Notes under the pieces: generated by a model
Database searches by the model: none
What the model was told of the DNA's origin: nothing
The model's input: only the letters and a program-made list of their open reading frames with translations
Translations under genes and position numbers: made by a program
Shown: positions 1 to 64,000 of the stretch, in pieces
Position numbering within the stretch: position 1 is the first letter of the stretch
Layout: the number at the start of each line of letters is the position of its first letter
NCBI GenBank assembly: GCA_025465145.1
Contig: JAODNS010000167.1
Span: forward strand, 2,621-66,620
DNA length: 64,000 nucleotides
From: Frankiales bacterium
GTDB lineage: Bacteria; Actinomycetota; Actinomycetes; Mycobacteriales; SCTD01
Reading direction: 5' to 3'

Positions 1-613
1 TGCCGGGCAGCCCGTCCAGCTGGTCCGCCGTCGCGGCGTTCAGGTCGAGGAGCCCAGCGGCCGTCGCACCGGCCGCAGCCCCCGCGACGCCGACCAGGAC
101 CTGCTCGCCGTCGACCAGCCGGCGCGCGAGGTTGAGGGTGCCGACGCCGACGGTGGCGCCACCCGCCGCCCGGACCGCGTCGTCGACGCGGCTGCCGGCC
201 GGCAGTCGCACGAGCCCGGGTCGTCGCACTCTCCCCGCGACCGACACCACCACCTCGCCTCCCGGCGCCGCGCTGGCTCCGACCGCGACGCCGGCGCGCT
301 CGACGACGGGTGCCGCCACCTCCTGCGGTCGCGAGCGCAGCACGACCGCGCCGGCCGCAACCGCCGCCAGCGCGGCGAGCACCGCAAGTGCGGCCACCCC
401 CCGGCGACCGGGATCCAGCCGAGCCCAGGAGCCAGGGGCGGCAGCACCCACGGCGACATGCGGCGTTGCCGGCTCGACAGCACCCACGGCGACAGGCGGC
501 GTGGCCGGCTCTGGCGGAGCATCCTCCGGCGGCACCCACCCCGCCCGCACCACCGCCGTCAGCCGCGCGAGCGCGCCCTCGACCTGCTCGGGCGGGACGC
601 GGCGGCGGAGCAC
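1..613 (-). CDS. comEA: ComEA-like DNA-binding competence protein, N-terminal part (3' end lies beyond the left window edge)
   Basis: The minus-strand frame is open to the window edge, so it is absent from the ORF track. The translation reads VLRRRVPPEQVEGALARL..., then a TM segment AALAVLAALAAVAAGAVVL, an SLBB-like segment VVVSVAGRVRRPGLVRLPAGSRVDDAVRAAGG, and LLDLNAATADQLDGLPG (start of the helix-hairpin-helix). A GTG start sits at 611-613, right after the stop of the upstream frame. A comEA gene near leuS is a common actinobacterial arrangement. Confidence 0.7.
   Translation of the reverse strand, partial: MLRRRVPPEQVEGALARLTAVVRAGWVPPEDAPPEPATPPVAVGAVEPATPHVAVGAAAPGSWARLDPGRRGVAALAVLAALAAVAAGAVVLRSRPQEVAAPVVERAGVAVGASAAPGGEVVVSVAGRVRRPGLVRLPAGSRVDDAVRAAGGATVGVGTLNLARRLVDGEQVLVGVAGAAAGATAAGLLDLNAATADQLDGLPG
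443..514. repeat. 36-bp tandem duplication (2 units, 31/36 identical) inside the comEA N-terminal region
   Basis: Unit A (443-478) is agcacccacggcgacatgcggcgttgccggctcgac. Unit B (479-514) is agcacccacggcgacaggcggcgtggccggctctgg. On the minus strand they encode EPATPPVAVGAV / EPATPHVAVGAA. Confidence 0.85.
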
Positions 614-690
614 ACGGCGACGCTAGGAACGCCAGCCACACCGAGCCGCAGAAGAACCGCGCCCTGTGGAGCACCGACCCAGCCTGTGGA

Positions 691-3043
691 TCAGCCCGCG
701 ACGTACGCCGCCAGGTGCTCCCCCGTCAGGGTCGACCGCGCTGCCACCAGCTCCGCCGGCGTCCCCTCGAACACGACCCGGCCGCCGTCGTGCCCGGCCC
801 CCGGTCCCCATGTCGATGATCCAGTCCGCATGCGCCATGACGGCCAGGGAGTGCTCGATGACCACCACCGACCGGCCCACCTCGACGAGCCGGTCGAGCA
901 GCCCCAGCAGCTGCTCGACGTCCGCCAGGTGCAGACCGGTCGTCGGTTCGTCCAGCACGAAGACCGAGCCCTTGTCGCCGAGCTGCGTCGCCAGCTTCAG
1001 CCGCTGCCGCTCGCCGCCGGACAGCGTCATCAGGGGCTGGCCGAGGCTGGCGTACCCGAGCCCCACGTCCGCCAGCCGGTCCAGCACCACCACCGCCGCA
1101 GAGACTCCCGCGCCGGTGAAGAACGCGCGGGCCTCCCTCACCGACATGGCCAGCACCTCGCTGATGTCCTTGCCGGCAGCCGGTATCCCAGCACCGACGC
1201 GTCGAACCGCCGCCCCTCGCACTGCTCGCAGGTGGTCGCGACGCCGGCCATCATCCCGAGGTCGGTGTAGACCACGCCCGCGCCGTTGCAGCTGGGGCAG
1301 GCACCCTCCGAGTTCGCGCTGAACAACGCCGGCTTCACCCCGTTCTTCTTGGCGAACGCCTTGCGGATCGGCTCGAGCAGGCCCGTGTACGTGGCCGGGT
1401 TGCTCCGCCGCGAGCCGCGGATCGGGCTCTGGTCGACCGACACCACACCCGCACGACCGGCGACGGAACCCTGGACCAGTCAGCTCTTGCCGGATCCCGC
1501 CACCCCGGTCAGCACCACGAGGACACCGAGCGGGATGTCCACGGTCACGTCGCGAAGGTTGCGCGTCCGCGCCCCGCGCACCTCCAGCACGCCTGTTGCA
1601 GAGCGCACCGCCTCCTTCAGCCGGGCCCGGTCGTCCAGGTGCCTGCCCGTCAGGGTCCCGCTCCGCCGCAGCCCCGCGACGGTTCCCTCGAAGCAGACGG
1701 TGCCACCGTCGGCGCCCGCGCCGGGTCCGAGGTCGACGACGTGGTCGGCGATGGCGATCGCCTCCGGCTCGTGCTCGACCACGAGCACCGTGTTGCCCTT
1801 GTCGCGCAGCCGCAGCAGCAGGTCGTTCATTCGCTGGACGTCGTGCGGGTGCAGGCCCGTCGTCGGCTCGTCGAAGACGTACGTCACGTCGGTCAGCGCC
1901 GAGCCGAGGTGGCGGACCATCTTCGTCCGCTGCGCCTCGCCGCCGGACAGCGTGCCGGTCGGCCGGTCGAGCGACAGGTACCCCCAGCCCGATCTCGGCG
2001 AACGACTCGAGCGTCGCGCCGAGCGCCGCCAGCAACGGTGTCACCGAGGGCTCGTCGAGCTCGCGCACCCACGCGGCCAGGTCGCTGATCTGCAGCGCGC
2101 ACACGTCCGCGATGCTGTTGCCGCGGATCTTCGACGACCGCGCCTGCTCCGTCAGCCGGGTACCGGCGCAGTCCGGGCAGGTCTGGAAGGTCACCGCCCG
2201 CTCCACGAACGCGCGGATGTGCGGCTGCATCGACTCGGCGTCCTTGGACAGCATCGACTTCGTGATCTTTGGGATCAGGCCCTCGTACGTGAGGTTGATG
2301 CCGTCCACCTTGATCTTCGTCGGCTCCTTGTACAGGAGCGCGTCGAGCTCCTTCTTGGTGAACGTCCGGATCGGCTTGTCCGGGTCGAAGAAGCCGCAGC
2401 CGCTGAAGATGCGCCCGAACCAGCCGTCCATCGTGTAGCCGGGGATCGTCAGCGCGCCCTCGTTGAGCGACTTGCTGTCGTCGTACAGCTGCGTCAGGTC
2501 CATGGCCTTGACCGAGCCGCGTCCCTCGCAGCGCGGGCACATGCCGCCGACGATGCTGAAGCTGCGCCGCTCCTTCGTCGTTCGGCCGCCCTTCTCCGTG
2601 GTCACGGCGCCGGCGCCGCTGACGGACGCGACGTTGAACGAGAACGCCTGCGGGCCGGCCACGTGCGGCGTGCCGAGCCGGCTGAACAGGATGCGCAGCA
2701 TCGCGTTCGCGTCCGTGACGGTGCCCACCGTCGACCGCGGGTCACCCCCCAGGCGCTGCTGGTCGACGAGGATCGCGGTCGTCAGCCCGTCGAGGACGTC
2801 GACCTCCGGCCGGGCGAGCGTCGGCATGAAGCCCTGCAGGAAGGCGCTGTACGTCTCGTTGATGAGCCGCTGCGACTCCGCCGCGATGGTCTCGAAGACC
2901 AGGGAGCTCTTGCCCGACCCGGAAACGCCGGTGAACACCGTCAGGCGGCGCTTGGGCAGCTCGACACTGACGTCCTTGAGGTTGTTGACCCGCGCGCCCT
3001 GCACGCGGATCAGGTCGTGGCTGTCGGCCGCGCTCTTCGGCAC
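691..3043 (-). pseudogene. UvrA-family ABC ATPase paralog (short UvrA2/DrrC-like form), disrupted by 3 indels and 1 in-frame stop
   Basis: UvrA-like sequence (VNNLKDV, GVSGSGKSSLVFETI, zinc-finger CPRCEGRG and CPDCAGTR, LSGGEAQR, LSGGERQR, VLDEPTTGLH) is split over two frames. There is a +1 shift at a C5 run near 1968-1975 (EIGLG|YLSLDRP). An in-frame TGA lies at 1480-1482 (AGSGKS*LVQGS). There is a -1 shift near 1190-1200 (GYRL|GKDISEVL) and a +1 shift near 795 (IIDMG|PGAGHDGGRVVFEGTPAELV...AAYVAG, with the stop at 691-693). Confidence 0.85.
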
Positions 3044-3046
3044 GGG

Positions 3047-3445
3047 TCAGGTCTGCGCGATACGCACGAGGTTGCCGGACGGGTCGCGGAAGGCGCAGTC
3101 GCGCACGCCCCAGAACTGGTCGGTCGGCTCCTGCAGCACCTCGGCGCCCGAGGCGCGCAGCCGCTCGAAGGTCGCGTCGAGGTCGTCGGTCCGGAAGATG
3201 GCCGCTTGCAGCGACCCCTGCGTCACCAGGGTCAGCAGCGCGTCGCCCTCTGCCTGCGAGCGGCCGCCGTGTGGCTGCGACAGCACGATGTCGACGTCCT
3301 GACCTGGACCGCCGATGGTGACCCACCGGAAGCCGTCGGCGGAGACGTCGTTGCGCACCTCGAGACCGAGGCCGTCGCGGTAGAAGGCGAGCGCCTCGTC
3401 CGGGTCGTGGACGAGGACGAACATGGAGGACACGGTCACCGTCAT
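3047..3445 (-). CDS. VOC/glyoxalase-family protein
   Basis: A 132-aa ORF. The sequences MFVLVHDPDEALAFYRDGLGLEV ... FWGVRDCAFRDPSGNLVRIAQ are typical of the glyoxalase/bleomycin-resistance fold. Confidence 0.8.
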   Translation of the reverse strand: MTVTVSSMFVLVHDPDEALAFYRDGLGLEVRNDVSADGFRWVTIGGPGQDVDIVLSQPHGGRSQAEGDALLTLVTQGSLQAAIFRTDDLDATFERLRASGAEVLQEPTDQFWGVRDCAFRDPSGNLVRIAQT

Positions 3446-3499
3446 GAGCCGACCGTACGAGGGCCGGCCGCCGGCGCGCTTCTCCGATCCTGCTCGATC

Positions 3500-3910
3500 T
3501 CAGGCGGGGATGCTGTGCCGCCGCGGGCGCGACGCGACCATGCTGACGCACGGCGGCACGTGCTCGGTCCCGCTGTGGTCCCGGGCGGCGTACTGCGACG
3601 GCGTCTCGCCCACGATCTCGGTGAACCGCGAGCTGAACGAGCCGAGGGAGGTGCAGCCGACGGCGAAGCAGGTGTCGGTGACGGACTTCCGCTGTCGCAG
3701 CAGCGCTTTCGCGCGCTCGATGCGACGGGTCATGAGGTACGAGTACGGCGTCTCGCCGTAGGCAGCGCGGAACCGGCGGGAGAAGTGCGCCGGCGACATC
3801 AGCGCCGCCCGCGCCATCGCCGGCACGTCCAGCGGCGACGCGTAGTCCCGGTCCATCAGGTCCCTCGCCCGGCGCAGGTGCGCGAGGTCGGCGAGCTCCT
3901 CCGGCGTCAT
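3500..3910 (-). CDS. AraC-family HTH transcriptional regulator (short, DNA-binding domain only)
   Basis: A 136-aa ORF with LMSPAHFSRRFRAAYGETPYSYLMTRRIERAKALL and VTDTCFAVGCTSLGSFSSRFTEIVGETPSQY, which form a tandem AraC-type HTH. Confidence 0.8.
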   Translation of the reverse strand: MTPEELADLAHLRRARDLMDRDYASPLDVPAMARAALMSPAHFSRRFRAAYGETPYSYLMTRRIERAKALLRQRKSVTDTCFAVGCTSLGSFSSRFTEIVGETPSQYAARDHSGTEHVPPCVSMVASRPRRHSIPA

Positions 3911-3923
3911 CGCCCGACCGTAC

Positions 3924-4472
3924 TCAGCCGCGGGCGAGTCGGCGGACGAAGTTCGCCTGGTGCCGCGCGACCACGACGAGCGCGAGCAGCGCCGCCCAGA
4001 GCACGTCCTCGTGCAGCAGGGCGGCGACGACGAGCACCGACAGCGCCGCGCACACCGAGGCGAGCGCGATCCACCGCGAGCCGGCGAGGACCAGCAGCCA
4101 CACTCCCAGCACGACGAGCGCCCACAGCGGGTGGACGCCGAGGATGGCGCCGAGCGCGGTGGCGACGCCCTTGCCGCCGCGGCCGCGCAGGAACGGCGAC
4201 GTCACGTGCCCGAGCACGGCCGCGACGCCCGCGACCAGCCCGGCACGATGGTCGACGGCGCCGAATGCGGCTGCCGGCACCAGTCCCTTCAGCACGTCCA
4301 GCAGCGCCACGACGACCCCGACGCGACGGCCGAGCGCCCGTCCCGCGTTGGACGCTCCCGGGTTGCCGGAGCCGACGCCGCGCAGATCGACGCCGGCGCG
4401 GCGCGCGGCCAGCGTGGCCGGCGACACCGCGCCGACGAGGTAGCCGACCACCAGGGCGAGCAGGTTGCTCAC
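3924..4472 (-). CDS. plsY: glycerol-3-phosphate acyltransferase PlsY
   Basis: A 182-aa membrane protein with LVGYLVGAVSPA, GSGNPGASNAGRALG and GGKGVATALG motifs typical of PlsY. Its start overlaps the degV stop. Confidence 0.85.
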   Translation of the reverse strand: MSNLLALVVGYLVGAVSPATLAARRAGVDLRGVGSGNPGASNAGRALGRRVGVVVALLDVLKGLVPAAAFGAVDHRAGLVAGVAAVLGHVTSPFLRGRGGKGVATALGAILGVHPLWALVVLGVWLLVLAGSRWIALASVCAALSVLVVAALLHEDVLWAALLALVVVARHQANFVRRLARG

Positions 4473-5305
4473 CGCCGCGACACCACGACCCCGAGCAGCC
4501 CGGGGCCCACGTGCGCACCGACCACGGCGCCGACCTCCGACACGTGCAGCAGGCCGAGCTGCGGCAGCCGGGCGCGCAGCCGCTCCGCCAGCGCGTTCGC
4601 CTTGTCTCCGGCGGCGAGGTGGTGCACGGCCACGTCGACGGGTCCGTCGCCGGCGCGGTCCACGGCGAGCTGCTCGAGCCGGGCGAGCGCCTTCGACGCC
4701 GTGCGCACCTTCTCCAGCGGCGCGATCTTCCCGTCCAGCACGTGCAGCAGCGGCTTCACCGACAACGCCGTGCCGACGAGTGCCGCCGCCGCGCCGATGC
4801 GCCCGCCGCGCCGCAGGTGCTCGAGGGTGTCGACGTAGAACAGCGTCGCCGTGTCGGCGTTCGACGCGGCCGCCTCCACGTCGTCCACCGAGCCGCCGCC
4901 GGAGGCGACCGATGCCGCGGCGATGACCGCGAAGCCCAGCCCCATGGCGATGGTGCGGCTGTCGACGACCCGTACCTCGATGCCGTCCTTCTCCACCTCC
5001 GCGGCGGCAGCGCGGGCAGCGTCGACGGTCCCGGACAGCCCGGCTGACAGGTGCACCGAGACGACGCAGGTCGAGCCCGCGCCGCGGTAGGCCGCCGCGA
5101 GCTCCGCCGGCGTCGGGCGCGACGTGGACACCTGCATCCGCCGCTCCGCGAGGGCGGCCGCCACATCCGCCGGCGACACCTCGATGCCCTCGACGCCGGT
5201 GCGCAGGCCGAGCACGACGTGCAGCGGCACCACGCTGATGCCGTGCTCGTCCGCCACGCCGGGCGGCAGGTACGCCGTGCTGTCGGTGACGACCGCGACG
5301 TCCAT
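4469..5305 (-). CDS. DegV-family fatty-acid-binding protein
   Basis: A 278-aa ORF. The sequence VAVVTDSTAYLPPGVADEHGISVVPLHVVLG ... FYVDTLEHLRRGGRIG is the DegV pattern. Confidence 0.85.
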   Translation of the reverse strand: MDVAVVTDSTAYLPPGVADEHGISVVPLHVVLGLRTGVEGIEVSPADVAAALAERRMQVSTSRPTPAELAAAYRGAGSTCVVSVHLSAGLSGTVDAARAAAAEVEKDGIEVRVVDSRTIAMGLGFAVIAAASVASGGGSVDDVEAAASNADTATLFYVDTLEHLRRGGRIGAAAALVGTALSVKPLLHVLDGKIAPLEKVRTASKALARLEQLAVDRAGDGPVDVAVHHLAAGDKANALAERLRARLPQLGLLHVSEVGAVVGAHVGPGLLGVVVSRR

Positions 5306-5315
5306 GCGGGGGACC

Positions 5316-7781
5316 TTACGCAGGGACGACGTTGACCAGTTTCGGCGCGCGCACGACGACCGTTCGTATGCCGGCGCCGGCCAGTGCGCGGACGACGCCC
5401 TCGGACGCCAGCGCCAGCGCGCGCAGCTCGTCCTCGGCGATGTCCGGCGACACCTCCAGCCGCTCGCGGACCTTGCCGGCCACCTGCACGACGCAGGTCA
5501 CCGTCTCGTCCACCAGCAGCGCCGGAGCGGCACTCGGCCACAGCGACGCGTGCACCGAATCGCCGCTGTCGACGTCGTGGCCCAGCCGCGACCAGACCTC
5601 CTCGGCTGCGTACGGGGCGTAGCAGGACAGCATCGTGGCCAGCGCCTCGACGCCGTCGCGCAGAGACGCCGGTCCCGCAGCTCCGGCGTCGACCGCCTTG
5701 CGCAGGGCCGACGTCAGCTCCATGAAGCGGGCGATGGCGACGTTCAGCCGGTGCCCCTCGACCAGCCGGGTGCACTCGTCGACCGTCTTCGCAACCACCT
5801 TGTCCACGGCGGCGTCCCGAGCAGGTCCGGACAGCTCAGCCACGTCCGTCGCCAGCCGCAGCACGCGGGCCAGGTACTTCACCGAGCCCGTGGGCGACAC
5901 GTCGGCCCAGTCGACGTCGTCCTCCGGCGGCCCGGCGAACAGCATGGTCAGGCGGACCGCGTCGACGCCGTACGACGCCAGCTCGTCGCCCAGCTGGACC
6001 ATGTTGCCCTTCGACTTGCTCATGGCCGAGCCGTCGAGGATCACCTGGCCCTGGTTCAGCAGCGCGGTGAACGGCTCGTCGAAGTCGACCAGCCCCATGT
6101 CCTTCAGCACCTTGGTGAAGAAGCGGCTGTACAGCAGGTGCAGGATCGCGTGCTCGACGCCGCCGACGTACTGCGCCGCGGGCATCCACTGCCGGACCGC
6201 CTCGGGATCGAACGGCCCGTCCTCGTAGTGCGGCGAGCAGTAGCGCAGGAAGTACCAGGAGGAGTCGACGAACGTGTCCATGGTGTCGGTGTCGCGCTCC
6301 GCGGGTCCGCCGCAGGAGGGACAGGGGACCTCGACCCAGGTGCGATTCGAGGCCAGCGGCGACTGGCCCTTCGGCTGCAGCTCCTCGCCTTTCATGTCGG
6401 ACGGCAGCCGCACCGGCAGCTGGTCGTCCGGGACAGCCACCTCGCCGCACGCCGGGCAGTGGACGACCGGGATCGGCGCGCCCCAGAACCGCTGGCGGGA
6501 CAGCAGCCAGTCGCGCAGCCGGTAGTTGATGGCGCCCTTGCCGCCCCCGCGCTGCTCCAGGTCCGCCACGACGCGCTCGATCGCTGCGGTCTTGCGCAAC
6601 CCGTCGTACGGCCCGCTGTTGACCAGCACGCCGTCGCCGGTGGTCGCGACGCCACTGACGGCCGGATCGGGCTCCCCCGTCTCGACGACGACGCGGACCG
6701 GCAGGCCGAACCGCAGCGCGAAGTCCAGGTCGCGCTGGTCGTGCGCGGGCACAGCCATGATGGCGCCCGTGCCGTAGTCGGCCAGCACGTAGTCGGCGGC
6801 GTACACCGGCATCTGCTCACCGGTCAGCGGGTTGGTCGCCGTCACGCCCAGGTCGACACCGGTCTTCTCCCGATCCGTCGACTGCCGGTCGATGTCGGAC
6901 AGCTTGCGGACCTGCTCGCGGTACGTGTCGAAGGCCGCACGCTGCTCCGGTGCGCACAGCTCGTCCGCCAGCGCCGCGTCGGCGGCGACGACGAAGAAGG
7001 TCGCGCCGTACAGCGTGTCCGGCCGGGTCGTGAAGACGGTGACCGTCCGGCCGCTCACGTCGAAGTCGACGTGCGCGCCCTTGGACCGGCCGATCCAGTT
7101 CTTCTGCATCAGCAGGACCTTCGACGGCCAGCTGCCCTCCAGCTGCTGCATGTCGTCCAGCAGGCGGTCCGCGTAGTCGGTGATCTTGAAGTACCACTGG
7201 GTCAGCTCGCGCCTGGTGACCTCCGCACCGCACCGCTCGCACCGGCCGCCGACGACCTGCTCGTTGGCCAGCACCGTCTGGTCCTGGGGGCACCAGTTGA
7301 CCGCCGACTTCTTGCGGTAGGCCAGGCCTCGCTCGCGGAAGCGCAGGAACAGCCACTGGGTCCAGCGGTAGTACTCCGGGTCGGACGTGTGCAGCCGCGA
7401 CGACCAGTCGAAGCTGACGCCGTACCGCTTGAACGCCTCGGCCTGGATGTCGATGTTCGCGTAGGTCCAGGCGGCCGGGTTCTCGCCGCGCTTGATGGCC
7501 GCGTTCTCGGCCGGCAGGCCGAACGAGTCCCAGCCGACCGGGTGCAGCACGTCGTAGCCGCGCCGCATCCAGTACCGGGCGATCACGTCGCCGATGCCGA
7601 ACGCCTCCGCGTGACCCATGTGCAGGTCGCCGCTCGGGTAGCTGAACATGTCGACGACGTACTTCTTCTCGGCGCCGGCGCGGACGCCGGCCCGGTTCAG
7701 GTCGAGCCGGTCCCACACCGGCAGCCAGCGGTCCTGCACTGCGTGCGGGTCGTACACCTCACGGGTGTCTGGCTCGGTCAT
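5316..7781 (-). CDS. leuS: leucine--tRNA ligase
   Basis: An 821-aa ORF with a class I HIGH-type motif ([13 protein letters not shown]), a KMSKS-type motif (SAMSKSKGN), and the editing and anticodon-binding regions typical of LeuS. Confidence 0.95.
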
Positions 7782-7814
7782 CGCTCGCTCTCCTGTGGCT
7801 CAACTGGTCCCGAC

Positions 7815-7843
7815 AGAGAAGAAGCCCCCGTGTTCACGAGGGC
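7815..7843 (-). terminator. Stem-loop followed by a U-rich tract in the leuS leader (possible attenuator)
   Basis: The minus-strand RNA reads GCCCUCGUG-AA-CACGGGGGC, a 9-bp stem with one G-U pair, followed by UUCUUCUCU. It ends about 35 nt upstream of the leuS ATG. No upstream minus-strand gene reads into it. Confidence 0.3.
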
Positions 7844-7937
7844 GCCGCACTGACATGGATCGTCGTCAGCGCGGCTCGGGAAGGAGCAGGAAGGCCATGC
7901 CGGCATCGTACGCCGCAGCCCGCCTAGTCTCGCAACC

Positions 7938-8969
7938 GTGATCGACGCCGCGCCCGTGCGGGACTCCCCCTGGCGCAGCGCGTCGGCCGCCGAGCGCAGC
8001 CGCCGCCGACGTCTGCTGCTGCTCGTCACGGTGCTGTTCGTCGGCGTGACGGCCGTCTTCGGGTTCCCCACCGGACGCGAGGTCATCACCGGCTGGGTGC
8101 TGCTGTTCCTGTACGCCGCCTGCGCCGGGCGGTTCGGCGTCTGGTGGCGCGTCGTCGTCCGCGACTGGGTGCCGCTGATCGCCGTGCTGTTCCTGTACGA
8201 CTTCCTGCGCGGCTCGGCAGAGCACGTCGGTGCCCGGCTCGCCGACCTGCCGACGCTGCAAGCAGATCGGCTCAACACCGCCTTCACCGCCAAGGCGCAC
8301 GTCACGGAGATGATCCGCTTCGACGACTGGCTCTTCGGCGGCCACGTCCCGACTGTCTGGCTGCAGCAGCACTTCTACGACCCGGGCGTCGTGCACTGGT
8401 GGGACGCGGTCGTCGTACCCGTCTACTTCTCGCACTTCGTCGTCTCGCTCGGCGTGGCCATCGCGCTGTGGGCGGTGCGCTACCAGCTGTTCCGGCGGTA
8501 CGTCTGGACGTTCGTCGCGCTGACCGTCATCACCCTCGCGACCTACGCGCTGTTCCCCGCCGCGCCGCCCTGGATGGCCGGGCTGAACGACTACCTTCCG
8601 GAGGTGGCGCGGACCGCGTCGGACACCCTCAAGGCGATGGGCGGGCACACCGTCAACTCCGCGGTGGAGCGGGGCGCGGCGTACTCGAACCGCGTCGCCG
8701 CGATGCCGTCGCTGCACGCCGGCGTTCCCGCGATGCTGCTCGCCTTCGCCTGGCCGCACGTACGCCCGCTCGCGCGGCTCGGCCTTGCCGCGTACGTGCT
8801 GCTCATGGCGGGCTCGCTCGTCTACGGCGGTGAGCACTACGTCGCCGACGTGCTGGCCGGCTGGCTGTACGCCGTCCTCGCGGTGGTGGCAGTGCGCTGG
8901 TGGTTCTCCCGCAGGAACGGCGGAAGCCCCCCACCCGAGGGCGAGGGGCTTCCGGTCAGGACGGGCTAG
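7938..8969 (+). CDS. PAP2-superfamily membrane protein (AUR1/IPC-synthase-like phosphatase fold)
   Basis: A 343-aa polytopic membrane ORF. Its C-terminal part, AAMPSLHAGVPAMLL ... GGEHYVADVLAGWLYA, matches PAP2-type motifs. The start codon is uncertain (GTG at 7938). Confidence 0.7.
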   Translation: MIDAAPVRDSPWRSASAAERSRRRRLLLLVTVLFVGVTAVFGFPTGREVITGWVLLFLYAACAGRFGVWWRVVVRDWVPLIAVLFLYDFLRGSAEHVGARLADLPTLQADRLNTAFTAKAHVTEMIRFDDWLFGGHVPTVWLQQHFYDPGVVHWWDAVVVPVYFSHFVVSLGVAIALWAVRYQLFRRYVWTFVALTVITLATYALFPAAPPWMAGLNDYLPEVARTASDTLKAMGGHTVNSAVERGAAYSNRVAAMPSLHAGVPAMLLAFAWPHVRPLARLGLAAYVLLMAGSLVYGGEHYVADVLAGWLYAVLAVVAVRWWFSRRNGGSPPPEGEGLPVRTG

Positions 8970-9637
8970 GAGCGGGCAGCCTGCCGGTTCTGCTTCTCGG
9001 CGTCGGCGAGAGCGGCGAGCCGCTCGGCCTTGCGCCGCTCGGCGTCGGCCGTCTTCTTCCCGGACACGGCCTCCGTCAGCTGCGCCACGGGAGCGGCGGT
9101 GCGGGCCCGCTCGGTCGCGTCGATGCGCGCCTCCTGCGCGTCCAGCTGCGACGTCACGGACTGCACCTTGGCGCGGGTCCGGTCCTCAACGCGCTTCTTC
9201 TCGGCCTGCGCGCGCGCGTTGGCCGCACGCTCGGCGCGCGCCTTGTCGGCCTGCTCCTCCTGGAGCGCCTGCTGCACGCCCTGGCCCTGCTGCGCCTTGG
9301 CCCGCTCGCGGGTCTTCTGCGCCTTCTTGGTGCCCTCGCGCAGCGTCGCCTCAGCGGCCTGCTTGCGCTGGTCCGCGACCTCCTCGAGCTCCACGGCCTT
9401 GGCAAGCACCTCGGAGCGGCGGCGCAGCACGCGGCCGCGGTCGGTCAGCGCGTCGTTGGCCAGCAGCGAGCCGGCCTTCTCGTCGAGGGTGCCGAGCGCC
9501 TTCTCGAAGCCGAGGCGGAGCTTCGAGTCGTCGTCGAGGAAGCGCACGACCACCTGGGACTGCAGCAGCGTCGCCGGGAGGCGCAGCGCCTTGTACTCGA
9601 GCGCCGCGACGGTGCGCGGCAGGGTGAGGACGTTCAT
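8966..9637 (-). CDS. Lys/Glu/Ala/Arg-rich coiled-coil protein of unknown function
   Basis: There is an internal ATG at 9635-9637 preceded by AAGGAG. The 224-aa product MNVLTLPRTVAALEYKALRLP... continues as a long charged heptad-like region. The longer 442-aa ORF prefix is Arg/Gly-rich and reads as noncoding. Confidence 0.6.
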   Translation of the reverse strand: MNVLTLPRTVAALEYKALRLPATLLQSQVVVRFLDDDSKLRLGFEKALGTLDEKAGSLLANDALTDRGRVLRRRSEVLAKAVELEEVADQRKQAAEATLREGTKKAQKTRERAKAQQGQGVQQALQEEQADKARAERAANARAQAEKKRVEDRTRAKVQSVTSQLDAQEARIDATERARTAAPVAQLTEAVSGKKTADAERRKAERLAALADAEKQNRQAARS

Positions 9638-9678
9638 GGGGATCTCCTTGTTCGACAGGTGGTTGGTGGGAGGCTGGC

Positions 9679-10230
9679 TCAGTCGAGGCTGGCGGTGAGG
9701 CGGTCCGCCTCGGCGCGGGCGCGGGCAGCGGCCTGCTCGGCCACCTCGGCGCGCGCGGCCTCCTGCTCGCGGTCGCGGCGGGCCGCGGCCTCCTGCTGCT
9801 CTGCCTGGCTCAGCTGGGCCTGCGTGCGGGCCTGCGTGCGGCGCAGCTCCTCCTCGGCCTCGAGCTCGGCCTGCCGCTTGGCGACAGCCTCCTCGCGGGC
9901 GGCCTGCGCCTCGGCGGCCTGCTCCTGCAGCTCGGCCGAGCGCACGGTGGCGTCCAGCTGCGCGGCGGCGGACGCCTCGACGGCATCGCGCTGCCGGTCG
10001 GCCGCGGCCTGCTCGGCGGCGAGCGTCGCCGCTGCCTCCTTCGCCTCGACCTCGGCGACGGCCTCGCGTGCGCTGGCGTCCTTGCGGGCCTGCGCCTCGG
10101 CCTGCTGCAGCTGGCCTTCGGCGGCCAGCGAGTCGTTGCCCAGGACGGCGCCGGCGACTTCCTTGGCCTTGCCGCTCAGCGATCCGAGCAGTCCCTTGCG
10201 TGCCTCGTCGGCGGGGCTGACGTCGACCAT
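9679..10230 (-). CDS. CsbD-like stress protein with a long Ala/Glu/Gln coiled-coil extension
   Basis: The N-terminus SGKAKEVAGAVLGNDSLAAEGQ matches the CsbD-family motif. The remaining roughly 140 aa are low-complexity A/E/Q/R coiled coil. Confidence 0.65.
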   Translation of the reverse strand: MVDVSPADEARKGLLGSLSGKAKEVAGAVLGNDSLAAEGQLQQAEAQARKDASAREAVAEVEAKEAAATLAAEQAAADRQRDAVEASAAAQLDATVRSAELQEQAAEAQAAREEAVAKRQAELEAEEELRRTQARTQAQLSQAEQQEAAARRDREQEAARAEVAEQAAARARAEADRLTASLD

Positions 10231-10278
10231 GTGGCTTCACTCCCGATGTCGGTTGGTGTGTCCCCTCTGTTCTGCCCC

Positions 10279-10298
10279 GTGCTTGCTGCAGCAAGCAC
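10279..10298. promoter_or_regulatory. Perfect 20-bp palindrome between the yjbR-like stop and the csbD-like start
   Basis: GTGCTTGCTGCAGCAAGCAC is its own reverse complement. It lies about 50-70 nt upstream of the csbD-like start and 3 nt after the yjbR-like stop. No U-tail follows it. Confidence 0.3.
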
Positions 10299-10300
10299 CT

Positions 10301-10663
10301 TCAGGCGCCGACCACCTGTGACCTGAGTCTCGCCGGCGCCACGGCCAGGTACGCCTCGCGCACCACCTCGTCCACCTCCGACCAGTCCGGGTCGAGGTCG
10401 ATGCGCACGCCGACCCAGCCGCGGGAGCCGACGTACGGCGGGACGAAGAAGCGCACCGGGTCCGCCGCGACGAGCTCCTCCTGTGCGCCCGGCGGGGCTG
10501 CTGCCCACAGCGCCAGCCGGCTGTCACCGTGGTGGTCGTCCATCACCATGACGAAGCACTTCTTGACGAAGAACGACGGCGCCCCGTGGCTGAGCCGCTC
10601 CGTCACCTCGGGCAGCGCGAGGCAGGTGCGCCGCACCCGTACGAGCTCGTCCATGCCGCGCAT
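10301..10663 (-). CDS. MmcQ/YjbR-family protein
   Basis: A 120-aa ORF. The sequence [27 protein letters not shown] ... [18 protein letters not shown] is the YjbR-like pattern. Confidence 0.75.
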
Positions 10664-10684
10664 CCTGCCCGGTTACGGTGCAGC

Positions 10685-11716
10685 ATGAGGGCGCTCCTGT
10701 ACGAGCAGTTCTCCGGCCCGCTCGAGGTGCGCGAGGTGCCGGACCCGACGCCGGCACCGGCGGGCGTGGTCGTGCGCGTCGGCGCGACCGGCGTGTGCCG
10801 CAGCGACTGGCACGGCTGGCAGGGGCACGACCCGGACATCGCACTGCCGCACGTGCCCGGGCACGAGCTCGCCGGCACCGTCGCCGCCGTCGGAGCCGAC
10901 GTCCGCCGGTGGCGGGTCGGCGACCGGGTGACCGTCCCGTTCGTGTGCGCGTGCGGCCGGTGCGCGCAGTGCGCGGCAGGCGAGCACCAGGTCTGCGCGG
11001 CGCAGTCGCAGCCCGGCTTCACGCACTGGGGCTCCTTCGCGGAGCTCGTCGCGCTGGACGCGGCCGACGTCAACCTCGTCGCGCTGCCGGACGAGCTGAC
11101 CTTCGCGACCGCGGCCTCGCTCGGCTGCCGCTACGCCACCGCGTTCCGCGCTGTCGTGCAGCAGGGGCGGGTACGGCCGGGCGAGTGGGTGGCCGTCCAC
11201 GGCTGCGGCGGCGTGGGGCTGTCCGCGGTGCAGGTCGCCGTCGCCGGGGGCGCGCGGGTGGTCGCCGTGGACATCAACGCAGGCGCGCTGAGCCTCGCGC
11301 AGGAGCTGGGGGCGGAGCAGGCGGTGGACGCGTCTCCCGCCGACGTGCCGCGAGCGGTGCGGGAGCTCACCGGCGGCGGGGCGCACCTGTCGCTGGACGC
11401 CCTCGGCAGCCCGGGCACGTGCGTCGGATCCGTGCTGTCGCTGCGCCCGCGCGGGCGGCACGTCCAGGTCGGGCTGCTGCCGCCGGAGCAGGGCCGGCCG
11501 CTGGTGCCGATGGATCGGGTGGTGGCGCTCGAGCTGGAGCTGTACGGCAGCCACGGGATGGCCGCGCACGCGTACCCGGAGCTGCTCGCGCTCGTCGCGC
11601 AGGGCCGGCTCCGCCCGGACCTGCTGCTCACCCGGGAGCTGTCGCTGGACGAGGCGGCGGACGCGCTGCGCGACGTGGGTCGGTCGCCGGGCATCGCCGT
11701 GGTCACGCGGTTCTGA
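10685..11716 (+). CDS. zinc-dependent alcohol dehydrogenase family oxidoreductase
   Basis: The internal ATG at 10685 gives [21 protein letters not shown]..., followed by [30 protein letters not shown] and [10 protein letters not shown] (MDR family with a Rossmann fold). Confidence 0.85.
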
Positions 11717-11806
11717 ACTCCCAGCCAACTGACAGGTTCGGCAGGCTTCGTTCACAGGTACGCGTTGCACTCTGAGCAGGTCCCACCTGTCGCCCTGGAG
11801 GAACCC

Positions 11807-12427
11807 ATGCGCAAGAAGCTCGCCGTCGCTGCTCTCGCCGGAGGCCTCGGCCTGACCGGCGGGATGATCATCGGGCCTGCGGTCGCGACCGCGGAGACGG
11901 GTACGGCCACGGGCGTGGGCGGCCGGCTCGCTGCGATCAAGGACGCGCTCAAGGGCCTCGTCGACGACAAGACCATCACCCAGTCACAGGCGGACGCTGT
12001 CGCGAAGACGCTCGACCAGCGGCTCCCGCAGCGCGGTCCCGGTCGGCCGGGGCACTTCGGCGGGCCGCGCGCTGGCGGTGCGCACCTGCACCCCGAGGAC
12101 GTGGCCAAGGCGCTGGGCGTCTCGGTGGAGGAGCTGCGCACCCAGACCCGCGCGGGCAAGACGCTCGCGCAGATCGCCACGGCGAAGGGCATCAGCAAGG
12201 CGACGCTCGTCGACCGGCTCGTGACCGCCGCGAAGGCCGACATCGCGGAGGACGTCAAGGCGGGCCGGATGACCCAGGTGCAGGCCGATGCCGTGACGGA
12301 GGACCTCGCGACGAGGATCGGCGAGAAGGTCGACCGGGTCGCTCCGCCGCGGCGCGGGCATCACGACGACCAGGAGGCGCCGGCGGCGCCCGGCGACGCG
12401 GCGCCGTCGGGCTACCGGACCGCGTAG
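11807..12427 (+). CDS. secreted protein of unknown function with an internal TQxQADAV repeat
   Basis: GGAGG precedes the ATG at 11807. The signal peptide is MRKKLAVAALAGGLGLTGGMIIGPAVATA. The repeated segments are ITQSQADAVAKTLDQRL and MTQVQADAVTEDLATRI. Confidence 0.55.
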   Translation: MRKKLAVAALAGGLGLTGGMIIGPAVATAETGTATGVGGRLAAIKDALKGLVDDKTITQSQADAVAKTLDQRLPQRGPGRPGHFGGPRAGGAHLHPEDVAKALGVSVEELRTQTRAGKTLAQIATAKGISKATLVDRLVTAAKADIAEDVKAGRMTQVQADAVTEDLATRIGEKVDRVAPPRRGHHDDQEAPAAPGDAAPSGYRTA

Positions 12428-13272
12428 CGGGCCAGCGCCACGAGCAGGTGCGTGCCGCCGTCGAGGGCGCCCGGCTCGCGGCAGCACTCCTCCTCGTTGT
12501 CGAGGAACCTGGCCCACAGCGCCGGGTCCGCCTCCAGCTCCGCCAGCGCCTCGGGATCCGCGAGCGAGCCCCAGTTGCTGGCCAGCGCGTCCAGCACCCG
12601 GCCGCCCTGCGCGTGCACGAGCGCGACCAGCTCGGCGTGCCGGAACATCCTGCACAGGTGCTGCCCGCTCCCCGGCGGCTGCGTCTCCCGCAGGTCGCCC
12701 GTGTGCAGGATCCGGTCTGTGGCGTCGGGTCCGTAGCTCCTCATCAGCCCGACCACGCCGGGCAGGAACTGCCGGTACGCACCCAGCGTCGACATGACGG
12801 ACGCGAGCACCGGGCCGCCCGGCGCGACCACCCGCAGCAGCTCGCCGACGGCGTCGCCGGCGCGGTCGAACGCGTACGAGATCGGTCCTCCGTACGCCAC
12901 CGCGGCGTCGAACTCCGCTGTGCCGTAGGCGTTCAGGTCGCACACGTCGGCCAGCGCCCGCGCCTCCACCGCCTGCTCGGCGCCGGCCTCCGCGACGTGC
13001 GCGGCGTTGAGCTCGAGCTGCACGGGGCTCAGGTCGGTGACGACCACCCGGGCTCCCAATGCGGCCAGCTCGACGGTGAACCGACCGGGGCCGGCGCCCA
13101 CCTCCAGCACGCGCATGCCCGGCCGGACGAAGCGTGCGAGCAGCCGCCGGTGCAGCTCGAAGGACACGCGGCCCGCGGGGCTCTCCGCGAGCCGCTCCCA
13201 CTCGCCCTCGCCGAACGCGTCGAAGTAGCTGCGCACCGCCTCGACGGAGGCCTCGTGGTCGTGGCTGGCCAT
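12412..13272 (-). CDS. class I SAM-dependent methyltransferase
   Basis: The internal start MASHDHEASVEAVRSYFD at 13272 is followed by the SAM-binding motif RVLEVGAGPGRFT. The 784-aa ORF in the track is a read-through composite. Confidence 0.8.
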   Translation of the reverse strand: MASHDHEASVEAVRSYFDAFGEGEWERLAESPAGRVSFELHRRLLARFVRPGMRVLEVGAGPGRFTVELAALGARVVVTDLSPVQLELNAAHVAEAGAEQAVEARALADVCDLNAYGTAEFDAAVAYGGPISYAFDRAGDAVGELLRVVAPGGPVLASVMSTLGAYRQFLPGVVGLMRSYGPDATDRILHTGDLRETQPPGSGQHLCRMFRHAELVALVHAQGGRVLDALASNWGSLADPEALAELEADPALWARFLDNEEECCREPGALDGGTHLLVALARYAVR

Positions 13273-13637
13273 CAGCGGAGGAAGGCGTCGTCGGGCAGGT
13301 CGCACGCGCGGGCTGCGTCGCGGGCGTCGGTCCGCGCCTTTCCGGCGAGGTCTCTCGCGTCCGTCCCCCGCTCGAGCGCCTGGTCGATCGCGTGCAGCCG
13401 CTGGTGCAGCCGAACGACGGACTCGTGCAGCGCGGGTGAGGCGCGCTGCGTCACCCGCGGGTCGAGCCTGGTCCCGACCTGCTGCGCCTGCTCGCGGGTC
13501 GGGACGCCGCTCAGGCCCGTGCCCACCAGGTCCGCCTTCAGCGCGGTGCACAGCTCGGCGCTGCCGACCTCGTCCTCGCCCAGCCCGCAGCCGGAGAGCA
13601 GCACGGCGACGAGCAGGAGACCGGCACGGGACAGCAC
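13272..13637 (-). CDS. putative lipoprotein
   Basis: A 121-aa ORF. The signal peptide ends in a lipobox-like sequence (LLLVAVLLSGC). Confidence 0.6.
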   Translation of the reverse strand: MLSRAGLLLVAVLLSGCGLGEDEVGSAELCTALKADLVGTGLSGVPTREQAQQVGTRLDPRVTQRASPALHESVVRLHQRLHAIDQALERGTDARDLAGKARTDARDAARACDLPDDAFLR

Positions 13638-13661
13638 CGCGCGATCCTCCCGTACCGACCG

Positions 13662-14588
13662 TCAGATGCGCTCGACCCGGTCGGCCTGCGGGCCGCGGTC
13701 GCTGCTGCGCACCTTGTAGCGGACGCGGTCGCCCTTCTGCAGCGGCTCGGCGCCGCCGAGCACGGAGATGTGCACGAACAGGTCGGCGCCGCCGGCGTCG
13801 GGCGTGATGAAGCCGAAGCCGCGCTCCGCGTCGTAGCGGGCGACCACACCCTCTCCCGCGCGGGCAGGGGCGTCCGGCTTCGCCGGTGCCGAGGCCCCGG
13901 TGTCCTCGGGCACCGCGCTGTGCACGAGGTGCAGGTCGCGCGCCTGCGGGCCCTTGTCGGACTGGACCACGTCGAACATCACGCGGTCCCCCTCCGTCAG
14001 CCAGGTGAGGCCTTCCGCGAGAGCGCGCACGTGCACGAACACGTCCTCGCCGCCGGCGTCGGGGGTGACGAAGCCGAAGCCCTTGCTCTCGTCGAACCAC
14101 GAGACCGTGCCGTCGGCGCCGTCGTCCGTGGACGCGGTGGCCTCGGCGGCAGCACCGGGACCGAGCGGGACGAGGTGCTCCGCCTGCGGACCGCGCTCGC
14201 CCTCGCCGATGAGGAAGGCCACCCGCTGTCCGGCCGTCACGACGCCACCGGTGACGATGGCCGAGCTGTGCACGAAAACCTCCGAGCCGCCGCCGTCGGG
14301 CAGCGCGAAGCCGTACCCCTTGGCCGGCTCGTACCAGGAGATGCTGCCGAGAACGCCGACCGGCGTGTCCGCCGCGACCTCGCCGGTTGTGCGGACGCGA
14401 CGCGCCTGGGGGCCGCGGTCGCCCTCGCCGAGCTCGTACTCCACGACCTGGCCCTCGCGCAGCAGCCGCGCGCGGCCGTCGCCGGTGATCTCCGACGCGT
14501 GCACGAACAGGTCGGCGCTGCCGTCCTCCGGCGCGAGGAAGCCGAAGCCCCGCTCTGGGTCGAACCAGCGGACGGTTCCCTGCGGCAC
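13662..14588 (-). CDS. cold-shock-domain protein with four tandem CSDs
   Basis: A GTG at 14586-14588 (GGAG lies 8 nt upstream) gives [17 protein letters not shown]. There are four units of about 65 aa, each with GFGF/GYGF (RNP1-like) and [LV]FVH (RNP2-like): [63 protein letters not shown] and [21 protein letters not shown]. Confidence 0.85.
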
Positions 14589-14697
14589 GGGATGCTCCAA
14601 GTCGGGAGTACGGGTACGGCTCGAGTCTGGCCGATGCTCCGGCAGCAGACGAGGCCCCTCCCGCCGGAGCGGGAAGAGTTCTGTCCTGCGGGCTCCG

Positions 14698-15098
14698 GGT
14701 GGAGCTGAGGGGACTCGAACCCCTGGCCCCCACACTCTGCCAGACAGGCCTGTACAGGCGCACCAACAGTAGTTTTCGTTAGTTCCCAGGCGGTTTGGTT
14801 CGGGCGGGTGGGGTCTATCGAGGCCCAATTGACCGTGGATCGGGCACGCAGCGGGCAGGGCACGTTGGCCCTCACGACCCAGGTGGATCTCCCTGCGACC
14901 ACCACCCTGCCGCCGGCTCGACCTCCTGCGAAGGGCCGTTCGCAGGAGCGAGCGACGGCGTAAGCCCGAACCGGCACCGTGGCGGCGCGCGCTAGCTCTC
15001 GACGTACGAAAGCACGCCCGCCCGAACGGGGGCAGTCCGGACCCGCGGCGAAACGGCGCTGCGGGCGAGAGGGCTTGCGGAGACAGCGCGTCGGCCCC
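14698..15098 (-). ncRNA. tmRNA-like RNA locus (candidate divergent or decayed ssrA)
   Basis: The minus-strand 3' end reads GGGGGCC-AGGGG-UUCGAGU-CCCCU-CAGCUCC-ACC. That is a T-arm plus a tmRNA-type acceptor 3' strand. A possible 5' strand, GGGGCCG, lies about 400 nt upstream with one mismatch. The gene-free interval is tmRNA-sized. I found no canonical tag ORF ending LAA-stop and no UUCGAC element, and smpB is not adjacent. Confidence 0.4.
14825..14865. repeat. Copy 1 of a conserved ~41-nt element (31-nt core, 29/31 identical to 28325-28355)
   Basis: The core gtggatcgggcacgcagcgggcagggcacgt (14835-14865) compares with gtggatcggccacgcagcgggcacggcacgt (28325-28355). Both are in the same orientation and both are preceded by a ccaa(a)tt segment. 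Confidence 0.6.
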
Positions 15099-15117
15099 GC
15101 CAAGGGTAGGAGTCCAG

Positions 15118-15621
15118 CTAGCTGGCCTCGTCGCACGGCGCGGCGCCAGCGGTCTCGCTGTGACCAGCCATCTGCTGCAGCGCAAGAGTGATGGCGCGGA
15201 GGTCCACGCCGTCGAGGTGGTCGAATATGCGCCGCCGCACGCTGGCCAGGTGTGCTGGCCAGGCATCTTGAAGGCGGCGGTGCCCCCGTTCGGTCAGGAC
15301 TGCGTACCAGCCGCGGCCGTCATCGGCTGACCGCTCGCGTGTGACCAGACCGTCGCGGTCGAGGTTGCTGACGATGCGTGTCATGCCAGACAGCGATATG
15401 GCCGCCGCACCGGCGAGTTCGCTCATCCGCAGCCGACAGCCTGGGGCTTCGGACAGGTGCATGAGCACGAAGTACTCGCTCTGGGCCAGCTGCTTCTCTC
15501 GAAGGAGGTCGGCATCAAGAGCACGCGGGACGGCGATGAGAGCTCGCGCGAAAGCGCGAATGAACGCCTCCTCCGTGCGGCTCAACGGGCGGCGCGTCGT
15601 CGCGGTCCGCCTTGTCGCCAT
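15118..15621 (-). CDS. MarR-family transcriptional regulator
   Basis: A 167-aa ORF. The sequence [69 protein letters not shown] is a MarR winged helix. Confidence 0.85.
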
Positions 15622-15630
15622 GAGTCATTT

Positions 15631-15734
15631 TACTTCACAGGTGAAGAACTGGAACCAGTTTTGAAGTCGCTTGTGTACTTGACGCGTGAACTACTTGTGA
15701 TGCAGAGTTACTTCACGCGGGAAGTACCTGTCAC
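15631..15734. promoter_or_regulatory. AT-rich divergent promoter/operator region with palindromes and a TACTTSAC-type direct-repeat array
   Basis: Palindromes: CTTCAC-AG-GTGAAG (15633-15646), AACTGG-AA-CCAGTT (15647-15660) and TACTTC-ACGCGG-GAAGTA (15709-15726). Direct repeats: TACTTCAC (15631), TACTTGAC (15676), TACTTGTG (15692), TACTTCAC (15709) and TACCTGTCAC (15725). The last four are spaced 16-17 bp apart. Confidence 0.45.
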
Positions 15735-15756
15735 CTGACTGGAGCGAGCGACGACC

Positions 15757-16338
15757 ATGCCCAAGATCGCGATCATCCTCGGCAGCACCCGCCCCGGCCG
15801 CAACGGCGAGCAGGTCGCGCGCTGGGTCCTCGACCACGCCACGGCCCGCCACGACGCACAGTTCGAGCTTGTCGACCTGGCTGACTTCCCCCTGCCGCAC
15901 CTGGACGAGGCAATCCCGCCGTCGATGGGGCAGTACCAGAACGAGCACACCCAGAGGTGGGCCGCCAAGATCAGCTCCTACGACGGCTTCGTCATCGTGA
16001 CCCCCGAGTACAACCACGGCACCTCAGGGGTGCTCAAGAACGCCATCGACTACCTGTACGCCGAGTGGAACAACAAGGCGGTGGGTTTCGTCTCCTACGG
16101 CAGTGTCGGCGGGGCCCGTGCCGTCGAGCACTTGCGCCTGGTCGCCGGAGAGCTGCAGATGGCCGACGTCCGCCAGCAGGTCACCCTCTCGCTCGTCACC
16201 GAGTTCGAGAACTACTCAATGTTCAAGCCCGGCGACTACAACATCCCGGCCCTCACGACCCTGCTCGACCAGGTTGTCGCCTGGAGCAACGCCCTCGCGC
16301 CCCTGCGCGCTGCCAGCGCCGCCACCGCGGCTGCCTGA
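15757..16338 (+). CDS. NAD(P)H-dependent FMN reductase (flavodoxin-like fold)
   Basis: A 193-aa ORF. The sequences MPKIAIILGSTRPGRNGEQVARWV ... GFVIVTPEYNHGTSGVLKNAIDYLY are the typical FMN reductase pattern. Confidence 0.85.
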   Translation: MPKIAIILGSTRPGRNGEQVARWVLDHATARHDAQFELVDLADFPLPHLDEAIPPSMGQYQNEHTQRWAAKISSYDGFVIVTPEYNHGTSGVLKNAIDYLYAEWNNKAVGFVSYGSVGGARAVEHLRLVAGELQMADVRQQVTLSLVTEFENYSMFKPGDYNIPALTTLLDQVVAWSNALAPLRAASAATAAA

Positions 16339-16423
16339 ACGACCGGCACGAGGCGGGCAAGTCCCGTTCTCATCGCCGATGACCAGTAGCGGTCTTCGTC
16401 ACCGGCAGGCTGCTGCGGGAACA

Positions 16424-16431
16424 TTGGTCCA
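16424..16431 (+). promoter_or_regulatory. TTGGTCCA motif, site 1 of 4 (upstream of the LLM gene)
   Basis: acaTTGGTCCAcggg lies about 120 nt upstream of the 16549 start. Its orientation relative to the downstream gene is the same as at the other three sites. Confidence 0.35.
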
Positions 16432-16548
16432 CGGGTCTCGGCTCGACGGGTGCGACGCCGTCGACGAGGCCGTGCTGCCTGCTCCGTCTCCCCATGATCA
16501 CGAACGCGCCCTGCTTCGGGGCGATCCAGAACCAGTGAGGACACCCCC

Positions 16549-17589
16549 GTGCTGATCGGCATCGACAGCTTCGTCTCCGTCGTCACCGACCCAGCCACAG
16601 GCGTGGACGTGACCGGCGCGGAGCGGGTGCGACACCTGCTTGAGGAGGTCGAGACCGCTGACCGGGTCGGGCTCGACACCTACGGCATCGGCGAGCAGCA
16701 CCGCGCGGAGTACATGGACTCCGCTTCCGCCGTGCTGCTAGCCGCCGCCGCCGCCCGCACCACGCAGATCCGACTCAACAGCGCCGTCACCGTTTTGTCG
16801 GCCGCCGACCCTGTGCGGGTCTTCCAGGAGTTCGCGACGCTCGACCTGGTGTCGCAGGGGCGCATCGACCTCGTCGTCGGACGCGGCTCGTTCACAGAGT
16901 CGTTCCCGCTGTTCGGGTTGCCGCTGGAGGAGTACGACGCCCTGTTCGCCGAGAAGCTCGAGCTGCTGCTGGCCCTGCGCGAGGCTCCCGAAGTGACCTG
17001 GTCGGGCCGCTTCCGCGCGCCGCTGACGGGCCAGGGGGTCTACCCGCGGCCGCTGCAGAACCCGCTGCCCGTATGGGTCGGGGTCGGGGGGACGCCGCAG
17101 TCGTTCGTCAGAGCCGGCCTTCTCGGGCTGCCGCTCATGGTTGCCATCATCGGCGGACAGCCGGCACGGTTCCGCCAGCTGGTCGACCTCTACCGCCAGG
17201 CCGGGGCCGAGGCCGGCCACCCGCCGGAGCAGCTGCAGGTTGGCGTGCACGCGTTCGGCTACGTCGCCGAGACCGACGCGAAGGCCCGGGACGACTGCTA
17301 CCCGGGCTGGGCGCAGATGATGACCAAGATCGGGCGCGAGCGCGGCTTCGGGCCACCCGTCCGCTCGCAGTTCGACGGGATGTGCGGACCCGACGGTGCC
17401 TTCCTCATCGGCAGCCCCGAGACGGTCGCTGCCAAGGCTGTCCGCATGCACGACGACCTCGGCGGCTTGGCCCGCCTGTCCCTGCAGATGACCAACGTGC
17501 GCCTCGCCCACGTCGACCTGCTGCGCAGCATCGAGCTGCTCGGCAACGAAGCCGCTCCGCGCGCTCGTGCGGCCCTCAGCGCGCGCTGA
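16549..17589 (+). CDS. LLM-class (luciferase-like) flavin-dependent oxidoreductase
   Basis: A 346-aa ORF with GLDTYGIGEQHR, RLNSAVTVLSAADPVRVFQEFATLDLVSQGRIDLVVGRG and PVWVGVGGTPQS, typical of luciferase-like monooxygenases. It is paired with the upstream FMN reductase. Confidence 0.85.
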   Translation: MLIGIDSFVSVVTDPATGVDVTGAERVRHLLEEVETADRVGLDTYGIGEQHRAEYMDSASAVLLAAAAARTTQIRLNSAVTVLSAADPVRVFQEFATLDLVSQGRIDLVVGRGSFTESFPLFGLPLEEYDALFAEKLELLLALREAPEVTWSGRFRAPLTGQGVYPRPLQNPLPVWVGVGGTPQSFVRAGLLGLPLMVAIIGGQPARFRQLVDLYRQAGAEAGHPPEQLQVGVHAFGYVAETDAKARDDCYPGWAQMMTKIGRERGFGPPVRSQFDGMCGPDGAFLIGSPETVAAKAVRMHDDLGGLARLSLQMTNVRLAHVDLLRSIELLGNEAAPRARAALSAR

Positions 17590-17939
17590 CCGGACCTGCC
17601 GCCTCGACGAGGGTGGCGAGCCGGTTCGGGGCAGTACAGCTAGCCGGCCCCGCTCGACTCGCTGGTCGACACCGCAGCCCCTCGACCGTCGTCGACACGC
17701 GAGGAGCCGCCACGCAGTCGATGCACAAGCTCCCACGGCGCCGCCAGCGTGAGCCCTCGCCTTGCTCGTCGCCGCCCAGCGCTCGGCGAGCACCTGGTGG
17801 AGTCCGCCGCTCCCCGACACCTAACCGCCACCACCTGAGAGCCGCGCGCCATGCCTGCCGTCACCGTCGAGAACACCCTCCTCCTGCCCCGCGTCCCACC
17901 ACCTGGCCTCGGCGACGTCGAGCGGCCCGTGCTCTGCAC

Positions 17940-18255
17940 GCCGGCGCCGGCGCCGGCCAGATCAACAACATCGCCGTGCAGGACATCTGCCCCGCCGACA
18001 CCTCCGACCACCCTCGCGATGGGCAGCTACGACAACGTCGGCTACGCCCTCGCGATGGACGCCTTCAAGCACGCCGACCCGGCCCGGGCAGCCCGGATCA
18101 GCGGGTCGGTCTGCACAAGCCCCCTGCAGCCCGGCGTCAACCCCGTAACGTTCCCGCTGGACTACGCCGGCTACGGCCAGCAGGTCGGAACGACGCTACT
18201 CACAGCGCCGCGAGTGACCGCAGAGCCCCCGCTGCCGGCATACGCACGGGGCTGA
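17940..18255 (+). pseudogene. C-terminal remnant of a secreted lipase/esterase gene (truncated and frameshifted)
   Basis: GQINNIAVQDICPADTSDH is in one frame. After an extra C in the run caccctc (about 18007), the sequence continues in the next frame as LAMGSYDNVGYALAMDAFKH.... This resembles the C-terminus of actinobacterial lipases (VQDxCPxDxxxH..YD). No intact N-terminal catalytic part is present upstream. Confidence 0.55.
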
Positions 18256-18600
18256 ACGCCCGCCCTCCAAAGGCGCCATAAGGGTGGTCAAGGCCCCGTT
18301 GCAGCAGCCATCGTGAGCACGCGATCCGCAACAGGGGTTGGGCGGCCGAACCAGCGGCATGAGCGTGCGTAACGGTGCGTCCGCGGCTCACGGTGTGGCG
18401 CAGGACGACGCCGAGCCCCCGCCCGGCCCGGCCCGGCTTGGCGTCACGCGGCCGCGACTATAAGTGGCTGCGACGAACTGCTACAACCGATAGGACGTTA
18501 CCGACAGCACCCCCGAGGTATCGCCTGCGCTCGGAGACGATCCGGCGAGGTCGCGTGCCGTCGCTTACGGCCTCGCGGCGTTGACGACATCGACCAGAAG

Positions 18601-18780
18601 GTGATCGAACACGTACAGGAGTACGACTTCGTCACCAACCGCACCATCCAGCGCCTGTTCGATATCAGCGTGTATGCCGCGCGCAACATGCTGGCCGAGA
18701 TGCGCGGACGGGGGCTACTGGAGAAGATCGGCGAAGCGCGCGGCGGTCCGACGAACCGCACCTCGGCGAACCGGCGCAGA
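18601..18780 (+). pseudogene. possible winged-helix DNA-binding domain remnant
   Basis: VIEHVQEYDFVTNRTIQRLFDISVYAARNMLAEMRGRGLLEKIGEARGG resembles the C-terminal wHTH of AlbA_2/HATPase_c_4-type regulators. There is no upstream domain, and local GC content is lower. Confidence 0.3.
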
Positions 18781-18835
18781 GCCGCCAGTCTGGTGCGAGA
18801 CGTAGCTCCTCAATGCCTGCCCGCCGGTGGATGGG

Positions 18836-20071
18836 CTAGCGCTGCTGCCCCCGACCGAGAACCAGAGCGACCTGCACGTCCGTGGCCCCGCGCGCTGAAG
18901 ACATGTTGCGGCCCGTGACGTCTGCGATGCGCCCGAGGCGATATCGCACCGTGTTGGGGTGCAGGAACAAGCGCCGTGCAGCTGCTTCAACCGCGCTGCC
19001 CACCTCCAGGTAAGCCGCCGCTGTGACGAGCAGGTCTGGGCGCGCCGCCAGGGGCTCGAACACCTCCTGGACGAGCTGGTGACGTGCGAATTCCTCCCCC
19101 AGCACGACGCGCTCGGCGAGCAGCGCGGACGAGGACACCGGACGCGGGGCGTCCGGCCACGCCGCCGCGGCTGGCAAGGCTGCTCTCGCCTCCGCGACCG
19201 CGCCGGGGGCACCAGTTAAATCAGGCACGAGAGGACCGATCACGACAGGGCCGCCCGGTATGCCGTCCACGACCTGCCTGATGCTGGATTCGCTCGGCCC
19301 GTCGCCGCCGATGACGGCGAGCAAGTGATCGCCGTACTCTCCGACCAAGATGCACAGCCCTGTTCGACGAGCGGCTGAGCGTAGTTCGCCCAGCCAGGCC
19401 CCGTCCTGCGTCGGCGGGCTGCCGGCCAGCGCCGCGACCCAGGTGGGGGCACCCCAGCCGAGAGCACTGGCGCGGGTCAGCACGGCAGCACCGGCGTCTC
19501 CGCGGGCGAGGGCGTCCACCACAGCGGCCTCGGTGCGTGCATCCCATGCACCGCGTTCCTCAGCCGCTGCCGCGTAGACCTCAGCGGCGGCGAAGGCGAC
19601 TTCGCGCGAGTAGCGCAGCACAGCGTGCTCCAGCGCGTCGGCATCGGCGTCGGTGGCGGTGATGGTCGGGATCGCCGCTTCCAGCACCTCGACCGTCACC
19701 CGGATGAGCTGGACCGTCTGCTGCAGCGTGACCGCGCGCGCCAGCGCCCGCGGGGCCGCCGCGAAGATGGCGGGATCCGCCTTCGGTGGCCTGCTCGGGT
19801 CGCGCAGCCAGGACGCGAACTCCTCCAGAGCCGCCTGCACGACGAGCCCCACGTAGGACCGCTCCTCCGGAGGCATCGCGTTGAACCACGGGAGTGACGC
19901 CATCGACGTCACGGCCTCGGTCGTCAGCCGCGACGACGCACGCCGTAGCCGCTGCGATGCGCTCGGAGCCGCCACGGATGCAGCATGCCCTACAACAGAG
20001 GGAGCGGCGCGCGCCGTTGCTCCGGCGACTGCATGCCTGTCAGGCTTGAGGTTGTGGCGCACAGCACGCAT
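18836..20071 (-). CDS. PucR-family transcriptional regulator (FasR-like, divergent from the fab operon)
   Basis: The start is MRAVRHNLKPD at 20071. The conserved segment is LPWFNAMPPEERSYVGLVVQAALEEF and the C-terminal PucR HTH is LFLHPNTVRYRLGRIADVTG. A PucR-type FasR next to fabD is known from Streptomyces. Confidence 0.8.
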   Translation of the reverse strand: MRAVRHNLKPDRHAVAGATARAAPSVVGHAASVAAPSASQRLRRASSRLTTEAVTSMASLPWFNAMPPEERSYVGLVVQAALEEFASWLRDPSRPPKADPAIFAAAPRALARAVTLQQTVQLIRVTVEVLEAAIPTITATDADADALEHAVLRYSREVAFAAAEVYAAAAEERGAWDARTEAAVVDALARGDAGAAVLTRASALGWGAPTWVAALAGSPPTQDGAWLGELRSAARRTGLCILVGEYGDHLLAVIGGDGPSESSIRQVVDGIPGGPVVIGPLVPDLTGAPGAVAEARAALPAAAAWPDAPRPVSSSALLAERVVLGEEFARHQLVQEVFEPLAARPDLLVTAAAYLEVGSAVEAAARRLFLHPNTVRYRLGRIADVTGRNMSSARGATDVQVALVLGRGQQR

Positions 20072-20114
20072 CTTCGATGCGTTGCCGTCGGGCGTGCTTT
20101 GGAGGTTACCGACA

Positions 20115-20132
20115 AAGATCAGCGATGATCTT
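20115..20132. promoter_or_regulatory. 18-bp AT-rich perfect palindrome in the fasR-like/fabD intergenic region (operator candidate)
   Basis: AAGATCA-GCGA-TGATCTT has 7-bp perfect arms. It lies 51 nt upstream of the fabD ATG and 44 nt from the regulator start. Confidence 0.45.
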
Positions 20133-20182
20133 CGTGCGGTTCCACCCCCCGGCACGGCCCAGGCCGCGGGCACAGTTCCCGC

Positions 20183-21103
20183 ATGCTCGCCGTTCTCTCG
20201 CCCGGTCAGGGGTCCCAGTCGCCCGGCTTCCTCGCGCCCTGGCTCGACAGCTCGCACGCGAAGGCGCGTATGCCGGGTTGGTCAGAGACGGCCCGTCTCG
20301 ACCTGGTCGCGGCCGGCACGTCGTGGTCGTCGGCACAGATCCGTGACACGGCGGTCGCGCAACCACTTCTGACGGTCGCGGCCCTCCTGTCGGGCCGAGC
20401 GCTGCTCAAGGGCAGCACTCCCGATGTCGTGTGCGGCCACAGCGTCGGTGAGCTGCCGGCCCTCGCCCTGGCGGGTGTCATCACTGACGACGAGGCGGTG
20501 GCGCTGGCCGCGCTGCGCGGCCGGACTATGGCTGCCGCCGCCGGGCGCGCCGCCACGGGAATGGCTGCCGTGCTCGGTGGAGACCCCGAGGCGGTGACCG
20601 CGGCAACCGCGACCCTCGGGCTGGAGCTCGCCACCGTCAACGTCGCCGGCCAGGTGGTGCTGGGCGGTCCGGTGGTGGCACTCAGGGCACTGGCCGCTTC
20701 GCCGCCGGTCGGCGCGCGCATCCGCCTGCTCGACGTCGCCGGCGCCTTCCACACGCAGGCAATGACGCCCGCGATCCCGGCCTTCGCCGAAGGCCTGGGC
20801 GCGCTGACACCAACGGACCCTCGGGTGCGCATCGTCGCCAACGCGGACGGGGTTGTCGTCGGCAGCGGGCGGCAGGCGTTGCACCGCCTGCTGGTGCAGC
20901 TGACCTCACCTGTGCGGTTCGACCTGTGCCTGGCCGCGCTCACGCGCCTCGGCACGACCCGTGTGGTGGAGCTGGCGCCGGGCGGGACCCTCGCTGCGTT
21001 GGCCAAGCGCGCACTTGCGGGCACCCCGGTCGTGGCGCTGAAGACGCCCGACGACCTGCCCGCAGCGCGCGCGCTCATCGCCGAGCTGGCGGTGCCCGCG
21101 TGA
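20183..21103 (+). CDS. fabD: malonyl-CoA:ACP transacylase
   Basis: A 306-aa ORF with SPGQGSQSPGF and the active-site motif GHSVGELPA. Confidence 0.9.
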   Translation: MLAVLSPGQGSQSPGFLAPWLDSSHAKARMPGWSETARLDLVAAGTSWSSAQIRDTAVAQPLLTVAALLSGRALLKGSTPDVVCGHSVGELPALALAGVITDDEAVALAALRGRTMAAAAGRAATGMAAVLGGDPEAVTAATATLGLELATVNVAGQVVLGGPVVALRALAASPPVGARIRLLDVAGAFHTQAMTPAIPAFAEGLGALTPTDPRVRIVANADGVVVGSGRQALHRLLVQLTSPVRFDLCLAALTRLGTTRVVELAPGGTLAALAKRALAGTPVVALKTPDDLPAARALIAELAVPA

Positions 21104-22041
21104 GAGCCGCCGCACTGTCCGGCATCGGCGCGCACCGCCCTGCCACAACGGTCGACAACTGCGACATCGCGCAGCGACTCGACTCAACGGACGGCTGGAT
21201 CCGGGAGCGCAGCGGCATCGTGACCCGTGGCATCGCGGGCACGGAGGAGACCGTCGTGGTGATGGCCGCCTCGGCCGCGGGCAAGGCGATGGCCGCCGCG
21301 GGCGTCGGCCTGGCCGATGTCGGCTTGGTGCTGGTGGCCAGCTGCACCCTCACGCAGGCGGTTCCCGGCGCGGCGGCCCGGGTCGCCTCTGCGCTGGGGC
21401 TCAGCGCGCCGGGCGCCCTGGACCTGGGCGCGGCGTGCGCCGGCTTCACCTACGGGCTCTCGCTGGCTGCGGACACGGTTCGCTGCGGCACCGCCGACCA
21501 CGTGCTCGTCATCGGCTCGGAAAAGTTCTCCGACATCGTCGACCCGTACGACCGCTCGACCGCGTTCTTGTTCGGTGACGGCGCCGGGGCCGCGGTCGTC
21601 AGCCTCAGCGACACGGACGGGATCTCCCCGGCCGTCTGGTGCAGCGACGGCGCCCAGGCTCAGGTGCTGCGGACGCTCGGCAGCCCGCCCGTCCTGCACA
21701 TGGAGGGCCAGGCGGTCTACCGCTGGGCGACAACGCTGCTCCCCCACCTAGCCCGACGTACCTGCGCGCGGGCCGGAGTGGATCTCGCCGACCTCGCGGC
21801 TGTCGTGCCGCACCAAGCCAACCTCCGGATCACCGAAGCCCTCGTACGGGTTCTCCGGCTGCCCCCGCACGTGGTGGTCGCACGCGACGTCGTCGACAGC
21901 GGCAACACCAGCGCTGCCTCCATCCCGCTCGCCCTCGCCCGGCTGCTGGAGCGCGGGGAGGTGCGCTCGGGAGACCGGGTGCTGCTCCTCGGTTTCGGTG
22001 CCGGGCTCACCGCCGCCGGACAAGTCGTCCGGTGCCCCTGA
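21100..22041 (+). CDS. fabH: 3-oxoacyl-ACP synthase III
   Basis: A GTG at 21100 overlaps the fabD stop (GTGA). Motifs are ACAGFTYGL (Cys), VPHQANLRI (His) and SGNTSAASIPLAL (Asn). Confidence 0.9.
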   Translation: MRAAALSGIGAHRPATTVDNCDIAQRLDSTDGWIRERSGIVTRGIAGTEETVVVMAASAAGKAMAAAGVGLADVGLVLVASCTLTQAVPGAAARVASALGLSAPGALDLGAACAGFTYGLSLAADTVRCGTADHVLVIGSEKFSDIVDPYDRSTAFLFGDGAGAAVVSLSDTDGISPAVWCSDGAQAQVLRTLGSPPVLHMEGQAVYRWATTLLPHLARRTCARAGVDLADLAAVVPHQANLRITEALVRVLRLPPHVVVARDVVDSGNTSAASIPLALARLLERGEVRSGDRVLLLGFGAGLTAAGQVVRCP

Positions 22042-22058
22042 CCTACAAGGAGAACCTC

Positions 22059-22316
22059 GTGTCCGCCAGCTATCCCGACCTCGTCACCGGCATCACCGAG
22101 ATCGTCCGCGAGATCTGCGGGAGCCACACGGCTTCGCTCGTCACGTCCGAGGCGACGTTCGAAGGGGCGCTGCAGATCGACTCGCTCACGATGGTCGAGA
22201 TCGTCGTCGCCTGCGAGGAGCGCTTCGGCGTCCACATCCCGGACGAGGCGCTCGAGCAGCTCAAGACGATCGACGACGCCGTCCAGTACATCGCCGCTGC
22301 CGGCGTCGCCGCGTGA
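22059..22316 (+). CDS. acpP: acyl carrier protein
   Basis: A GTG at 22059 is preceded by AAGGAGA. The 85-aa product carries the phosphopantetheine-site motif LQIDSLTMVEIV. Confidence 0.85.
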   Translation: MSASYPDLVTGITEIVREICGSHTASLVTSEATFEGALQIDSLTMVEIVVACEERFGVHIPDEALEQLKTIDDAVQYIAAAGVAA

Positions 22317-23526
22317 CGGCGGCCGCTGCTGCTGCCGTCACCGGCCTGGGCGCCGTCACACCGCTCGGCGCGGATGTGTCCGCGCTATGGGACGGGCTGC
22401 TGACCGGCCGCTCAGGGACGCGCCTCCTCGACGACGACGCATTCGCGGAGTCGCCGGTCAGACTCGCCGCGACCTGTGACATCGAGGGCCGGCTGGACCG
22501 GGTGGAGGCGCGCACTCTCGACCGTGTCCAGCAGCTCGCGCTGCTGGCCTCCCGCGAGGCCTGGGCCCACGCCGGAACGCCGGATGTCGACCCCGAGCGC
22601 ATCGCCGTGGTCATCGGCTCCGGGATCGGCGGCGCCATGACCATTCTCGGACAGCACGAGGTCCTGCAGCGCTCCGGCGCCCGGCGAATCTCGCCGTACC
22701 TCGTGCCGATGCTCATGCCCAACGGTCCAGCCGCGACGGTCGGGCTCGAGCTGCGGGCTCGCGCCGGCGTGCACGCCACCGTGAGCGCGTGCGCGTCCGG
22801 GGCGGAGGCCCTGGCCCTCGCACTGGACCTGCTGCGGGCAGGGCGTGCCGACGTCGTCATCGCGGGCGGCGCGGAATCGTGCGTCCACCCCCTGCCCATC
22901 GCCGGCTTCGCGCAGATGCGCGCTCTGTCGACGCGGCACGACGAACCCGACGCGGCCAGTCGCCCGTACGACAAGGGTCGCGACGGCTTCGTCCTCGGCG
23001 AGGGAGCCGCGCTCATGGTCCTCGAGCGGGAGGCCGACGCCCTGGCCCGAGGCGCTCCGATCCACGCGAGGCTGGCGGGCGCCGGCATCACCTCGGACGC
23101 CCATCACATCACTGCGCCGGACCCGTCCGGTCGCGGCGCCGCGCGCAGCATCACCCTCGCTCTGCGGGACGCAGGCGTCGACGCCATCGACGTGGGCTCC
23201 GTCAACGCACACGCGACCTCCACTCCGCTTGGCGACATCGCCGAAGGTGTCGCCCTCGGCATCGCGCTGGGCGGGCACCGTCCCCCCGTGACCGCGACGA
23301 AGTCGTGCACCGGCCACCTGCTCGGGGCGGCCGGCGCCGTGGAGGCCGTGGTGTCGGTGCTGCAGGTTCGGGAAGGGCTCGTACCCGCCATCCGCAACCT
23401 CGACGACCCCGACGACGCGGTCGACCTCGACCTCGTCCGCGTCGCAGCCCGGCAGCACCCGCACCAGGTGGCGCTGTCCACCTCTTTCGGCTTCGGCGGG
23501 CATGACGTCTCACTCGTGGTGACGGC

Positions 23527-23530
<4 letters not shown>
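22313..23530 (+). CDS. fabF: 3-oxoacyl-ACP synthase I/II (KAS)
   Basis: A GTG at 22313 overlaps the acpP stop. Motifs are VSACASGAEAL (Cys), HITAPDP and NAHATSTPLGD (His-His), and SFGFGGHDVSLVV. Confidence 0.9.
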
Positions 23531-26415
<2,885 letters not shown>

Positions 26416-26419
<4 letters not shown>

Positions 26420-27303
26420 CCGTCCTCGACGTCCGCACAGCCCACCTGACCGAGCACCTGACTGCACGCTTGGCGACGGCCACCGACCGGCACCTGGCCG
26501 TGGCACGGGAGTGGTTCCCACACGAGTACGTGCCCTGGTCCGAAGGCCGCGACTTCGGGGACGTCCCGTACGACGAAGCACGCAACCGGCTAGCCCCGGC
26601 GGTGCGCGCCGCGGTGCAGCTGAACCTGCTCACCGAGGACAACCTGCCCTCGTACCACCGCGAACTGACTCGGGCCTTCGGGGACGACGAGCCGTGGCGG
26701 GTATGGGTGGACCGTTGGACCGCCGAGGAGGGGCGGCACGCGATCGCCCTGCGCGACTACCTCGTGGTCACCCGCTGCGCCGACCCCGTCGTCCTCGAGC
26801 GCGAACGGATGCAGACGATGCAGACCGGGTTCCGCGCGCCGGAGAAGGACCTGCTCCGCACGCTGGCGTATGTGTCGCTCCAGGAGCTCGCCACGCGGAT
26901 CTCGCACCGCAACACGGGTCGGCTGTCCGGCGATCCGGGGCTGGAGTCGCTGCTCAGTCGGATCGCCACCGACGAGAACCTGCACATGGTCTTCTACCGG
27001 GACCTCGTCGCCGCGGCCCTCGAGGCCGACCCGGCGGCGATGCTCACGGCGATCGCGGCCGAGATGGAGTCGTTCGCGATGCCCGGGGCGAACGGGCCGC
27101 AGTTCCGCCGCCGCGCCGCCGCGATCGCGCGCGCCGGCATCTACGACATCCGCGTGCACCGCGAGGACGTCATCGAGCCGCTGCTGCGTTACTGGGAAGT
27201 TGACGCACTCCTCGACCTCGATCCCCAAGCCGAGCAGGCGTTGCAACGGATCAGCGCGAACTGCGCGGCGCTCGACGAGCGGGTCACCAGGAGCGCCCGA
27301 TGA
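26416..27303 (+). CDS. soluble acyl-ACP desaturase family protein (DesA-like di-iron enzyme)
   Basis: A 295-aa ORF with NLLTEDNLPSYH, WTAEEGRHA, LQELATRISH and ATDENLHMVFY, which are di-iron ExxH motifs of stearoyl-ACP desaturase type. An ATGA overlap couples it to the gene before it. Confidence 0.85.
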
Positions 27304-28070
27304 CCGGCCTGCTCGACGGCAAGCGCCTGCTCGTCACTGGGGTCCTCACCGAGGCGTCCATCGCGTACTCGGTGGCGCGGCTCGCCCAGGAGCAGGGCGG
27401 GACCGTCGTGCTTTCCGGTTTCGGCCGCGGCCTGTCCATCACCGAGCGCATCGCCCGGCGGCTGCCGGAGCCCGCACCCGTCGTCGAGCTGGACGTGTCG
27501 TCCGAGGAGCACCTGAGCGCGCTGCACGGCCGCCTGGCGACGCACGTCGACGCCCTCGATGGCGTGCTGCACGCGATCGGGTTCGCACCCGCCACCGCCC
27601 TCGGATCCGGCGTCCTCGACACCTCGTGGGCGGACGTCGGCACCGCACTGCAAGTCTCGACCTGGTCCTACGTCGCCCTCGCCCGAGCCTGCAGCAAGCT
27701 GCTCACACCCGGCGCGTCCTACGTCGGACTCGACTTCGACGCCCGCGTCGCCTGGCCCTCCTACGACTGGATGGGCGTCGCCAAGGCAGGGCTCGAGTCC
27801 GCCAACCGCTACCTCGCCCGCGACCTCGGTCCGCTCGGCGTGCGCAGCAACCTCGTCGCCGCCGGTCCGCTCAAGACCATGGCCGCGAAGAGCATCCCCG
27901 GCTTCGAGCGGTTCGAGGACGCCTGGTCCCAACGCGCACCGCTGGGCTGGGACGTCAAGAACGCCCAACCCGTCGCACAAGCCTGCGTCGCACTGCTGTC
28001 GGACTGGTTCCCCATGACCACGGGACAGATCGTCTACGTCGACGGAGGCTTCAGCGCCATCGGGGTTTGA
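27300..28070 (+). CDS. fabI: enoyl-ACP reductase (FabI/InhA-like)
   Basis: A 256-aa ORF with LLDGKRLLVTGV..SIAYSVA, YDWMGVAKAGLES (Y..K) and GQIVYVDGGF. Confidence 0.9.
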   Translation: MTGLLDGKRLLVTGVLTEASIAYSVARLAQEQGGTVVLSGFGRGLSITERIARRLPEPAPVVELDVSSEEHLSALHGRLATHVDALDGVLHAIGFAPATALGSGVLDTSWADVGTALQVSTWSYVALARACSKLLTPGASYVGLDFDARVAWPSYDWMGVAKAGLESANRYLARDLGPLGVRSNLVAAGPLKTMAAKSIPGFERFEDAWSQRAPLGWDVKNAQPVAQACVALLSDWFPMTTGQIVYVDGGFSAIGV

Positions 28071-28312
28071 GGCCCGGGCGGCGCTGGCTCCTTCTTGATA
28101 GTGCGGAAGTCACCGCGCTTGCAGCCACCGCTGCTCAGCGCGACCCACTCCGCCGCGTGCCCGCTACGACCGCTCGACGGCCGTGACGCGGCCAGGCCGT
28201 GCTGTGGTCGACCGGCAACAGCGGCCGTTGTGAGTCCCCTGACCGCCACTTACCTGGTGTGGTCCCGGAGGACGGGCAAGCGGCTGGCGCGGCTGCATGG
28301 AGCCAGCTGACG

Positions 28313-28355
28313 CCAAAATTCGCTGTGGATCGGCCACGCAGCGGGCACGGCACGT
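28313..28355. repeat. Copy 2 of the conserved ~41-nt element
   Basis: See copy 1 (14825-14865). This copy lies 19 nt downstream of the stop of the small minus-strand ORF (28374-28763). It contains the palindrome GGCACGTGCC and, on the minus strand, a short hairpin followed by GAAUUUU. Confidence 0.6.
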
Positions 28356-28373
28356 GCCGCAAGAAGCCGCCGT

Positions 28374-28763
28374 CTACTCGGTGCGAGATCGGCGTGCCTG
28401 CGAGGTCTCCGCCCGCAGTCGCCGCTTCGAGATTTCAACCTGCTGGTCGTCCGCGAGCAGGAGTGCGCGCGACGCTGCATCCTCGCCGCGCAGTTGGTTT
28501 CCCCAGAAGCCTCCGTTGGCGGCCGCCAGCTGAACTCTGCTCATAAGGGAAAGGCCGCTGACCCGGTACCGGGCTAGACGCCCTAGACGACGTTCTTCCC
28601 GGCCCCAAGCAAGTGCCACTTCCAGGCAGTCCGGACAACTGCCTGCAACCTCCATAACGGCGAACGCCGAGCCGAACCAGCTCTCGCGTGCGTCGCGGAT
28701 CGTCGCCCAGATGGCCGGGCGTGTAACTGGCTTCCCGTGCGGACATGCCGGAGGCACGATCAT
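28374..28763 (-). CDS. small hypothetical protein (129 aa), translationally coupled to the upstream ACAD
   Basis: The ATG at 28761-28763 overlaps the ACAD stop (ATGA). The product MIVPPACPHGKPVTRPAIWATIRDARESWFG...CPDCLEVALAW matches no family I recognise. It uses codons rare in this window (CTA, GTT, ACA, CTT). Confidence 0.45.
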   Translation of the reverse strand: MIVPPACPHGKPVTRPAIWATIRDARESWFGSAFAVMEVAGSCPDCLEVALAWGREERRLGRLARYRVSGLSLMSRVQLAAANGGFWGNQLRGEDAASRALLLADDQQVEISKRRLRAETSQARRSRTE

Positions 28764-30007
28764 GTGACCAAGTTCAGACGCGGCGGTCGCCGGAGCTCCG
28801 CGCGGCCGAGGGACCGCAGGTGTACCTCGTCCGGACCGTCGAACAGCCTCATGGCACGATGCCACCCCCACATCGCGGCCAATGGGGTGTCGTCGCTGAC
28901 TCCCGCGCCTCCGTGCATCTGGATCGCTCGGTCCAGCACACTCGTGACCGCCCGCGGCACCGCGATCTTGGCCATAGCGACGAGGTTCCGGGCGGCCTTG
29001 TTGCCCTCCACGTCAATGACCCGACAGGCCTCGTGGCAGATCAGGCGCGCCTGCTCGATCTCGACGCGTGACTCAGCCAGCTGCTGCTGCACCACCCCCT
29101 GATCGGCCAGCAGGCTGCCGAAGGCCGTGCGACTACGTACCCGCTCGACGGCGAGCGCGAGCCCCCGTTCGGCGGCGCCCAGCGCCCGCATGCAGTGGTG
29201 GATGCGCCCAGGGCCGAGCCTGGCCTGGGCCGCCGCGAAGCCACCACCCTGCTCGCCGACGATGTTCGTCTTGGGCACGCGCACGTCCTTGAAGACGATC
29301 TCGTTGTGCCCGTGCTGGTCCTGGCGCCCGAAGACGGGCAGGGAGCGGAGGTTGTGGACACCTGGCGCGTCCATCGGGACCAGGACCATGGACTGCTGAC
29401 GGTGGGTCTCCGCGGTGGGGTCGGTCTTGCCCATCACGATGAGCAGCCGGCAGCGAGGGTCGGCGGCGCCGCTCGTCCACCACTTTCGGCCACTGATCAC
29501 GTAGTCGTCTCCGTCCGAGACGATCTGAGTCATGATGTTGGTCGCGTCGCTGCTGGCCACGTCGGGCTCGGTCATCGCGAACGCCGACCGGATCGTGCCG
29601 TCGAGCAGGGGCTGCAGCCAGTCGCGCTTCTGCTCCGGCGTGCCGAGCAGGTGCAGCAGCTCCATGTTGCCGGTGTCAGGCGCCTGGCAGTTCATCGCCT
29701 CCGGGGCGATGTCGTTGCTCCACCCGGACAGCTCGGCAAGCGGCGCGTACTCGCGCTGGGTGAGCCCGGACTCCGACGGGAGGAACAGGTTCCACAGACC
29801 CAGGGCGCGGGCCTCTCGCTTGAGCTCCTCGACCACGGGAGGCACGGTGTGGTCAGCGGGCCCCTGCTGCGCGCGGTAGGCGGCATATGCGGCTTCGCTA
29901 GGGAGGACGCGCTCTTGCATGAACTGCACCATCGTGTCGTACAGCTGGGCCGCACGGGCGGAGGTAGCCGGACCAGCCCCCGCGTAAGGGGTCTGTGACG
30001 CGGACAA
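28760..30007 (-). CDS. acyl-CoA dehydrogenase
   Basis: A 415-aa ORF with FAMTEPDVASSDATN, ISGRKWWTSGA, FGSLLADQGVVQQQLAESRVEIEQARL and MHGGAGVSDDTPLA. Confidence 0.9.
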   Translation of the reverse strand: MSASQTPYAGAGPATSARAAQLYDTMVQFMQERVLPSEAAYAAYRAQQGPADHTVPPVVEELKREARALGLWNLFLPSESGLTQREYAPLAELSGWSNDIAPEAMNCQAPDTGNMELLHLLGTPEQKRDWLQPLLDGTIRSAFAMTEPDVASSDATNIMTQIVSDGDDYVISGRKWWTSGAADPRCRLLIVMGKTDPTAETHRQQSMVLVPMDAPGVHNLRSLPVFGRQDQHGHNEIVFKDVRVPKTNIVGEQGGGFAAAQARLGPGRIHHCMRALGAAERGLALAVERVRSRTAFGSLLADQGVVQQQLAESRVEIEQARLICHEACRVIDVEGNKAARNLVAMAKIAVPRAVTSVLDRAIQMHGGAGVSDDTPLAAMWGWHRAMRLFDGPDEVHLRSLGRAELRRPPRLNLVT

Positions 30008-30016
30008 CAGTTCTCC

Positions 30017-30775
30017 TCAGAGCGAGATCTCGTCGGGCACGTCGAGCACCTCGACCATCTCGCGGTAGACGTGCACGTGCTTGGACATGGCCGAGGCGGC
30101 CCGGTCCGGGTTGCGGGATCTGATCGCGGACAAGATGCGGTCGTGCGCCTTGAGGGTGTCCGCCATGGTGGTCTCGGACGTGAAGTCGTCGATCTCGGTG
30201 CTGCGCAGGATGACCCGGGACAGCGAATTGACAACAGCCTCCACGATATCGTTGTGGGTGGCTGCGCCGATGGCGACGTGCCAGTCGACGTTGCGCTGCA
30301 GGAAAGTGGCTACGTCACCGACAGACGCGGCAAGTGCTCGCGCGTGCTCCTCGAGGGCCTCCAGATCCGCGTCGGTCCGGTGTAGCGCCGCGAGCCGAGC
30401 GGCGACCGGCTCCAGGCCCTCCCTGGCCTCAAGCACGGCGTGGAACCGCAGCGCCCGCCCGCTGACCAGGCTCTGCAGGCTCCGCTCAAACGTTGCGGCG
30501 TCCGGTCGGCGGACGAACGAGCCGCCTGCCCGCCCCGGCTTCGTGACGATGAGCCCTTCGATCTCCAGCACGCGGAGGGCGTCTCGAACCGTCTGGCGGC
30601 CCAGACCCACCGAGGCGGCGAGCGTCCGCTCGACGGGCAGGGCGCTTCCTTCGGCCAGGCGGCCCGCCAGTATCTCCTGCCGGAGGTGATCGGCGAGCAC
30701 GTCCGACGCCTTCGGCACGGACACCCGACGCAAGCTGCCGCTGCCCGGGGCTGCAGCATTCCCATCGACGGTCAC
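30017..30775 (-). CDS. GntR-family regulator, FadR subfamily (FCD domain)
   Basis: A GTG start is likely at 30775. The HTH is LPVERTLAASVGLGRQTVRDALRVLEIEGLIVTKPGRAGGSFV. The C-terminal helical FCD-like domain contains EHARALAA...HDRILSAIRSRN. Confidence 0.8.
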   Translation of the reverse strand: MTVDGNAAAPGSGSLRRVSVPKASDVLADHLRQEILAGRLAEGSALPVERTLAASVGLGRQTVRDALRVLEIEGLIVTKPGRAGGSFVRRPDAATFERSLQSLVSGRALRFHAVLEAREGLEPVAARLAALHRTDADLEALEEHARALAASVGDVATFLQRNVDWHVAIGAATHNDIVEAVVNSLSRVILRSTEIDDFTSETTMADTLKAHDRILSAIRSRNPDRAASAMSKHVHVYREMVEVLDVPDEISL

Positions 30776-30794
30776 GCTAGGTATGGTACTAAGT

Positions 30795-30802
30795 TTGGTC
30801 CA
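30795..30802 (+). promoter_or_regulatory. TTGGTCCA motif, site 2 of 4 (GntR/SDR divergent intergenic region)
   Basis: ggtactaagtTTGGTCCAcaag lies 36 nt upstream of the SDR start (30838). A possible -10 box TAAGTT immediately precedes and overlaps it. Confidence 0.4.
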
Positions 30803-30837
30803 CAAGAGCCAGAGCAGGTCGAGGACAAGGGGCGGGC

Positions 30838-31623
30838 GTGGGCGATCCAACTCCAGTCGCGGTGATCACCGGCAGTGCCTCGGGTATCGGTCTAGAGCTC
30901 GCCCGGCTGGCCTGCCACCGCGGGATGCGGGTGGTCGTCACCAGCCGCAGCACGGACAAGGCAGCAGCCGCAGTCGCCTCGCTCGGTGCCGACACCGGCT
31001 CGGTGCTGGGCCTCGGTGCAGACCTGCGGCGCGAGGAGGAGGTGGAGAGCCTCGTCGAGCAGGTGGTCCAGCGTTTCGGTCGGATCGACCTGTGGGTCAA
31101 CAACGCGGCGGGGCTCTTCTTCGCTCCCGCACAGGACATCACGCCGAACGGCTGGCGTGCGATCGTGGACGTGAACCTCAACGCCGTCTTCCTGTGCTGC
31201 CGGGCTGTCTTCCCGGTCATGCAGCGTCAGTCCTCTGGCTGCATCGTCAACATCAGCTCCATCGCGGCCTACCGCCCGCACCCCGGGGCTGTCCACTACG
31301 CCGCCGCGAAGGCCGCCGTGAACAGCCTCACGCAGACGCTCGGCGTCGAGTGGGCACCCTACGGAATACGCGTCAACGGAGTGGCGCTGGGGCCCGTGCT
31401 GACCGCGGCATCACGCTTCAACGACCCCGACATCCGGGCCGCTATGGAGGCCGAGCAGCCGACCGGACGGATCGCTACCGCCGACGAGGTCGCCGACATT
31501 GTCCTGTCGCTGGCCGCCATCGAGAGCACCTACTTCACCGGCGAGACCGTCCAGGTCGACGGCGGGTACCGCTCGGTGCTGCGGAGCCCGCTGCCTGCGC
31601 ACCAGCAGACTGCGGGCGGCTGA
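30838..31623 (+). CDS. SDR-family oxidoreductase
   Basis: A 261-aa ORF with VAVITGSASGIGLE, NNAG and YAAAKAAV (YxxxK). Confidence 0.85.
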   Translation: MGDPTPVAVITGSASGIGLELARLACHRGMRVVVTSRSTDKAAAAVASLGADTGSVLGLGADLRREEEVESLVEQVVQRFGRIDLWVNNAAGLFFAPAQDITPNGWRAIVDVNLNAVFLCCRAVFPVMQRQSSGCIVNISSIAAYRPHPGAVHYAAAKAAVNSLTQTLGVEWAPYGIRVNGVALGPVLTAASRFNDPDIRAAMEAEQPTGRIATADEVADIVLSLAAIESTYFTGETVQVDGGYRSVLRSPLPAHQQTAGG

Positions 31624-31627
31624 GGAC

Positions 31628-32497
31628 GTGAGCGCACCTTCGAGCACGGCCGGCCTGTTCTTCGAGGACTTCCGCGTGGGGCAGACCTTCATCAGCGGGC
31701 TTCGGTCCGTCACGCAGGAGGACCTCGACGACTTCATCAGACTGAGCGGTGACGGCGGAGCCATTCATCAGGACGCCGACTACGCGCGTTCCATGGGCTT
31801 CGAAGGGCCCGTCGTGCACGGGCCGTTCGGCGTCGCCATCGTCTTCGGGCTGCTGTTCGAGCAGCGGCTCGTGGAGCCGACCGCCATCGCGATGCTGGAT
31901 CTGCAGTGGCGCTTCGTCGGCGCGGTCGTCGTCGGCGACCGACTCCGGTCGACCATGACGATCACGCGGCGCCGGCGGAGCACCAGCCGGCAGGCCGGCG
32001 TGCTCGGGCGGCACTTCATCCTTGCCAAGGAGGACGGAACCGTGGTGCAAGAGGGGTCGAGCGCCCTGCTCGTGCAGGCGCGCGACGCCGCTCCCTCGGT
32101 CGACACGGCGATCTGCACGGACTTCTGCACCGTCCCATGGGCCAGAGCCCTCGAGCCGCTGCTGCTGGCCGACGCGCGCTTCACCGCCGCCACCTCGTCG
32201 TACGACGGCACCATCGGGCTGAGCTGCGGACGCGAGACCGTTCAGCTGCGCATCTACCGCGGGCGCATCCTCGAGGTCGGCCGGTCAACGCCCTCGGGCC
32301 CGTCGTTCACGCTGCACGGCAGCGAGCTCGCCTGGACCGAGCTGGCCAGGGCTGACCGCAACGACTTCATCGCCAGGACGTCAAAGGGGGCCTTCAGCAT
32401 GAGCGGCAGTGCCTACGAGTACCTGCGCATGAACAAGGCGCTCGTCGTCCTCTGGGACGCTGTCCGCGCCCTCGCCGCGCAGGAGCCGGTCATATGA
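31628..32497 (+). CDS. MaoC-like hotdog dehydratase fused to a C-terminal SCP2-like domain
   Basis: A GTG at 31628 begins the ORF. The N-terminus is FEDFRVGQTF..VTQEDLDDFIRLSGDGGAIHQDADYARSMGFEGPVVHG (MaoC motif). The roughly 120 aa at the C-terminus (FTLHGSELAWTELARADRNDFIARTSKGAFSMSGSAYEYLRMNKAL) look SCP2-like. Confidence 0.75.
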   Translation: MSAPSSTAGLFFEDFRVGQTFISGLRSVTQEDLDDFIRLSGDGGAIHQDADYARSMGFEGPVVHGPFGVAIVFGLLFEQRLVEPTAIAMLDLQWRFVGAVVVGDRLRSTMTITRRRRSTSRQAGVLGRHFILAKEDGTVVQEGSSALLVQARDAAPSVDTAICTDFCTVPWARALEPLLLADARFTAATSSYDGTIGLSCGRETVQLRIYRGRILEVGRSTPSGPSFTLHGSELAWTELARADRNDFIARTSKGAFSMSGSAYEYLRMNKALVVLWDAVRALAAQEPVI

Positions 32498-33306
32498 TCC
32501 AGAGCCACTACCTCGAGGTCGACGGGGCGATCGGCTTCGTGGAGACCTGCGGCAGCGGGATCCCGCTGCTGTGCATCCACACCGCCGGTCAGAGCGGCGT
32601 CCAGTGGCGACAGGTCCTTCGCGAGCTGCCCGACTTGGGGTATCACGTGGTGGTCCCCGACCTGCCAGGGCACGGTCGCTCCGACAACGCCGCCGCCGGC
32701 CCTGTCGTCGACCTCTCCGAATACGCCGACTGGCTGGCCCAGCTGACCGCGGAGCTCGGCCTCGATCGTCCCCTGGTGGTCGGCTGCTCCATCGGCGGCA
32801 AGATCGCCCTGGACATCGCCGCGCGCGGGCCGATCCGCCCGCGTGCGGTGGTGGCGATGGCAGCGGACGCCTACAACCCGCAGCTCTCCGTCACCGGCCT
32901 CCAGCGCTCGCTGGAGGACGCGGCGGCGCCGAGCCGCGCGGATCGGACGTTCTTCGGAACCCTGTCCTCCGTGGGCAGGCACCTCCCCCAGGAGCAGGCC
33001 GCCGTCGTCGCCGCGATGCATCGTCGGGAGGACCCTGTCATCTCTACTTCCGACCTCATCGGATGGCGCACACACGACCTCCGGGAGCAGCTCGCCGACA
33101 TCAACTGCCCGGTCCGGCTCGTCGCCGGGGGGGACGACTTCTGGCTCGACCCGACCGCTGTGGCTTGGGCCGCGAGCCAGATCCGCGGTGCCGAGTTCGA
33201 GCTGATGGACGGCGTCGGGCACTACCCCATGGAAGAGATTCCGGAGTTCCCCCAACAGCTCCACAGGTGGTTCGGCAAGCTGCTGGCCAAGGAGAGGACG
33301 GCGTGA
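32494..33306 (+). CDS. alpha/beta-fold hydrolase
   Basis: A 270-aa ORF with LLCIHTAGQSG, PDLPGHGRS, the nucleophile elbow VVGCSIGG and a C-terminal GHYPMEE. Confidence 0.8.
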   Translation: MIQSHYLEVDGAIGFVETCGSGIPLLCIHTAGQSGVQWRQVLRELPDLGYHVVVPDLPGHGRSDNAAAGPVVDLSEYADWLAQLTAELGLDRPLVVGCSIGGKIALDIAARGPIRPRAVVAMAADAYNPQLSVTGLQRSLEDAAAPSRADRTFFGTLSSVGRHLPQEQAAVVAAMHRREDPVISTSDLIGWRTHDLREQLADINCPVRLVAGGDDFWLDPTAVAWAASQIRGAEFELMDGVGHYPMEEIPEFPQQLHRWFGKLLAKERTA

Positions 33307-33707
33307 TGACCGACGACACTGCAGGTGACACCGCCGCGCGGCTGGCCATCCACGAGTTGGTCGCCCGCTACAACATGTCGTGGGACAGCGACGACGTCGA
33401 CGGCGTCCTGTCCTGCTTCTCTGCGGACGGGGTGTTCATCGACGCCGCGGGGGGCCAGCACCGAGGGCATAGCGCCATCCGAGCCTTCGTGTCGGCCTCC
33501 CCGGCGGCCTTCGGGAAGATGCGGCACATCACCAGCAGCCACTTGGTCGAGCTGCAGGCCGGTGGTCGCGCCCGACACCGCTGCTACGTCGTCTTCGTCT
33601 CGCACCCCGAGGGTCAGCGCGTGCTCGACACCGGCGAGTACGAGGACGCCGTCGAGCTCGCCGCCGGGTCGTGGCGCTTCACGTCCAGGACCGTGACCTT
33701 CGACTGA
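33306..33707 (+). CDS. NTF2/SnoaL-like protein
   Basis: A 133-aa ORF. The sequence ARLAIHELVARYNMSWDSDDVDGVLSCFSADGVF ... SWRFTSRTVTFD is the SnoaL_4-like pattern. The ATG overlaps the upstream stop. Confidence 0.7.
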   Translation: MTDDTAGDTAARLAIHELVARYNMSWDSDDVDGVLSCFSADGVFIDAAGGQHRGHSAIRAFVSASPAAFGKMRHITSSHLVELQAGGRARHRCYVVFVSHPEGQRVLDTGEYEDAVELAAGSWRFTSRTVTFD

Positions 33708-35359
33708 TGACCGCCCCCGACACCCTCCCGGCTCTGCTCGACGACCTCGCCCAGCGTCACGGCTCAGCTCCGGCGCTCATCGAGCGATCGGGTCCTGGAA
33801 CGCGGACCTGCACCTACGCCGAGCTGCTCGCAGACAGTCTGGCCACCGCTGAGTTGCTGGCCGCCCGCGGCGTCCGTCAGGGCGACATGGTCGGCGTGTG
33901 GCTGCCGAACTGGATCGAGTCCGTCGTCCTCCAGTTCGCAGCCGCTGAACTCGGCGCCGCTGTGGTCGGCATCAACACTCGCTACGGGGTGCACGAGCTC
34001 GCGCACCTGCTGCTCGCAGCACAACCGGTCGGGATCGTCGTCCCAGCGGGCTTCCACGGCCTCGACTTCGCCGGCCGACTGCGGGAGGCGAGCGCGCAAG
34101 CGCTGTCCGCGAACGCGGGGCTCGCCCTGCCCTGGGTTGCGACGCTGCGCCGCGACAGCGAGCCGTCGGAGCTGCTCGACATCGGCGGGGGCAGTTGGCT
34201 GCTGCGGTCGGATGCGTCCACGCGGACCCCGGCGGTCAGACCGGGGCACGCACGGCCGTCCGACCTCGTCAGCTACTTCACGACCTCGGGCTCAACCGGC
34301 CAGCCCAAGCTCGCCGGCCACGACCAGGCCTCCGTGGTGACCCACTCCCTCAACGTCGCCGCCGCGTTGGACATGCGTCCCGGCGACGTCTTCCTCTCGG
34401 CTCTCCCGCTGTCCGGCGTGTTCGGCTTCAACCCGACCATGGGGATGCTGTCGGCCGGGGGGTGCTGCCTGCTGGTGCCCGTCTTCGCCGCCGACCAGGT
34501 AGCTGCCGACCTCAGCGCCTTCGGGGTCACCCACGTCGTGGGCGGCGACGACCTGCTCGGCCGGCTGATGGATGCCGCCAAGGAGCAGCCGGGCGATCTG
34601 TCCGCGCTGCGCAGGGGGGGCATCGCTGACTTCGGCGGTCGCATGCCAGACGTGATCGAGTGGGCCCAGGAGACTGCCGACGCCGAGATCAGCGGCCTCT
34701 ACGGCTCCTCCGAGCTGTTCGCGCTGACCGCGGTGTGGCAGCCAGGGCGGACGCTGTCCGAGCGCTCCCGGGGTGGCGGTCGGCTCGTCTCCCCGGATAT
34801 CTCCGTGCGAGTGGTCGCGCCTGACGGCGGCGAGCTCCCCTCGGGCCAGACCGGCGAGCTCCAGTTCCGCGGCTACAACGTGCTGGCGCGGTACCTCGGG
34901 GACCTAGGCGATCGCTCGATCCTGACGCCCGACGGCTGGTTTCGGTCCGGGGACCTCGGCCACCTGACGGACACACCCGGCGAGTTCGTGTTCACCTGCC
35001 GTGCCGGTGATGCACTGAGGCTGCGGGGTTTTCTCGTCGAGCCAGCCGAGATCGAGCGCTTTCTCGCCGGCCACCCGTCCGTCAGCCAGGCCAAGGTCGT
35101 CGGCGTCACCGACGCTTCCGGTCGCGACCACGCGGTCGCCTATGTGACGTCCAGGGACACGCCACCCGCCGAGAGCGTGACGCTGCTCGACTACTGCCGG
35201 GCCCACCTCGCTCCGTTCAAAGTGCCGAGTCGGCTGCGGGTCGTGGCCGAGTTCCCGACCACGACAGGAACCAACGGCGAGAAGATCCGCACGGCCGAGC
35301 TGCGCGCCTGGGCAGCCGAGGACCTGGGTACCCCCGCCTCCGAAGGAGCAGCACCGTGA
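33707..35359 (+). CDS. AMP-dependent acyl-CoA synthetase/ligase
   Basis: The ATG at 33707 overlaps the upstream stop. Motifs are YFTTSGSTGQPKLAGH (AMP-binding motif I), GWFRSGDLG and GEKIRTAELR. Confidence 0.85.
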   Translation: MTAPDTLPALLDDLAQRHGSAPALIERSGPGTRTCTYAELLADSLATAELLAARGVRQGDMVGVWLPNWIESVVLQFAAAELGAAVVGINTRYGVHELAHLLLAAQPVGIVVPAGFHGLDFAGRLREASAQALSANAGLALPWVATLRRDSEPSELLDIGGGSWLLRSDASTRTPAVRPGHARPSDLVSYFTTSGSTGQPKLAGHDQASVVTHSLNVAAALDMRPGDVFLSALPLSGVFGFNPTMGMLSAGGCCLLVPVFAADQVAADLSAFGVTHVVGGDDLLGRLMDAAKEQPGDLSALRRGGIADFGGRMPDVIEWAQETADAEISGLYGSSELFALTAVWQPGRTLSERSRGGGRLVSPDISVRVVAPDGGELPSGQTGELQFRGYNVLARYLGDLGDRSILTPDGWFRSGDLGHLTDTPGEFVFTCRAGDALRLRGFLVEPAEIERFLAGHPSVSQAKVVGVTDASGRDHAVAYVTSRDTPPAESVTLLDYCRAHLAPFKVPSRLRVVAEFPTTTGTNGEKIRTAELRAWAAEDLGTPASEGAAP

Positions 35360-36576
35360 CCGAGCTTCGCGACGCCGTGATCTGCACACCCCTGCGCACG
35401 CCGGTCGGGCGCTACGGAGGGGTGTTCAAAGACCTGCCCGCCCAGTTCCTCGCGGCGACCGTCCTCCGCGGCCTCATGAACAGGACCGGTCTCGATCCCC
35501 AACAGGTCGACGACGTCATCTTCGGCCAGTGCTACCCGAACGGGGAGGCTCCGGCCCTCGGTCGGGTCGCCGCACTGGACGCCGGGCTCGGCGTAGAGGT
35601 GGGCGGCTACCAGCTGGACCGTCGTTGCGGGTCCAGTCTTCAGGCCGTAGCGCTGGCGACCATGGCCGTGCAGACGGGCGCGAGCGACGTCGTCATCGCC
35701 GGAGGTGCAGAGAGCATGAGCCAAGTGGAGCTGTACTCCACCCAGGCTCGCTGGGGCGCACGCGGGGACGGCCTCATGCTGCACGACCGGCTGTCGCGGG
35801 CACGGTCGACCGCCGGCGGCGTCCACTACCCGGTCCCGGGCGGCATGCTGGAAACCGCGGAGAACCTACGGGCCGAGTACGGCATCTCCCGCGAGGAGCA
35901 GGACGAGTACGCCCTGCGCTCGCACCAGCGCGCCGTTGCGGCGCAGCAGGCAGGGGCCTTCAACGACGAGATCGTGCCGGTCGAGGTGACCGGCCGGGCT
36001 GGGACCGTCACCGTGGACACCGACGAGCATCCCCGGGCCGACACCACCCTGGCGGGCCTGGCCAAGCTGCGACCTGTGCGGGCAGCGCAGGACCCCTTGT
36101 CCACGGTCACCGCGGGCAACTCCAGCGGGCAGAACGACGCAGCCTCCGCGTGCCTGGTCACGACGCGCGAGGTGGCCCACGACCTGGGCCTGCGCCCGCT
36201 GGGCCGGATGCTCGCGTGGAGCGTCGCCGGCGTACCGCCGCGCACCATGGGCATCGGCCCGGTGCCGAGCACGGCGAAGGTACTAGGCAGGCTCGGCCTG
36301 ACGATGGCCGACATCGGCCTCATCGAGCTGAACGAGGCGTTCGCCGCACAGGTGCTGGCCTGCGCACGCGCCTGGCAGCTCGGGGAGGGGGATCAGGAGC
36401 GCCTCAACGTCAACGGCTCCGGCATCTCCCTCGGCCATCCCGTCGGCGCAACCGGCACGCGCATCCTGGCCACGCTGCTGCACGAGATGGACCGTCGCGA
36501 GGTCGAGTTCGGCCTGGAGACCATGTGCATCGGTGGCGGGCAGGGGCTGGCGGCGGTCTTCCAGCGCGTGGCCTGA
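35356..36576 (+). CDS. acetyl-CoA C-acyltransferase (degradative thiolase)
   Basis: A 406-aa ORF with QLDRRCGSSLQAV (Cys nucleophile), NLRAEYGISREEQD, NGSGISLGHPVGATG and CIGGGQGLA. Confidence 0.9.
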   Translation: MTELRDAVICTPLRTPVGRYGGVFKDLPAQFLAATVLRGLMNRTGLDPQQVDDVIFGQCYPNGEAPALGRVAALDAGLGVEVGGYQLDRRCGSSLQAVALATMAVQTGASDVVIAGGAESMSQVELYSTQARWGARGDGLMLHDRLSRARSTAGGVHYPVPGGMLETAENLRAEYGISREEQDEYALRSHQRAVAAQQAGAFNDEIVPVEVTGRAGTVTVDTDEHPRADTTLAGLAKLRPVRAAQDPLSTVTAGNSSGQNDAASACLVTTREVAHDLGLRPLGRMLAWSVAGVPPRTMGIGPVPSTAKVLGRLGLTMADIGLIELNEAFAAQVLACARAWQLGEGDQERLNVNGSGISLGHPVGATGTRILATLLHEMDRREVEFGLETMCIGGGQGLAAVFQRVA

Positions 36577-36584
36577 CCATCGCC

Positions 36585-37016
36585 CTACCCGTCCACCTTC
36601 AGCCTGCGCGAGGCGAACTTCCACTGGCCGTCGACCCGGACGAGCTCGTCGGCGTACACGCCGAAGATGGCGATCGAGTAGCCGGCGTCCGCGTCGAGGT
36701 AGGTGAGGTACGCAGATTGGGTCGCGGTGTCGCCATTGACCTCGATGATGAAGTCCGTGACCACGTGCCGGCCGTTGACACCGAAGGTGCGCAGCAGCTC
36801 CGCGAGCTCTGCGTGCCCCGAGTAGCTCCGCCCGGCGTTCGATCGCTCGAAGAAGCCGTCCTCGGTCCAGACCGCCAGGTATCCCTGCTCGTCCAGGTAG
36901 TCGAACGCGCGGTTGTACCGAGCGCTCAGCTGCTTGATCGCCTCGATGTCATCCACGGTGGTCAGATCCCCGCCGTCAGGCCGCCGTCGACAGCGAGCGA
37001 GGCTCCGGTGATCCAC
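36585..37016 (-). CDS. NTF2/SnoaL-like protein
   Basis: The sequence DDIEAIKQLSARYNRAFDYLDEQGYLAVWTEDGFF ... VDGQWKFASRRLKVDG identifies the fold. The true start may be the GTG at 36956, because the ATG at 37016 overlaps the upstream SDR by 55 nt. Confidence 0.65.
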   Translation of the reverse strand: MDHRSLARCRRRPDGGDLTTVDDIEAIKQLSARYNRAFDYLDEQGYLAVWTEDGFFERSNAGRSYSGHAELAELLRTFGVNGRHVVTDFIIEVNGDTATQSAYLTYLDADAGYSIAIFGVYADELVRVDGQWKFASRRLKVDG

Positions 37017-37729
37017 TCCGCCTCGTCGGAGGCGAAGAACACGAACGCGTTGGCGATGTCGAGCGGCGCGCCGAGGCGGCCCAGCGGATGCGCAGCAGCG
37101 GCCTCGATCCGCGCGGCGGCCGGGTCCGGCTGCTCTTGGAAGACGACCTCGGCCATCTGCGTGTCGATGTAGCCGGGCATGACGCAGTTTACCCGGATGC
37201 CGTCCTTGGCTCCGTCAAGCGCGGCGCCCATGGTCATCATGAGCACGGCGCCCTTGGTCCCGTTGTAGCCGACGTTGTTCGGCATACCGCGGTGTGACGC
37301 GACCGAGGCCTGGTTGATGATGACACCGCCGTCGCTGCTGACCAGCAGGGGCCACGCATCGCGCATCATCCGCCACACCCCCTTCACGTTGATGTCGAAG
37401 GCGACGTCCCAGGCCTGCTCCGTCACCGAGGTGGCGCTGCCCCGCATCGTCACCCCGGCGTTGTTGGCGAGGACGTCCAACCGGCCGTGCCGTCCCTCCA
37501 CGTCAGCCATGGCGGCCGCCACCGACGCGTCATCCGTGACGTCGAGGTGCACGCTCCACGCCGAGTCCGAGCACTCGGCCGCGACCCGCTTCGCGCTCTC
37601 CTCGTCGACGTCCGTCACGGCGACCAGCGCTCCTTCCCGGTCGAACCGCCGCGCGATCTCCCGTCCGATACCCGAGCCCGCTCCGGTCACGATCGCGACC
37701 TTGCCGGCGAGACGCCCCGTCATGTGCAT
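36962..37729 (-). CDS. SDR-family oxidoreductase
   Basis: A 255-aa ORF with KVAIVTGAGSGIGRE, NNAG and YNGTKGAV (YxxxK). Confidence 0.85.
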   Translation of the reverse strand: MHMTGRLAGKVAIVTGAGSGIGREIARRFDREGALVAVTDVDEESAKRVAAECSDSAWSVHLDVTDDASVAAAMADVEGRHGRLDVLANNAGVTMRGSATSVTEQAWDVAFDINVKGVWRMMRDAWPLLVSSDGGVIINQASVASHRGMPNNVGYNGTKGAVLMMTMGAALDGAKDGIRVNCVMPGYIDTQMAEVVFQEQPDPAAARIEAAAAHPLGRLGAPLDIANAFVFFASDEAEWITGASLAVDGGLTAGI

Positions 37730-37808
37730 TCCTCTCGTCTGTCAGTGCAGATGGTTCTGCGCAGGCGCGCCGGCGCGCCGGCGGCGCCGACGGCCCGAGG
37801 TGCCGAAG

Positions 37809-38480
37809 TCATGCGGTGGTTCGCGGCGCTGAGTTGCGGATGTGCGCCGCGACGAGCTGCTGAGCGCGCGCGGCATGACCTTTGGCGATGGCCTCGACGA
37901 TGCGCTGATGCTCCTCGAACGCCGCAGCGGCGCGCTGCTCCGACGCAGCGGAGCGGTACCTGGCCAACGCGAGCTGCTGCTGCGTCTCGCGGGCCCGCTG
38001 CTCGAGCAGGGGGTTGCGGGCAATGGCGAGGACGACGCCGTGCAGATCCGCCGCGGCGCCCTGCGGATACCCCGCGCCGTGGAGCGCCACCGCCGGCCGA
38101 GCGGCTTTGAGGACCTCGCGCAGCCGCTCCACGTCCTCGGGCGTACGACGTTGTGCAGCCAGCCGGCCGGCCATCCCCTCACAGGCTTCCCGGAGCTCGT
38201 ACAGCGCCTCGATCTCCGCCCGGGTGAGCTTCGGCACGTGCCATCCTTTGTTGGTGGCATGCCTGACCAGGCCCATGCTGCTGAGCTGACCGAGGGCCTC
38301 CCGGATCGGGCCCCGGCTGATCTCGAGCTCCTCCGCGATGGCCGCCTCGGACAGTCGCTGCCCTGGCACGTAGAAGCCCTGGACCAGCCTGGCCTGCAGG
38401 AGCTCCGCGGCCTGGGCGCGCAGGGAGAGGGCAGCCAGCCCGAGGCCGCCACTGCGCTCCTGCCCGGGACCGGAGGGCAT
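37809..38480 (-). CDS. GntR-family regulator, FadR subfamily
   Basis: A 223-aa ORF. The HTH is RLSEAAIAEELEISRGPIREALGQLSSMGLVRH, and the C-terminal domain is FCD-like. Confidence 0.8.
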   Translation of the reverse strand: MPSGPGQERSGGLGLAALSLRAQAAELLQARLVQGFYVPGQRLSEAAIAEELEISRGPIREALGQLSSMGLVRHATNKGWHVPKLTRAEIEALYELREACEGMAGRLAAQRRTPEDVERLREVLKAARPAVALHGAGYPQGAAADLHGVVLAIARNPLLEQRARETQQQLALARYRSAASEQRAAAAFEEHQRIVEAIAKGHAARAQQLVAAHIRNSAPRTTA

Positions 38481-38486
38481 ATCGGG

Positions 38487-39884
38487 TCAGCTGGCCGAGT
38501 CAGTCGCGGACGACAGGCGACGGAGGAGCGCACGCAGGTCCTCGGTGCCGGCGGCCGTCGGGTCGCCCAACAGCGTGTCGGCCAGGGCAGCCACGTCCTC
38601 GGTCCTGCGATCAGGCGAGACGATGCCCAGGAAGGTCTCACGCGCCGCCGCCAGGTCGCGGAACAGCAGGGTGCGGGGCAGGTCCCACGACGCGGCGGAG
38701 ATCTCTCCCCCGGCGTGCCGGACGTGCACCCGACCGTCCACGTAGTCGTAGTCGGGCTCCGGCTGCACCCGCAGGCAGTCGACCAGCCGCAGCATCGCCG
38801 GATCGTCGAGCGCCTCGTCGTAGACCTCGGCGGTGATCTCCCCGCGGAGCAAGGAGGTCGCGACGGCGAAGGCGGTGCTCGCCATCGCCTGCGCCCGCCG
38901 CTCAAACGGCCCTCGGTAAGAGGTGCCCGGGTACGAGGAGAACTCCGCGTTCTGGTGCACCACGATCTCGGTGATCGACGACGGATCATCGATCCTGCTG
39001 GAGAGCTCGCAGGCCGCCAAGGACACGGCGATGTTGTCGCCGAGGGTGGGGAAGGCCTTCTCCCACACCGTGAGGATTGTCGCCTCCTCCGGCGCGGTTG
39101 CCCAGCCGGGCGGGGGCTCCGTCCCTGCGAACGCGCGGGCGAACCCCTTGTCCCCCTCGAGGGCGGTGGGGCTTCCGACCACGCCCCCCCGGGCCAGGAG
39201 GGCAGCCACTGCGCCCCGCCATGCCGCCGAGCCGTTCTGGACCCGCCAGTCGTCCGCTCCGGTGCGTACCGGCTCGAGCGTGCCACCGGCCATGTCGGAT
39301 GCGATGCCGATGGCGCTGGCCGTCTGCTGCACGTCCAGGCCCAGGACCACGGCGCCCGCGACGGCGGCGCCCACAGGGCCCAGCGTCGGGCTGGCCCGCA
39401 GTCCGCGTGCGACGACGGCACGGCCGATCTGCTCCTCGGCGCCCAGCCAGTTCAGTGCCGCGTAGCCGGCCACGAGCCCGCGCAGCGCCGTGTCCAGTGA
39501 TGCTCCGTGCGCCTCGGCGAGACCGAGGGCGACTGGCGAGATCATTGACCCGGGATGACTCCAGGAGGTCATGTCGCAGTCGTCCTGGAAGTGCGCATGG
39601 GCGGCCACCCCGTTGCACAGGATGGCGTCGAGCATCGACAGCGCCGCGCCGTCGGCCCAGACGGTCGCAGTGTTCGCCTGCGCGTTTTCGCTGAACAGCG
39701 CCCTGGTGGCAGCCGCGGTGTTCTCCGTGCCGCCCTTGACGGCCAGCCCGAGCGCGTCCAGCAGGCACACGGCCGCCTTCGTCTGCACCTCGGGCGCCAG
39801 TCTCTTGGTCTGCATGCGCACCGCGAACTCGGCGAGGATCCGTGTCGCAGGCGCCGTCACTGGTTCACCCTCCGCTCCCGGCAA
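38487..39884 (-). CDS. MmgE/PrpD-family protein (2-methylcitrate dehydratase-like)
   Basis: A 465-aa ORF with LLDALGLAVKG, GVAAHAHFQDDCD, SWSHPGS and other PrpD-family sequence throughout. Confidence 0.85.
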   Translation of the reverse strand: MPGAEGEPVTAPATRILAEFAVRMQTKRLAPEVQTKAAVCLLDALGLAVKGGTENTAAATRALFSENAQANTATVWADGAALSMLDAILCNGVAAHAHFQDDCDMTSWSHPGSMISPVALGLAEAHGASLDTALRGLVAGYAALNWLGAEEQIGRAVVARGLRASPTLGPVGAAVAGAVVLGLDVQQTASAIGIASDMAGGTLEPVRTGADDWRVQNGSAAWRGAVAALLARGGVVGSPTALEGDKGFARAFAGTEPPPGWATAPEEATILTVWEKAFPTLGDNIAVSLAACELSSRIDDPSSITEIVVHQNAEFSSYPGTSYRGPFERRAQAMASTAFAVATSLLRGEITAEVYDEALDDPAMLRLVDCLRVQPEPDYDYVDGRVHVRHAGGEISAASWDLPRTLLFRDLAAARETFLGIVSPDRRTEDVAALADTLLGDPTAAGTEDLRALLRRLSSATDSAS

Positions 39885-39897
39885 ACCTCGACCGGCG

Positions 39898-41346
39898 TCA
39901 CCTCTTCGCCGCCACGATGTCGCTGCCGGACAGCCGTCCCAGGATGGCGCCCTTGAGCACGGACGTGGAGCCGACGTACGTGCCGAAGTACGTCCCGACG
40001 ATCTCCCCGGCGGCGTAGAGCCCGGGGATGACGCTGCCGCCGGTGTCGATGACCGAGCCGCACTCGTTGACCTTGAGGCCTCCGAAGGTGAAGACGTTGG
40101 CGCACGCGATAGGGTACGCCTTGAACGGCCCCGTGCCGATCTGCCTGCTCCAGTTGGACTTCGGCACCTCGAGATCCGATGTCCGCAACCCGTCGAGTGT
40201 CAGCGGTGAGAACCCTGCGGGGTCGGGGCAGGAGGCATTGAACTCGTCGACCGTTGCGAGGAGCGCTGCCTTGGGCACCTGCAGCAGCCCGGCGAGCTGC
40301 TCGAGGGTCTGCGCCACGATGGCGGGCTGGTCGGTGCGGATGCCCAGCTTGTGGTTGGGGACGTCCTCGACCCCGGCGTCCAGGATGATCCAGGCCTGAC
40401 CCCCTGGCTGCTCGAGGACGCGACGCGTGATCGCCTCGTACGTCGCGTCGACCCGCCCGGGTGCCTCGTCGGTGAACCTCTTGCCGTCTGCGTTGACCAG
40501 GATCCCGTACGGGAAGATGAACAGCGCCGGCTCGGCCACCCCTGACCGCGGATCGATCGGCTCGGCGTGGAAGAGGTTGAAGTCACCGCTGGTCGTGGCG
40601 CCAGCGCGCAGCGCCATCTCGATGCCCTCACCCCGGTTGTAGTAGCCGCCGCGCGCGATCGGCCTGGCGAAGTTGGCGCGGTCGACGTAGCGGGACAGCA
40701 TCTCAGGGTTGCCTTCGAAGCCGCCGCAGGCGAGTACCACCTGATCCGCCACGATCGTCGTGGCTCGGCCGGCACTCCGGCACCGCAGCCCGGCCACCCG
40801 GCCGTCCTCGTCGAGGACCAAGTCCACCGCCTGCGTCTCGTAGTGGATGTCGATCGCGTGCTGGAGCGCTTTGGCCGTCAGGGCCTCGACCAGCGCGGCG
40901 CCGCCTCCGACCGGCGCGAGCCGCGTCGTCGACACCGTGATGAACGGCGGGGACGCCTCGCTAAAAGCCACCCCCTGGGTCTGCAGCCACTTCAGGGTGG
41001 GTCCCGCGGCAGCCGCCCAGGCAGAGATGACAGCGGGGTCGACGATGTTGAGCGTCTTCGACACCGCCGTGCGGCGCGACGCGCCGTACAGCAGCTCACC
41101 CGCGATGGCCGGGTCCACGTTGTAACCCATGGCCCCGTGGAAGCGCTCCTCGAAGTCGTCCGACACCTCGTCGACGGACTTCATGCGCAGAAAGGCTTCG
41201 GTGTACCTCGTGTTGCCCCCCGCCTCCGGGGCCGTGGCGCGGTCGATGAGCGCGACCGAGAGGCCGGCCTCGGCGATGGTGACGGCGGCCGTGAGCCCCG
41301 CGACACCCATGCCGACCACCGCGGCGTCGTACGTCTTCCCTGGCAC
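39898..41346 (-). CDS. FAD-dependent oxidoreductase, tricarballylate dehydrogenase TcuA-like
   Basis: A 482-aa ORF with YDAAVVGMGVAGLTAA (GxGxxG), GGNTRYTEAFLRM, LACGGFEGNPEML, the C-terminal FTFGGLKVNECGSVI and GLYAAGE. This is the fumarate-reductase/TcuA-type flavoprotein layout. Confidence 0.8.
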   Translation of the reverse strand: MPGKTYDAAVVGMGVAGLTAAVTIAEAGLSVALIDRATAPEAGGNTRYTEAFLRMKSVDEVSDDFEERFHGAMGYNVDPAIAGELLYGASRRTAVSKTLNIVDPAVISAWAAAAGPTLKWLQTQGVAFSEASPPFITVSTTRLAPVGGGAALVEALTAKALQHAIDIHYETQAVDLVLDEDGRVAGLRCRSAGRATTIVADQVVLACGGFEGNPEMLSRYVDRANFARPIARGGYYNRGEGIEMALRAGATTSGDFNLFHAEPIDPRSGVAEPALFIFPYGILVNADGKRFTDEAPGRVDATYEAITRRVLEQPGGQAWIILDAGVEDVPNHKLGIRTDQPAIVAQTLEQLAGLLQVPKAALLATVDEFNASCPDPAGFSPLTLDGLRTSDLEVPKSNWSRQIGTGPFKAYPIACANVFTFGGLKVNECGSVIDTGGSVIPGLYAAGEIVGTYFGTYVGSTSVLKGAILGRLSGSDIVAAKR

Positions 41347-41376
41347 AGCTCATCTCCTCGCGGTCGGGTCGACCGG

Positions 41377-41994
41377 TCAGGCCCGGTCAGCCAGCAGGCT
41401 CACGAAGTCCTGCGTCGAGATCACATGCGCGAACGCCGGCAGCGTCGACTGGATGGAATGGGTGTGCAGGGGCTCCGGGGCGGCGCAGGCGTCCGCGATC
41501 ACTGTGGTCTGGAAGCCCCGGTCGGCCGCCTCCCGCACGCCTGACTCCACCGCGAGGTGGGTCGCGACGCCCGCGATGTACAGCTGCGTCAGACCCCGCG
41601 AGGTGAGCACGGCGTGCAGGGCGGTCGACGCGAACGGGCTCACCGACCCCTTGCTGACCACGAGCTCGTCGTCCGCGGGCGTGACCTCCTCGCAGAACTC
41701 GGCGGACGCCGACCCGAGGAGGAAGCGCCGGTTCTTCTCGTGGTCGTCGAACCGGGCTGTGCGGTTGGTGCGTGCGGCGTAGGCCGGGTCGAACCCGAGT
41801 CGGACGTGGATGACCTCGACTCCGGCCTTGCGGGCAGCTGCCAGGCAGACCCCCGCGTTCGCAAGGACGTTGCCTTCGTCGACCGCGGTGGACAGCGGCG
41901 TGGGATCCGGCGACCCCTTGCACAGGCCGTTCTGCAGGTCGACGAGCAGCAGCACCTGTCGACCGCCCGCTCCTGGACTCACCATGCGCTCCAA
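41377..41994 (-). CDS. isochorismatase-family cysteine hydrolase
   Basis: A 205-aa ORF with VLLLVDLQNG and LYIAGVATHLAVESGVREAADRGFQTTVIADAC. Confidence 0.8.
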   Translation of the reverse strand: MERMVSPGAGGRQVLLLVDLQNGLCKGSPDPTPLSTAVDEGNVLANAGVCLAAARKAGVEVIHVRLGFDPAYAARTNRTARFDDHEKNRRFLLGSASAEFCEEVTPADDELVVSKGSVSPFASTALHAVLTSRGLTQLYIAGVATHLAVESGVREAADRGFQTTVIADACAAPEPLHTHSIQSTLPAFAHVISTQDFVSLLADRA

Positions 41995-42773
41995 CCTCCG
42001 TCTGCATACAGGACCTGGCCTGTGACGTAACGAGACGCCGACGACGCCAGAAAGGCAACCACCCCGGCCAGATCAGCCTCGGGGTCCCCGAGCCGCCCAA
42101 CCATGGTGCGCGCGCTCCTCTGCGCGAGCCGCTCCGGTGACGCTGCGAGCGGTGCCGTCATCTCCGTCGGGTAGAAGACTCCCGGGGCTAGGCAGTTGAC
42201 CCGCACTCCCTGTGGACCCCACTCCATCGCCAGACCCCTACTGAGGTTGGCGACCCCTGCCTTTGAGGCGTAGTACGCCGACTCGGGGATCGGCCCGACG
42301 ATCTGCGCGTACAGGGTGGACGTGTTGACGATGCTGCCGCGACCGGCGGCCAGCATGCCGACGGCCACGGCCCGGTTGAGCAGCCACGTGCCGGTCAGGT
42401 TGATGTCAATGACGCGCTGCCAATCCGACAGCTCCGTGCCGATGGCCGGACCACGGAGCATGACGCCGGCATGGTGCACCAGCACCGACACCGAGCCCAT
42501 GCGCTCGGAGGCCTGCTGCACGAGGGCGTCTACGTCCGACGAGTTGCTGACGTCGCACGCCACCGCGCTTATTTGGGTGTCGTGACAGCGCTCCTCCACC
42601 GCCTTCACCGTTGCCGCCAGATCCTCCGCCCTCGACGCGATGTCGCTCACGACGAGGGTCGCGCCGAGATCAGCAAGCGCGAGAGCGGTGAAGTGACCGA
42701 GGCCGCCGCGACTCGCCCCCGTGAGCAGGACCGTCTCCCCGGACAGGTCGAACATGCTGCGGTAGTCATCCAT
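41979..42773 (-). CDS. SDR-family oxidoreductase
   Basis: The start MDDYRSMFDLSGETVLLTGASRGGLG is at 42773. The catalytic motif is YYASKAG (YxxxK). The ORF overlaps the upstream gene by 8 nt. Confidence 0.8.
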   Translation of the reverse strand: MDDYRSMFDLSGETVLLTGASRGGLGHFTALALADLGATLVVSDIASRAEDLAATVKAVEERCHDTQISAVACDVSNSSDVDALVQQASERMGSVSVLVHHAGVMLRGPAIGTELSDWQRVIDINLTGTWLLNRAVAVGMLAAGRGSIVNTSTLYAQIVGPIPESAYYASKAGVANLSRGLAMEWGPQGVRVNCLAPGVFYPTEMTAPLAASPERLAQRSARTMVGRLGDPEADLAGVVAFLASSASRYVTGQVLYADGGWSAW

Positions 42774-43704
42774 GGGCGCCGCTGCTCCTCTCCCACTGCT
42801 GCGTGATGGCGTCCTCAACCGCGTCGAAGTCCTCCAGCCTGACAAGCCGCTGTCGCTCGTCCCAGGCGACGAAGTGCTGGTCGCGGCTCGCCGACTCCCC
42901 GGTCTGGTGCAGGTGCCGCAGGATGTCCCCCGCGGTCTTCATCACCGACCGCAGCACGAGATTGGCGTGCAGGATCAGCCGGTAGCCCATGGCGGCGACG
43001 TCCTCTACCGAGAGGTCCGGCGTCACGCCGCCGGGAACGATGTTGATGAGCAGCGGGATCCCGGGCAGCTCGGCCGGGATGCGCCGGACATCCTCCTCGG
43101 TGGGTGGCGCCTCTACGAAGAGCACGTCGGCACCTGCCTCCGCGTAGGCACGTGCGCGCCGCAAGGCCTCGTCGAGTCCGTGCACCGCGACCGCGTCGGT
43201 ACGCGCGATGATGAGGAAGCCCACATCGGAGCGAGCACGGACCGCAGCATCAATCTTGGCCTGCATGGCGCCGGTCTCGATGACGTTCTTGCCGCTGAAG
43301 TGCCCGCACCGCTTGGGCATCGTCTGGTCTTCGATCTGGATGCCGGCGACGCCGACCGTCTCGAGCGTCCGCACTGCGTGCATCACCGTCGTCGGCCCAC
43401 CGAAGCCCGTGTCGATGTCGACGATCAGGGGGACTGTCGTCGCGGCGCAGATGCGCAGCGCCTGCGTCGCGACCATGTCGAAGGACAGAAGACCGACGTC
43501 AGGAGCGCCGAGCTGGGAATTGGACAGGCCGGCCCCCGTGAGGTACAGGGCGCCGAAACCGGCATTCTCGGCGAGAACCGCTGTCAATGCGTCGTAGATG
43601 CCTGGCAGCACGACCGACTCGCCCGCTGCCAATCGGCTGCGCAGGCTAGAGCGCCGCGCCGAGGGGCTGACACCGCTGTGCAGCACTGGCGGCAGCGTCG
43701 TCAC
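42766..43704 (-). CDS. isocitrate lyase/PEP mutase family enzyme (methylisocitrate lyase PrpB-like)
   Basis: A 312-aa ORF with LPGIYDALTA, YLTGAG, IVDIDTGFGG, GIQIEDQTMPKRCGH and IIARTDA, all signature segments of the ICL/PEPM family. Confidence 0.85.
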   Translation of the reverse strand: MTTLPPVLHSGVSPSARRSSLRSRLAAGESVVLPGIYDALTAVLAENAGFGALYLTGAGLSNSQLGAPDVGLLSFDMVATQALRICAATTVPLIVDIDTGFGGPTTVMHAVRTLETVGVAGIQIEDQTMPKRCGHFSGKNVIETGAMQAKIDAAVRARSDVGFLIIARTDAVAVHGLDEALRRARAYAEAGADVLFVEAPPTEEDVRRIPAELPGIPLLINIVPGGVTPDLSVEDVAAMGYRLILHANLVLRSVMKTAGDILRHLHQTGESASRDQHFVAWDERQRLVRLEDFDAVEDAITQQWERSSGAHG

Positions 43705-43761
43705 GGGCGTAGTGCCGCGGCGGGCAGCACCGACGACCGCGTTGCTGAAAGCGACGTCACG

Positions 43762-44826
43762 TCACACATTCCGCGTCCGTGTTGCCGCGAGACGCGACAG
43801 GCCGACCGCCAGCACGAGGACGCCGCCCTGGAAGACGGGCTGGACCCAGAACGGGGCACCGTTCAGCTGGAGTCCGTTGAGGCCCACGCCCACGAACAGG
43901 ATCGCAACAACGGCGCCGATGACGTTGAATCGCCCAGGGGTGTGCACCGTTGCACCCAGGAAGGCTGCGGCGAGCGACGGCAGCAAGAAGTCGGGGCCGA
44001 GCTGCGGTGAGGCAGAGCCGACGCGACCTACCACCAGCACACCGGCGATGGACGCGCTCAGGCCCGAGACCACGAAAGAGGACATGATCAGGGCTCGGGT
44101 CTTGACCCCCGTGAGGCGGGCTGGTTCGCGCCCCAGCCCCGTTGCGTACAGCCGACGACCGAGCAGCGTCTTCGACAGCGCGAACCACATTCCGACCGCG
44201 AGCAGGACCGCAAGGACGGTGATGGCCGGCAGCGGACCGTAGTAGCCCTGACCGAACTGCGTCAGCGCCTTAGGGATGTTGGAGAACAGGACCTCTCCGT
44301 TGCTCAGCAGCAGCGAGATGCCGGAGGCAATCGTTCCCGTGGCGAGCGTGACGATAAAGGAGTTGATGCCGGCGTAGCCGATGAGGATGCCGTTGATCAG
44401 GCCGACACCCAGTCCAACACTAAGGGCGATCAGCAGCGCAGGAAGGAACGGCATGCCCTCGCGACCCGCCAGCACGGCGATCGTAACGGCGGACAGACCG
44501 GTGAGGAATCCCAGCGACAGATCGAACTCACCCACCACCAGCGGGACCAGCGCACCCAGAGTGAGGATCATCAGGATTGCGTTTTCACCTGCGATGTTCT
44601 GGAAGTTGATCGCCGTTGGGAACGTGTCGGTGTTCGTGATCGTGAAGACGATCGCCAACAGGACGAGCGTGACCAGAACCGCGTAACGGCTCAGCAGCGT
44701 TTCCAGAACGTGGGCAGCTCGTCCGCGCCGCGGCGGGGACTGGGGCTCCCCTGACAACTGGGAGAGTGGCCTGCCGGGGTCGGCCGCGACGAGGCTGCCA
44801 CCAGGTTCAGTCATGTGTGTCCTCAT
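43762..44826 (-). CDS. ABC transporter permease (monosaccharide/CUT2-type)
   Basis: A 354-aa polytopic membrane protein resembling RbsC/XylH-type permeases. Confidence 0.85.
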   Translation of the reverse strand: MRTHMTEPGGSLVAADPGRPLSQLSGEPQSPPRRGRAAHVLETLLSRYAVLVTLVLLAIVFTITNTDTFPTAINFQNIAGENAILMILTLGALVPLVVGEFDLSLGFLTGLSAVTIAVLAGREGMPFLPALLIALSVGLGVGLINGILIGYAGINSFIVTLATGTIASGISLLLSNGEVLFSNIPKALTQFGQGYYGPLPAITVLAVLLAVGMWFALSKTLLGRRLYATGLGREPARLTGVKTRALIMSSFVVSGLSASIAGVLVVGRVGSASPQLGPDFLLPSLAAAFLGATVHTPGRFNVIGAVVAILFVGVGLNGLQLNGAPFWVQPVFQGGVLVLAVGLSRLAATRTRNV

Positions 44827-46423
44827 CTCGGGGGGATCCCGCCGCGATCAGCGCTTCGAGCTCTGATACGGACAGGCTTGCAGCGTCGAGCCATCCGCCG
44901 AGACGGCCGTCGCTCACGATGGCGACGGAGTCTGCGACGTCGAGCACCTCCTCCACCTCGGAGGAGATGACCAGCACGGCGGCGCCGGCCGCCGCACGGG
45001 CGCGTAGCATTCCGTGCAGGTGAGCGCGCGCGACGATGTCGACTCCAATGGTGGGCTCGTCGACGATCAGCACCGGCGGGTTCGTGGACACGGCCCGCAG
45101 GAAGACCACCTTCTGCTGATTCCCGCCGCTGAGCATCTTGATCAGCGTCCGCGGCCGCGGGGGCACCACCAAGTGCTCGCGCAGCAGCTGCTCATCAGCC
45201 TTGTGCAGCCGACGCTCGTGCCACAGGCGGGAAAGTTTGTCCGAGCTGTCCGCGGCCACCCGCGCCTGACCCAGGTGCAGGTTCTCCGACAGGCTCATCT
45301 CGTGCACGACGCCCTGCCGTTCGCGGTCCTGCGGCACGTAGCCGATGGCTGCGGAAACGGTGGAGCTTCCGATGTCGCCGAGGCGCTGCCCGTCGTACTG
45401 GATCGTTCCGGAAGTCGGACGCTGCTGACCCGCCATCAGGCGTCCGACTTCGCTCTTACCTGAGCCGACCCGACCCGTGATTCCGAGGATCCGTCCCGCC
45501 ACCAGAGCGAGATCGAGGTCTCGAACGGTGTAACCGGCAACGTTCTCCGCAACAACCCGGACGGCGCCTCGGGGCTCGTCCGCTGCGACCACGGCCGGCG
45601 GCGTCGCCGGAGAACCCTCGGTCAACGTCCCCGCGGAGAAGCCGGCGGCGCCGAAGACGAGGTCGGTCAGTGCGGCCATGGACAAGTCTGCTGTGGGCTC
45701 ATGCGCGACGACGGTGCCGTCCCGCAGCACGACCACCGAGTCTGCTGTCGAGAACACCTCCTCGAAGTGATGCGTGACGAACACGACCGCTACTCCGGAG
45801 GCGGCGATATCGCGGACGTGGCCGAGGAGGACAGCGATCTCCTCACCCGGTAGGGCGGCGGTCACCTCGTCGAGGATGAGCACGGACATCGGGGGAACTC
45901 CGGGCGGCCCGTACGACGCTCTGGCGACGCCGGCGATGACACGTTCGTAGGGACGCAGCTCCCGGACGGGTACGTGGACGTCGAAGGCACCGCTGAAGGA
46001 CTCGACGGCCTTCTGGACCTCGCGACCCCAGGCGCTGCGACGGACACGAGTGCCGTTGCGAAGGTCGTTCTGGCCGAGCATGACGTTGTCGAGGGTGGAG
46101 AAGTCATCGACGAGACCCAGGTCCTGGTGCACCACGCGGAGTCCCGCGTGGTGCACCAGGCGAGGGTCGCACGGCAGTGCGATCTCCTGGCCGTTGACGC
46201 TGAACGCCTTGGCGCGTGCCCCTCGGTGGTACCCCGAGAGGCTCTTGATGACGGAGGACTTCCCGGCGCCGTTCGGCCCGACCAGCGCCGTGACCTCACC
46301 GCCGCCGACAGCCAGGCTGATCCCGCGCAGGACAGGGTTTCCCTGGATCTCCAGCTCGAGGTCGTCGACCTGGAGAAAGACGTCTGCCACTGGTTCCCCT
46401 GCTGGCTGCGCGGGCCTTGTCAT
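44807..46423 (-). CDS. ABC transporter ATP-binding protein with duplicated ATPase domains (RbsA-like)
   Basis: A 538-aa ORF. The first domain has the Walker A motif GPNGAGKSS. The second has GRVGSGKSE, the signature LSGGNQQK and ILDEPT/VDEPT Walker B motifs. Confidence 0.9.
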   Translation of the reverse strand: MTRPAQPAGEPVADVFLQVDDLELEIQGNPVLRGISLAVGGGEVTALVGPNGAGKSSVIKSLSGYHRGARAKAFSVNGQEIALPCDPRLVHHAGLRVVHQDLGLVDDFSTLDNVMLGQNDLRNGTRVRRSAWGREVQKAVESFSGAFDVHVPVRELRPYERVIAGVARASYGPPGVPPMSVLILDEVTAALPGEEIAVLLGHVRDIAASGVAVVFVTHHFEEVFSTADSVVVLRDGTVVAHEPTADLSMAALTDLVFGAAGFSAGTLTEGSPATPPAVVAADEPRGAVRVVAENVAGYTVRDLDLALVAGRILGITGRVGSGKSEVGRLMAGQQRPTSGTIQYDGQRLGDIGSSTVSAAIGYVPQDRERQGVVHEMSLSENLHLGQARVAADSSDKLSRLWHERRLHKADEQLLREHLVVPPRPRTLIKMLSGGNQQKVVFLRAVSTNPPVLIVDEPTIGVDIVARAHLHGMLRARAAAGAAVLVISSEVEEVLDVADSVAIVSDGRLGGWLDAASLSVSELEALIAAGSPRDEDTHD

Positions 46424-47563
46424 TTACCCGATGCCCCAGAGGGCCAGGTACTTGCTCTGGTAGTCGGCGCCATCACCGGCGCCGGTGAACGCCTCGCCCT
46501 TGGCGGGAAGCGTTACCTTGTCGAGCAGCTTGATGGGGAGGTTCTCGGCGGCGAGCGGCTGCTTGTTGAGCAGTCGGATGGCCTGGTCGACGCCGGCCCA
46601 GCCGAGCCATGCCTCAGGGGTGGCGGCATCGGCAACCAGCAGCTTGCCCTCTCGGATGTAGTTCAAGGCGTCGCTGGTCCCGAGCTGGGAGTACATGCGC
46701 TGGGTGAGGCGAGCGTTGATCATGTTGGGAGCGACCACGGTAACGATCGGGTCGAACGGCAGGTACACCGTGTTGATCTCCGGGTTGGACTGCAGCGCCG
46801 TCACCACGCTCTTGGAGACCGACGTGCCGATCTCGGCTGCGGTGAACTTGATGTCCTTGACCACCTTGCACTTGGTGCACTTGGCCACGGTGGCGAGCAT
46901 CGATGCGGTGATGGCCTTGGCGTAGCCAAACTCCTGGTTGTTCATGTTCAGGAGCTTGAGATCGCCCCCGGCGTCGACGACCATCCTGGCGCCAAGCGCC
47001 TCACCCACAGCCTTCGCATCGGGCGTGACGTCGGCGTCGTAGCCGTTAGTCGGGTCCACCGGGTTGTTCTCGATCAGGCTGATCAGCAGAGTGCCCTGCG
47101 CCTTCGCCGCCTTGATGGCGTCGCCGACCAGGCTTGCGTTGATGCCGGTAGCCAGGATGGCGTCCGGCTTGTCGACCAGGAGCGACTTCATGCCGCCGTT
47201 GTACTTGCTGGGCTCGTCAACCACGACGGTCTTCTGCGTCCAGCCGAGCTTCTTCACTGCAGCCTGAATCGCCTCCGTGGGCAGGCGGCAGCCCTCGAGC
47301 GCAAAGCTGCAGCTGAGGATGCCGACCTTCTTCCCGGTCGGGGCCTTGGCCGCCTCCGTAGGGCCGTTCCAAGCCACCGGGGCGGTGTACTTCTGGACGA
47401 GATCCTGGAACTCCGCCAGGTCGCCGCCGGCAGCCGCCGAGGCGCCTGCCGACGCGGCGTCGGTCGAGGGCGCGGCGGTGTCCCCGGCGTCCTTGCTGGA
47501 GGCACACGCGCTGGTGGCGAGCGCCAGGAACGCCAGAGGGGCGGCCCACTTGAGACGGTTCAT
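46424..47563 (-). CDS. ABC transporter substrate-binding lipoprotein (periplasmic-binding-protein type I, RbsB-like)
   Basis: A 379-aa ORF with a strong SD (AGGAGGAAGC) before the ATG. The signal peptide MNRLKWAAPLAFLALATSAC carries a lipobox-like Cys. Confidence 0.85.
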   Translation of the reverse strand: MNRLKWAAPLAFLALATSACASSKDAGDTAAPSTDAASAGASAAAGGDLAEFQDLVQKYTAPVAWNGPTEAAKAPTGKKVGILSCSFALEGCRLPTEAIQAAVKKLGWTQKTVVVDEPSKYNGGMKSLLVDKPDAILATGINASLVGDAIKAAKAQGTLLISLIENNPVDPTNGYDADVTPDAKAVGEALGARMVVDAGGDLKLLNMNNQEFGYAKAITASMLATVAKCTKCKVVKDIKFTAAEIGTSVSKSVVTALQSNPEINTVYLPFDPIVTVVAPNMINARLTQRMYSQLGTSDALNYIREGKLLVADAATPEAWLGWAGVDQAIRLLNKQPLAAENLPIKLLDKVTLPAKGEAFTGAGDGADYQSKYLALWGIG

Positions 47564-47668
47564 GCTTCCTCCTGATCGTGACCAAGTCGGTCCGTCACGG
47601 GATGCTGGAACCGAAACATCTCCGCGTCGGGCGCAACTGTCTAGAGAAACATGTCATCTGTCAACAGT

Positions 47669-47676
47669 CGGACCAA
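47669..47676 (-). promoter_or_regulatory. TTGGTCCG motif, site 3 of 4, next to a TTGACA -35-like box upstream of the ABC operon
   Basis: The minus strand reads AATTTTGGTCCGACTGTTGACAGATGACATG. The motif ends 4 nt before TTGACA, about 100 nt upstream of the SBP ATG. Confidence 0.4.
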
Positions 47677-47680
47677 AATT

Positions 47681-47716
<36 letters not shown>

Positions 47717-48667
47717 ACCGCGCCGGAGTCGAGTCAGCCGGCGGCGCTTGAGGACGTCCGGCGGGAAGAGCCCCGCCATCAAGCGGAGGTCGCTCCACGC
47801 GTTCAGGGGCGCACACGGCGTCGAGGTCCGGCCCGAGGGCCGCGACGATGTCGCGCTCCTGGTCATCGGTATGCGTCTCGATGACGTCACGCGCCGCCGC
47901 GCCGCCGCGCCGGCTGCGGTCAGGCTGCCCCCGGCTCCCAGCCGCAGTCCTCGAGAGACCGGACTGCCCTGTACAGCACAGCCGGCTGCCAGGAACGGGT
48001 GGTGGAGTAGCTCGGGAGCGGGTGACCGAGCCACAGCTCGGTCACGACGTTCATCGCCGACGGGGTCGACGCCGGCGTCGCAGCCCGCGATGACATGACT
48101 GTCCCCCCGGTGCTCCTGTACCAGGTCGCACGCCCACCAGGGCCGATGAACGGCGTCCGCCGGCCGCGCCCGCCCCCGCAGCCGCGCGAACAGCGGCCGG
48201 CCGGTGGCATCGGCCCGCGCCGTCGCCTCGCAGAGGAGCTCAGCGACAGGGCCAAAGTCCTCGCCCTCCAGCACCAGGCCAGGCTGTGCCGCGTCGCCTC
48301 GTCGCGCGTGCGCACGACCAGGTCACGGGACGCCGCAGCGCGTGCCGCTTCGTACACCGACGCCAGCACCTCCGGGTCGAACCACGCGAAGGTGGCCGCC
48401 ACCACGGCGGGCGAGGGGTCGCCGAGGTAGGCAGCCCGCCCGGCGAGTAGGCGCCGAAGAAGTCGAGGCGCAGCCCGGCCCGCGCCGTACTGGTGTGCCG
48501 ACTCCAGACGGCGTGCACAGCGATGGGCTCGCACGCGTCGCGGAGCCGGCGCGCCGGGCTGGCCAGCCGGACCGCCTCAGGCGCCACCGCACGTCGGGAT
48601 CAGAGCCGTAGAAGGTGGCGATCGCCTCGTCGTAATCCATCTGCACTCCTTCGCGCTGCAGTGGCAG

Positions 48668-49543
48668 TCAGGCGAGCCGGGAGCGCTCCTCGTCTCTCAA
48701 GGAGATCTCGGCGACGTGCAGCCCGTCGTCGAACTGCCGCGACGGGTAGCGCTCCCACAGCTTGTTCTCGTGGAACGGGATGATCCTGGGGATGTCTCCG
48801 CCGACAAGCTGGAACATCTCCTCCATGGTGAGCAGGCACTTGGTGATGCTGCCTGAAGCCAGGCCGATGGGGATGAACTGGCCGTTCCCGTCGTGGCCCT
48901 CGAGGTTCTCGTAGGTGGTCACGTTGTCACCCGACAGCACGAAGCGCTCTGAGGTGGGCTGGTCGACGACGACGTACTGAGAGCCCAGGGTGTGGGTGTC
49001 GTGCGAGGGGTTGACCCGGATCCCGGGCAGGATCTGCGCGTCGCCGTCCAGCAACGTGAGCCGGCCCTCCCTCCAGCAGTCCAGCATCGTCAGGAGGTCG
49101 TCGGGGTCGCACGCGACCATCAGCCACTGCAGCCGCTGGGGCAGCGACCTGGTCCAGAGGAACTTGCGGACCTCGATCTCCTGGATGTACACGTGCGCGT
49201 TGGGAAAGGCGTCAACGTTGCCGGCGTGGTCGAAGTGGTTGTGCGTGAGGATGACCGTGTCGACGTCGGCCGGATCAACCCCGAGACGTCCGAGGACCAC
49301 CTCGGGAGGTTGCCATCCGGAGACGCCGTACTCGTCGGCCAGCACGCGGCCGAACTCCGCGTAGTTGTAGCCGGTGTCGACCATGACCGTGTGCTCGTCG
49401 TTCTTCAGCAACGCGTAGCAGAAGGGGAGGATCATCGTCCCCGAGTTGTGTCGGCCGTACAGCGCCCCGCTCACGGGGAACTCCAGCACGCGGGCGTACT
49501 CCGCGATCCAGATCGAGTAGCCGGCCCCAAGGGTGGAGGTCAC
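48668..49543 (-). CDS. MBL-fold metallo-hydrolase (N-acyl-homoserine-lactonase-like)
   Basis: A 291-aa ORF with the HxHxDH motif ILTHNHFDHAGN. A GTG start overlaps the upstream stop (GTGA). Confidence 0.8.
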   Translation of the reverse strand: MTSTLGAGYSIWIAEYARVLEFPVSGALYGRHNSGTMILPFCYALLKNDEHTVMVDTGYNYAEFGRVLADEYGVSGWQPPEVVLGRLGVDPADVDTVILTHNHFDHAGNVDAFPNAHVYIQEIEVRKFLWTRSLPQRLQWLMVACDPDDLLTMLDCWREGRLTLLDGDAQILPGIRVNPSHDTHTLGSQYVVVDQPTSERFVLSGDNVTTYENLEGHDGNGQFIPIGLASGSITKCLLTMEEMFQLVGGDIPRIIPFHENKLWERYPSRQFDDGLHVAEISLRDEERSRLA

Positions 49544-49986
49544 GCCTCACTTCTCCTCTGCGTCTCGAACGATGGGTGCGCATGCCTCTCCGAACGGCCG
49601 TGCGAGTGCTCGCCTCCGCACGAGGGGTACTCGAACGGCAGCACGCGCCACACCTGGCGCCGCAGCGAGCGATGTCGCTCCCGCACCCGGTCTAGCGCCT
49701 CGTCGGCGTCACCCCGACCCCGACGGACCAGGTCCACCGCCTGCACCAGCTCCTCCGCTGCGAGCGCCACCGAAGCAGTCGCCCGGCGGACCTCGTCACC
49801 GGGAGTTGCAGCCGCCACCGCGCAGGCGCTCCTGTCCCGGAGCAGCACGGCATCCTGGCCCAGCCCGTCGAGGTCGTCCTTGAAGATCAGGCCTGCCGCG
49901 AGGCCGAGAACGAGCTGCTTGTACGACGCGTACAACTCGGCCAGCTCTGCCTCGTGCCAAGGCCGGACGTGTGGCTGAACGGTCAC
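49540..49986 (-). CDS. hypothetical protein with a Cys/His-rich C-terminal tail
   Basis: A 148-aa ORF with a GTG start preceded by GAGGGGAA. It is translationally coupled to the MBL gene. The tail is PSCGGEHSHGRSERHAHP. I recognise no family. Confidence 0.5.
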   Translation of the reverse strand: MTVQPHVRPWHEAELAELYASYKQLVLGLAAGLIFKDDLDGLGQDAVLLRDRSACAVAAATPGDEVRRATASVALAAEELVQAVDLVRRGRGDADEALDRVRERHRSLRRQVWRVLPFEYPSCGGEHSHGRSERHAHPSFETQRRSEA

Positions 49987-50001
49987 GCGGCTTCCCCTCG
50001 C

Positions 50002-50811
50002 TCAGTGCATGGTGATGCCGACGCTGACATTGAGGTCTTCGCCGGTCACCGCAGCAGATCCTGCACCAGCGAGGAACACGATGGCATCAGCGACGTCATC
50101 CGGTTGGACGATTCGCCGCAGCGGCGACTCTTCGACGTACTCCGCCCGCCGCTCCTCGACGGTGCGACCTCCCTGCCTTGCCTGGCCGGCGAGCACCGCG
50201 TCGAGACGGGGCCCGTCGACGGGTCCGGGTGAGACCAGGTTGACGCGCAGGCCGTAGGGCCCGACCTCGGCGGCCAGCGTGCGGACGAGCCCGACGAGGG
50301 CCATCTTGCTCGTCGTGTACGGCGAGCGGTGGACGAGCGGACGCTTCCCGCTCATGGACCCGACCACCACAATGCTGCCGCTCCCCCGGTCGAGCATGTG
50401 CGGCACGAGCGCGCGGCAGGACAGGAAGACGCCCCGGACGTTAACGGCCTGGGTCTGCTCCCAGTCCTCGACGGCGACCTCCCACAGCGGCGCGGTCGGG
50501 CCTGCCACCCCGCTGTTGGCGACGAGCACGTCCACCTGCCCGAACGCGTCCAGAGCACGTACGGCCAGGCTCCGCGTGCTGTCGGCGTCGGTGACGTCGG
50601 TGCGGGCGACGCACGCCTCGCCCCCGCCGGCAGCGATCTCCGCCGCCACAGCGGCCAGCTCGCCCTCCGACCGGCCGGCGAGCACAAGCCGCGCTCCTTC
50701 GGCGGCGCAGCGCAGAGCCGTTGCGCGACCGATCCCCCGACCTGCACCGGTGACGACGACGACCCGGTCTGCGAGCGCGGCCCGGCGGACCGGCGCCGCG
50801 CTCACACTCAC
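50002..50811 (-). CDS. SDR-family oxidoreductase
   Basis: A GTG at 50811 overlaps the MaoC stop. Motifs are VVVVTGAGRGIGRA, NSG and YTTSKMAL (YxxxK). Confidence 0.85.
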   Translation of the reverse strand: MSVSAAPVRRAALADRVVVVTGAGRGIGRATALRCAAEGARLVLAGRSEGELAAVAAEIAAGGGEACVARTDVTDADSTRSLAVRALDAFGQVDVLVANSGVAGPTAPLWEVAVEDWEQTQAVNVRGVFLSCRALVPHMLDRGSGSIVVVGSMSGKRPLVHRSPYTTSKMALVGLVRTLAAEVGPYGLRVNLVSPGPVDGPRLDAVLAGQARQGGRTVEERRAEYVEESPLRRIVQPDDVADAIVFLAGAGSAAVTGEDLNVSVGITMH

Positions 50812-51269
50812 GCGCCGTAGGTCAGGTAGATGGCCTCGGCGACCAGCGCCGGCCGGTCGTGGTCGCGAACCTCCATCTGCACGGCCACCTTGTACTGCAG
50901 TCCGCCGTCCGGTCGCGGAGCGACGTGCATCAGCCTTCCGCTCAAGCGCACCTTCGAGCCGACGGGGACCGGGCTGGTGAACCGGGCCCGGTCGATCCCA
51001 TAGTTGGTCCCCCTGACCTGGTCGGTCACGATGAGGAGCTCGTCGAGCAGCCTCGGCAACAGCGACAGCGTGAGGTAGCCGTGCGCGATGGTGGTGCCGA
51101 AGGGCCCCTCCGCGGCCCGCGCGGGGTCGACGTGGATCCACTGGTGGTCCTCGGTCGCCTCGGCGAAGCCGTTGATGCGCTCCTGGTCGACCAGCAGCCA
51201 GTCGCTCGTGCCGAGCTCCGTCTCGCCGAGTTCCCGCAGCTGGTCGACCGTCACCTCTAGCCCGGGCAT
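50808..51269 (-). CDS. MaoC-family (R)-specific enoyl-CoA hydratase
   Basis: A 153-aa ORF. The sequence FAEATEDHQWIHVDPARAAEGPFGTTIAHG is the hydratase 2 motif. Confidence 0.85.
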   Translation of the reverse strand: MPGLEVTVDQLRELGETELGTSDWLLVDQERINGFAEATEDHQWIHVDPARAAEGPFGTTIAHGYLTLSLLPRLLDELLIVTDQVRGTNYGIDRARFTSPVPVGSKVRLSGRLMHVAPRPDGGLQYKVAVQMEVRDHDRPALVAEAIYLTYGA

Positions 51270-51314
51270 GCCCGTCTCCGTCCTGTCGTGGGGAAGCGCG
51301 TCCGTCTCGCCTGG

Positions 51315-51710
51315 TCAGAGCAAGCGGAACCTCGGCACCGAGAAGCCCGCCTCCTGCTCGATCTGCAGAACGACCGGCCGCTCGATGGCCAGCTCCTCGA
51401 GCGGCCCCAGCACGTTGGTGATCAGCCGCGCGCCCTCGTCCAGCTCGACGACGGCCACGTTGTAGGGCACCCGGTCGGCGAACGCTGGATGCGAGGCCTG
51501 GTGGTACACGACCCAGCTGATGAGCCGCCCCCGGCCCGAGGACGCTTGCCACGCGACGTCCTCCGACAGGCAGCGCGGGCACTCCTCCCGCGCCGGGAGC
51601 CAGACGTTCGAGCAGGCGCCGCACACCTGGTGCCGAAGCTCGCCCTCGGTCAGACCGGCCCAGTACGGCTCCGTCAGCGGGGTAACGGTGGGCAGCGGGA
51701 CCTCGCTCAT
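51315..51710 (-). CDS. DUF35-type Zn-ribbon/OB-fold protein (thiolase partner)
   Basis: A 131-aa ORF with a CxxC-x10-CxxC ribbon (CGACSNVWLPAREECPRC) followed by an OB-fold segment. An ATGA overlap couples it to the upstream thiolase. Confidence 0.8.
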   Translation of the reverse strand: MSEVPLPTVTPLTEPYWAGLTEGELRHQVCGACSNVWLPAREECPRCLSEDVAWQASSGRGRLISWVVYHQASHPAFADRVPYNVAVVELDEGARLITNVLGPLEELAIERPVVLQIEQEAGFSVPRFRLL

Positions 51711-52834
51711 GACGAGCCCAAGATCAGCGTCGAGTGCGTGTGCATGATCCCTCCTTGGTTCGACACGAGTGAGGTCGTCGCCCCTACCACCTGGTTGGAC
51801 GACGTGCCACGGATCTGCCGCACGCCCTCGGTCACGAGCTGCATGCCGGGCATGCCGCTCTCCGAGAGCAGACCGCCGCTGGTGTTGACAGGCAGGGCAC
51901 CGCCGATCTCGATGCGTCCGTCCTCGACGAACGGGCCGCCTTCGCCCTTCTTGCAGAAGCCGTAGTCCTCGAGGGTCATCAACACGGTGATGGTGAAGCA
52001 GTCGTAGAGCTGCGCGACCTGGATGTCCTTGGGCCCGACGCCCGCCATGGCGAAGGCCGTTGCCGCCGAGACGGCAGCTGCCGTGTCGGTGAGCCGGGGG
52101 CGCTGAGCGACCTCCCAGGACGTCTGCCCCTGACCGTAGCCGAGGATCGGCACGGGGGCGGGCACGCCGACGGCACGGGCGCGCACGGCGCTCATCAGCA
52201 CGACCGCCGCACCGCCGTCGGAGATCAGGCAGCAGTCGTCGCGGCGCAACGGGTCGACGACCTGTCGCGAGGCGGCGTAGTCCTGTGCGGAGAGCGGCTT
52301 GCGGAGCTGGGCGCCGGGGTTGTTGGCACCGTGCCTCCGGCACGCCTGCGCGACAGCCCCGAGGTGCTCCTGCTTCGTGCCGAACTCCTCCATGTGCCGT
52401 CGCGCGATCATCGCGTAGCTGGCGGGGGTACCGAACCAGCCGAACACCGCGTCGTCTCCCCACCCGCGTTCATAGGCCTGCCGGGTGCCGGTCCGCGGGT
52501 TGTCAGCGATGGTCACGAGCGCGACCTCGCACTGCCCCTGCTCGATGGCGGAGGCCGCGAACCCGATCATCGAAGCGCTCGCCGCCCCGCCCTGGTCCCA
52601 GACACCGCCGATGCGCGGCTGCAGCCCCATGGCCTCGGCCATCGTCTGCCCGTACATCGGCAGGTGACCCGACGTCGGGTACTTGACGAAGAGGGCGTCC
52701 ACCGCGTCCTTGTCGACGTTGGCGTCCTGTAGCGCCTTACAGCAGGCCTCCACGTTCAAGGAGGTCGGCGAGCGGTCCGGGTGCTTGCCCTGCGCTGTCT
52801 GGCCGATCCCGGCGATCACGACCTTGCCGCGCAT
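51707..52834 (-). CDS. SCP-x/nsLTP-type thiolase-fold protein
   Basis: The start MRGKVVIAGIGQTAQGK is at 52834. The ORF has a thiolase-like fold with the C-terminal NTSGGLLS. It is paired with a DUF35 gene, as in BbsAB- or DitF-type systems. Confidence 0.85.
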   Translation of the reverse strand: MRGKVVIAGIGQTAQGKHPDRSPTSLNVEACCKALQDANVDKDAVDALFVKYPTSGHLPMYGQTMAEAMGLQPRIGGVWDQGGAASASMIGFAASAIEQGQCEVALVTIADNPRTGTRQAYERGWGDDAVFGWFGTPASYAMIARRHMEEFGTKQEHLGAVAQACRRHGANNPGAQLRKPLSAQDYAASRQVVDPLRRDDCCLISDGGAAVVLMSAVRARAVGVPAPVPILGYGQGQTSWEVAQRPRLTDTAAAVSAATAFAMAGVGPKDIQVAQLYDCFTITVLMTLEDYGFCKKGEGGPFVEDGRIEIGGALPVNTSGGLLSESGMPGMQLVTEGVRQIRGTSSNQVVGATTSLVSNQGGIMHTHSTLILGSS

Positions 52835-54024
52835 CAGATCACTCCCTTGACGTGCAACTCGGCGATGGTGCCGGCGTCCAGTCCGAGCCACTCGCCGTAG
52901 ACCTGCTCGTTGTGCTGGCCGAGGGTGGGGCTCGGCACGAGCTGCGCGTAGTGGTCCCCGACGCGGATCGGGCTGTGCGGCATAACCAGCGGACCCTCCT
53001 GCGGATGGTCCATCTCGACGAGCATGCCGCGCTGCCGCAGGTGCGGATCGGCCACCACCTCGGCGATCTGTCGCACCGGGGCGCTCGGGACCCCGACCGT
53101 CTGGAGCTTCTGCACCAGCTCGGCCTTGGTGAACTGTCGCGTCCAGCTGCCGACCTGCGCATCGACCTCGTCGATGATGCGCACACGTGCCACCCGGTCC
53201 ACGTAGTCCGGGTGTTCGATGAGCTCCGGGCGGCCCATCAGGCCGGCCAGGGCGCGCCAGTGCCCCTCGCTCACGCAGATCAGAGCGATGTGGCCATCGC
53301 TCGCCGGGTAGACGTTGTACGGCGCCTCGGCCATCCCGGAGTGCCGGTTGCCGGTCCGCGTCGGGGCCTCGCCGGTGCTGCCGAAGTACAGACCTAGACT
53401 GGACATCAGGCTCGGGTAAACCGAGTCCAGCATGGCGGCCTCGACCGCGGTCCCCTTGCCTGTGCGCTCGCGCTGGTAGAGGCCGGCGGCAATGGCGCCG
53501 TACAGGTGGATGCCCCCCATGAAGTCGCTGACGGCCGGTCCGGCCTTGACCGGATCGCGGTCGGGGAAGCCCGTGACGGACATGATCCCGGACATCGCCT
53601 GGATGGTGATGTCCATGGCAGGCAGGTCGCGATAGGGCCCTGTGGACCCGTAGCCGGAGCCGGACGCGTAGACGAGTCGCGGGTTGATCTCGCTCAGGCG
53701 CTCGAAGCCGATTCCCAGCCGGTCCGTGACCCCGGGGCGGAAGTTCTCGACGAAGACGTCGGCCTTCTCAACCATCTTCTCCAGCAGGGCCACGCCCTCG
53801 GGCGCTTTGAGGTTCAGGGTCACCGCGCGCTTGTTGCTGTTGAGCATGGCGAACGGAGCACCCGCCCCCGCGACGCGTCCCCGGCCTCGCAGGTTCTCGC
53901 CCGTGAGGGGCTCGACCTTGATGACGTCGGCGCCGCCGAGCGCCAGCAGGAAGGTCGCGTACGACGCGTTGTAGATCTGGCCGAGGTCGACGACCGTCAC
54001 ACCTGCGAAAGGAGCCTCGTCCAT
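52834..54024 (-). CDS. family III CoA-transferase (CaiB/BaiF/Mcr family)
   Basis: A 396-aa ORF with GVTVVDLGQIYNASYATFLLALGGADVIKVEP, NKRAVTLNLK and AVSDFMGG (candidate catalytic Asp region). Confidence 0.85.
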   Translation of the reverse strand: MDEAPFAGVTVVDLGQIYNASYATFLLALGGADVIKVEPLTGENLRGRGRVAGAGAPFAMLNSNKRAVTLNLKAPEGVALLEKMVEKADVFVENFRPGVTDRLGIGFERLSEINPRLVYASGSGYGSTGPYRDLPAMDITIQAMSGIMSVTGFPDRDPVKAGPAVSDFMGGIHLYGAIAAGLYQRERTGKGTAVEAAMLDSVYPSLMSSLGLYFGSTGEAPTRTGNRHSGMAEAPYNVYPASDGHIALICVSEGHWRALAGLMGRPELIEHPDYVDRVARVRIIDEVDAQVGSWTRQFTKAELVQKLQTVGVPSAPVRQIAEVVADPHLRQRGMLVEMDHPQEGPLVMPHSPIRVGDHYAQLVPSPTLGQHNEQVYGEWLGLDAGTIAELHVKGVI

Positions 54025-54027
54025 CGG

Positions 54028-54804
54028 TCAGCTGCCCGTAAAGTTCGCGGAGCGGCGCTCCGCGAACGCGGCCGGCCCCTCTTTGGCGTCGTCGGTGAAG
54101 CTCAGCAGCCGGTTCAGCGCCTGCTCCAGCCGCAGCCCAGTGTTCCGGTCGACGTCGCGCGAACGCAGAGCCAGCTCCTTCGTCGCCTGGACGGCCAGCG
54201 GGGCGTTGGCGGAGATCTCCCTGGCCAGCTCGAAAGCAGCCGCCAGCAGCTCCTCCTTCGGCACCACCCGGTTGACAAGTCCCCACCGCGCGGCGGTCTC
54301 GGCGTCAATCCGCTTGCCGGTGAGGAGCATCTCCATCGCGATGGCGTGTGGAAGCTGCTCGAGGATGCGCTGCGTGCCCCCGTTACCCGGCACGACGCCA
54401 CGGGCCACCTCGCTGAGCCCGAACGTGGCGGTCGGGGTGGCGAGCCGGAGGTCAGTCGCGAGCAGCAGCGTCATGCCCCCACCCAGGCAGTAGCCGTTCA
54501 CAGCGGCGATGACCGGCTTCCAGACCTCCAGGCCGCGATTGAGAAGCTGGTCCTGCTGGGTGAGCCAGAACTGCGACATCTCCGGCGGCGCGTTGACGAA
54601 GCTCTTCAGATCGGCGCCGGTGCTGAAGGCACGGTCGCCGGCCCCGGTGATGACCGCGACCCGGATGTCGGCGTCATCGCGAACACGGCTCCACGCCGCG
54701 GACAGCTGCTGGTAGGCCTCGGCGTCCATGGCATTCATCCGCTCAGGGCGGTTCATCGTGATCAGGGCGACGCCCGTGTCGTCGACCTCCAGCTCGACGG
54801 TCAA
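54028..54804 (-). CDS. enoyl-CoA hydratase/isomerase (crotonase)
   Basis: A 258-aa ORF with VALITMNRPERMNAM, VITGAGDRAFSTGADL and AAVNGYCLGGG. Confidence 0.9.
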   Translation of the reverse strand: MTVELEVDDTGVALITMNRPERMNAMDAEAYQQLSAAWSRVRDDADIRVAVITGAGDRAFSTGADLKSFVNAPPEMSQFWLTQQDQLLNRGLEVWKPVIAAVNGYCLGGGMTLLLATDLRLATPTATFGLSEVARGVVPGNGGTQRILEQLPHAIAMEMLLTGKRIDAETAARWGLVNRVVPKEELLAAAFELAREISANAPLAVQATKELALRSRDVDRNTGLRLEQALNRLLSFTDDAKEGPAAFAERRSANFTGS

Positions 54805-55976
54805 CGCGAACTGCCCTTGCCGGACAACAGCTGGCGGGCGACCACCATGCGGTGCACCTCGGAGGGACCTTCACCGATCCGCTTGATCCGCATCTCGCGG
54901 TACCAGCGCTCCAGCGGGAGCTCCTTGGCGACACCCATGCCGCCGAGCACCTGGATGCAGCGATCCACGACCCGGCCCGCCGTCTCCGTGGCGGACACCT
55001 TTGCGATGGACGCTTCGAGCTTGAAGTCCTGGCCCATGTCAGCTTTCCACGCCGCGTTGTAGACCAGCCCCCGCGATGCGCGGATCTCGATCTCGGAGTC
55101 CGCGACCATCCACTGGATGGCTTGCTTGTCAGCGAGCTTGCTGCCGAAGACCTCGCGGTTCTTGGCGTAGTCGATGGCCAGCTCCAGTGCGGCGCTGGCG
55201 ATGCCGAGCGTTGCCGCGGCGTACGGCACCCGGCCGTGGACGAGCCACTGCTGGGCCAGGGCGAAACCCCTGCCCTCGTCCCCTATGAGGTTCTCGACCG
55301 GCACACGGCAGTCCTCGAAGGAGAGCTCGCAGGGGTACCAGGAGCGGATGACCGGGATGAGCTTCATGCTCAGCCCGGGGGTGTCCTTCTCGACGATGAA
55401 GCAGCTGACCCCGTTGCGGCCCGCGCTGGTCCGTGCGAACACGACCCCCCAGTCGGAGTAGTTGGCAGCAGAGATCCAGACCTTCGTCCCGTTCAGCACG
55501 TAGTGGTCGCCGTCCCGCACCGCGGTCGTCTGGATGCTGCGCGCCGGGTCCGATCCACCAGACGGCTCACTGATCGCGACGAACGTCTTGCCCCCCGAAG
55601 CGATGGTCGGTACGGCGTACTTCTGGATCTGCTCCTCGGTGCCGCGGTAGACCACGTTGGGCGGGTCCCAGCCGAAGGCGCCTCCCGCGGGGACGTAGGC
55701 CCCCATCCGGCATTGCGACGCCTCCTCCGCGACGATCACCTGCTCGAGCAGGCTCATCTCGCTGCCGCCGTACTGCGCGGGCGACGCGATGCACCAGATC
55801 CCGGCTTGGCGGGCCTTCTTGCTGGCAGCTGCCAGGACGTCCGGCGGCAGCTTGAACGCGTCGAACGGAAGCGTCTCCTCGACTGGGCGGATCTCCTTCT
55901 GCACGAAGTCCCGTGCCACCCGCTGCAAGCCCTTGAGCTCGTCGGACATCTCCCAGCCACCGCGGTCGGTCATCAT
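54801..55976 (-). CDS. acyl-CoA dehydrogenase
   Basis: A 391-aa ORF with FVAISEPSGGSDPA, LNGTKVWISAA, FGSKLADKQAIQWMVADSEIEI and RIGEGPSEVHR. Confidence 0.9.
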   Translation of the reverse strand: MMTDRGGWEMSDELKGLQRVARDFVQKEIRPVEETLPFDAFKLPPDVLAAASKKARQAGIWCIASPAQYGGSEMSLLEQVIVAEEASQCRMGAYVPAGGAFGWDPPNVVYRGTEEQIQKYAVPTIASGGKTFVAISEPSGGSDPARSIQTTAVRDGDHYVLNGTKVWISAANYSDWGVVFARTSAGRNGVSCFIVEKDTPGLSMKLIPVIRSWYPCELSFEDCRVPVENLIGDEGRGFALAQQWLVHGRVPYAAATLGIASAALELAIDYAKNREVFGSKLADKQAIQWMVADSEIEIRASRGLVYNAAWKADMGQDFKLEASIAKVSATETAGRVVDRCIQVLGGMGVAKELPLERWYREMRIKRIGEGPSEVHRMVVARQLLSGKGSSR

Positions 55977-56047
55977 GGCGCCTCCTCATAGGCCCGGCCG
56001 GCACCTGGGCAGGGCATCGGGCGGTCCTCAGGCCGCCCGGTGCCGGG

Positions 56048-56076
56048 ACACTAAGGCCCACCGCCCCGAGAGTCAA
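56048..56076 (-). promoter_or_regulatory. sigma-70/HrdB-like promoter candidate TTGACT-17 nt-TAGTGT for the ACAD-led operon
   Basis: On the minus strand the -35 box TTGACT occupies 56071-56076 and the -10 box TAGTGT occupies 56048-56053, with a 17-nt spacer. The promoter lies about 70 nt upstream of the ATG at 55976. Confidence 0.45.
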
Positions 56077-56080
56077 TAAT

Positions 56081-56088
56081 TGGACCAA
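56081..56088 (-). promoter_or_regulatory. TTGGTCCA motif, site 4 of 4, directly upstream of the -35 box
   Basis: The minus strand reads CTTCTTTGGTCCAATTATTGACT. The motif ends 4 nt before TTGACT. Confidence 0.4.
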
Positions 56089-56125
56089 AGAAGGCTGACG
56101 TCGACGGCTGTCAGGCTGCTTCTTG

Positions 56126-56635
56126 TCAGAACGGCGCGTCGTAGCCGCCCAGGAGCCGGCTGAAGCGCCACACGCCGTCCGGGTCCTTGACCAGCTCGAG
56201 CCGGTAGGGGCCGACCGTCTCCGTCGACACGGACGCGGCGGCAGCTGCTGTGAGCATGAGGTAGGCGTGCGCGGTGGCGATACTCGCGCCGAGATCGTCA
56301 ATCACTACGTTGGTAAAGATGTGCCGGCGCTGGTCGGCCTGCTGTGACCAGAAGCCCATGAGCCACTCGACGATGGTGGCGCGGCCCACGAAGGGACCCA
56401 CCTGATCGCGACCCATGATCAGCCCCTCCCAGCTGCCGTCCTCGGTGAAGCAGTCCTCGAGTCCCTGCTGGTCGCGCTCGTCGTAGGACCAGCCGTAGCG
56501 GTAGATGCGCTCCGCGATGAGCAGGCGGTCGATGGCGGCGCCGGCCTGTGCCTCGGCAGCCAGTCGCTGAACACGGGTGTGGCCGGTCTGGCGAGCCCAG
56601 GCAGGCACCGGTCGTAGGTCGCTGGCATCGCTCAT
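56126..56635 (-). CDS. NTF2/SnoaL-like protein
   Basis: The ATG at 56635 is preceded by GAGGAGA. The product has IDRLLIAERIYRYGWSYDERDQQGLEDCFTEDGSW ... GVWRFSRLLGGYDAPF. Confidence 0.7.
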   Translation of the reverse strand: MSDASDLRPVPAWARQTGHTRVQRLAAEAQAGAAIDRLLIAERIYRYGWSYDERDQQGLEDCFTEDGSWEGLIMGRDQVGPFVGRATIVEWLMGFWSQQADQRRHIFTNVVIDDLGASIATAHAYLMLTAAAAASVSTETVGPYRLELVKDPDGVWRFSRLLGGYDAPF

Positions 56636-56684
56636 ATCTGTCTCCTCGTCCGGGGTTGGCAGAACATACGGCGGCTGCCGCGAT

Positions 56685-57479
56685 TCACGTCCCGAGAAAC
56701 GTCGGTCGTGACCGCTGCGCGAAAGCGGCTCTCGCCGCCAAGTGGTCGTCGGTGGAGTAGCAGACTGCCTGGCCAAGCGCCTCCAGGGTTGCCATCTCCG
56801 ACCAGGTCGACTGCAACGACTGGTCCAGCAGTCGCTTCGCCAGCCCCAGCGCGACCGTGGGTCCGGCTGCCAGTTGCGTGGCCAGCTGCTGCGACTCCGC
56901 CCGCACATCGTCCGCAGGCACCACCCGGTTGATCAGACGCATCTCCAGTCCCTCCTTGGCCGTGAAGGTGCGGCCGGTCAGCACCAGGTCCTTCACGAGG
57001 CTGCTGGGAAGGCGTCGGGGCAGGAAGTAGAGCGCGCCGCAGTCCGGCAGCAGGCCGATGCGCATGAAGGCGCACGACATCACGGCGGTATCGGCCGCCA
57101 CGATCAGGTCGCAGGCGAGAGCGAGGCTGAGCCCGGCCCCGTGGGCGTGCCCGTTGACGGCGGCAACCGTCGGCTTCTCCATCTCGGCCAGCGGTTGGAA
57201 GACGTCGCGCAGGAGGACCTGCAGCCTTGCCCGGCTGTGCGTCGGCGTGTCGTTGAGCTCCATCTCGACGACGTCGCCACCGGCGCAGAAGGCTGCTCCA
57301 GCCCCGGTGACGACGACGCACCTCACGGTGGGGTCGTCGGCGAGCGAGGCGAACGTCTCGGCGAGCGACCGCTTGAGATCCATGTTCAGCGCGTTACGCG
57401 CGTCCGGGCGGTTGAGTGTGACCGTGGCAACGCCAGAGTCGCGCTGCACGAGCAGGTGCGCGTACTCCTGGTCGGTCAC
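56685..57479 (-). CDS. enoyl-CoA hydratase/isomerase (crotonase)
   Basis: A GTG at 57479 overlaps the upstream stop. Motifs are VATVTLNRPDARNAL, VVTGAGAAFCAGGDV and AAVNGHAHGAG. Confidence 0.85.
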   Translation of the reverse strand: MTDQEYAHLLVQRDSGVATVTLNRPDARNALNMDLKRSLAETFASLADDPTVRCVVVTGAGAAFCAGGDVVEMELNDTPTHSRARLQVLLRDVFQPLAEMEKPTVAAVNGHAHGAGLSLALACDLIVAADTAVMSCAFMRIGLLPDCGALYFLPRRLPSSLVKDLVLTGRTFTAKEGLEMRLINRVVPADDVRAESQQLATQLAAGPTVALGLAKRLLDQSLQSTWSEMATLEALGQAVCYSTDDHLAARAAFAQRSRPTFLGT

Positions 57480-58420
57480 TGCTGGTCCGGCGACGGCACC
57501 GGCTCGAAGTAGTCGATGTCGTTGAGGGTCCCCCGGCAGTCGGCCGGGTCCTTCCACACCGCCCGCACCGGCATGCCGATGGACAGCCGCTCAGCTGCTG
57601 TGGCCACATCGAAGCCGGCGACCGTGTGGATGAGCCTCGTCGCCGAACCGTCCAGCACGATCTCGGCGTAGATGTACGGCGGCGTGCGGGTCTGCCCGAC
57701 GAACTCCAGGTGAATCACCGAGAACGCCTGCAGCACGCCGTGGTCACTGACGTCCACGTGCTGTCCGGTGCGGACGAAGCACGCGTCGCAGAACTCGCGA
57801 GGCGGGACCAGCACGTTTCGGCATGTGGGGCACAGCGAACCGAGGATGCGACGGCTTGACGCCAGCTCGTCGAAGAGTCGCCCGTAGTGCGGGCCGTAGG
57901 AGTGCTGGTACTCCAGCTCGAGCTGGTGCGGCACCTGCGCGATCAAGCCGACCTCGCCCGCAGGGTGCGCTGTGCCCGGAGGCTGGTCGTCCTCGTCCAG
58001 GACGAAGCAGTCGAGGTCGAGCACCGACTGCGTGGCGGTGGCCGCCCACACGGCACGGACCCGCGTCCCCACGGTGACAGCGCCCTTCGCGAGGTCCAGG
58101 CGGTGGAGCAGGTCGGCATCCGCTCCGTCGAGCCGGATCAGCGCAAGCACGCCTCTGTCCGTGCGTGTCAGCGCGGTCACGGTGCCGGTCTCCGGGAGCT
58201 GCACGAACTCGTCAGGCGCCTCGCCGCAACGCGAGCAGTAGTCGCTAGGCGGTACGACGGTCCGCGAGCAGACTTCGCACCGGGAGCCCAGGATGCGGTG
58301 GTTGCCGAGCTCGAACAGGAACGACCCGGCAGCCGGGCCCGTGGTCAAGGTGTAGGGCATGGAGAGCGTCGTCGTGAGGACCTGTGCTTCGTCGATGCTG
58401 GTCACCAACCCGTCCGTCAT
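57476..58420 (-). CDS. tandem double DUF35 (two Zn-ribbon/OB-fold units) protein
   Basis: The start MTDGLVTSI is at 58420. There are two ribbons, CEVCSRTVVPPSDYCSRC and CPTCRNVLVPPREFCDAC, each followed by an OB-fold-like segment. Confidence 0.8.
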   Translation of the reverse strand: MTDGLVTSIDEAQVLTTTLSMPYTLTTGPAAGSFLFELGNHRILGSRCEVCSRTVVPPSDYCSRCGEAPDEFVQLPETGTVTALTRTDRGVLALIRLDGADADLLHRLDLAKGAVTVGTRVRAVWAATATQSVLDLDCFVLDEDDQPPGTAHPAGEVGLIAQVPHQLELEYQHSYGPHYGRLFDELASSRRILGSLCPTCRNVLVPPREFCDACFVRTGQHVDVSDHGVLQAFSVIHLEFVGQTRTPPYIYAEIVLDGSATRLIHTVAGFDVATAAERLSIGMPVRAVWKDPADCRGTLNDIDYFEPVPSPDQQ

Positions 58421-58427
58421 CTTCGGC

Positions 58428-59582
58428 TCAGCCCTTCTCGCTGGAGACCACGGCAACGCCGCGGAGGTTGGCCCAGCCGCCACCGGCCTGCATGAGGCCC
58501 ACGCGCGCGTCAGGGACCTGGTGGGCACCCGCCCGTCCGCGCACCTGCTGGGCGATCTCGGCCAGTCGGATCAATGCGGTGGCACCGATGGGGTTCGCTC
58601 CCATGCAGCCGCCCGAGGGGTTGACCGGGATATCGCCGGTGAGCTCCGTAGCGCCAGACGCAACCAGCTCAGCGGCGCCGCCGGGAGGGCAGAGCCCCAA
58701 CCCCTCGTAGTAGCTGAGCTCGAAGCAGGTGAACGGCTCCTGCACCTCGACCACGTCGCACTGACGACGCGGGTTCGTGATTCCGGCCTGCTGGTAGACC
58801 CGGCTCGCAGCCAGGGTGAGCGGCTCGGACTGGATCATCGACCGGTACGCGGCGTTCTCGGCCTCGCAGTAGTAGGCCATGCCGCGGATCCAGGCCGGGT
58901 CGAGGCATGCTTTGGCGGCGCTCTCGCTTGCCAGGATTACGGCGCACGCACCGTCCGAGATCGGCGGGACGTCGAGCAACTTGATCGGCCAGCACAGCGG
59001 GCGGGAGGACAGGACGTCCTCGACGCTGACCTCCTTGCGCACATGCGCGTAGGGATTGAGCATCGCGTTCTTGTGGTTCTTGACGCTGACCAGCGCAGCG
59101 GCCTCCTCGGTGTGCCCGAGGACGTCCATGCGGGCCCGCCAGTACGCCGCCGAGAAGCCCATGATGCCGACGGCGAACTCCCGGCCCCAGAACGGGTCGT
59201 ACAAGGTGGAGATGGAGTACTGGAGCGCGCCCTCCGAGAGCTTGTCGTAGGCGACGACGAGGACCCGGTCGGCGAACCCGGCGCGCACCTGGTTGACGGC
59301 CGCGAGGGCCCCCGCTAGCCCGGTGCCACCGCCGCTGGTGACCCGCACGACCGGTTTCAGCCGCGCGCCAATCGCGTCGACCAGCCACTTCTCGGGCTGG
59401 TTCACCGCAGCGAACAGGACCGGGCCGGTGCACACGACGACGCTGTCGATGTCGGCCATGGTCAGCCCGGCGTCCTCCAGAGCGCGGGTGACGGCCTCGC
59501 GAGCCAACCCCACCTGGCTCACGTCCTTGCGGCGGCGCGAGTGATGGGTCTGCCCGACGCCGACGATGGCCACAGCGGGCAC
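58428..59582 (-). CDS. thiolase-fold protein (nsLTP/Ltp-like), apparently lacking the nucleophile Cys
   Basis: The GTG at 59582 is preceded by GGAGG. The product begins VAIVGVGQTHHSRRR. The segment expected to carry the nucleophile reads RVTSGGGTGLAGALAAV where NACASG would be expected. The C-terminus has NPSGGCMGANPIGATA. Confidence 0.8.
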   Translation of the reverse strand: MPAVAIVGVGQTHHSRRRKDVSQVGLAREAVTRALEDAGLTMADIDSVVVCTGPVLFAAVNQPEKWLVDAIGARLKPVVRVTSGGGTGLAGALAAVNQVRAGFADRVLVVAYDKLSEGALQYSISTLYDPFWGREFAVGIMGFSAAYWRARMDVLGHTEEAAALVSVKNHKNAMLNPYAHVRKEVSVEDVLSSRPLCWPIKLLDVPPISDGACAVILASESAAKACLDPAWIRGMAYYCEAENAAYRSMIQSEPLTLAASRVYQQAGITNPRRQCDVVEVQEPFTCFELSYYEGLGLCPPGGAAELVASGATELTGDIPVNPSGGCMGANPIGATALIRLAEIAQQVRGRAGAHQVPDARVGLMQAGGGWANLRGVAVVSSEKG

Positions 59583-59583
59583 G

Positions 59584-60726
59584 TCATACCTCCAAAGTGA
59601 ACACGCAGTGGTTCTGCATTCCGAGGCCGCCCGCTCCGTGCGCAAGAGCACGCGTCGGCTGTCCCTCGCCGATACGTCCAGCCAGGCGGGCACTCGCCTC
59701 GTGCAGTCGGACCAATCCGGTGGCCATGATCGGGTCTGCCGGCACGGCGCCTCCGGACGGGTTGACATCGACCTGCGCGCCGTCGGCGTAGCAGTCCACG
59801 CCGTGCCCGACAGCTGCCAGGCCGAGCGCCTCCACGACCATCGCCTCAGTGGCCGACGACGACGCGGTGACCTCCACCAGGTCGACGTCGGATGCATCCT
59901 TCAGCCCCGCGCGAGACATAGCCATGTGAGCGGCTACCTGGCACGCCTCGAGCTGCCCGGGTAGGCGCTCGCTGAGCAGGTGACTGTCCATCGCCGAGCC
60001 CATGCCGGTCACCCAAACGGGCCGATCGGACAGTCTTCTTGCCACCGGCTCGGAAGCCAGCAGGACCGCGACGGCGCCGTCGCGAGGGCGCGCGATCTGC
60101 AAGCTGCGCAGCGGGTCCGCGACGAGGGCGGACCTGGCCACGTCCTCTGGACCGAGGTCAGGGGACTGCTCGATCCAGGGGTTGCCGGCTGCCCTGCTCC
60201 ACGCCCGCTCGGCGATGCGCAGCAGCGCCTCCTCGTCGGCATCGGTACGCGTGAGGTACTGGTTTGCCATCAGGCCGGCGGTACTCACTTGATCGAGTCC
60301 CAGGGCCCGCTGGTAGAACGGCTCGGTCAGAGTGGAGTAGTAGGCAGAGACGTCGGACTCAGACGGCTTGGAGTAGGCCAGCACGAGCGCCACGGATGCC
60401 GACCCGCAGGCCACCTTCGTCGTCGCGTACACGGCGCCGAACAGGCCGTCTTCCTCGACCCGTGACTCCTCCTTGTGGTGCGCGCCCATTGCACCGAGGA
60501 AGCCGCAGTTAGAGATGCTGCGGCCGTCGAGGACGTCGCTGCCGCAGTCGATGACGACGTCGACGTCGGCGATGTTGAGGCCGCTTCCTCGAAGGACGTC
60601 ACTGACGACGCCGCCGATGAGATCGACCTGCTGCAGCCGGGACCACGCGTCACGAAGGACGGTCTGCGCACTCGCCACCACGGCGACTCGACTGCTGCTA
60701 CCGGAAGCCATGCGGGACGCTAACAT
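59584..60726 (-). CDS. thiolase-fold protein (second Ltp-like subunit)
   Basis: A 380-aa ORF with a thiolase-like layout (VAVVASAQT..., NPSGGAVPADPIMATG). Its stop lies 1 nt before the next gene start. By eye there is no obvious Cys at the nucleophile position (SRVEEDGLFGAV). Confidence 0.8.
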   Translation of the reverse strand: MLASRMASGSSSRVAVVASAQTVLRDAWSRLQQVDLIGGVVSDVLRGSGLNIADVDVVIDCGSDVLDGRSISNCGFLGAMGAHHKEESRVEEDGLFGAVYATTKVACGSASVALVLAYSKPSESDVSAYYSTLTEPFYQRALGLDQVSTAGLMANQYLTRTDADEEALLRIAERAWSRAAGNPWIEQSPDLGPEDVARSALVADPLRSLQIARPRDGAVAVLLASEPVARRLSDRPVWVTGMGSAMDSHLLSERLPGQLEACQVAAHMAMSRAGLKDASDVDLVEVTASSSATEAMVVEALGLAAVGHGVDCYADGAQVDVNPSGGAVPADPIMATGLVRLHEASARLAGRIGEGQPTRALAHGAGGLGMQNHCVFTLEV

Positions 60727-60749
60727 GCCAAACGGTTGGTTGGGAAGAG

Positions 60750-61772
60750 CTATCTCCCAGGCGCCTGCTCAGGGCCGAGCGTGTCGACGATCGCCTCCAG
60801 ATTGGCGGTCGTCTCGTCGGCGCCGGAGCCGACGGTCTGGAAGACCACCTCCGTCACCCCGCGGGCGGCGTACTCAGCGGAGAGGCTGGCCCAGCCGGCT
60901 CTCACCTCAGCGGCCGTGCCGGCGAGGCAGAACTCGGCGACCATCTCGTCCGGGATCAACGCGGCGATCGCATCCCAGTCGCCACCGCGCTCGAGATACA
61001 GGTCCCGGACCAGCTGGGCCGTGTCGCCCCATCCGGTCTCGTCGGCCGCGATGGCGTAGCTGGGAGTTGTGAAGTAGAAGCCGAGACTCTTGCGAGCGCG
61101 GTCGCGGGCGGCGCCGCCGTCGGAGGCGATGGACGTCATGCGCCAGAGCGCGAGCTCGGGAGAATGACCAGCGCTCGCACCGCCTTCGGCGATGGCAGGC
61201 AGGACGACCTGGTCCAGGTAGCGCACGCTGCCGCCGAGCGGGTGGACCGCTACCCCGTCGCAGGAACGTGCGGCGATCCGCAGCATCGTGGCGTTGATGC
61301 CGGAGCCCCAAATGGGAACCGGCGCCCGCGCACCATCGAGCTCGTTGTAGCTGCCAGAGAAGAAGCGGCCGTCGTGGCGGAACGATCGCTCGGCACTCCA
61401 GGCGGAGCGGAGTAGGCCGGCGTACTCCTCCAGCCTGCTGGCCGCGTGATCGAAGTCCGGGATGCCGTACCAACGAGACCGCATACCTTGCGTGCCGGCG
61501 CCGAGTCCCAGGCTGAATCGCCCGCCGCTGGCTACCTGAACATCGGCCGCCGCGGCCGCCATGGCGAGCGGCGCGCGTGTGAACGCGTAGGCGATCCCCG
61601 TGGCCACGCCGATGGTCTCGGAGTGTAGGGCGAACGTCAGCGCTCGCACCAAGGCGTCTCGACCGGGGTTCTCCGTGGTCCAGATGCGATCGAAGCCGGC
61701 CGCCTCGGCCCGCTTCGTCACCTCGATCAGGGGCAGGAACTCCGGTGAAGCGAAGACGACGGATCTCTTCAT
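60750..61772 (-). CDS. LLM-class oxidoreductase (possibly F420-dependent)
   Basis: The start is likely MKRSVVFA at 61772. The product has AEAAGFDRIWTTENPGRDA, GGRFSLGLGAG and PIWGSGIN, typical of luciferase-like enzymes. Confidence 0.8.
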   Translation of the reverse strand: MKRSVVFASPEFLPLIEVTKRAEAAGFDRIWTTENPGRDALVRALTFALHSETIGVATGIAYAFTRAPLAMAAAAADVQVASGGRFSLGLGAGTQGMRSRWYGIPDFDHAASRLEEYAGLLRSAWSAERSFRHDGRFFSGSYNELDGARAPVPIWGSGINATMLRIAARSCDGVAVHPLGGSVRYLDQVVLPAIAEGGASAGHSPELALWRMTSIASDGGAARDRARKSLGFYFTTPSYAIAADETGWGDTAQLVRDLYLERGGDWDAIAALIPDEMVAEFCLAGTAAEVRAGWASLSAEYAARGVTEVVFQTVGSGADETTANLEAIVDTLGPEQAPGR

Positions 61773-61785
61773 CGGGGTTGACCTC

Positions 61786-62754
61786 TCAACGGACGGCGAC
61801 GGCATTGGCCGGTGACCCCACCCCGCCGGCCAGGTTCAACGGCACGGCCAGGAAGAGGAACGTCCAGCGCCGGTCGGCAGCGCAGCGACTCGCGAGCTCC
61901 TCGAGGTCGAACAGCTCGCCCACCGCCAGTCCCAGACCGGGCTGCAGGCGACGGTGAAGGCTGCCCACGGCCGGGTCTCCGGGCGATACCTCCGCGGCTG
62001 GGTTGTCACAGGCGATGGCCGCGACCTGCCAGTCCCAAAGAGCGGCTGCCAGCTCGGAGTCTGCGGCCAGACCGGCGTATGGCGGCGACCCCGGGATGGC
62101 GGCGTAGGCGCGCCGCTCGGCGGGATCAAGCGCCCGGTAGCCGGCAACCCAGCCGAAGCGCAGGCAGAGCACGTCTCCGCGGCGGATCTCTACATGCTGC
62201 GACGCTGCGACGCTGCGAAGCAGGTCGGCGCCGACGGACACGTCGGTCATGGCGTCGTAGTCGCCGCCGCTCTCCCGCAGGAAGCGGTCGATGTCGAGCA
62301 GCACGCCGCGGCCGACGATGCCCCGGTCGGCCCAATGGTCGATGCCGAGTCGCGAACCCTGCTCGGGGGGAGAGTCCAGCACTCCCCCGTAGAAGCCGAG
62401 CTCGCGGCACCGCACGTGGCGCAACCCGTCCCACTGCGACGAGGCCTGCGGATAGAACGCGTCCAGCCGGTCGTCCCAGGTGTTGCGGTCCATCGGCAGC
62501 AGCGTGTGGCGCAACGGCTCGCGGCCGTACAGCGGCGGGTCGATCTCGGAAGTGGTGAGAGTCAGGCCGACCCGCTCTCCGGTCACGGCGGCCTGCAGCG
62601 CGGCGAGCACCGTGGCGTCGTCGAGCAGGTTCAGGGTGCCGAGCTCGTCATCCGGTCCGAAGACATCCCAGGAGTGTGCGATCTGCAAGCCGGGAAGAAG
62701 CGGGAGCTCGGCGTAGGGCGGGAGCTCCAAGCCCTCCAGAACGGGCCGCGTCAC
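61786..62754 (-). CDS. cyclase-family protein (kynurenine-formamidase-like fold)
   Basis: A GTG at 62754 overlaps the upstream stop. The product has SSQWDGLRHV, GVLLDI and CLRFGW, which resemble the putative-cyclase family. Confidence 0.75.
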   Translation of the reverse strand: MTRPVLEGLELPPYAELPLLPGLQIAHSWDVFGPDDELGTLNLLDDATVLAALQAAVTGERVGLTLTTSEIDPPLYGREPLRHTLLPMDRNTWDDRLDAFYPQASSQWDGLRHVRCRELGFYGGVLDSPPEQGSRLGIDHWADRGIVGRGVLLDIDRFLRESGGDYDAMTDVSVGADLLRSVAASQHVEIRRGDVLCLRFGWVAGYRALDPAERRAYAAIPGSPPYAGLAADSELAAALWDWQVAAIACDNPAAEVSPGDPAVGSLHRRLQPGLGLAVGELFDLEELASRCAADRRWTFLFLAVPLNLAGGVGSPANAVAVR

Positions 62755-63650
62755 GTCGGCAACCCGGCGGCCAGCTCGCGCAGCGACGTCACGTGCCTGA
62801 GGTAGTGGTGCAGGCCCATCTCCCACGTGAAGCCCAGGCCTCCATGCACCTGCACCGCGGTCTCGACGATCCGAAGCGAGGCGTCGAACGCGAACTGCGA
62901 CGCCGCTTCCGACCGGCCAGGTTCAAGGCTGGCCAGGATCACCGCGGTCTCGGCCTGCTCGGCGAGCAGGTGGGCGTCTGCGAGCTGGTGCTTCACCGCC
63001 TGGAAGCGGCCGATCGGTTGCCCGAACTGCTCGCGCTGCTGGGCATAGGCAACGGCATCATGGAGCATCCGGGCACCGCAGCCAGTTGCTTCAGCGGCCC
63101 AGACCACCCTCATCTCCGTTGCCGCCACGTTCGACCACGACGTGACAGTCGCCCACTCGGCCAGGCGCAAGGACGGGGCGTAAGGATCCAGGACGACGTC
63201 TGCCGAAGGCTCCAGGAGCTCATGGGAGTGACTCCCGTCGTCCGCGACAGTGAGGACGCGGACGTCCTCGTCTGCACCGAACGGCGCTACACCGCGGTCC
63301 CCCGAGGTACGCGTCTGAACAGACAACGTTACGGGGCCCACGTGCTCACGCCCCGCGGCAGACCAGCGCTTCGCCATGATGGTGGGGATGAGCGGTGACG
63401 GCGCGATGGTCCAGCCCCAGGTCCGCGCCACCTCGACCAGGTCACGCAGCGACGCGCCGGCACCGCCCGTGGCCTCCGTGGCGCCGAGAAGGTCCCAACC
63501 GCCGCTGGTGATCGCCTTCCAGGTCAGCGGTTCCGCCTCGACGTAAGCGACCACAGGATGACCGCTTACCGCCCGAGACAGCATCTGCCGCAACGCGGCG
63601 GCGGCTTCGGCACCGACCTCAGTCAAGCCGAGATCCCCGACTGCAGTCAC
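62751..63650 (-). CDS. acyl-CoA dehydrogenase, small beta-type subunit of a heteromeric ACAD
   Basis: A GTG at 63650 overlaps the upstream stop. The roughly 299-aa product has an ACAD C-terminal domain (REQFGQPIGRFQAVKHQLADAHL, VHGGLGFTWE) but a shortened, divergent N-terminal part. Confidence 0.8.
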   Translation of the reverse strand: MTAVGDLGLTEVGAEAAAALRQMLSRAVSGHPVVAYVEAEPLTWKAITSGGWDLLGATEATGGAGASLRDLVEVARTWGWTIAPSPLIPTIMAKRWSAAGREHVGPVTLSVQTRTSGDRGVAPFGADEDVRVLTVADDGSHSHELLEPSADVVLDPYAPSLRLAEWATVTSWSNVAATEMRVVWAAEATGCGARMLHDAVAYAQQREQFGQPIGRFQAVKHQLADAHLLAEQAETAVILASLEPGRSEAASQFAFDASLRIVETAVQVHGGLGFTWEMGLHHYLRHVTSLRELAAGLPT

Positions 63651-64000
63651 TTGGGCAGCCCGAGCACGCGCTCGCCGATGATGTTGCGCTGGATCTCGGA
63701 GGTCCCGGAGTAGATGGTGGCCGCCCGGCTCTCGAGGTACTGGTGGCGCCAGTGCGCTCGGTGCTCGGGGCACGACAGCGGTACGGCGACGGCGGTTAGC
63801 TCCTGCCAGAGCTCGCTCCACATGACCTTGAGCACCATGGATGCCCGCAGGAATCCACCCGGGTGGTCTTGCCGGGCGACCGCCTTGCTGACCTGGCAGC
63901 GCACCAGCTCCACGCGGATGTCCAGTGCGCGCAGCTGGTCGACAGCCTCACCCGGCCGGGCGCAGCAGCCGAGCAGCAGGTCCATGTCGGAGCGCAGCTC
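63647..64000 (-). CDS. acyl-CoA dehydrogenase, alpha-type subunit (C-terminal part only; 5' end beyond the right edge)
   Basis: The C-terminus ...YLESRAATIYSGTSEIQRNIIGERVLGLPK is a canonical ACAD C-terminal motif. The ORF continues past 64000. Confidence 0.8.
   Translation of the reverse strand, partial: ELRSDMDLLLGCCARPGEAVDQLRALDIRVELVRCQVSKAVARQDHPGGFLRASMVLKVMWSELWQELTAVAVPLSCPEHRAHWRHQYLESRAATIYSGTSEIQRNIIGERVLGLPK

What the first reader, a model, noticed from the sequence alone, without database searches (positions are those of the whole stretch)
56685..61772. Two Cys-less thiolase-fold genes plus a tandem-DUF35 protein, a crotonase and an LLM oxidoreductase (Ltp3/Ltp4-like system of unknown function)
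The genes run LLM oxidoreductase, thiolase-like A, thiolase-like B, a 314-aa protein with two complete DUF35 units (two CxxC-x10-CxxC ribbons), and a crotonase. Gaps between the thiolase-like A, thiolase-like B and DUF35 genes are 1-7 nt, and the DUF35 gene overlaps the crotonase start. This arrangement implies a stoichiometric complex.

By eye, thiolase-like B reads RVTSGGGTG where thiolases carry the nucleophile (NACASG). Thiolase-like A shows no obvious Cys there either. The steroid aldolase Ltp2, which works with a DUF35 domain, also lacks the thiolase Cys and catalyses retro-aldol cleavage.

From memory, the M. tuberculosis KstR regulon has a similar, uncharacterised set: Rv3520c (F420 LLM), Rv3521 (DUF35), ltp4 and ltp3. 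If that recollection holds, this is a portable C-C cleaving heterocomplex whose substrate and chemistry are not established.
Basis: partly seen in the sequence, partly recalled or inferred. Interest (0 to 1): 0.65.

Follow-up and report, generated by a model that had tools for sequence, protein, structure and literature searches.

The report
Cysteine-less thiolase pair with double DUF35
Three tightly linked genes encode what looks like an uncharacterised carbon-carbon bond-cutting enzyme complex, a relative of a mycobacterial sterol side-chain system, that is strikingly conserved across bacterial phyla but has none of the catalytic residues known for its protein family.

Summary
On the minus strand lie an LLM oxidoreductase, thiolase-like A, thiolase-like B, a 314-aa tandem DUF35 protein and a crotonase. 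The gaps between them are 23, 1 and 7 nt, followed by a start/stop overlap.

B has Gly at the thiolase nucleophile position. A has that loop deleted.

The Mtb recollection holds. A true sterol-cluster set from Tsukamurella (tandem DUF35, Ltp4, Ltp3) is homologous component by component, at 38, 30 and 40% identity. The window's proteins fall well below the NCBIfam Ltp4 and Ltp3 cut-offs, and no sterol genes were found in the window. This is a sister family, not an orthologue.

The A-B-DUF35x2 trio keeps the same order in about 60 loci from Actinomycetota, Dormibacterota and Alpha-, Beta- and Gammaproteobacteria. Its usual neighbours are a heteromeric acyl-CoA dehydrogenase, this PaaG-like crotonase and a CoA ligase. 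A pyruvate-carboxylase-type biotin carboxylase is often present too. The LLM is an actinobacterial accessory.

B is 73-90% identical across phyla. It carries invariant Gln-Glu-Pro where Ltp2, Sal and Ltp3 have the catalytic Tyr motif.

My best reading is a heteromeric, non-covalent C-C lyase acting on an unknown branched or alicyclic acyl-CoA. Substrate and chemistry remain open.

The parts
59584..60726 (-). Thiolase-like A (380 aa). Ltp4-type, probably non-catalytic partner subunit. The nucleophile loop is shortened by 3 residues ('RVEE---DGL'), S/T-A-S-S replaces HDCF, and Asp331 replaces the GHP His.
   Evidence: Pfam Thiolase_C_1. NCBIfam best hit is NF005924, 185 bits against a cut-off of 419. 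30% identity to Tsukamurella Ltp4. hhalign against the B family. Column counts over 65 orthologues.
58428..59582 (-). Thiolase-like B (384 aa, GTG start). Ltp3-type and the candidate catalytic subunit. Gly85 sits at the Cys position, Q281-E282-P283-F284 at the HDCF/YDHF position, Asn330 at the His/Tyr344 position and Gln365 at the thiolase-I Cys378 position. All are invariant in 63 orthologues.
   Evidence: Pfam. PDB best hit is SCP2-thiolase 6hsj, 1e-43, with a residue-level alignment. NF006180 scores 362 bits against a cut-off of 514. 40% identity to Tsukamurella Ltp3. Conservation.
57476..58420 (-). Tandem DUF35 protein (314 aa) with two Zn-ribbon plus OB units. Proposed clamp, one unit per thiolase-fold subunit.
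   Evidence: Pfam gives two zf-ChsH2 and two OB_ChsH2_C stretches. PDB DUF35 hits are 3irb, ChsH2-DUF35 6ok1_B and 6esq_E. 38% collinear identity to the Tsukamurella Rv3521-like protein. N matches N and C matches C between the two.
56685..57476 (-). Crotonase-fold protein (263 aa), PaaG-like. It lacks both canonical hydratase Glu and keeps Asp in 'LPDCG'. Its start overlaps the DUF35 stop.
   Evidence: Pfam ECH_1. NCBIfam nearest are PRK09245, PaaG and oxepin_alt, all below cut-off. Alignment A3 with orthologues and EchA19. Junction read. Co-occurs in 54 of 67 loci.
60750..61805 (-). LLM-class oxidoreductase (351 aa, or 340 aa from the internal start at 61772). An actinobacterial accessory, not part of the conserved core.
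   Evidence: Pfam Bac_luciferase. NCBIfam best hit is TIGR03617, 152 bits against a cut-off of 278; the Rv3520c family scores 89 against 335. 26% identity to the Tsukamurella sterol-cluster LLM. Present only in actinobacterial loci.
61786..62826 (-). Cyclase-family protein (PF04199). Conserved next to the ACAD pair in actinobacterial versions.
   Evidence: Pfam. Synteny with L001, L003 and L061.
62751..63821 (-). Acyl-CoA dehydrogenase beta-like subunit, with only the C-terminal ACAD domain recognisable.
   Evidence: Pfam. NCBIfam gives weak IpdE2 and PimD hits. ACAD alpha/beta pairs sit next to the trio in most loci.
63647..64000 (-). Acyl-CoA dehydrogenase alpha subunit. Only the C-terminal part is present; the gene is cut by the window end.
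   Evidence: Pfam Acyl-CoA_dh_1. 61% identical orthologues in L003 and L061.
56126..56635 (-). SnoaL_4 (NTF2-like) protein. Accessory in actinobacterial and some sphingomonad versions.
   Evidence: Pfam. Co-occurrence in L004, L010, L061, L025, L032 and L035.

Best explanation
A, B and the tandem DUF35 protein most likely form a 1:1:1 (or 2:2:2) complex. In this model a heterodimer of two different thiolase-fold subunits is clamped by a double DUF35 protein, one DUF35 unit per subunit.

The complex is the C-C bond-cleaving step of a CoA-dependent catabolic route for a carboxylic acid that ordinary beta-oxidation cannot handle, probably branched or alicyclic. The proposed sequence is:
1. The acid is taken up and activated by an AMP-forming CoA ligase (or, in this window, possibly a family III CoA-transferase).
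2. It is desaturated by a heteromeric PimC/PimD-like acyl-CoA dehydrogenase.
3. It is processed by the PaaG-like crotonase that is translationally coupled to the DUF35 gene.
4. It is cleaved by the complex without a covalent acyl-enzyme. This would be a retro-aldol-type reaction releasing a short acyl-CoA plus a carbonyl compound.
5. In many genomes a co-clustered pyruvate-carboxylase-type biotin carboxylase and lactonase-like hydrolases would then process that carbonyl product.

B is the likely catalytic subunit. It uses a residue set not seen in any characterised relative, namely Gln281/Glu282, Asn330, Gln365 and perhaps Cys286 or His14. A is a structural or specificity partner.

**Shown:** gene anatomy, absence of the known catalytic residues, homology to Ltp3/Ltp4/Rv3521, co-conservation and genomic context.

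**Inferred:** complex formation, which subunit is catalytic, the reaction type and the substrate class.
For: **Fold and partners**
- Both proteins have an SCP2-thiolase-type fold. All their solved relatives work with DUF35 partners: BbsAB, the archaeal thiolase/HMGCS/DUF35 complex, Ltp2-ChsH2, Sal-Shy and PhlACB (PMC12329534).

**Thiolysis is excluded**
- B has Gly85 in 63 of 63 sequences. A has the loop deleted. Neither has the HDCF Cys or the GHP His.

**Homology to the sterol set**
- Each of the three components is homologous to the corresponding member of the sterol Rv3521/Ltp4/Ltp3 set.
- That set is genetically assigned to aldol-type cleavage of C24-branched sterol side chains (PMC6593523, citing Wilbrink 2012).

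**Evidence for a complex**
- Junctions of 1 nt and 7 nt, then a start/stop overlap.
- Identical A-B-DUF35x2 order in all long loci.
- Distant relatives have the unfused order DUF35, A-type, B-type, DUF35.
- The N and C DUF35 units are each orthologous to the same unit of the sterol-cluster protein.

**Pathway logic**
- The minimal Comamonadaceae cluster is an ABC transporter, CoA ligase, ACAD, crotonase, the trio and a TetR regulator. No 3-hydroxyacyl-CoA dehydrogenase was found in the 21-kb locus.
- Across 67 loci the most frequent neighbours are the crotonase (54 loci), ACAD alpha (48), CoA ligase (45), an MBL lactonase-like protein (38), ACAD beta (38), and BCCP and PycB-like carboxyltransferase (32 each).

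**B as the catalytic subunit**
- 51% of its positions are at least 98% invariant. It is 73-90% identical across phyla, against 52-73% for A and 40-71% for DUF35x2.
Against: - No physical interaction or activity was tested.
- B lacks the Tyr base that Ltp2, Sal and Ltp3-type proteins keep. It also lacks their acid residue, so a retro-aldol mechanism has no identified base.
- The associated crotonase lacks both hydratase glutamates. How a 3-hydroxyacyl-CoA would form is therefore unclear.
- SDR genes sit upstream in many loci and could make a 3-oxo substrate instead.
- The window itself shows no PycB-type carboxylase within 64 kb.
- The AF2 model of B was poor (pLDDT 60), so no pocket geometry could be examined.
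- The substrate is unknown.
Confidence: 0.45

Rival explanations
1. It is simply the orthologue of the sterol Ltp3/Ltp4/Rv3521 system and removes C24 branches from phytosterol side chains.
For: All three components are homologous and each best matches the corresponding sterol-cluster protein. An LLM and a crotonase are also nearby, as in Mtb and Tsukamurella. Relatives occur in Sterolibacteriaceae and Steroidobacteraceae MAGs.
Against: - Scores are far below the NCBIfam cut-offs, which the true Tsukamurella orthologues pass (185 against 419 and 362 against 514, versus 593 and 734).
- Identity is only 30-40%.
- The gene order differs.
- The Ltp3 Tyr (YVPF) is replaced by invariant Gln (QEPF/Y).
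- The LLM and crotonase are not the Rv3520c or EchA19 types.
- Pfam scans of the long, coding-like (high-GC3) ORFs across the window gave no KshA, HsaC, Mce4 or Cyp125 hits.
- The family's context is a carboxylase/lactonase cluster.
Confidence: 0.07
2. The complex is a decarboxylase or Claisen/retro-Claisen-type enzyme, analogous to Cys-less KS-CLF or SLP proteins. It would act on a 3-oxo or carboxylated acyl-CoA made by the co-clustered biotin carboxylase, CoA ligase and SDR, rather than acting as a retro-aldolase.
For: - Polar Gln, Glu, Asn and Gln residues are invariant where thiolases place the Cys, His and Cys.
- A PycB-type carboxyltransferase, BCCP and biotin carboxylase are frequently adjacent, as are two CoA ligases and SDRs.
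- The crotonase is not a canonical hydratase.
- TbSLP, a Cys-less relative, has weak malonyl-CoA decarboxylase activity (PMC12329534).
Against: The carboxylase is missing from the Comamonadaceae minimal cluster and from this window. No precedent exists in the DUF35-associated clade. All the closest homologues with any functional assignment (Ltp3/4, Ltp2, Sal) are aldol-lyases.
Confidence: 0.18
3. A, B and DUF35x2 are catalytically dead. They would serve as a scaffold that assembles or channels between the ACAD, the crotonase and other enzymes, as DUF35 does in archaeal thiolase/HMG-CoA synthase and fatty-acid synthase complexes.
For: Every known catalytic residue is absent from both subunits. 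DUF35 proteins are documented scaffolds (bioRxiv 10.1101/2024.07.05.601840; PMC12329534). Very high conservation of B could reflect many protein interfaces.
Against: The invariant residues of B cluster at the classical active-site motifs (QEP, GANPIG, QxGGGW, SGGG) rather than only on surfaces. The minimal clusters contain no other candidate for a C-C cleavage step. Scaffolds rarely stay at 75-90% identity across phyla.
Confidence: 0.15
4. They are ordinary thiolases, with a mis-aligned or alternative Cys nucleophile.
For: B has two conserved Cys (Cys286 in 63 of 63 and Cys326 in 60 of 63 sequences), and A has an almost invariant Cys74 (63 of 65). Public annotations call B 'acetyl-CoA C-acetyltransferase' or 'propanoyl-CoA acyltransferase'.
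Against: The alignments to solved SCP2-thiolases are full-length and unambiguous (1e-43). The nucleophile position is Gly in all 63 sequences. The conserved Cys residues lie at +5 from the HDCF start and in the NPSGG loop, not at either catalytic position.
Confidence: 0.03

Closest known systems
Ltp3 / Ltp4 / Rv3521 (tandem DUF35) of the actinobacterial sterol (KstR) cluster. The reference copy used here is Tsukamurella tyrosinosolvens NZ_LR134446 (L084/L085).
   Same: - Same three-component architecture: two different Cys-less thiolase-fold proteins plus a roughly 310-aa tandem DUF35.
- A matches Ltp4, B matches Ltp3 and DUF35x2 matches Rv3521, each over full length (30, 40 and 38% identity).
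- Gly sits at the nucleophile position in both B and Ltp3, and both have Asn at the GHP His position.
- The N and C DUF35 units correspond one to one.
   Different: - The window's proteins fall below the NCBIfam cut-offs.
- The gene order is A-B-DUF35 here and DUF35-Ltp4-Ltp3 there.
- Ltp3 keeps Tyr (YVPF) and Ltp4 keeps His (HAPF). B has QEPF/Y and A has (S/T)ASS.
- The context is non-sterol, with a PimCD-like ACAD, a PaaG-like crotonase, and often a biotin carboxylase and lactonase-like genes.
- The family is spread across Proteobacteria as well.
Steroid side-chain aldolases Ltp2-ChsH2(DUF35) (PDB 6ok1) and Sal-Shy(DUF35) (PDB 9myr)
   Same: SCP2-thiolase fold, Gly at the nucleophile position, an obligatory DUF35 partner, and coupling to the preceding hydratase-type enzyme (PMC12329534).
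   Different: Those enzymes are homodimers with a single DUF35 per subunit, and their catalytic residues are Tyr294/Tyr344 (Ltp2) or Tyr302/Cys304 (Sal). B has Gln281/Pro283/Asn330 at those positions. Sequence similarity is lower than to true SCP2-thiolases: B scores 88 bits against 6ok1 and 153 bits against 6hsj.
PhlACB / MucABC multi-component acyltransferases (PDB 5m3k, 9vbo)
   Same: These are the only solved complexes that combine two different thiolase-superfamily subunits with a DUF35 protein.
   Different: PhlA is KAS-III-like rather than SCP2-like. PhlC uses a catalytic Cys (a C88S variant is deposited). The DUF35 subunit is single. The chemistry is Friedel-Crafts acyl transfer in biosynthesis, not CoA-ester catabolism.
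Unfused DUF35 / A-type / B-type / DUF35 clusters of anaerobic lineages (L070-L074: Thermodesulfobacteriota, Spirochaetota, Ca. Solincola)
   Same: They have the same A-type/B-type pairing. The A-type carries 'DGR(S/T)IS' and 'VE(G/E)DG', and the B-type carries 'GQTH' and 'TGG'. There is one DUF35 per thiolase-fold gene.
   Different: The DUF35 genes are not fused. Both thiolase-fold proteins retain Tyr (YDAF and YFPS). Identity to B is 36-42%. These clusters are uncharacterised.

Membership tests
Thiolase (SCP2-type, degradative) | Nucleophilic Cys at the N-terminus of helix N-alpha3 ('NNCSTG') | tested here: not met
   B has Gly85 in 63 of 63 sequences. A has a 3-residue deletion at this loop.
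Thiolase (SCP2-type, degradative) | Acid/base Cys in the HDCF loop and His in the GHP motif | tested here: not met
   B has Q281-E282-P283-F284 and Asn330. A has T-A-S-S and Asp331.
Thiolase (SCP2-type, degradative) | Thiolase superfamily fold over the full length | tested here: met
   PDB phmmer hits 6hsj (1e-43 for B) and 7yvy (5e-18 for A). hhalign of A against B covers 367 columns. Foldseek on a low-confidence model agrees.
Ltp3 (NCBIfam NF006180) / Ltp4 (NF005924) | Score above the curated family cut-off | tested here: not met
   B scores 362 against 514 and A scores 185 against 419. The Tsukamurella sterol-cluster proteins score 734 and 593.
Ltp3/Ltp4/Rv3521 system | Two distinct Cys-less thiolase-fold proteins encoded next to a tandem DUF35 protein | tested here: met
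Ltp3/Ltp4/Rv3521 system | Location in a sterol catabolic (KstR-type) cluster with fadD19, echA19, cyp125 and fadA5 | tested here: not met
   Pfam scans of the long, coding-like (high-GC3) ORFs across the 64 kb gave no sterol-specific families. The crotonase scores 189 against the EchA19 cut-off of 400. The rest of the genome is not available.
Ltp3/Ltp4/Rv3521 system | Requirement for growth on C24-branched sterols (the genetic definition from Wilbrink 2012) | not testable with these tools
   Needs mutants and growth assays. The paper itself is not held.
Ltp2 / Sal steroid retro-aldolases | Catalytic Tyr as the first residue of the YDHF / YDCY motif | tested here: not met
   B has Gln281 (63 of 63). 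A has Ser or Thr. Motif definitions come from PMC12329534.
Ltp2 / Sal steroid retro-aldolases | General acid: Tyr344 (Ltp2) or Cys304 (Sal) | tested here: not met
   B has Asn330 and Pro283 at these positions.
Ltp2 / Sal steroid retro-aldolases | Physical complex with a DUF35 domain | not testable with these tools
   Only genetic linkage and co-conservation were shown.
DUF35 (PF12172 + PF01796) | Rubredoxin-like Zn ribbon followed by an OB fold, present twice | tested here: met
   Two stretches of each Pfam model. Both Cys4 ribbons are present in the window protein. The Cys ligands are not conserved in most orthologues.
Enoyl-CoA hydratase (crotonase, hydratase subclass) | Two catalytic glutamates (rat ECH Glu144 and Glu164 equivalents) | tested here: not met
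   The positions carry Ser/Asn and Phe in the window protein and its orthologues. EchA19 of L084 has both Glu. The Glu numbering is from established knowledge of rat ECH.
F420-dependent LLM, Rv3520c family (TIGR03559) | Score above the family cut-off | tested here: not met
   89 bits against a cut-off of 335. The best family is TIGR03617, at 152 against 278. 26% identity to the Tsukamurella sterol-cluster LLM.

The most novel reading that the evidence does not exclude
The A-B-DUF35x2 trio may be the founding example of a new catalytic type within the thiolase superfamily. It would be an obligate heterodimer whose conserved subunit uses a Gln-Glu/Asn/Gln site, with no Cys and no Tyr, to break or make a C-C bond. 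It would be the key step of a widespread, undescribed, oxygen-independent pathway for alicyclic or isoprenoid-type acids. In that pathway the carbonyl product is re-activated by a pyruvate-carboxylase-type ketone carboxylase.
Probability: 0.3. Interest if true: 0.75.

Novelty: new variant of a known kind. Interest (0 to 1): 0.55.

Why it matters
Cys-less thiolase-fold aldolases with DUF35 partners have only recently been understood, and only for homodimeric steroid enzymes (Ltp2, Sal). The heteromeric Ltp3/Ltp4/tandem-DUF35 type has genetics but, as far as the searchable literature shows, no biochemistry or structure.

This window carries a sister family that is easier to reason about:
- It is very widespread in soil, peat and freshwater Actinomycetota and Proteobacteria.
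- Its B subunit is among the most conserved proteins of its cluster.
- It has replaced even the aldolase Tyr.

Solving its reaction would do three things. It would define a new active-site solution in a classic enzyme fold. It would explain why DUF35 is duplicated. It would also assign a function to a large, currently mis-annotated group, labelled 'acetyl-CoA C-acetyltransferase' or 'propanoyl-CoA acyltransferase', and to a conserved catabolic cluster with an unusual biotin carboxylase.

Tried and rejected
1. **Structure of B.** AlphaFold2 from 32 close homologues gave mean pLDDT 60, and the active-site segments were below 50. Foldseek therefore supports only the general fold.
2. **Plasmid tblastn with B.** This returned only paralogues at 45% identity or less. 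It did supply the Tsukamurella sterol-cluster reference and a Rhodococcus pLP1 paralogue with a single DUF35.
3. **A known pathway for the sphingomonad and actinobacterial clusters.** The Sphingobium Chol11 bile-salt side-chain cluster is different and is reported to encode no homologues of known side-chain thiolases or aldolases. The Rhodococcus oestrogen aedK/aedL pair is Ltp2/ChsH2-like, not this trio. Full-text searches for DUF35 with carboxylase, for Rv3521-3523 and for Ltp3/Ltp4 found no biochemical study. Wilbrink 2012 is not held.
4. **Glu as the nucleophile-position residue of A.** I first counted Glu92 there. The profile-profile alignment shows instead that the loop is deleted, and I adopted that reading.
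5. **Origin of the N and C DUF35 units.** I tried to match them to the two single DUF35 genes of the unfused clusters. This was not resolved, because both units score higher against the downstream one.
6. **Promoter and terminator scan of 48-64 kb.** Uninformative: 0 promoters, and 7 weak terminator-like sites against 3.7 expected.
7. **Substrate identity.** Not determined.

Full report
**Anatomy**

The window is about 70% G+C. A long run of co-directional minus-strand genes extends from about 39.9 kb to the window end. Pfam and NCBIfam assign the region of the finding as follows:

| Coordinates | Assignment |
|---|---|
| 63647-64000 | ACAD alpha, cut by the window end |
| 62751-63821 | ACAD beta-like |
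| 61786-62826 | PF04199 cyclase |
| 60750-61805 | LLM oxidoreductase |
| 59584-60726 | thiolase-like A, 380 aa |
| 58428-59582 | thiolase-like B, 384 aa, GTG start |
| 57476-58420 | tandem DUF35, 314 aa |
| 56685-57476 | crotonase |
| 56126-56635 | SnoaL_4 |

I read the junctions directly. The A stop and the B start are separated by 1 nt, with a GGAGG inside the 3' end of A. The B stop and the DUF35 start are separated by 7 nt. The DUF35 stop overlaps the crotonase GTG.

**Catalytic residues**

B aligns over its full length to zebrafish SCP2-thiolase (6hsj, 1e-43). The differences at the catalytic positions are:
- The nucleophile Cys ('NNCSTG') is Gly85 ('SGGGTG').
- The HDCF loop is Q281-E282-P283-F284.
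- The GHP His is Asn330.

The same three positions hold the catalytic residues of the steroid aldolases. Ltp2 has Y294-D-H-F and Tyr344. Sal has Y302-D-C304-Y and Gln352 (PMC12329534). The +50 spacing from the motif start to the second residue is the same in all of them. B therefore lacks both the thiolase residues and the known aldolase residues.

Across 63 orthologues, Gly85, Gln281, Glu282, Pro283, Cys286, Asn330 and Gln365 are invariant. Gln365 sits at the thiolase-I Cys378 position.

A is a diverged paralogue of B (hhalign probability 100%, 367 columns, 30% identity). It has a 3-residue deletion exactly at the nucleophile loop ('RVEE---DGL'), (S/T)-A-S-S at the HDCF position and Asp331 at the His position. 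A has its own almost invariant motifs, 'DGRSISNCG' and 'GAHHKEE.RVE(E/D)DG'.

**Relation to Ltp3/Ltp4**

The nearest NCBIfam models are NF005924 for A (185 bits, cut-off 419) and NF006180 for B (362 bits, cut-off 514).

A tblastn search of plasmid records found a Tsukamurella tyrosinosolvens record that carries an unmistakable sterol region. It contains an F420 LLM, EchA19 (428 bits), an AMP ligase, a 309-aa tandem OB/DUF35 protein and two thiolase-domain genes. A P450, a 'steroid 3-ketoacyl-CoA thiolase', an enoyl-CoA hydratase family protein, an IpdAB-like CoA-transferase pair and a nitronate monooxygenase follow.

Its two thiolase-domain proteins pass the cut-offs of NF005924 (593 bits) and NF006180 (734 bits). 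These models therefore are the Ltp4 and Ltp3 families.

Pairwise identities are as follows:
- B against Ltp3: 40% (5e-84).
- A against Ltp4: 30% (7e-35).
- DUF35x2 against the Rv3521-like protein: 38%, collinear.

The N and C DUF35 units are each closest to the same unit of the sterol protein. The fusion therefore predates the split of the two families.

The differences are these:
- The gene order is DUF35-Ltp4-Ltp3 in the sterol cluster and A-B-DUF35 here.
- Ltp3 retains Tyr (YVPF) and Ltp4 retains His (HAPF).
- The window LLM is not the Rv3520c type (89 bits against 335; 26% identity).

The window trio is a sister family, not the orthologue. Ltp3/Ltp4 themselves are described in the literature as aldol-lyases needed for C24-branched sterol side chains, on genetic evidence (PMC6593523 and PMC10398937, citing Wilbrink 2012). 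I found no biochemical or structural study in the searchable library.

**Distribution and conservation**

B is 100% identical to a protein from a Frankiales MAG. The best 120 database clusters are all at least 82% identical to it.

A scan of one genome per species returned 80 loci. Their identity to B falls into three groups:
- Actinomycetota and Dormibacterota at 76-90%, including Acrocarpospora, Saccharomonospora, Blastococcus, Microbacterium and Leucobacter.
- Many Proteobacteria at 73-79%, including Novosphingobium, Sphingobium, Sphingomonas, Caenibius, Sterolibacteriaceae, Steroidobacteraceae, Comamonadaceae, Chelatococcus and Rhizobiaceae.
- A distant set at 36-42%.

tblastn mapping shows A-B-DUF35x2 in the same order in every locus long enough to hold it. 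B is far more conserved (73-90%) than its neighbours:

| Protein | Identity across loci |
|---|---|
| A | 52-73% |
| DUF35x2 | 40-71% |
| Crotonase (in Proteobacteria) | about 40% |
| ACAD alpha (in Proteobacteria) | about 40% |
| Carboxyltransferase (in Proteobacteria) | 42-45% |
| Biotin carboxylase (in Proteobacteria) | 52-57% |

Recent transfer alone therefore cannot explain the conservation of B. 51% of its positions are at least 98% invariant. The Zn-ribbon cysteines of DUF35x2 are not conserved across the family.

**Context**

De novo clustering of ORFs from 67 loci gave the following co-occurring genes, which were labelled by Pfam and NCBIfam:

| Neighbour | Loci (of 67) |
|---|---|
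| Crotonase | 54 |
| PimC-like ACAD alpha | 48 |
| AMP-forming CoA ligase | 45 |
| AiiA-like MBL | 38 |
| PimD-like ACAD beta | 38 |
| BCCP | 32 |
| PycB/OadA-like carboxyltransferase | 32 |
| Lactonase-like Amidohydro_2 | 31 |
| Canonical thiolase | 29 |
| Enol-lactonase-like alpha/beta hydrolase | 21 |
| Biotin carboxylase | 18 |

In Acrocarpospora and Saccharomonospora the trio also sits with LLMs, cyclases, a 3-hydroxyacyl-CoA dehydrogenase and the carboxylase set.

The minimal Comamonadaceae unit is a Liv-type ABC transporter, CoA ligase, crotonase and ACAD. These lie divergent from A-B-DUF35x2-TetR and are followed by housekeeping genes.

LLM, cyclase and SnoaL occur only, or mainly, in actinobacterial versions.

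In the window I found no PycB-type carboxylase and no sterol ring or uptake genes. The rest of the window holds housekeeping genes, FAS-related genes and further beta-oxidation-type genes.

**The crotonase**

The protein coupled to the DUF35 gene, and its orthologues, carry Ser/Asn and Phe at the two positions of the canonical hydratase glutamates. They keep an Asp in 'PDxG', as PaaG-type isomerases do. The sterol EchA19 has both Glu. The nearest NCBIfam models are PRK09245, PaaG and the alternative oxepin-CoA hydrolase, all below cut-off. How, or whether, a 3-hydroxyacyl-CoA is produced is therefore open.

**Origin of the tandem DUF35**

In distant relatives from Thermodesulfobacteriota, Spirochaetota and Ca. 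Solincola the order is single DUF35, A-type, B-type, single DUF35. The A-type motifs are 'DGRTIS' and 'VEGDG' with YDAF. The B-type motifs are 'GQTH' and 'TTGGTTG' with YFPS.

This supports a heterodimer in which each thiolase-fold subunit has its own DUF35, later fused into one polypeptide. All solved DUF35 complexes have one DUF35 per thiolase-fold subunit (PMC12329534; PDB hits). The 1:1:1 model is an inference from these facts.

**Mechanism**

The conserved core of ligase, ACAD, crotonase and trio has no obligatory 3-hydroxyacyl-CoA dehydrogenase. The proteins lack any nucleophilic Cys. The only functionally assigned relatives are aldol-lyases.

The most economical reading is therefore a non-covalent, retro-aldol-type cleavage of a hindered acyl-CoA. 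This would yield a short acyl-CoA and a carbonyl compound, which many genomes would then carboxylate with the PycB-type biotin enzyme. That last step is my inference.

The missing Tyr base and the non-hydratase crotonase weaken this reading. They keep alive two rivals: a Claisen/decarboxylase-type reaction on a 3-oxo or carboxylated CoA ester, and a pure scaffold role.

I put 0.45 on the lyase model, 0.18 on the Claisen/decarboxylase rival, 0.15 on the scaffold, 0.07 on a plain sterol Ltp3/4 orthologue and 0.03 on a true thiolase. The remainder is unassigned.

**Verdict**

This is a real, non-random and correctly described gene set.

The system is a distinct and very widespread sister family of Ltp3/Ltp4/Rv3521, with altered active-site residues and a non-sterol context. 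The LLM is peripheral. I class it as a new variant of a known kind, of moderate to good interest as an enzymology target.

Noticed in passing
window 50808-52891 (-): 51707-52891 thiolase-like C; about 51315-51710 single DUF35; 50808-51314 MaoC. Upstream lie CoA-transferase III (52834-54024), ECH (54028-54804) and ACAD (54801-55976).: A second, separate Cys-less thiolase-fold module sits about 4 kb downstream of the trio. Thiolase-like C has Gly at the nucleophile position and a 'YDCF' motif, the Tyr/Cys dyad of the Sal/SLP-type retro-aldolases. Its best PDB hits are 4u4e, Ltp2 (6ok1, 195 bits) and Sal (9myr). It is followed by a single DUF35 and a MaoC hydratase, a Sal-Shy-like arrangement split into separate genes.
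   Followed up: partly
B orthologues in L003-L069 compared with their neighbouring genes: B is much more conserved across phyla (73-90% identity, half of all positions invariant) than the adjacent ACAD, crotonase, DUF35x2, carboxyltransferase or even biotin carboxylase. This is despite B lacking every known catalytic residue. The reason is unexplained.
   Followed up: partly
window 57476-58420 and its orthologues (alignment of 63 sequences): Both Cys4 zinc ribbons are intact in the window's tandem DUF35. The ligand cysteines are not conserved in most orthologues, especially the proteobacterial ones. The first unit of the Tsukamurella Rv3521-like protein also lacks them.
   Followed up: partly
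L070-L074 (for example L072 9286-12575): MAGs from Thermodesulfobacteriota, 'Deltaproteobacteria', Pseudomonadota, Spirochaetota and Ca. Solincola carry an unfused version: single DUF35, A-type, B-type, single DUF35. Both thiolase-fold proteins are Cys-less but retain Tyr. This looks like the ancestral layout of the Ltp3/Ltp4-type systems.
   Followed up: partly
L019 and L022 (Sterolibacteriaceae MAGs); L001 (Acrocarpospora) 14619-21155: Some loci carry two copies of the PycB-like carboxyltransferase/BCCP set flanking the trio. In Acrocarpospora, extra cyclase and CoA-ligase genes are interleaved with the carboxylase genes.
   Followed up: no
L083 (Rhodococcus qingshengii plasmid pLP1) 7075-9673: This is another paralogous layout. 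A 304-aa 'hypothetical protein' with no NCBIfam hit sits in the position of A. It is followed by a B/Ltp3-like thiolase-domain protein ('YAPF') and a single 160-aa DUF35, next to MaoC and ACAD pairs and a CaiB transferase.
   Followed up: no
window 13662-15293 (-): An ORF of up to 543 aa contains four cold-shock (CSD) domains in tandem (Pfam CSD 2e-79, 4 stretches). This is an unusual multi-CSD architecture for a bacterium.
   Followed up: no
window 39898-43761 (-): Downstream genes in the same co-directional run include an FAD_binding_2 (KstD/fumarate-reductase-like) flavoprotein, an isochorismatase, an SDR and a PEP-mutase/isocitrate-lyase-family protein. A sphingomonad locus has an MmgE/PrpD gene nearby. 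Both hint at propionyl-CoA (methylcitrate-type) handling.
   Followed up: no
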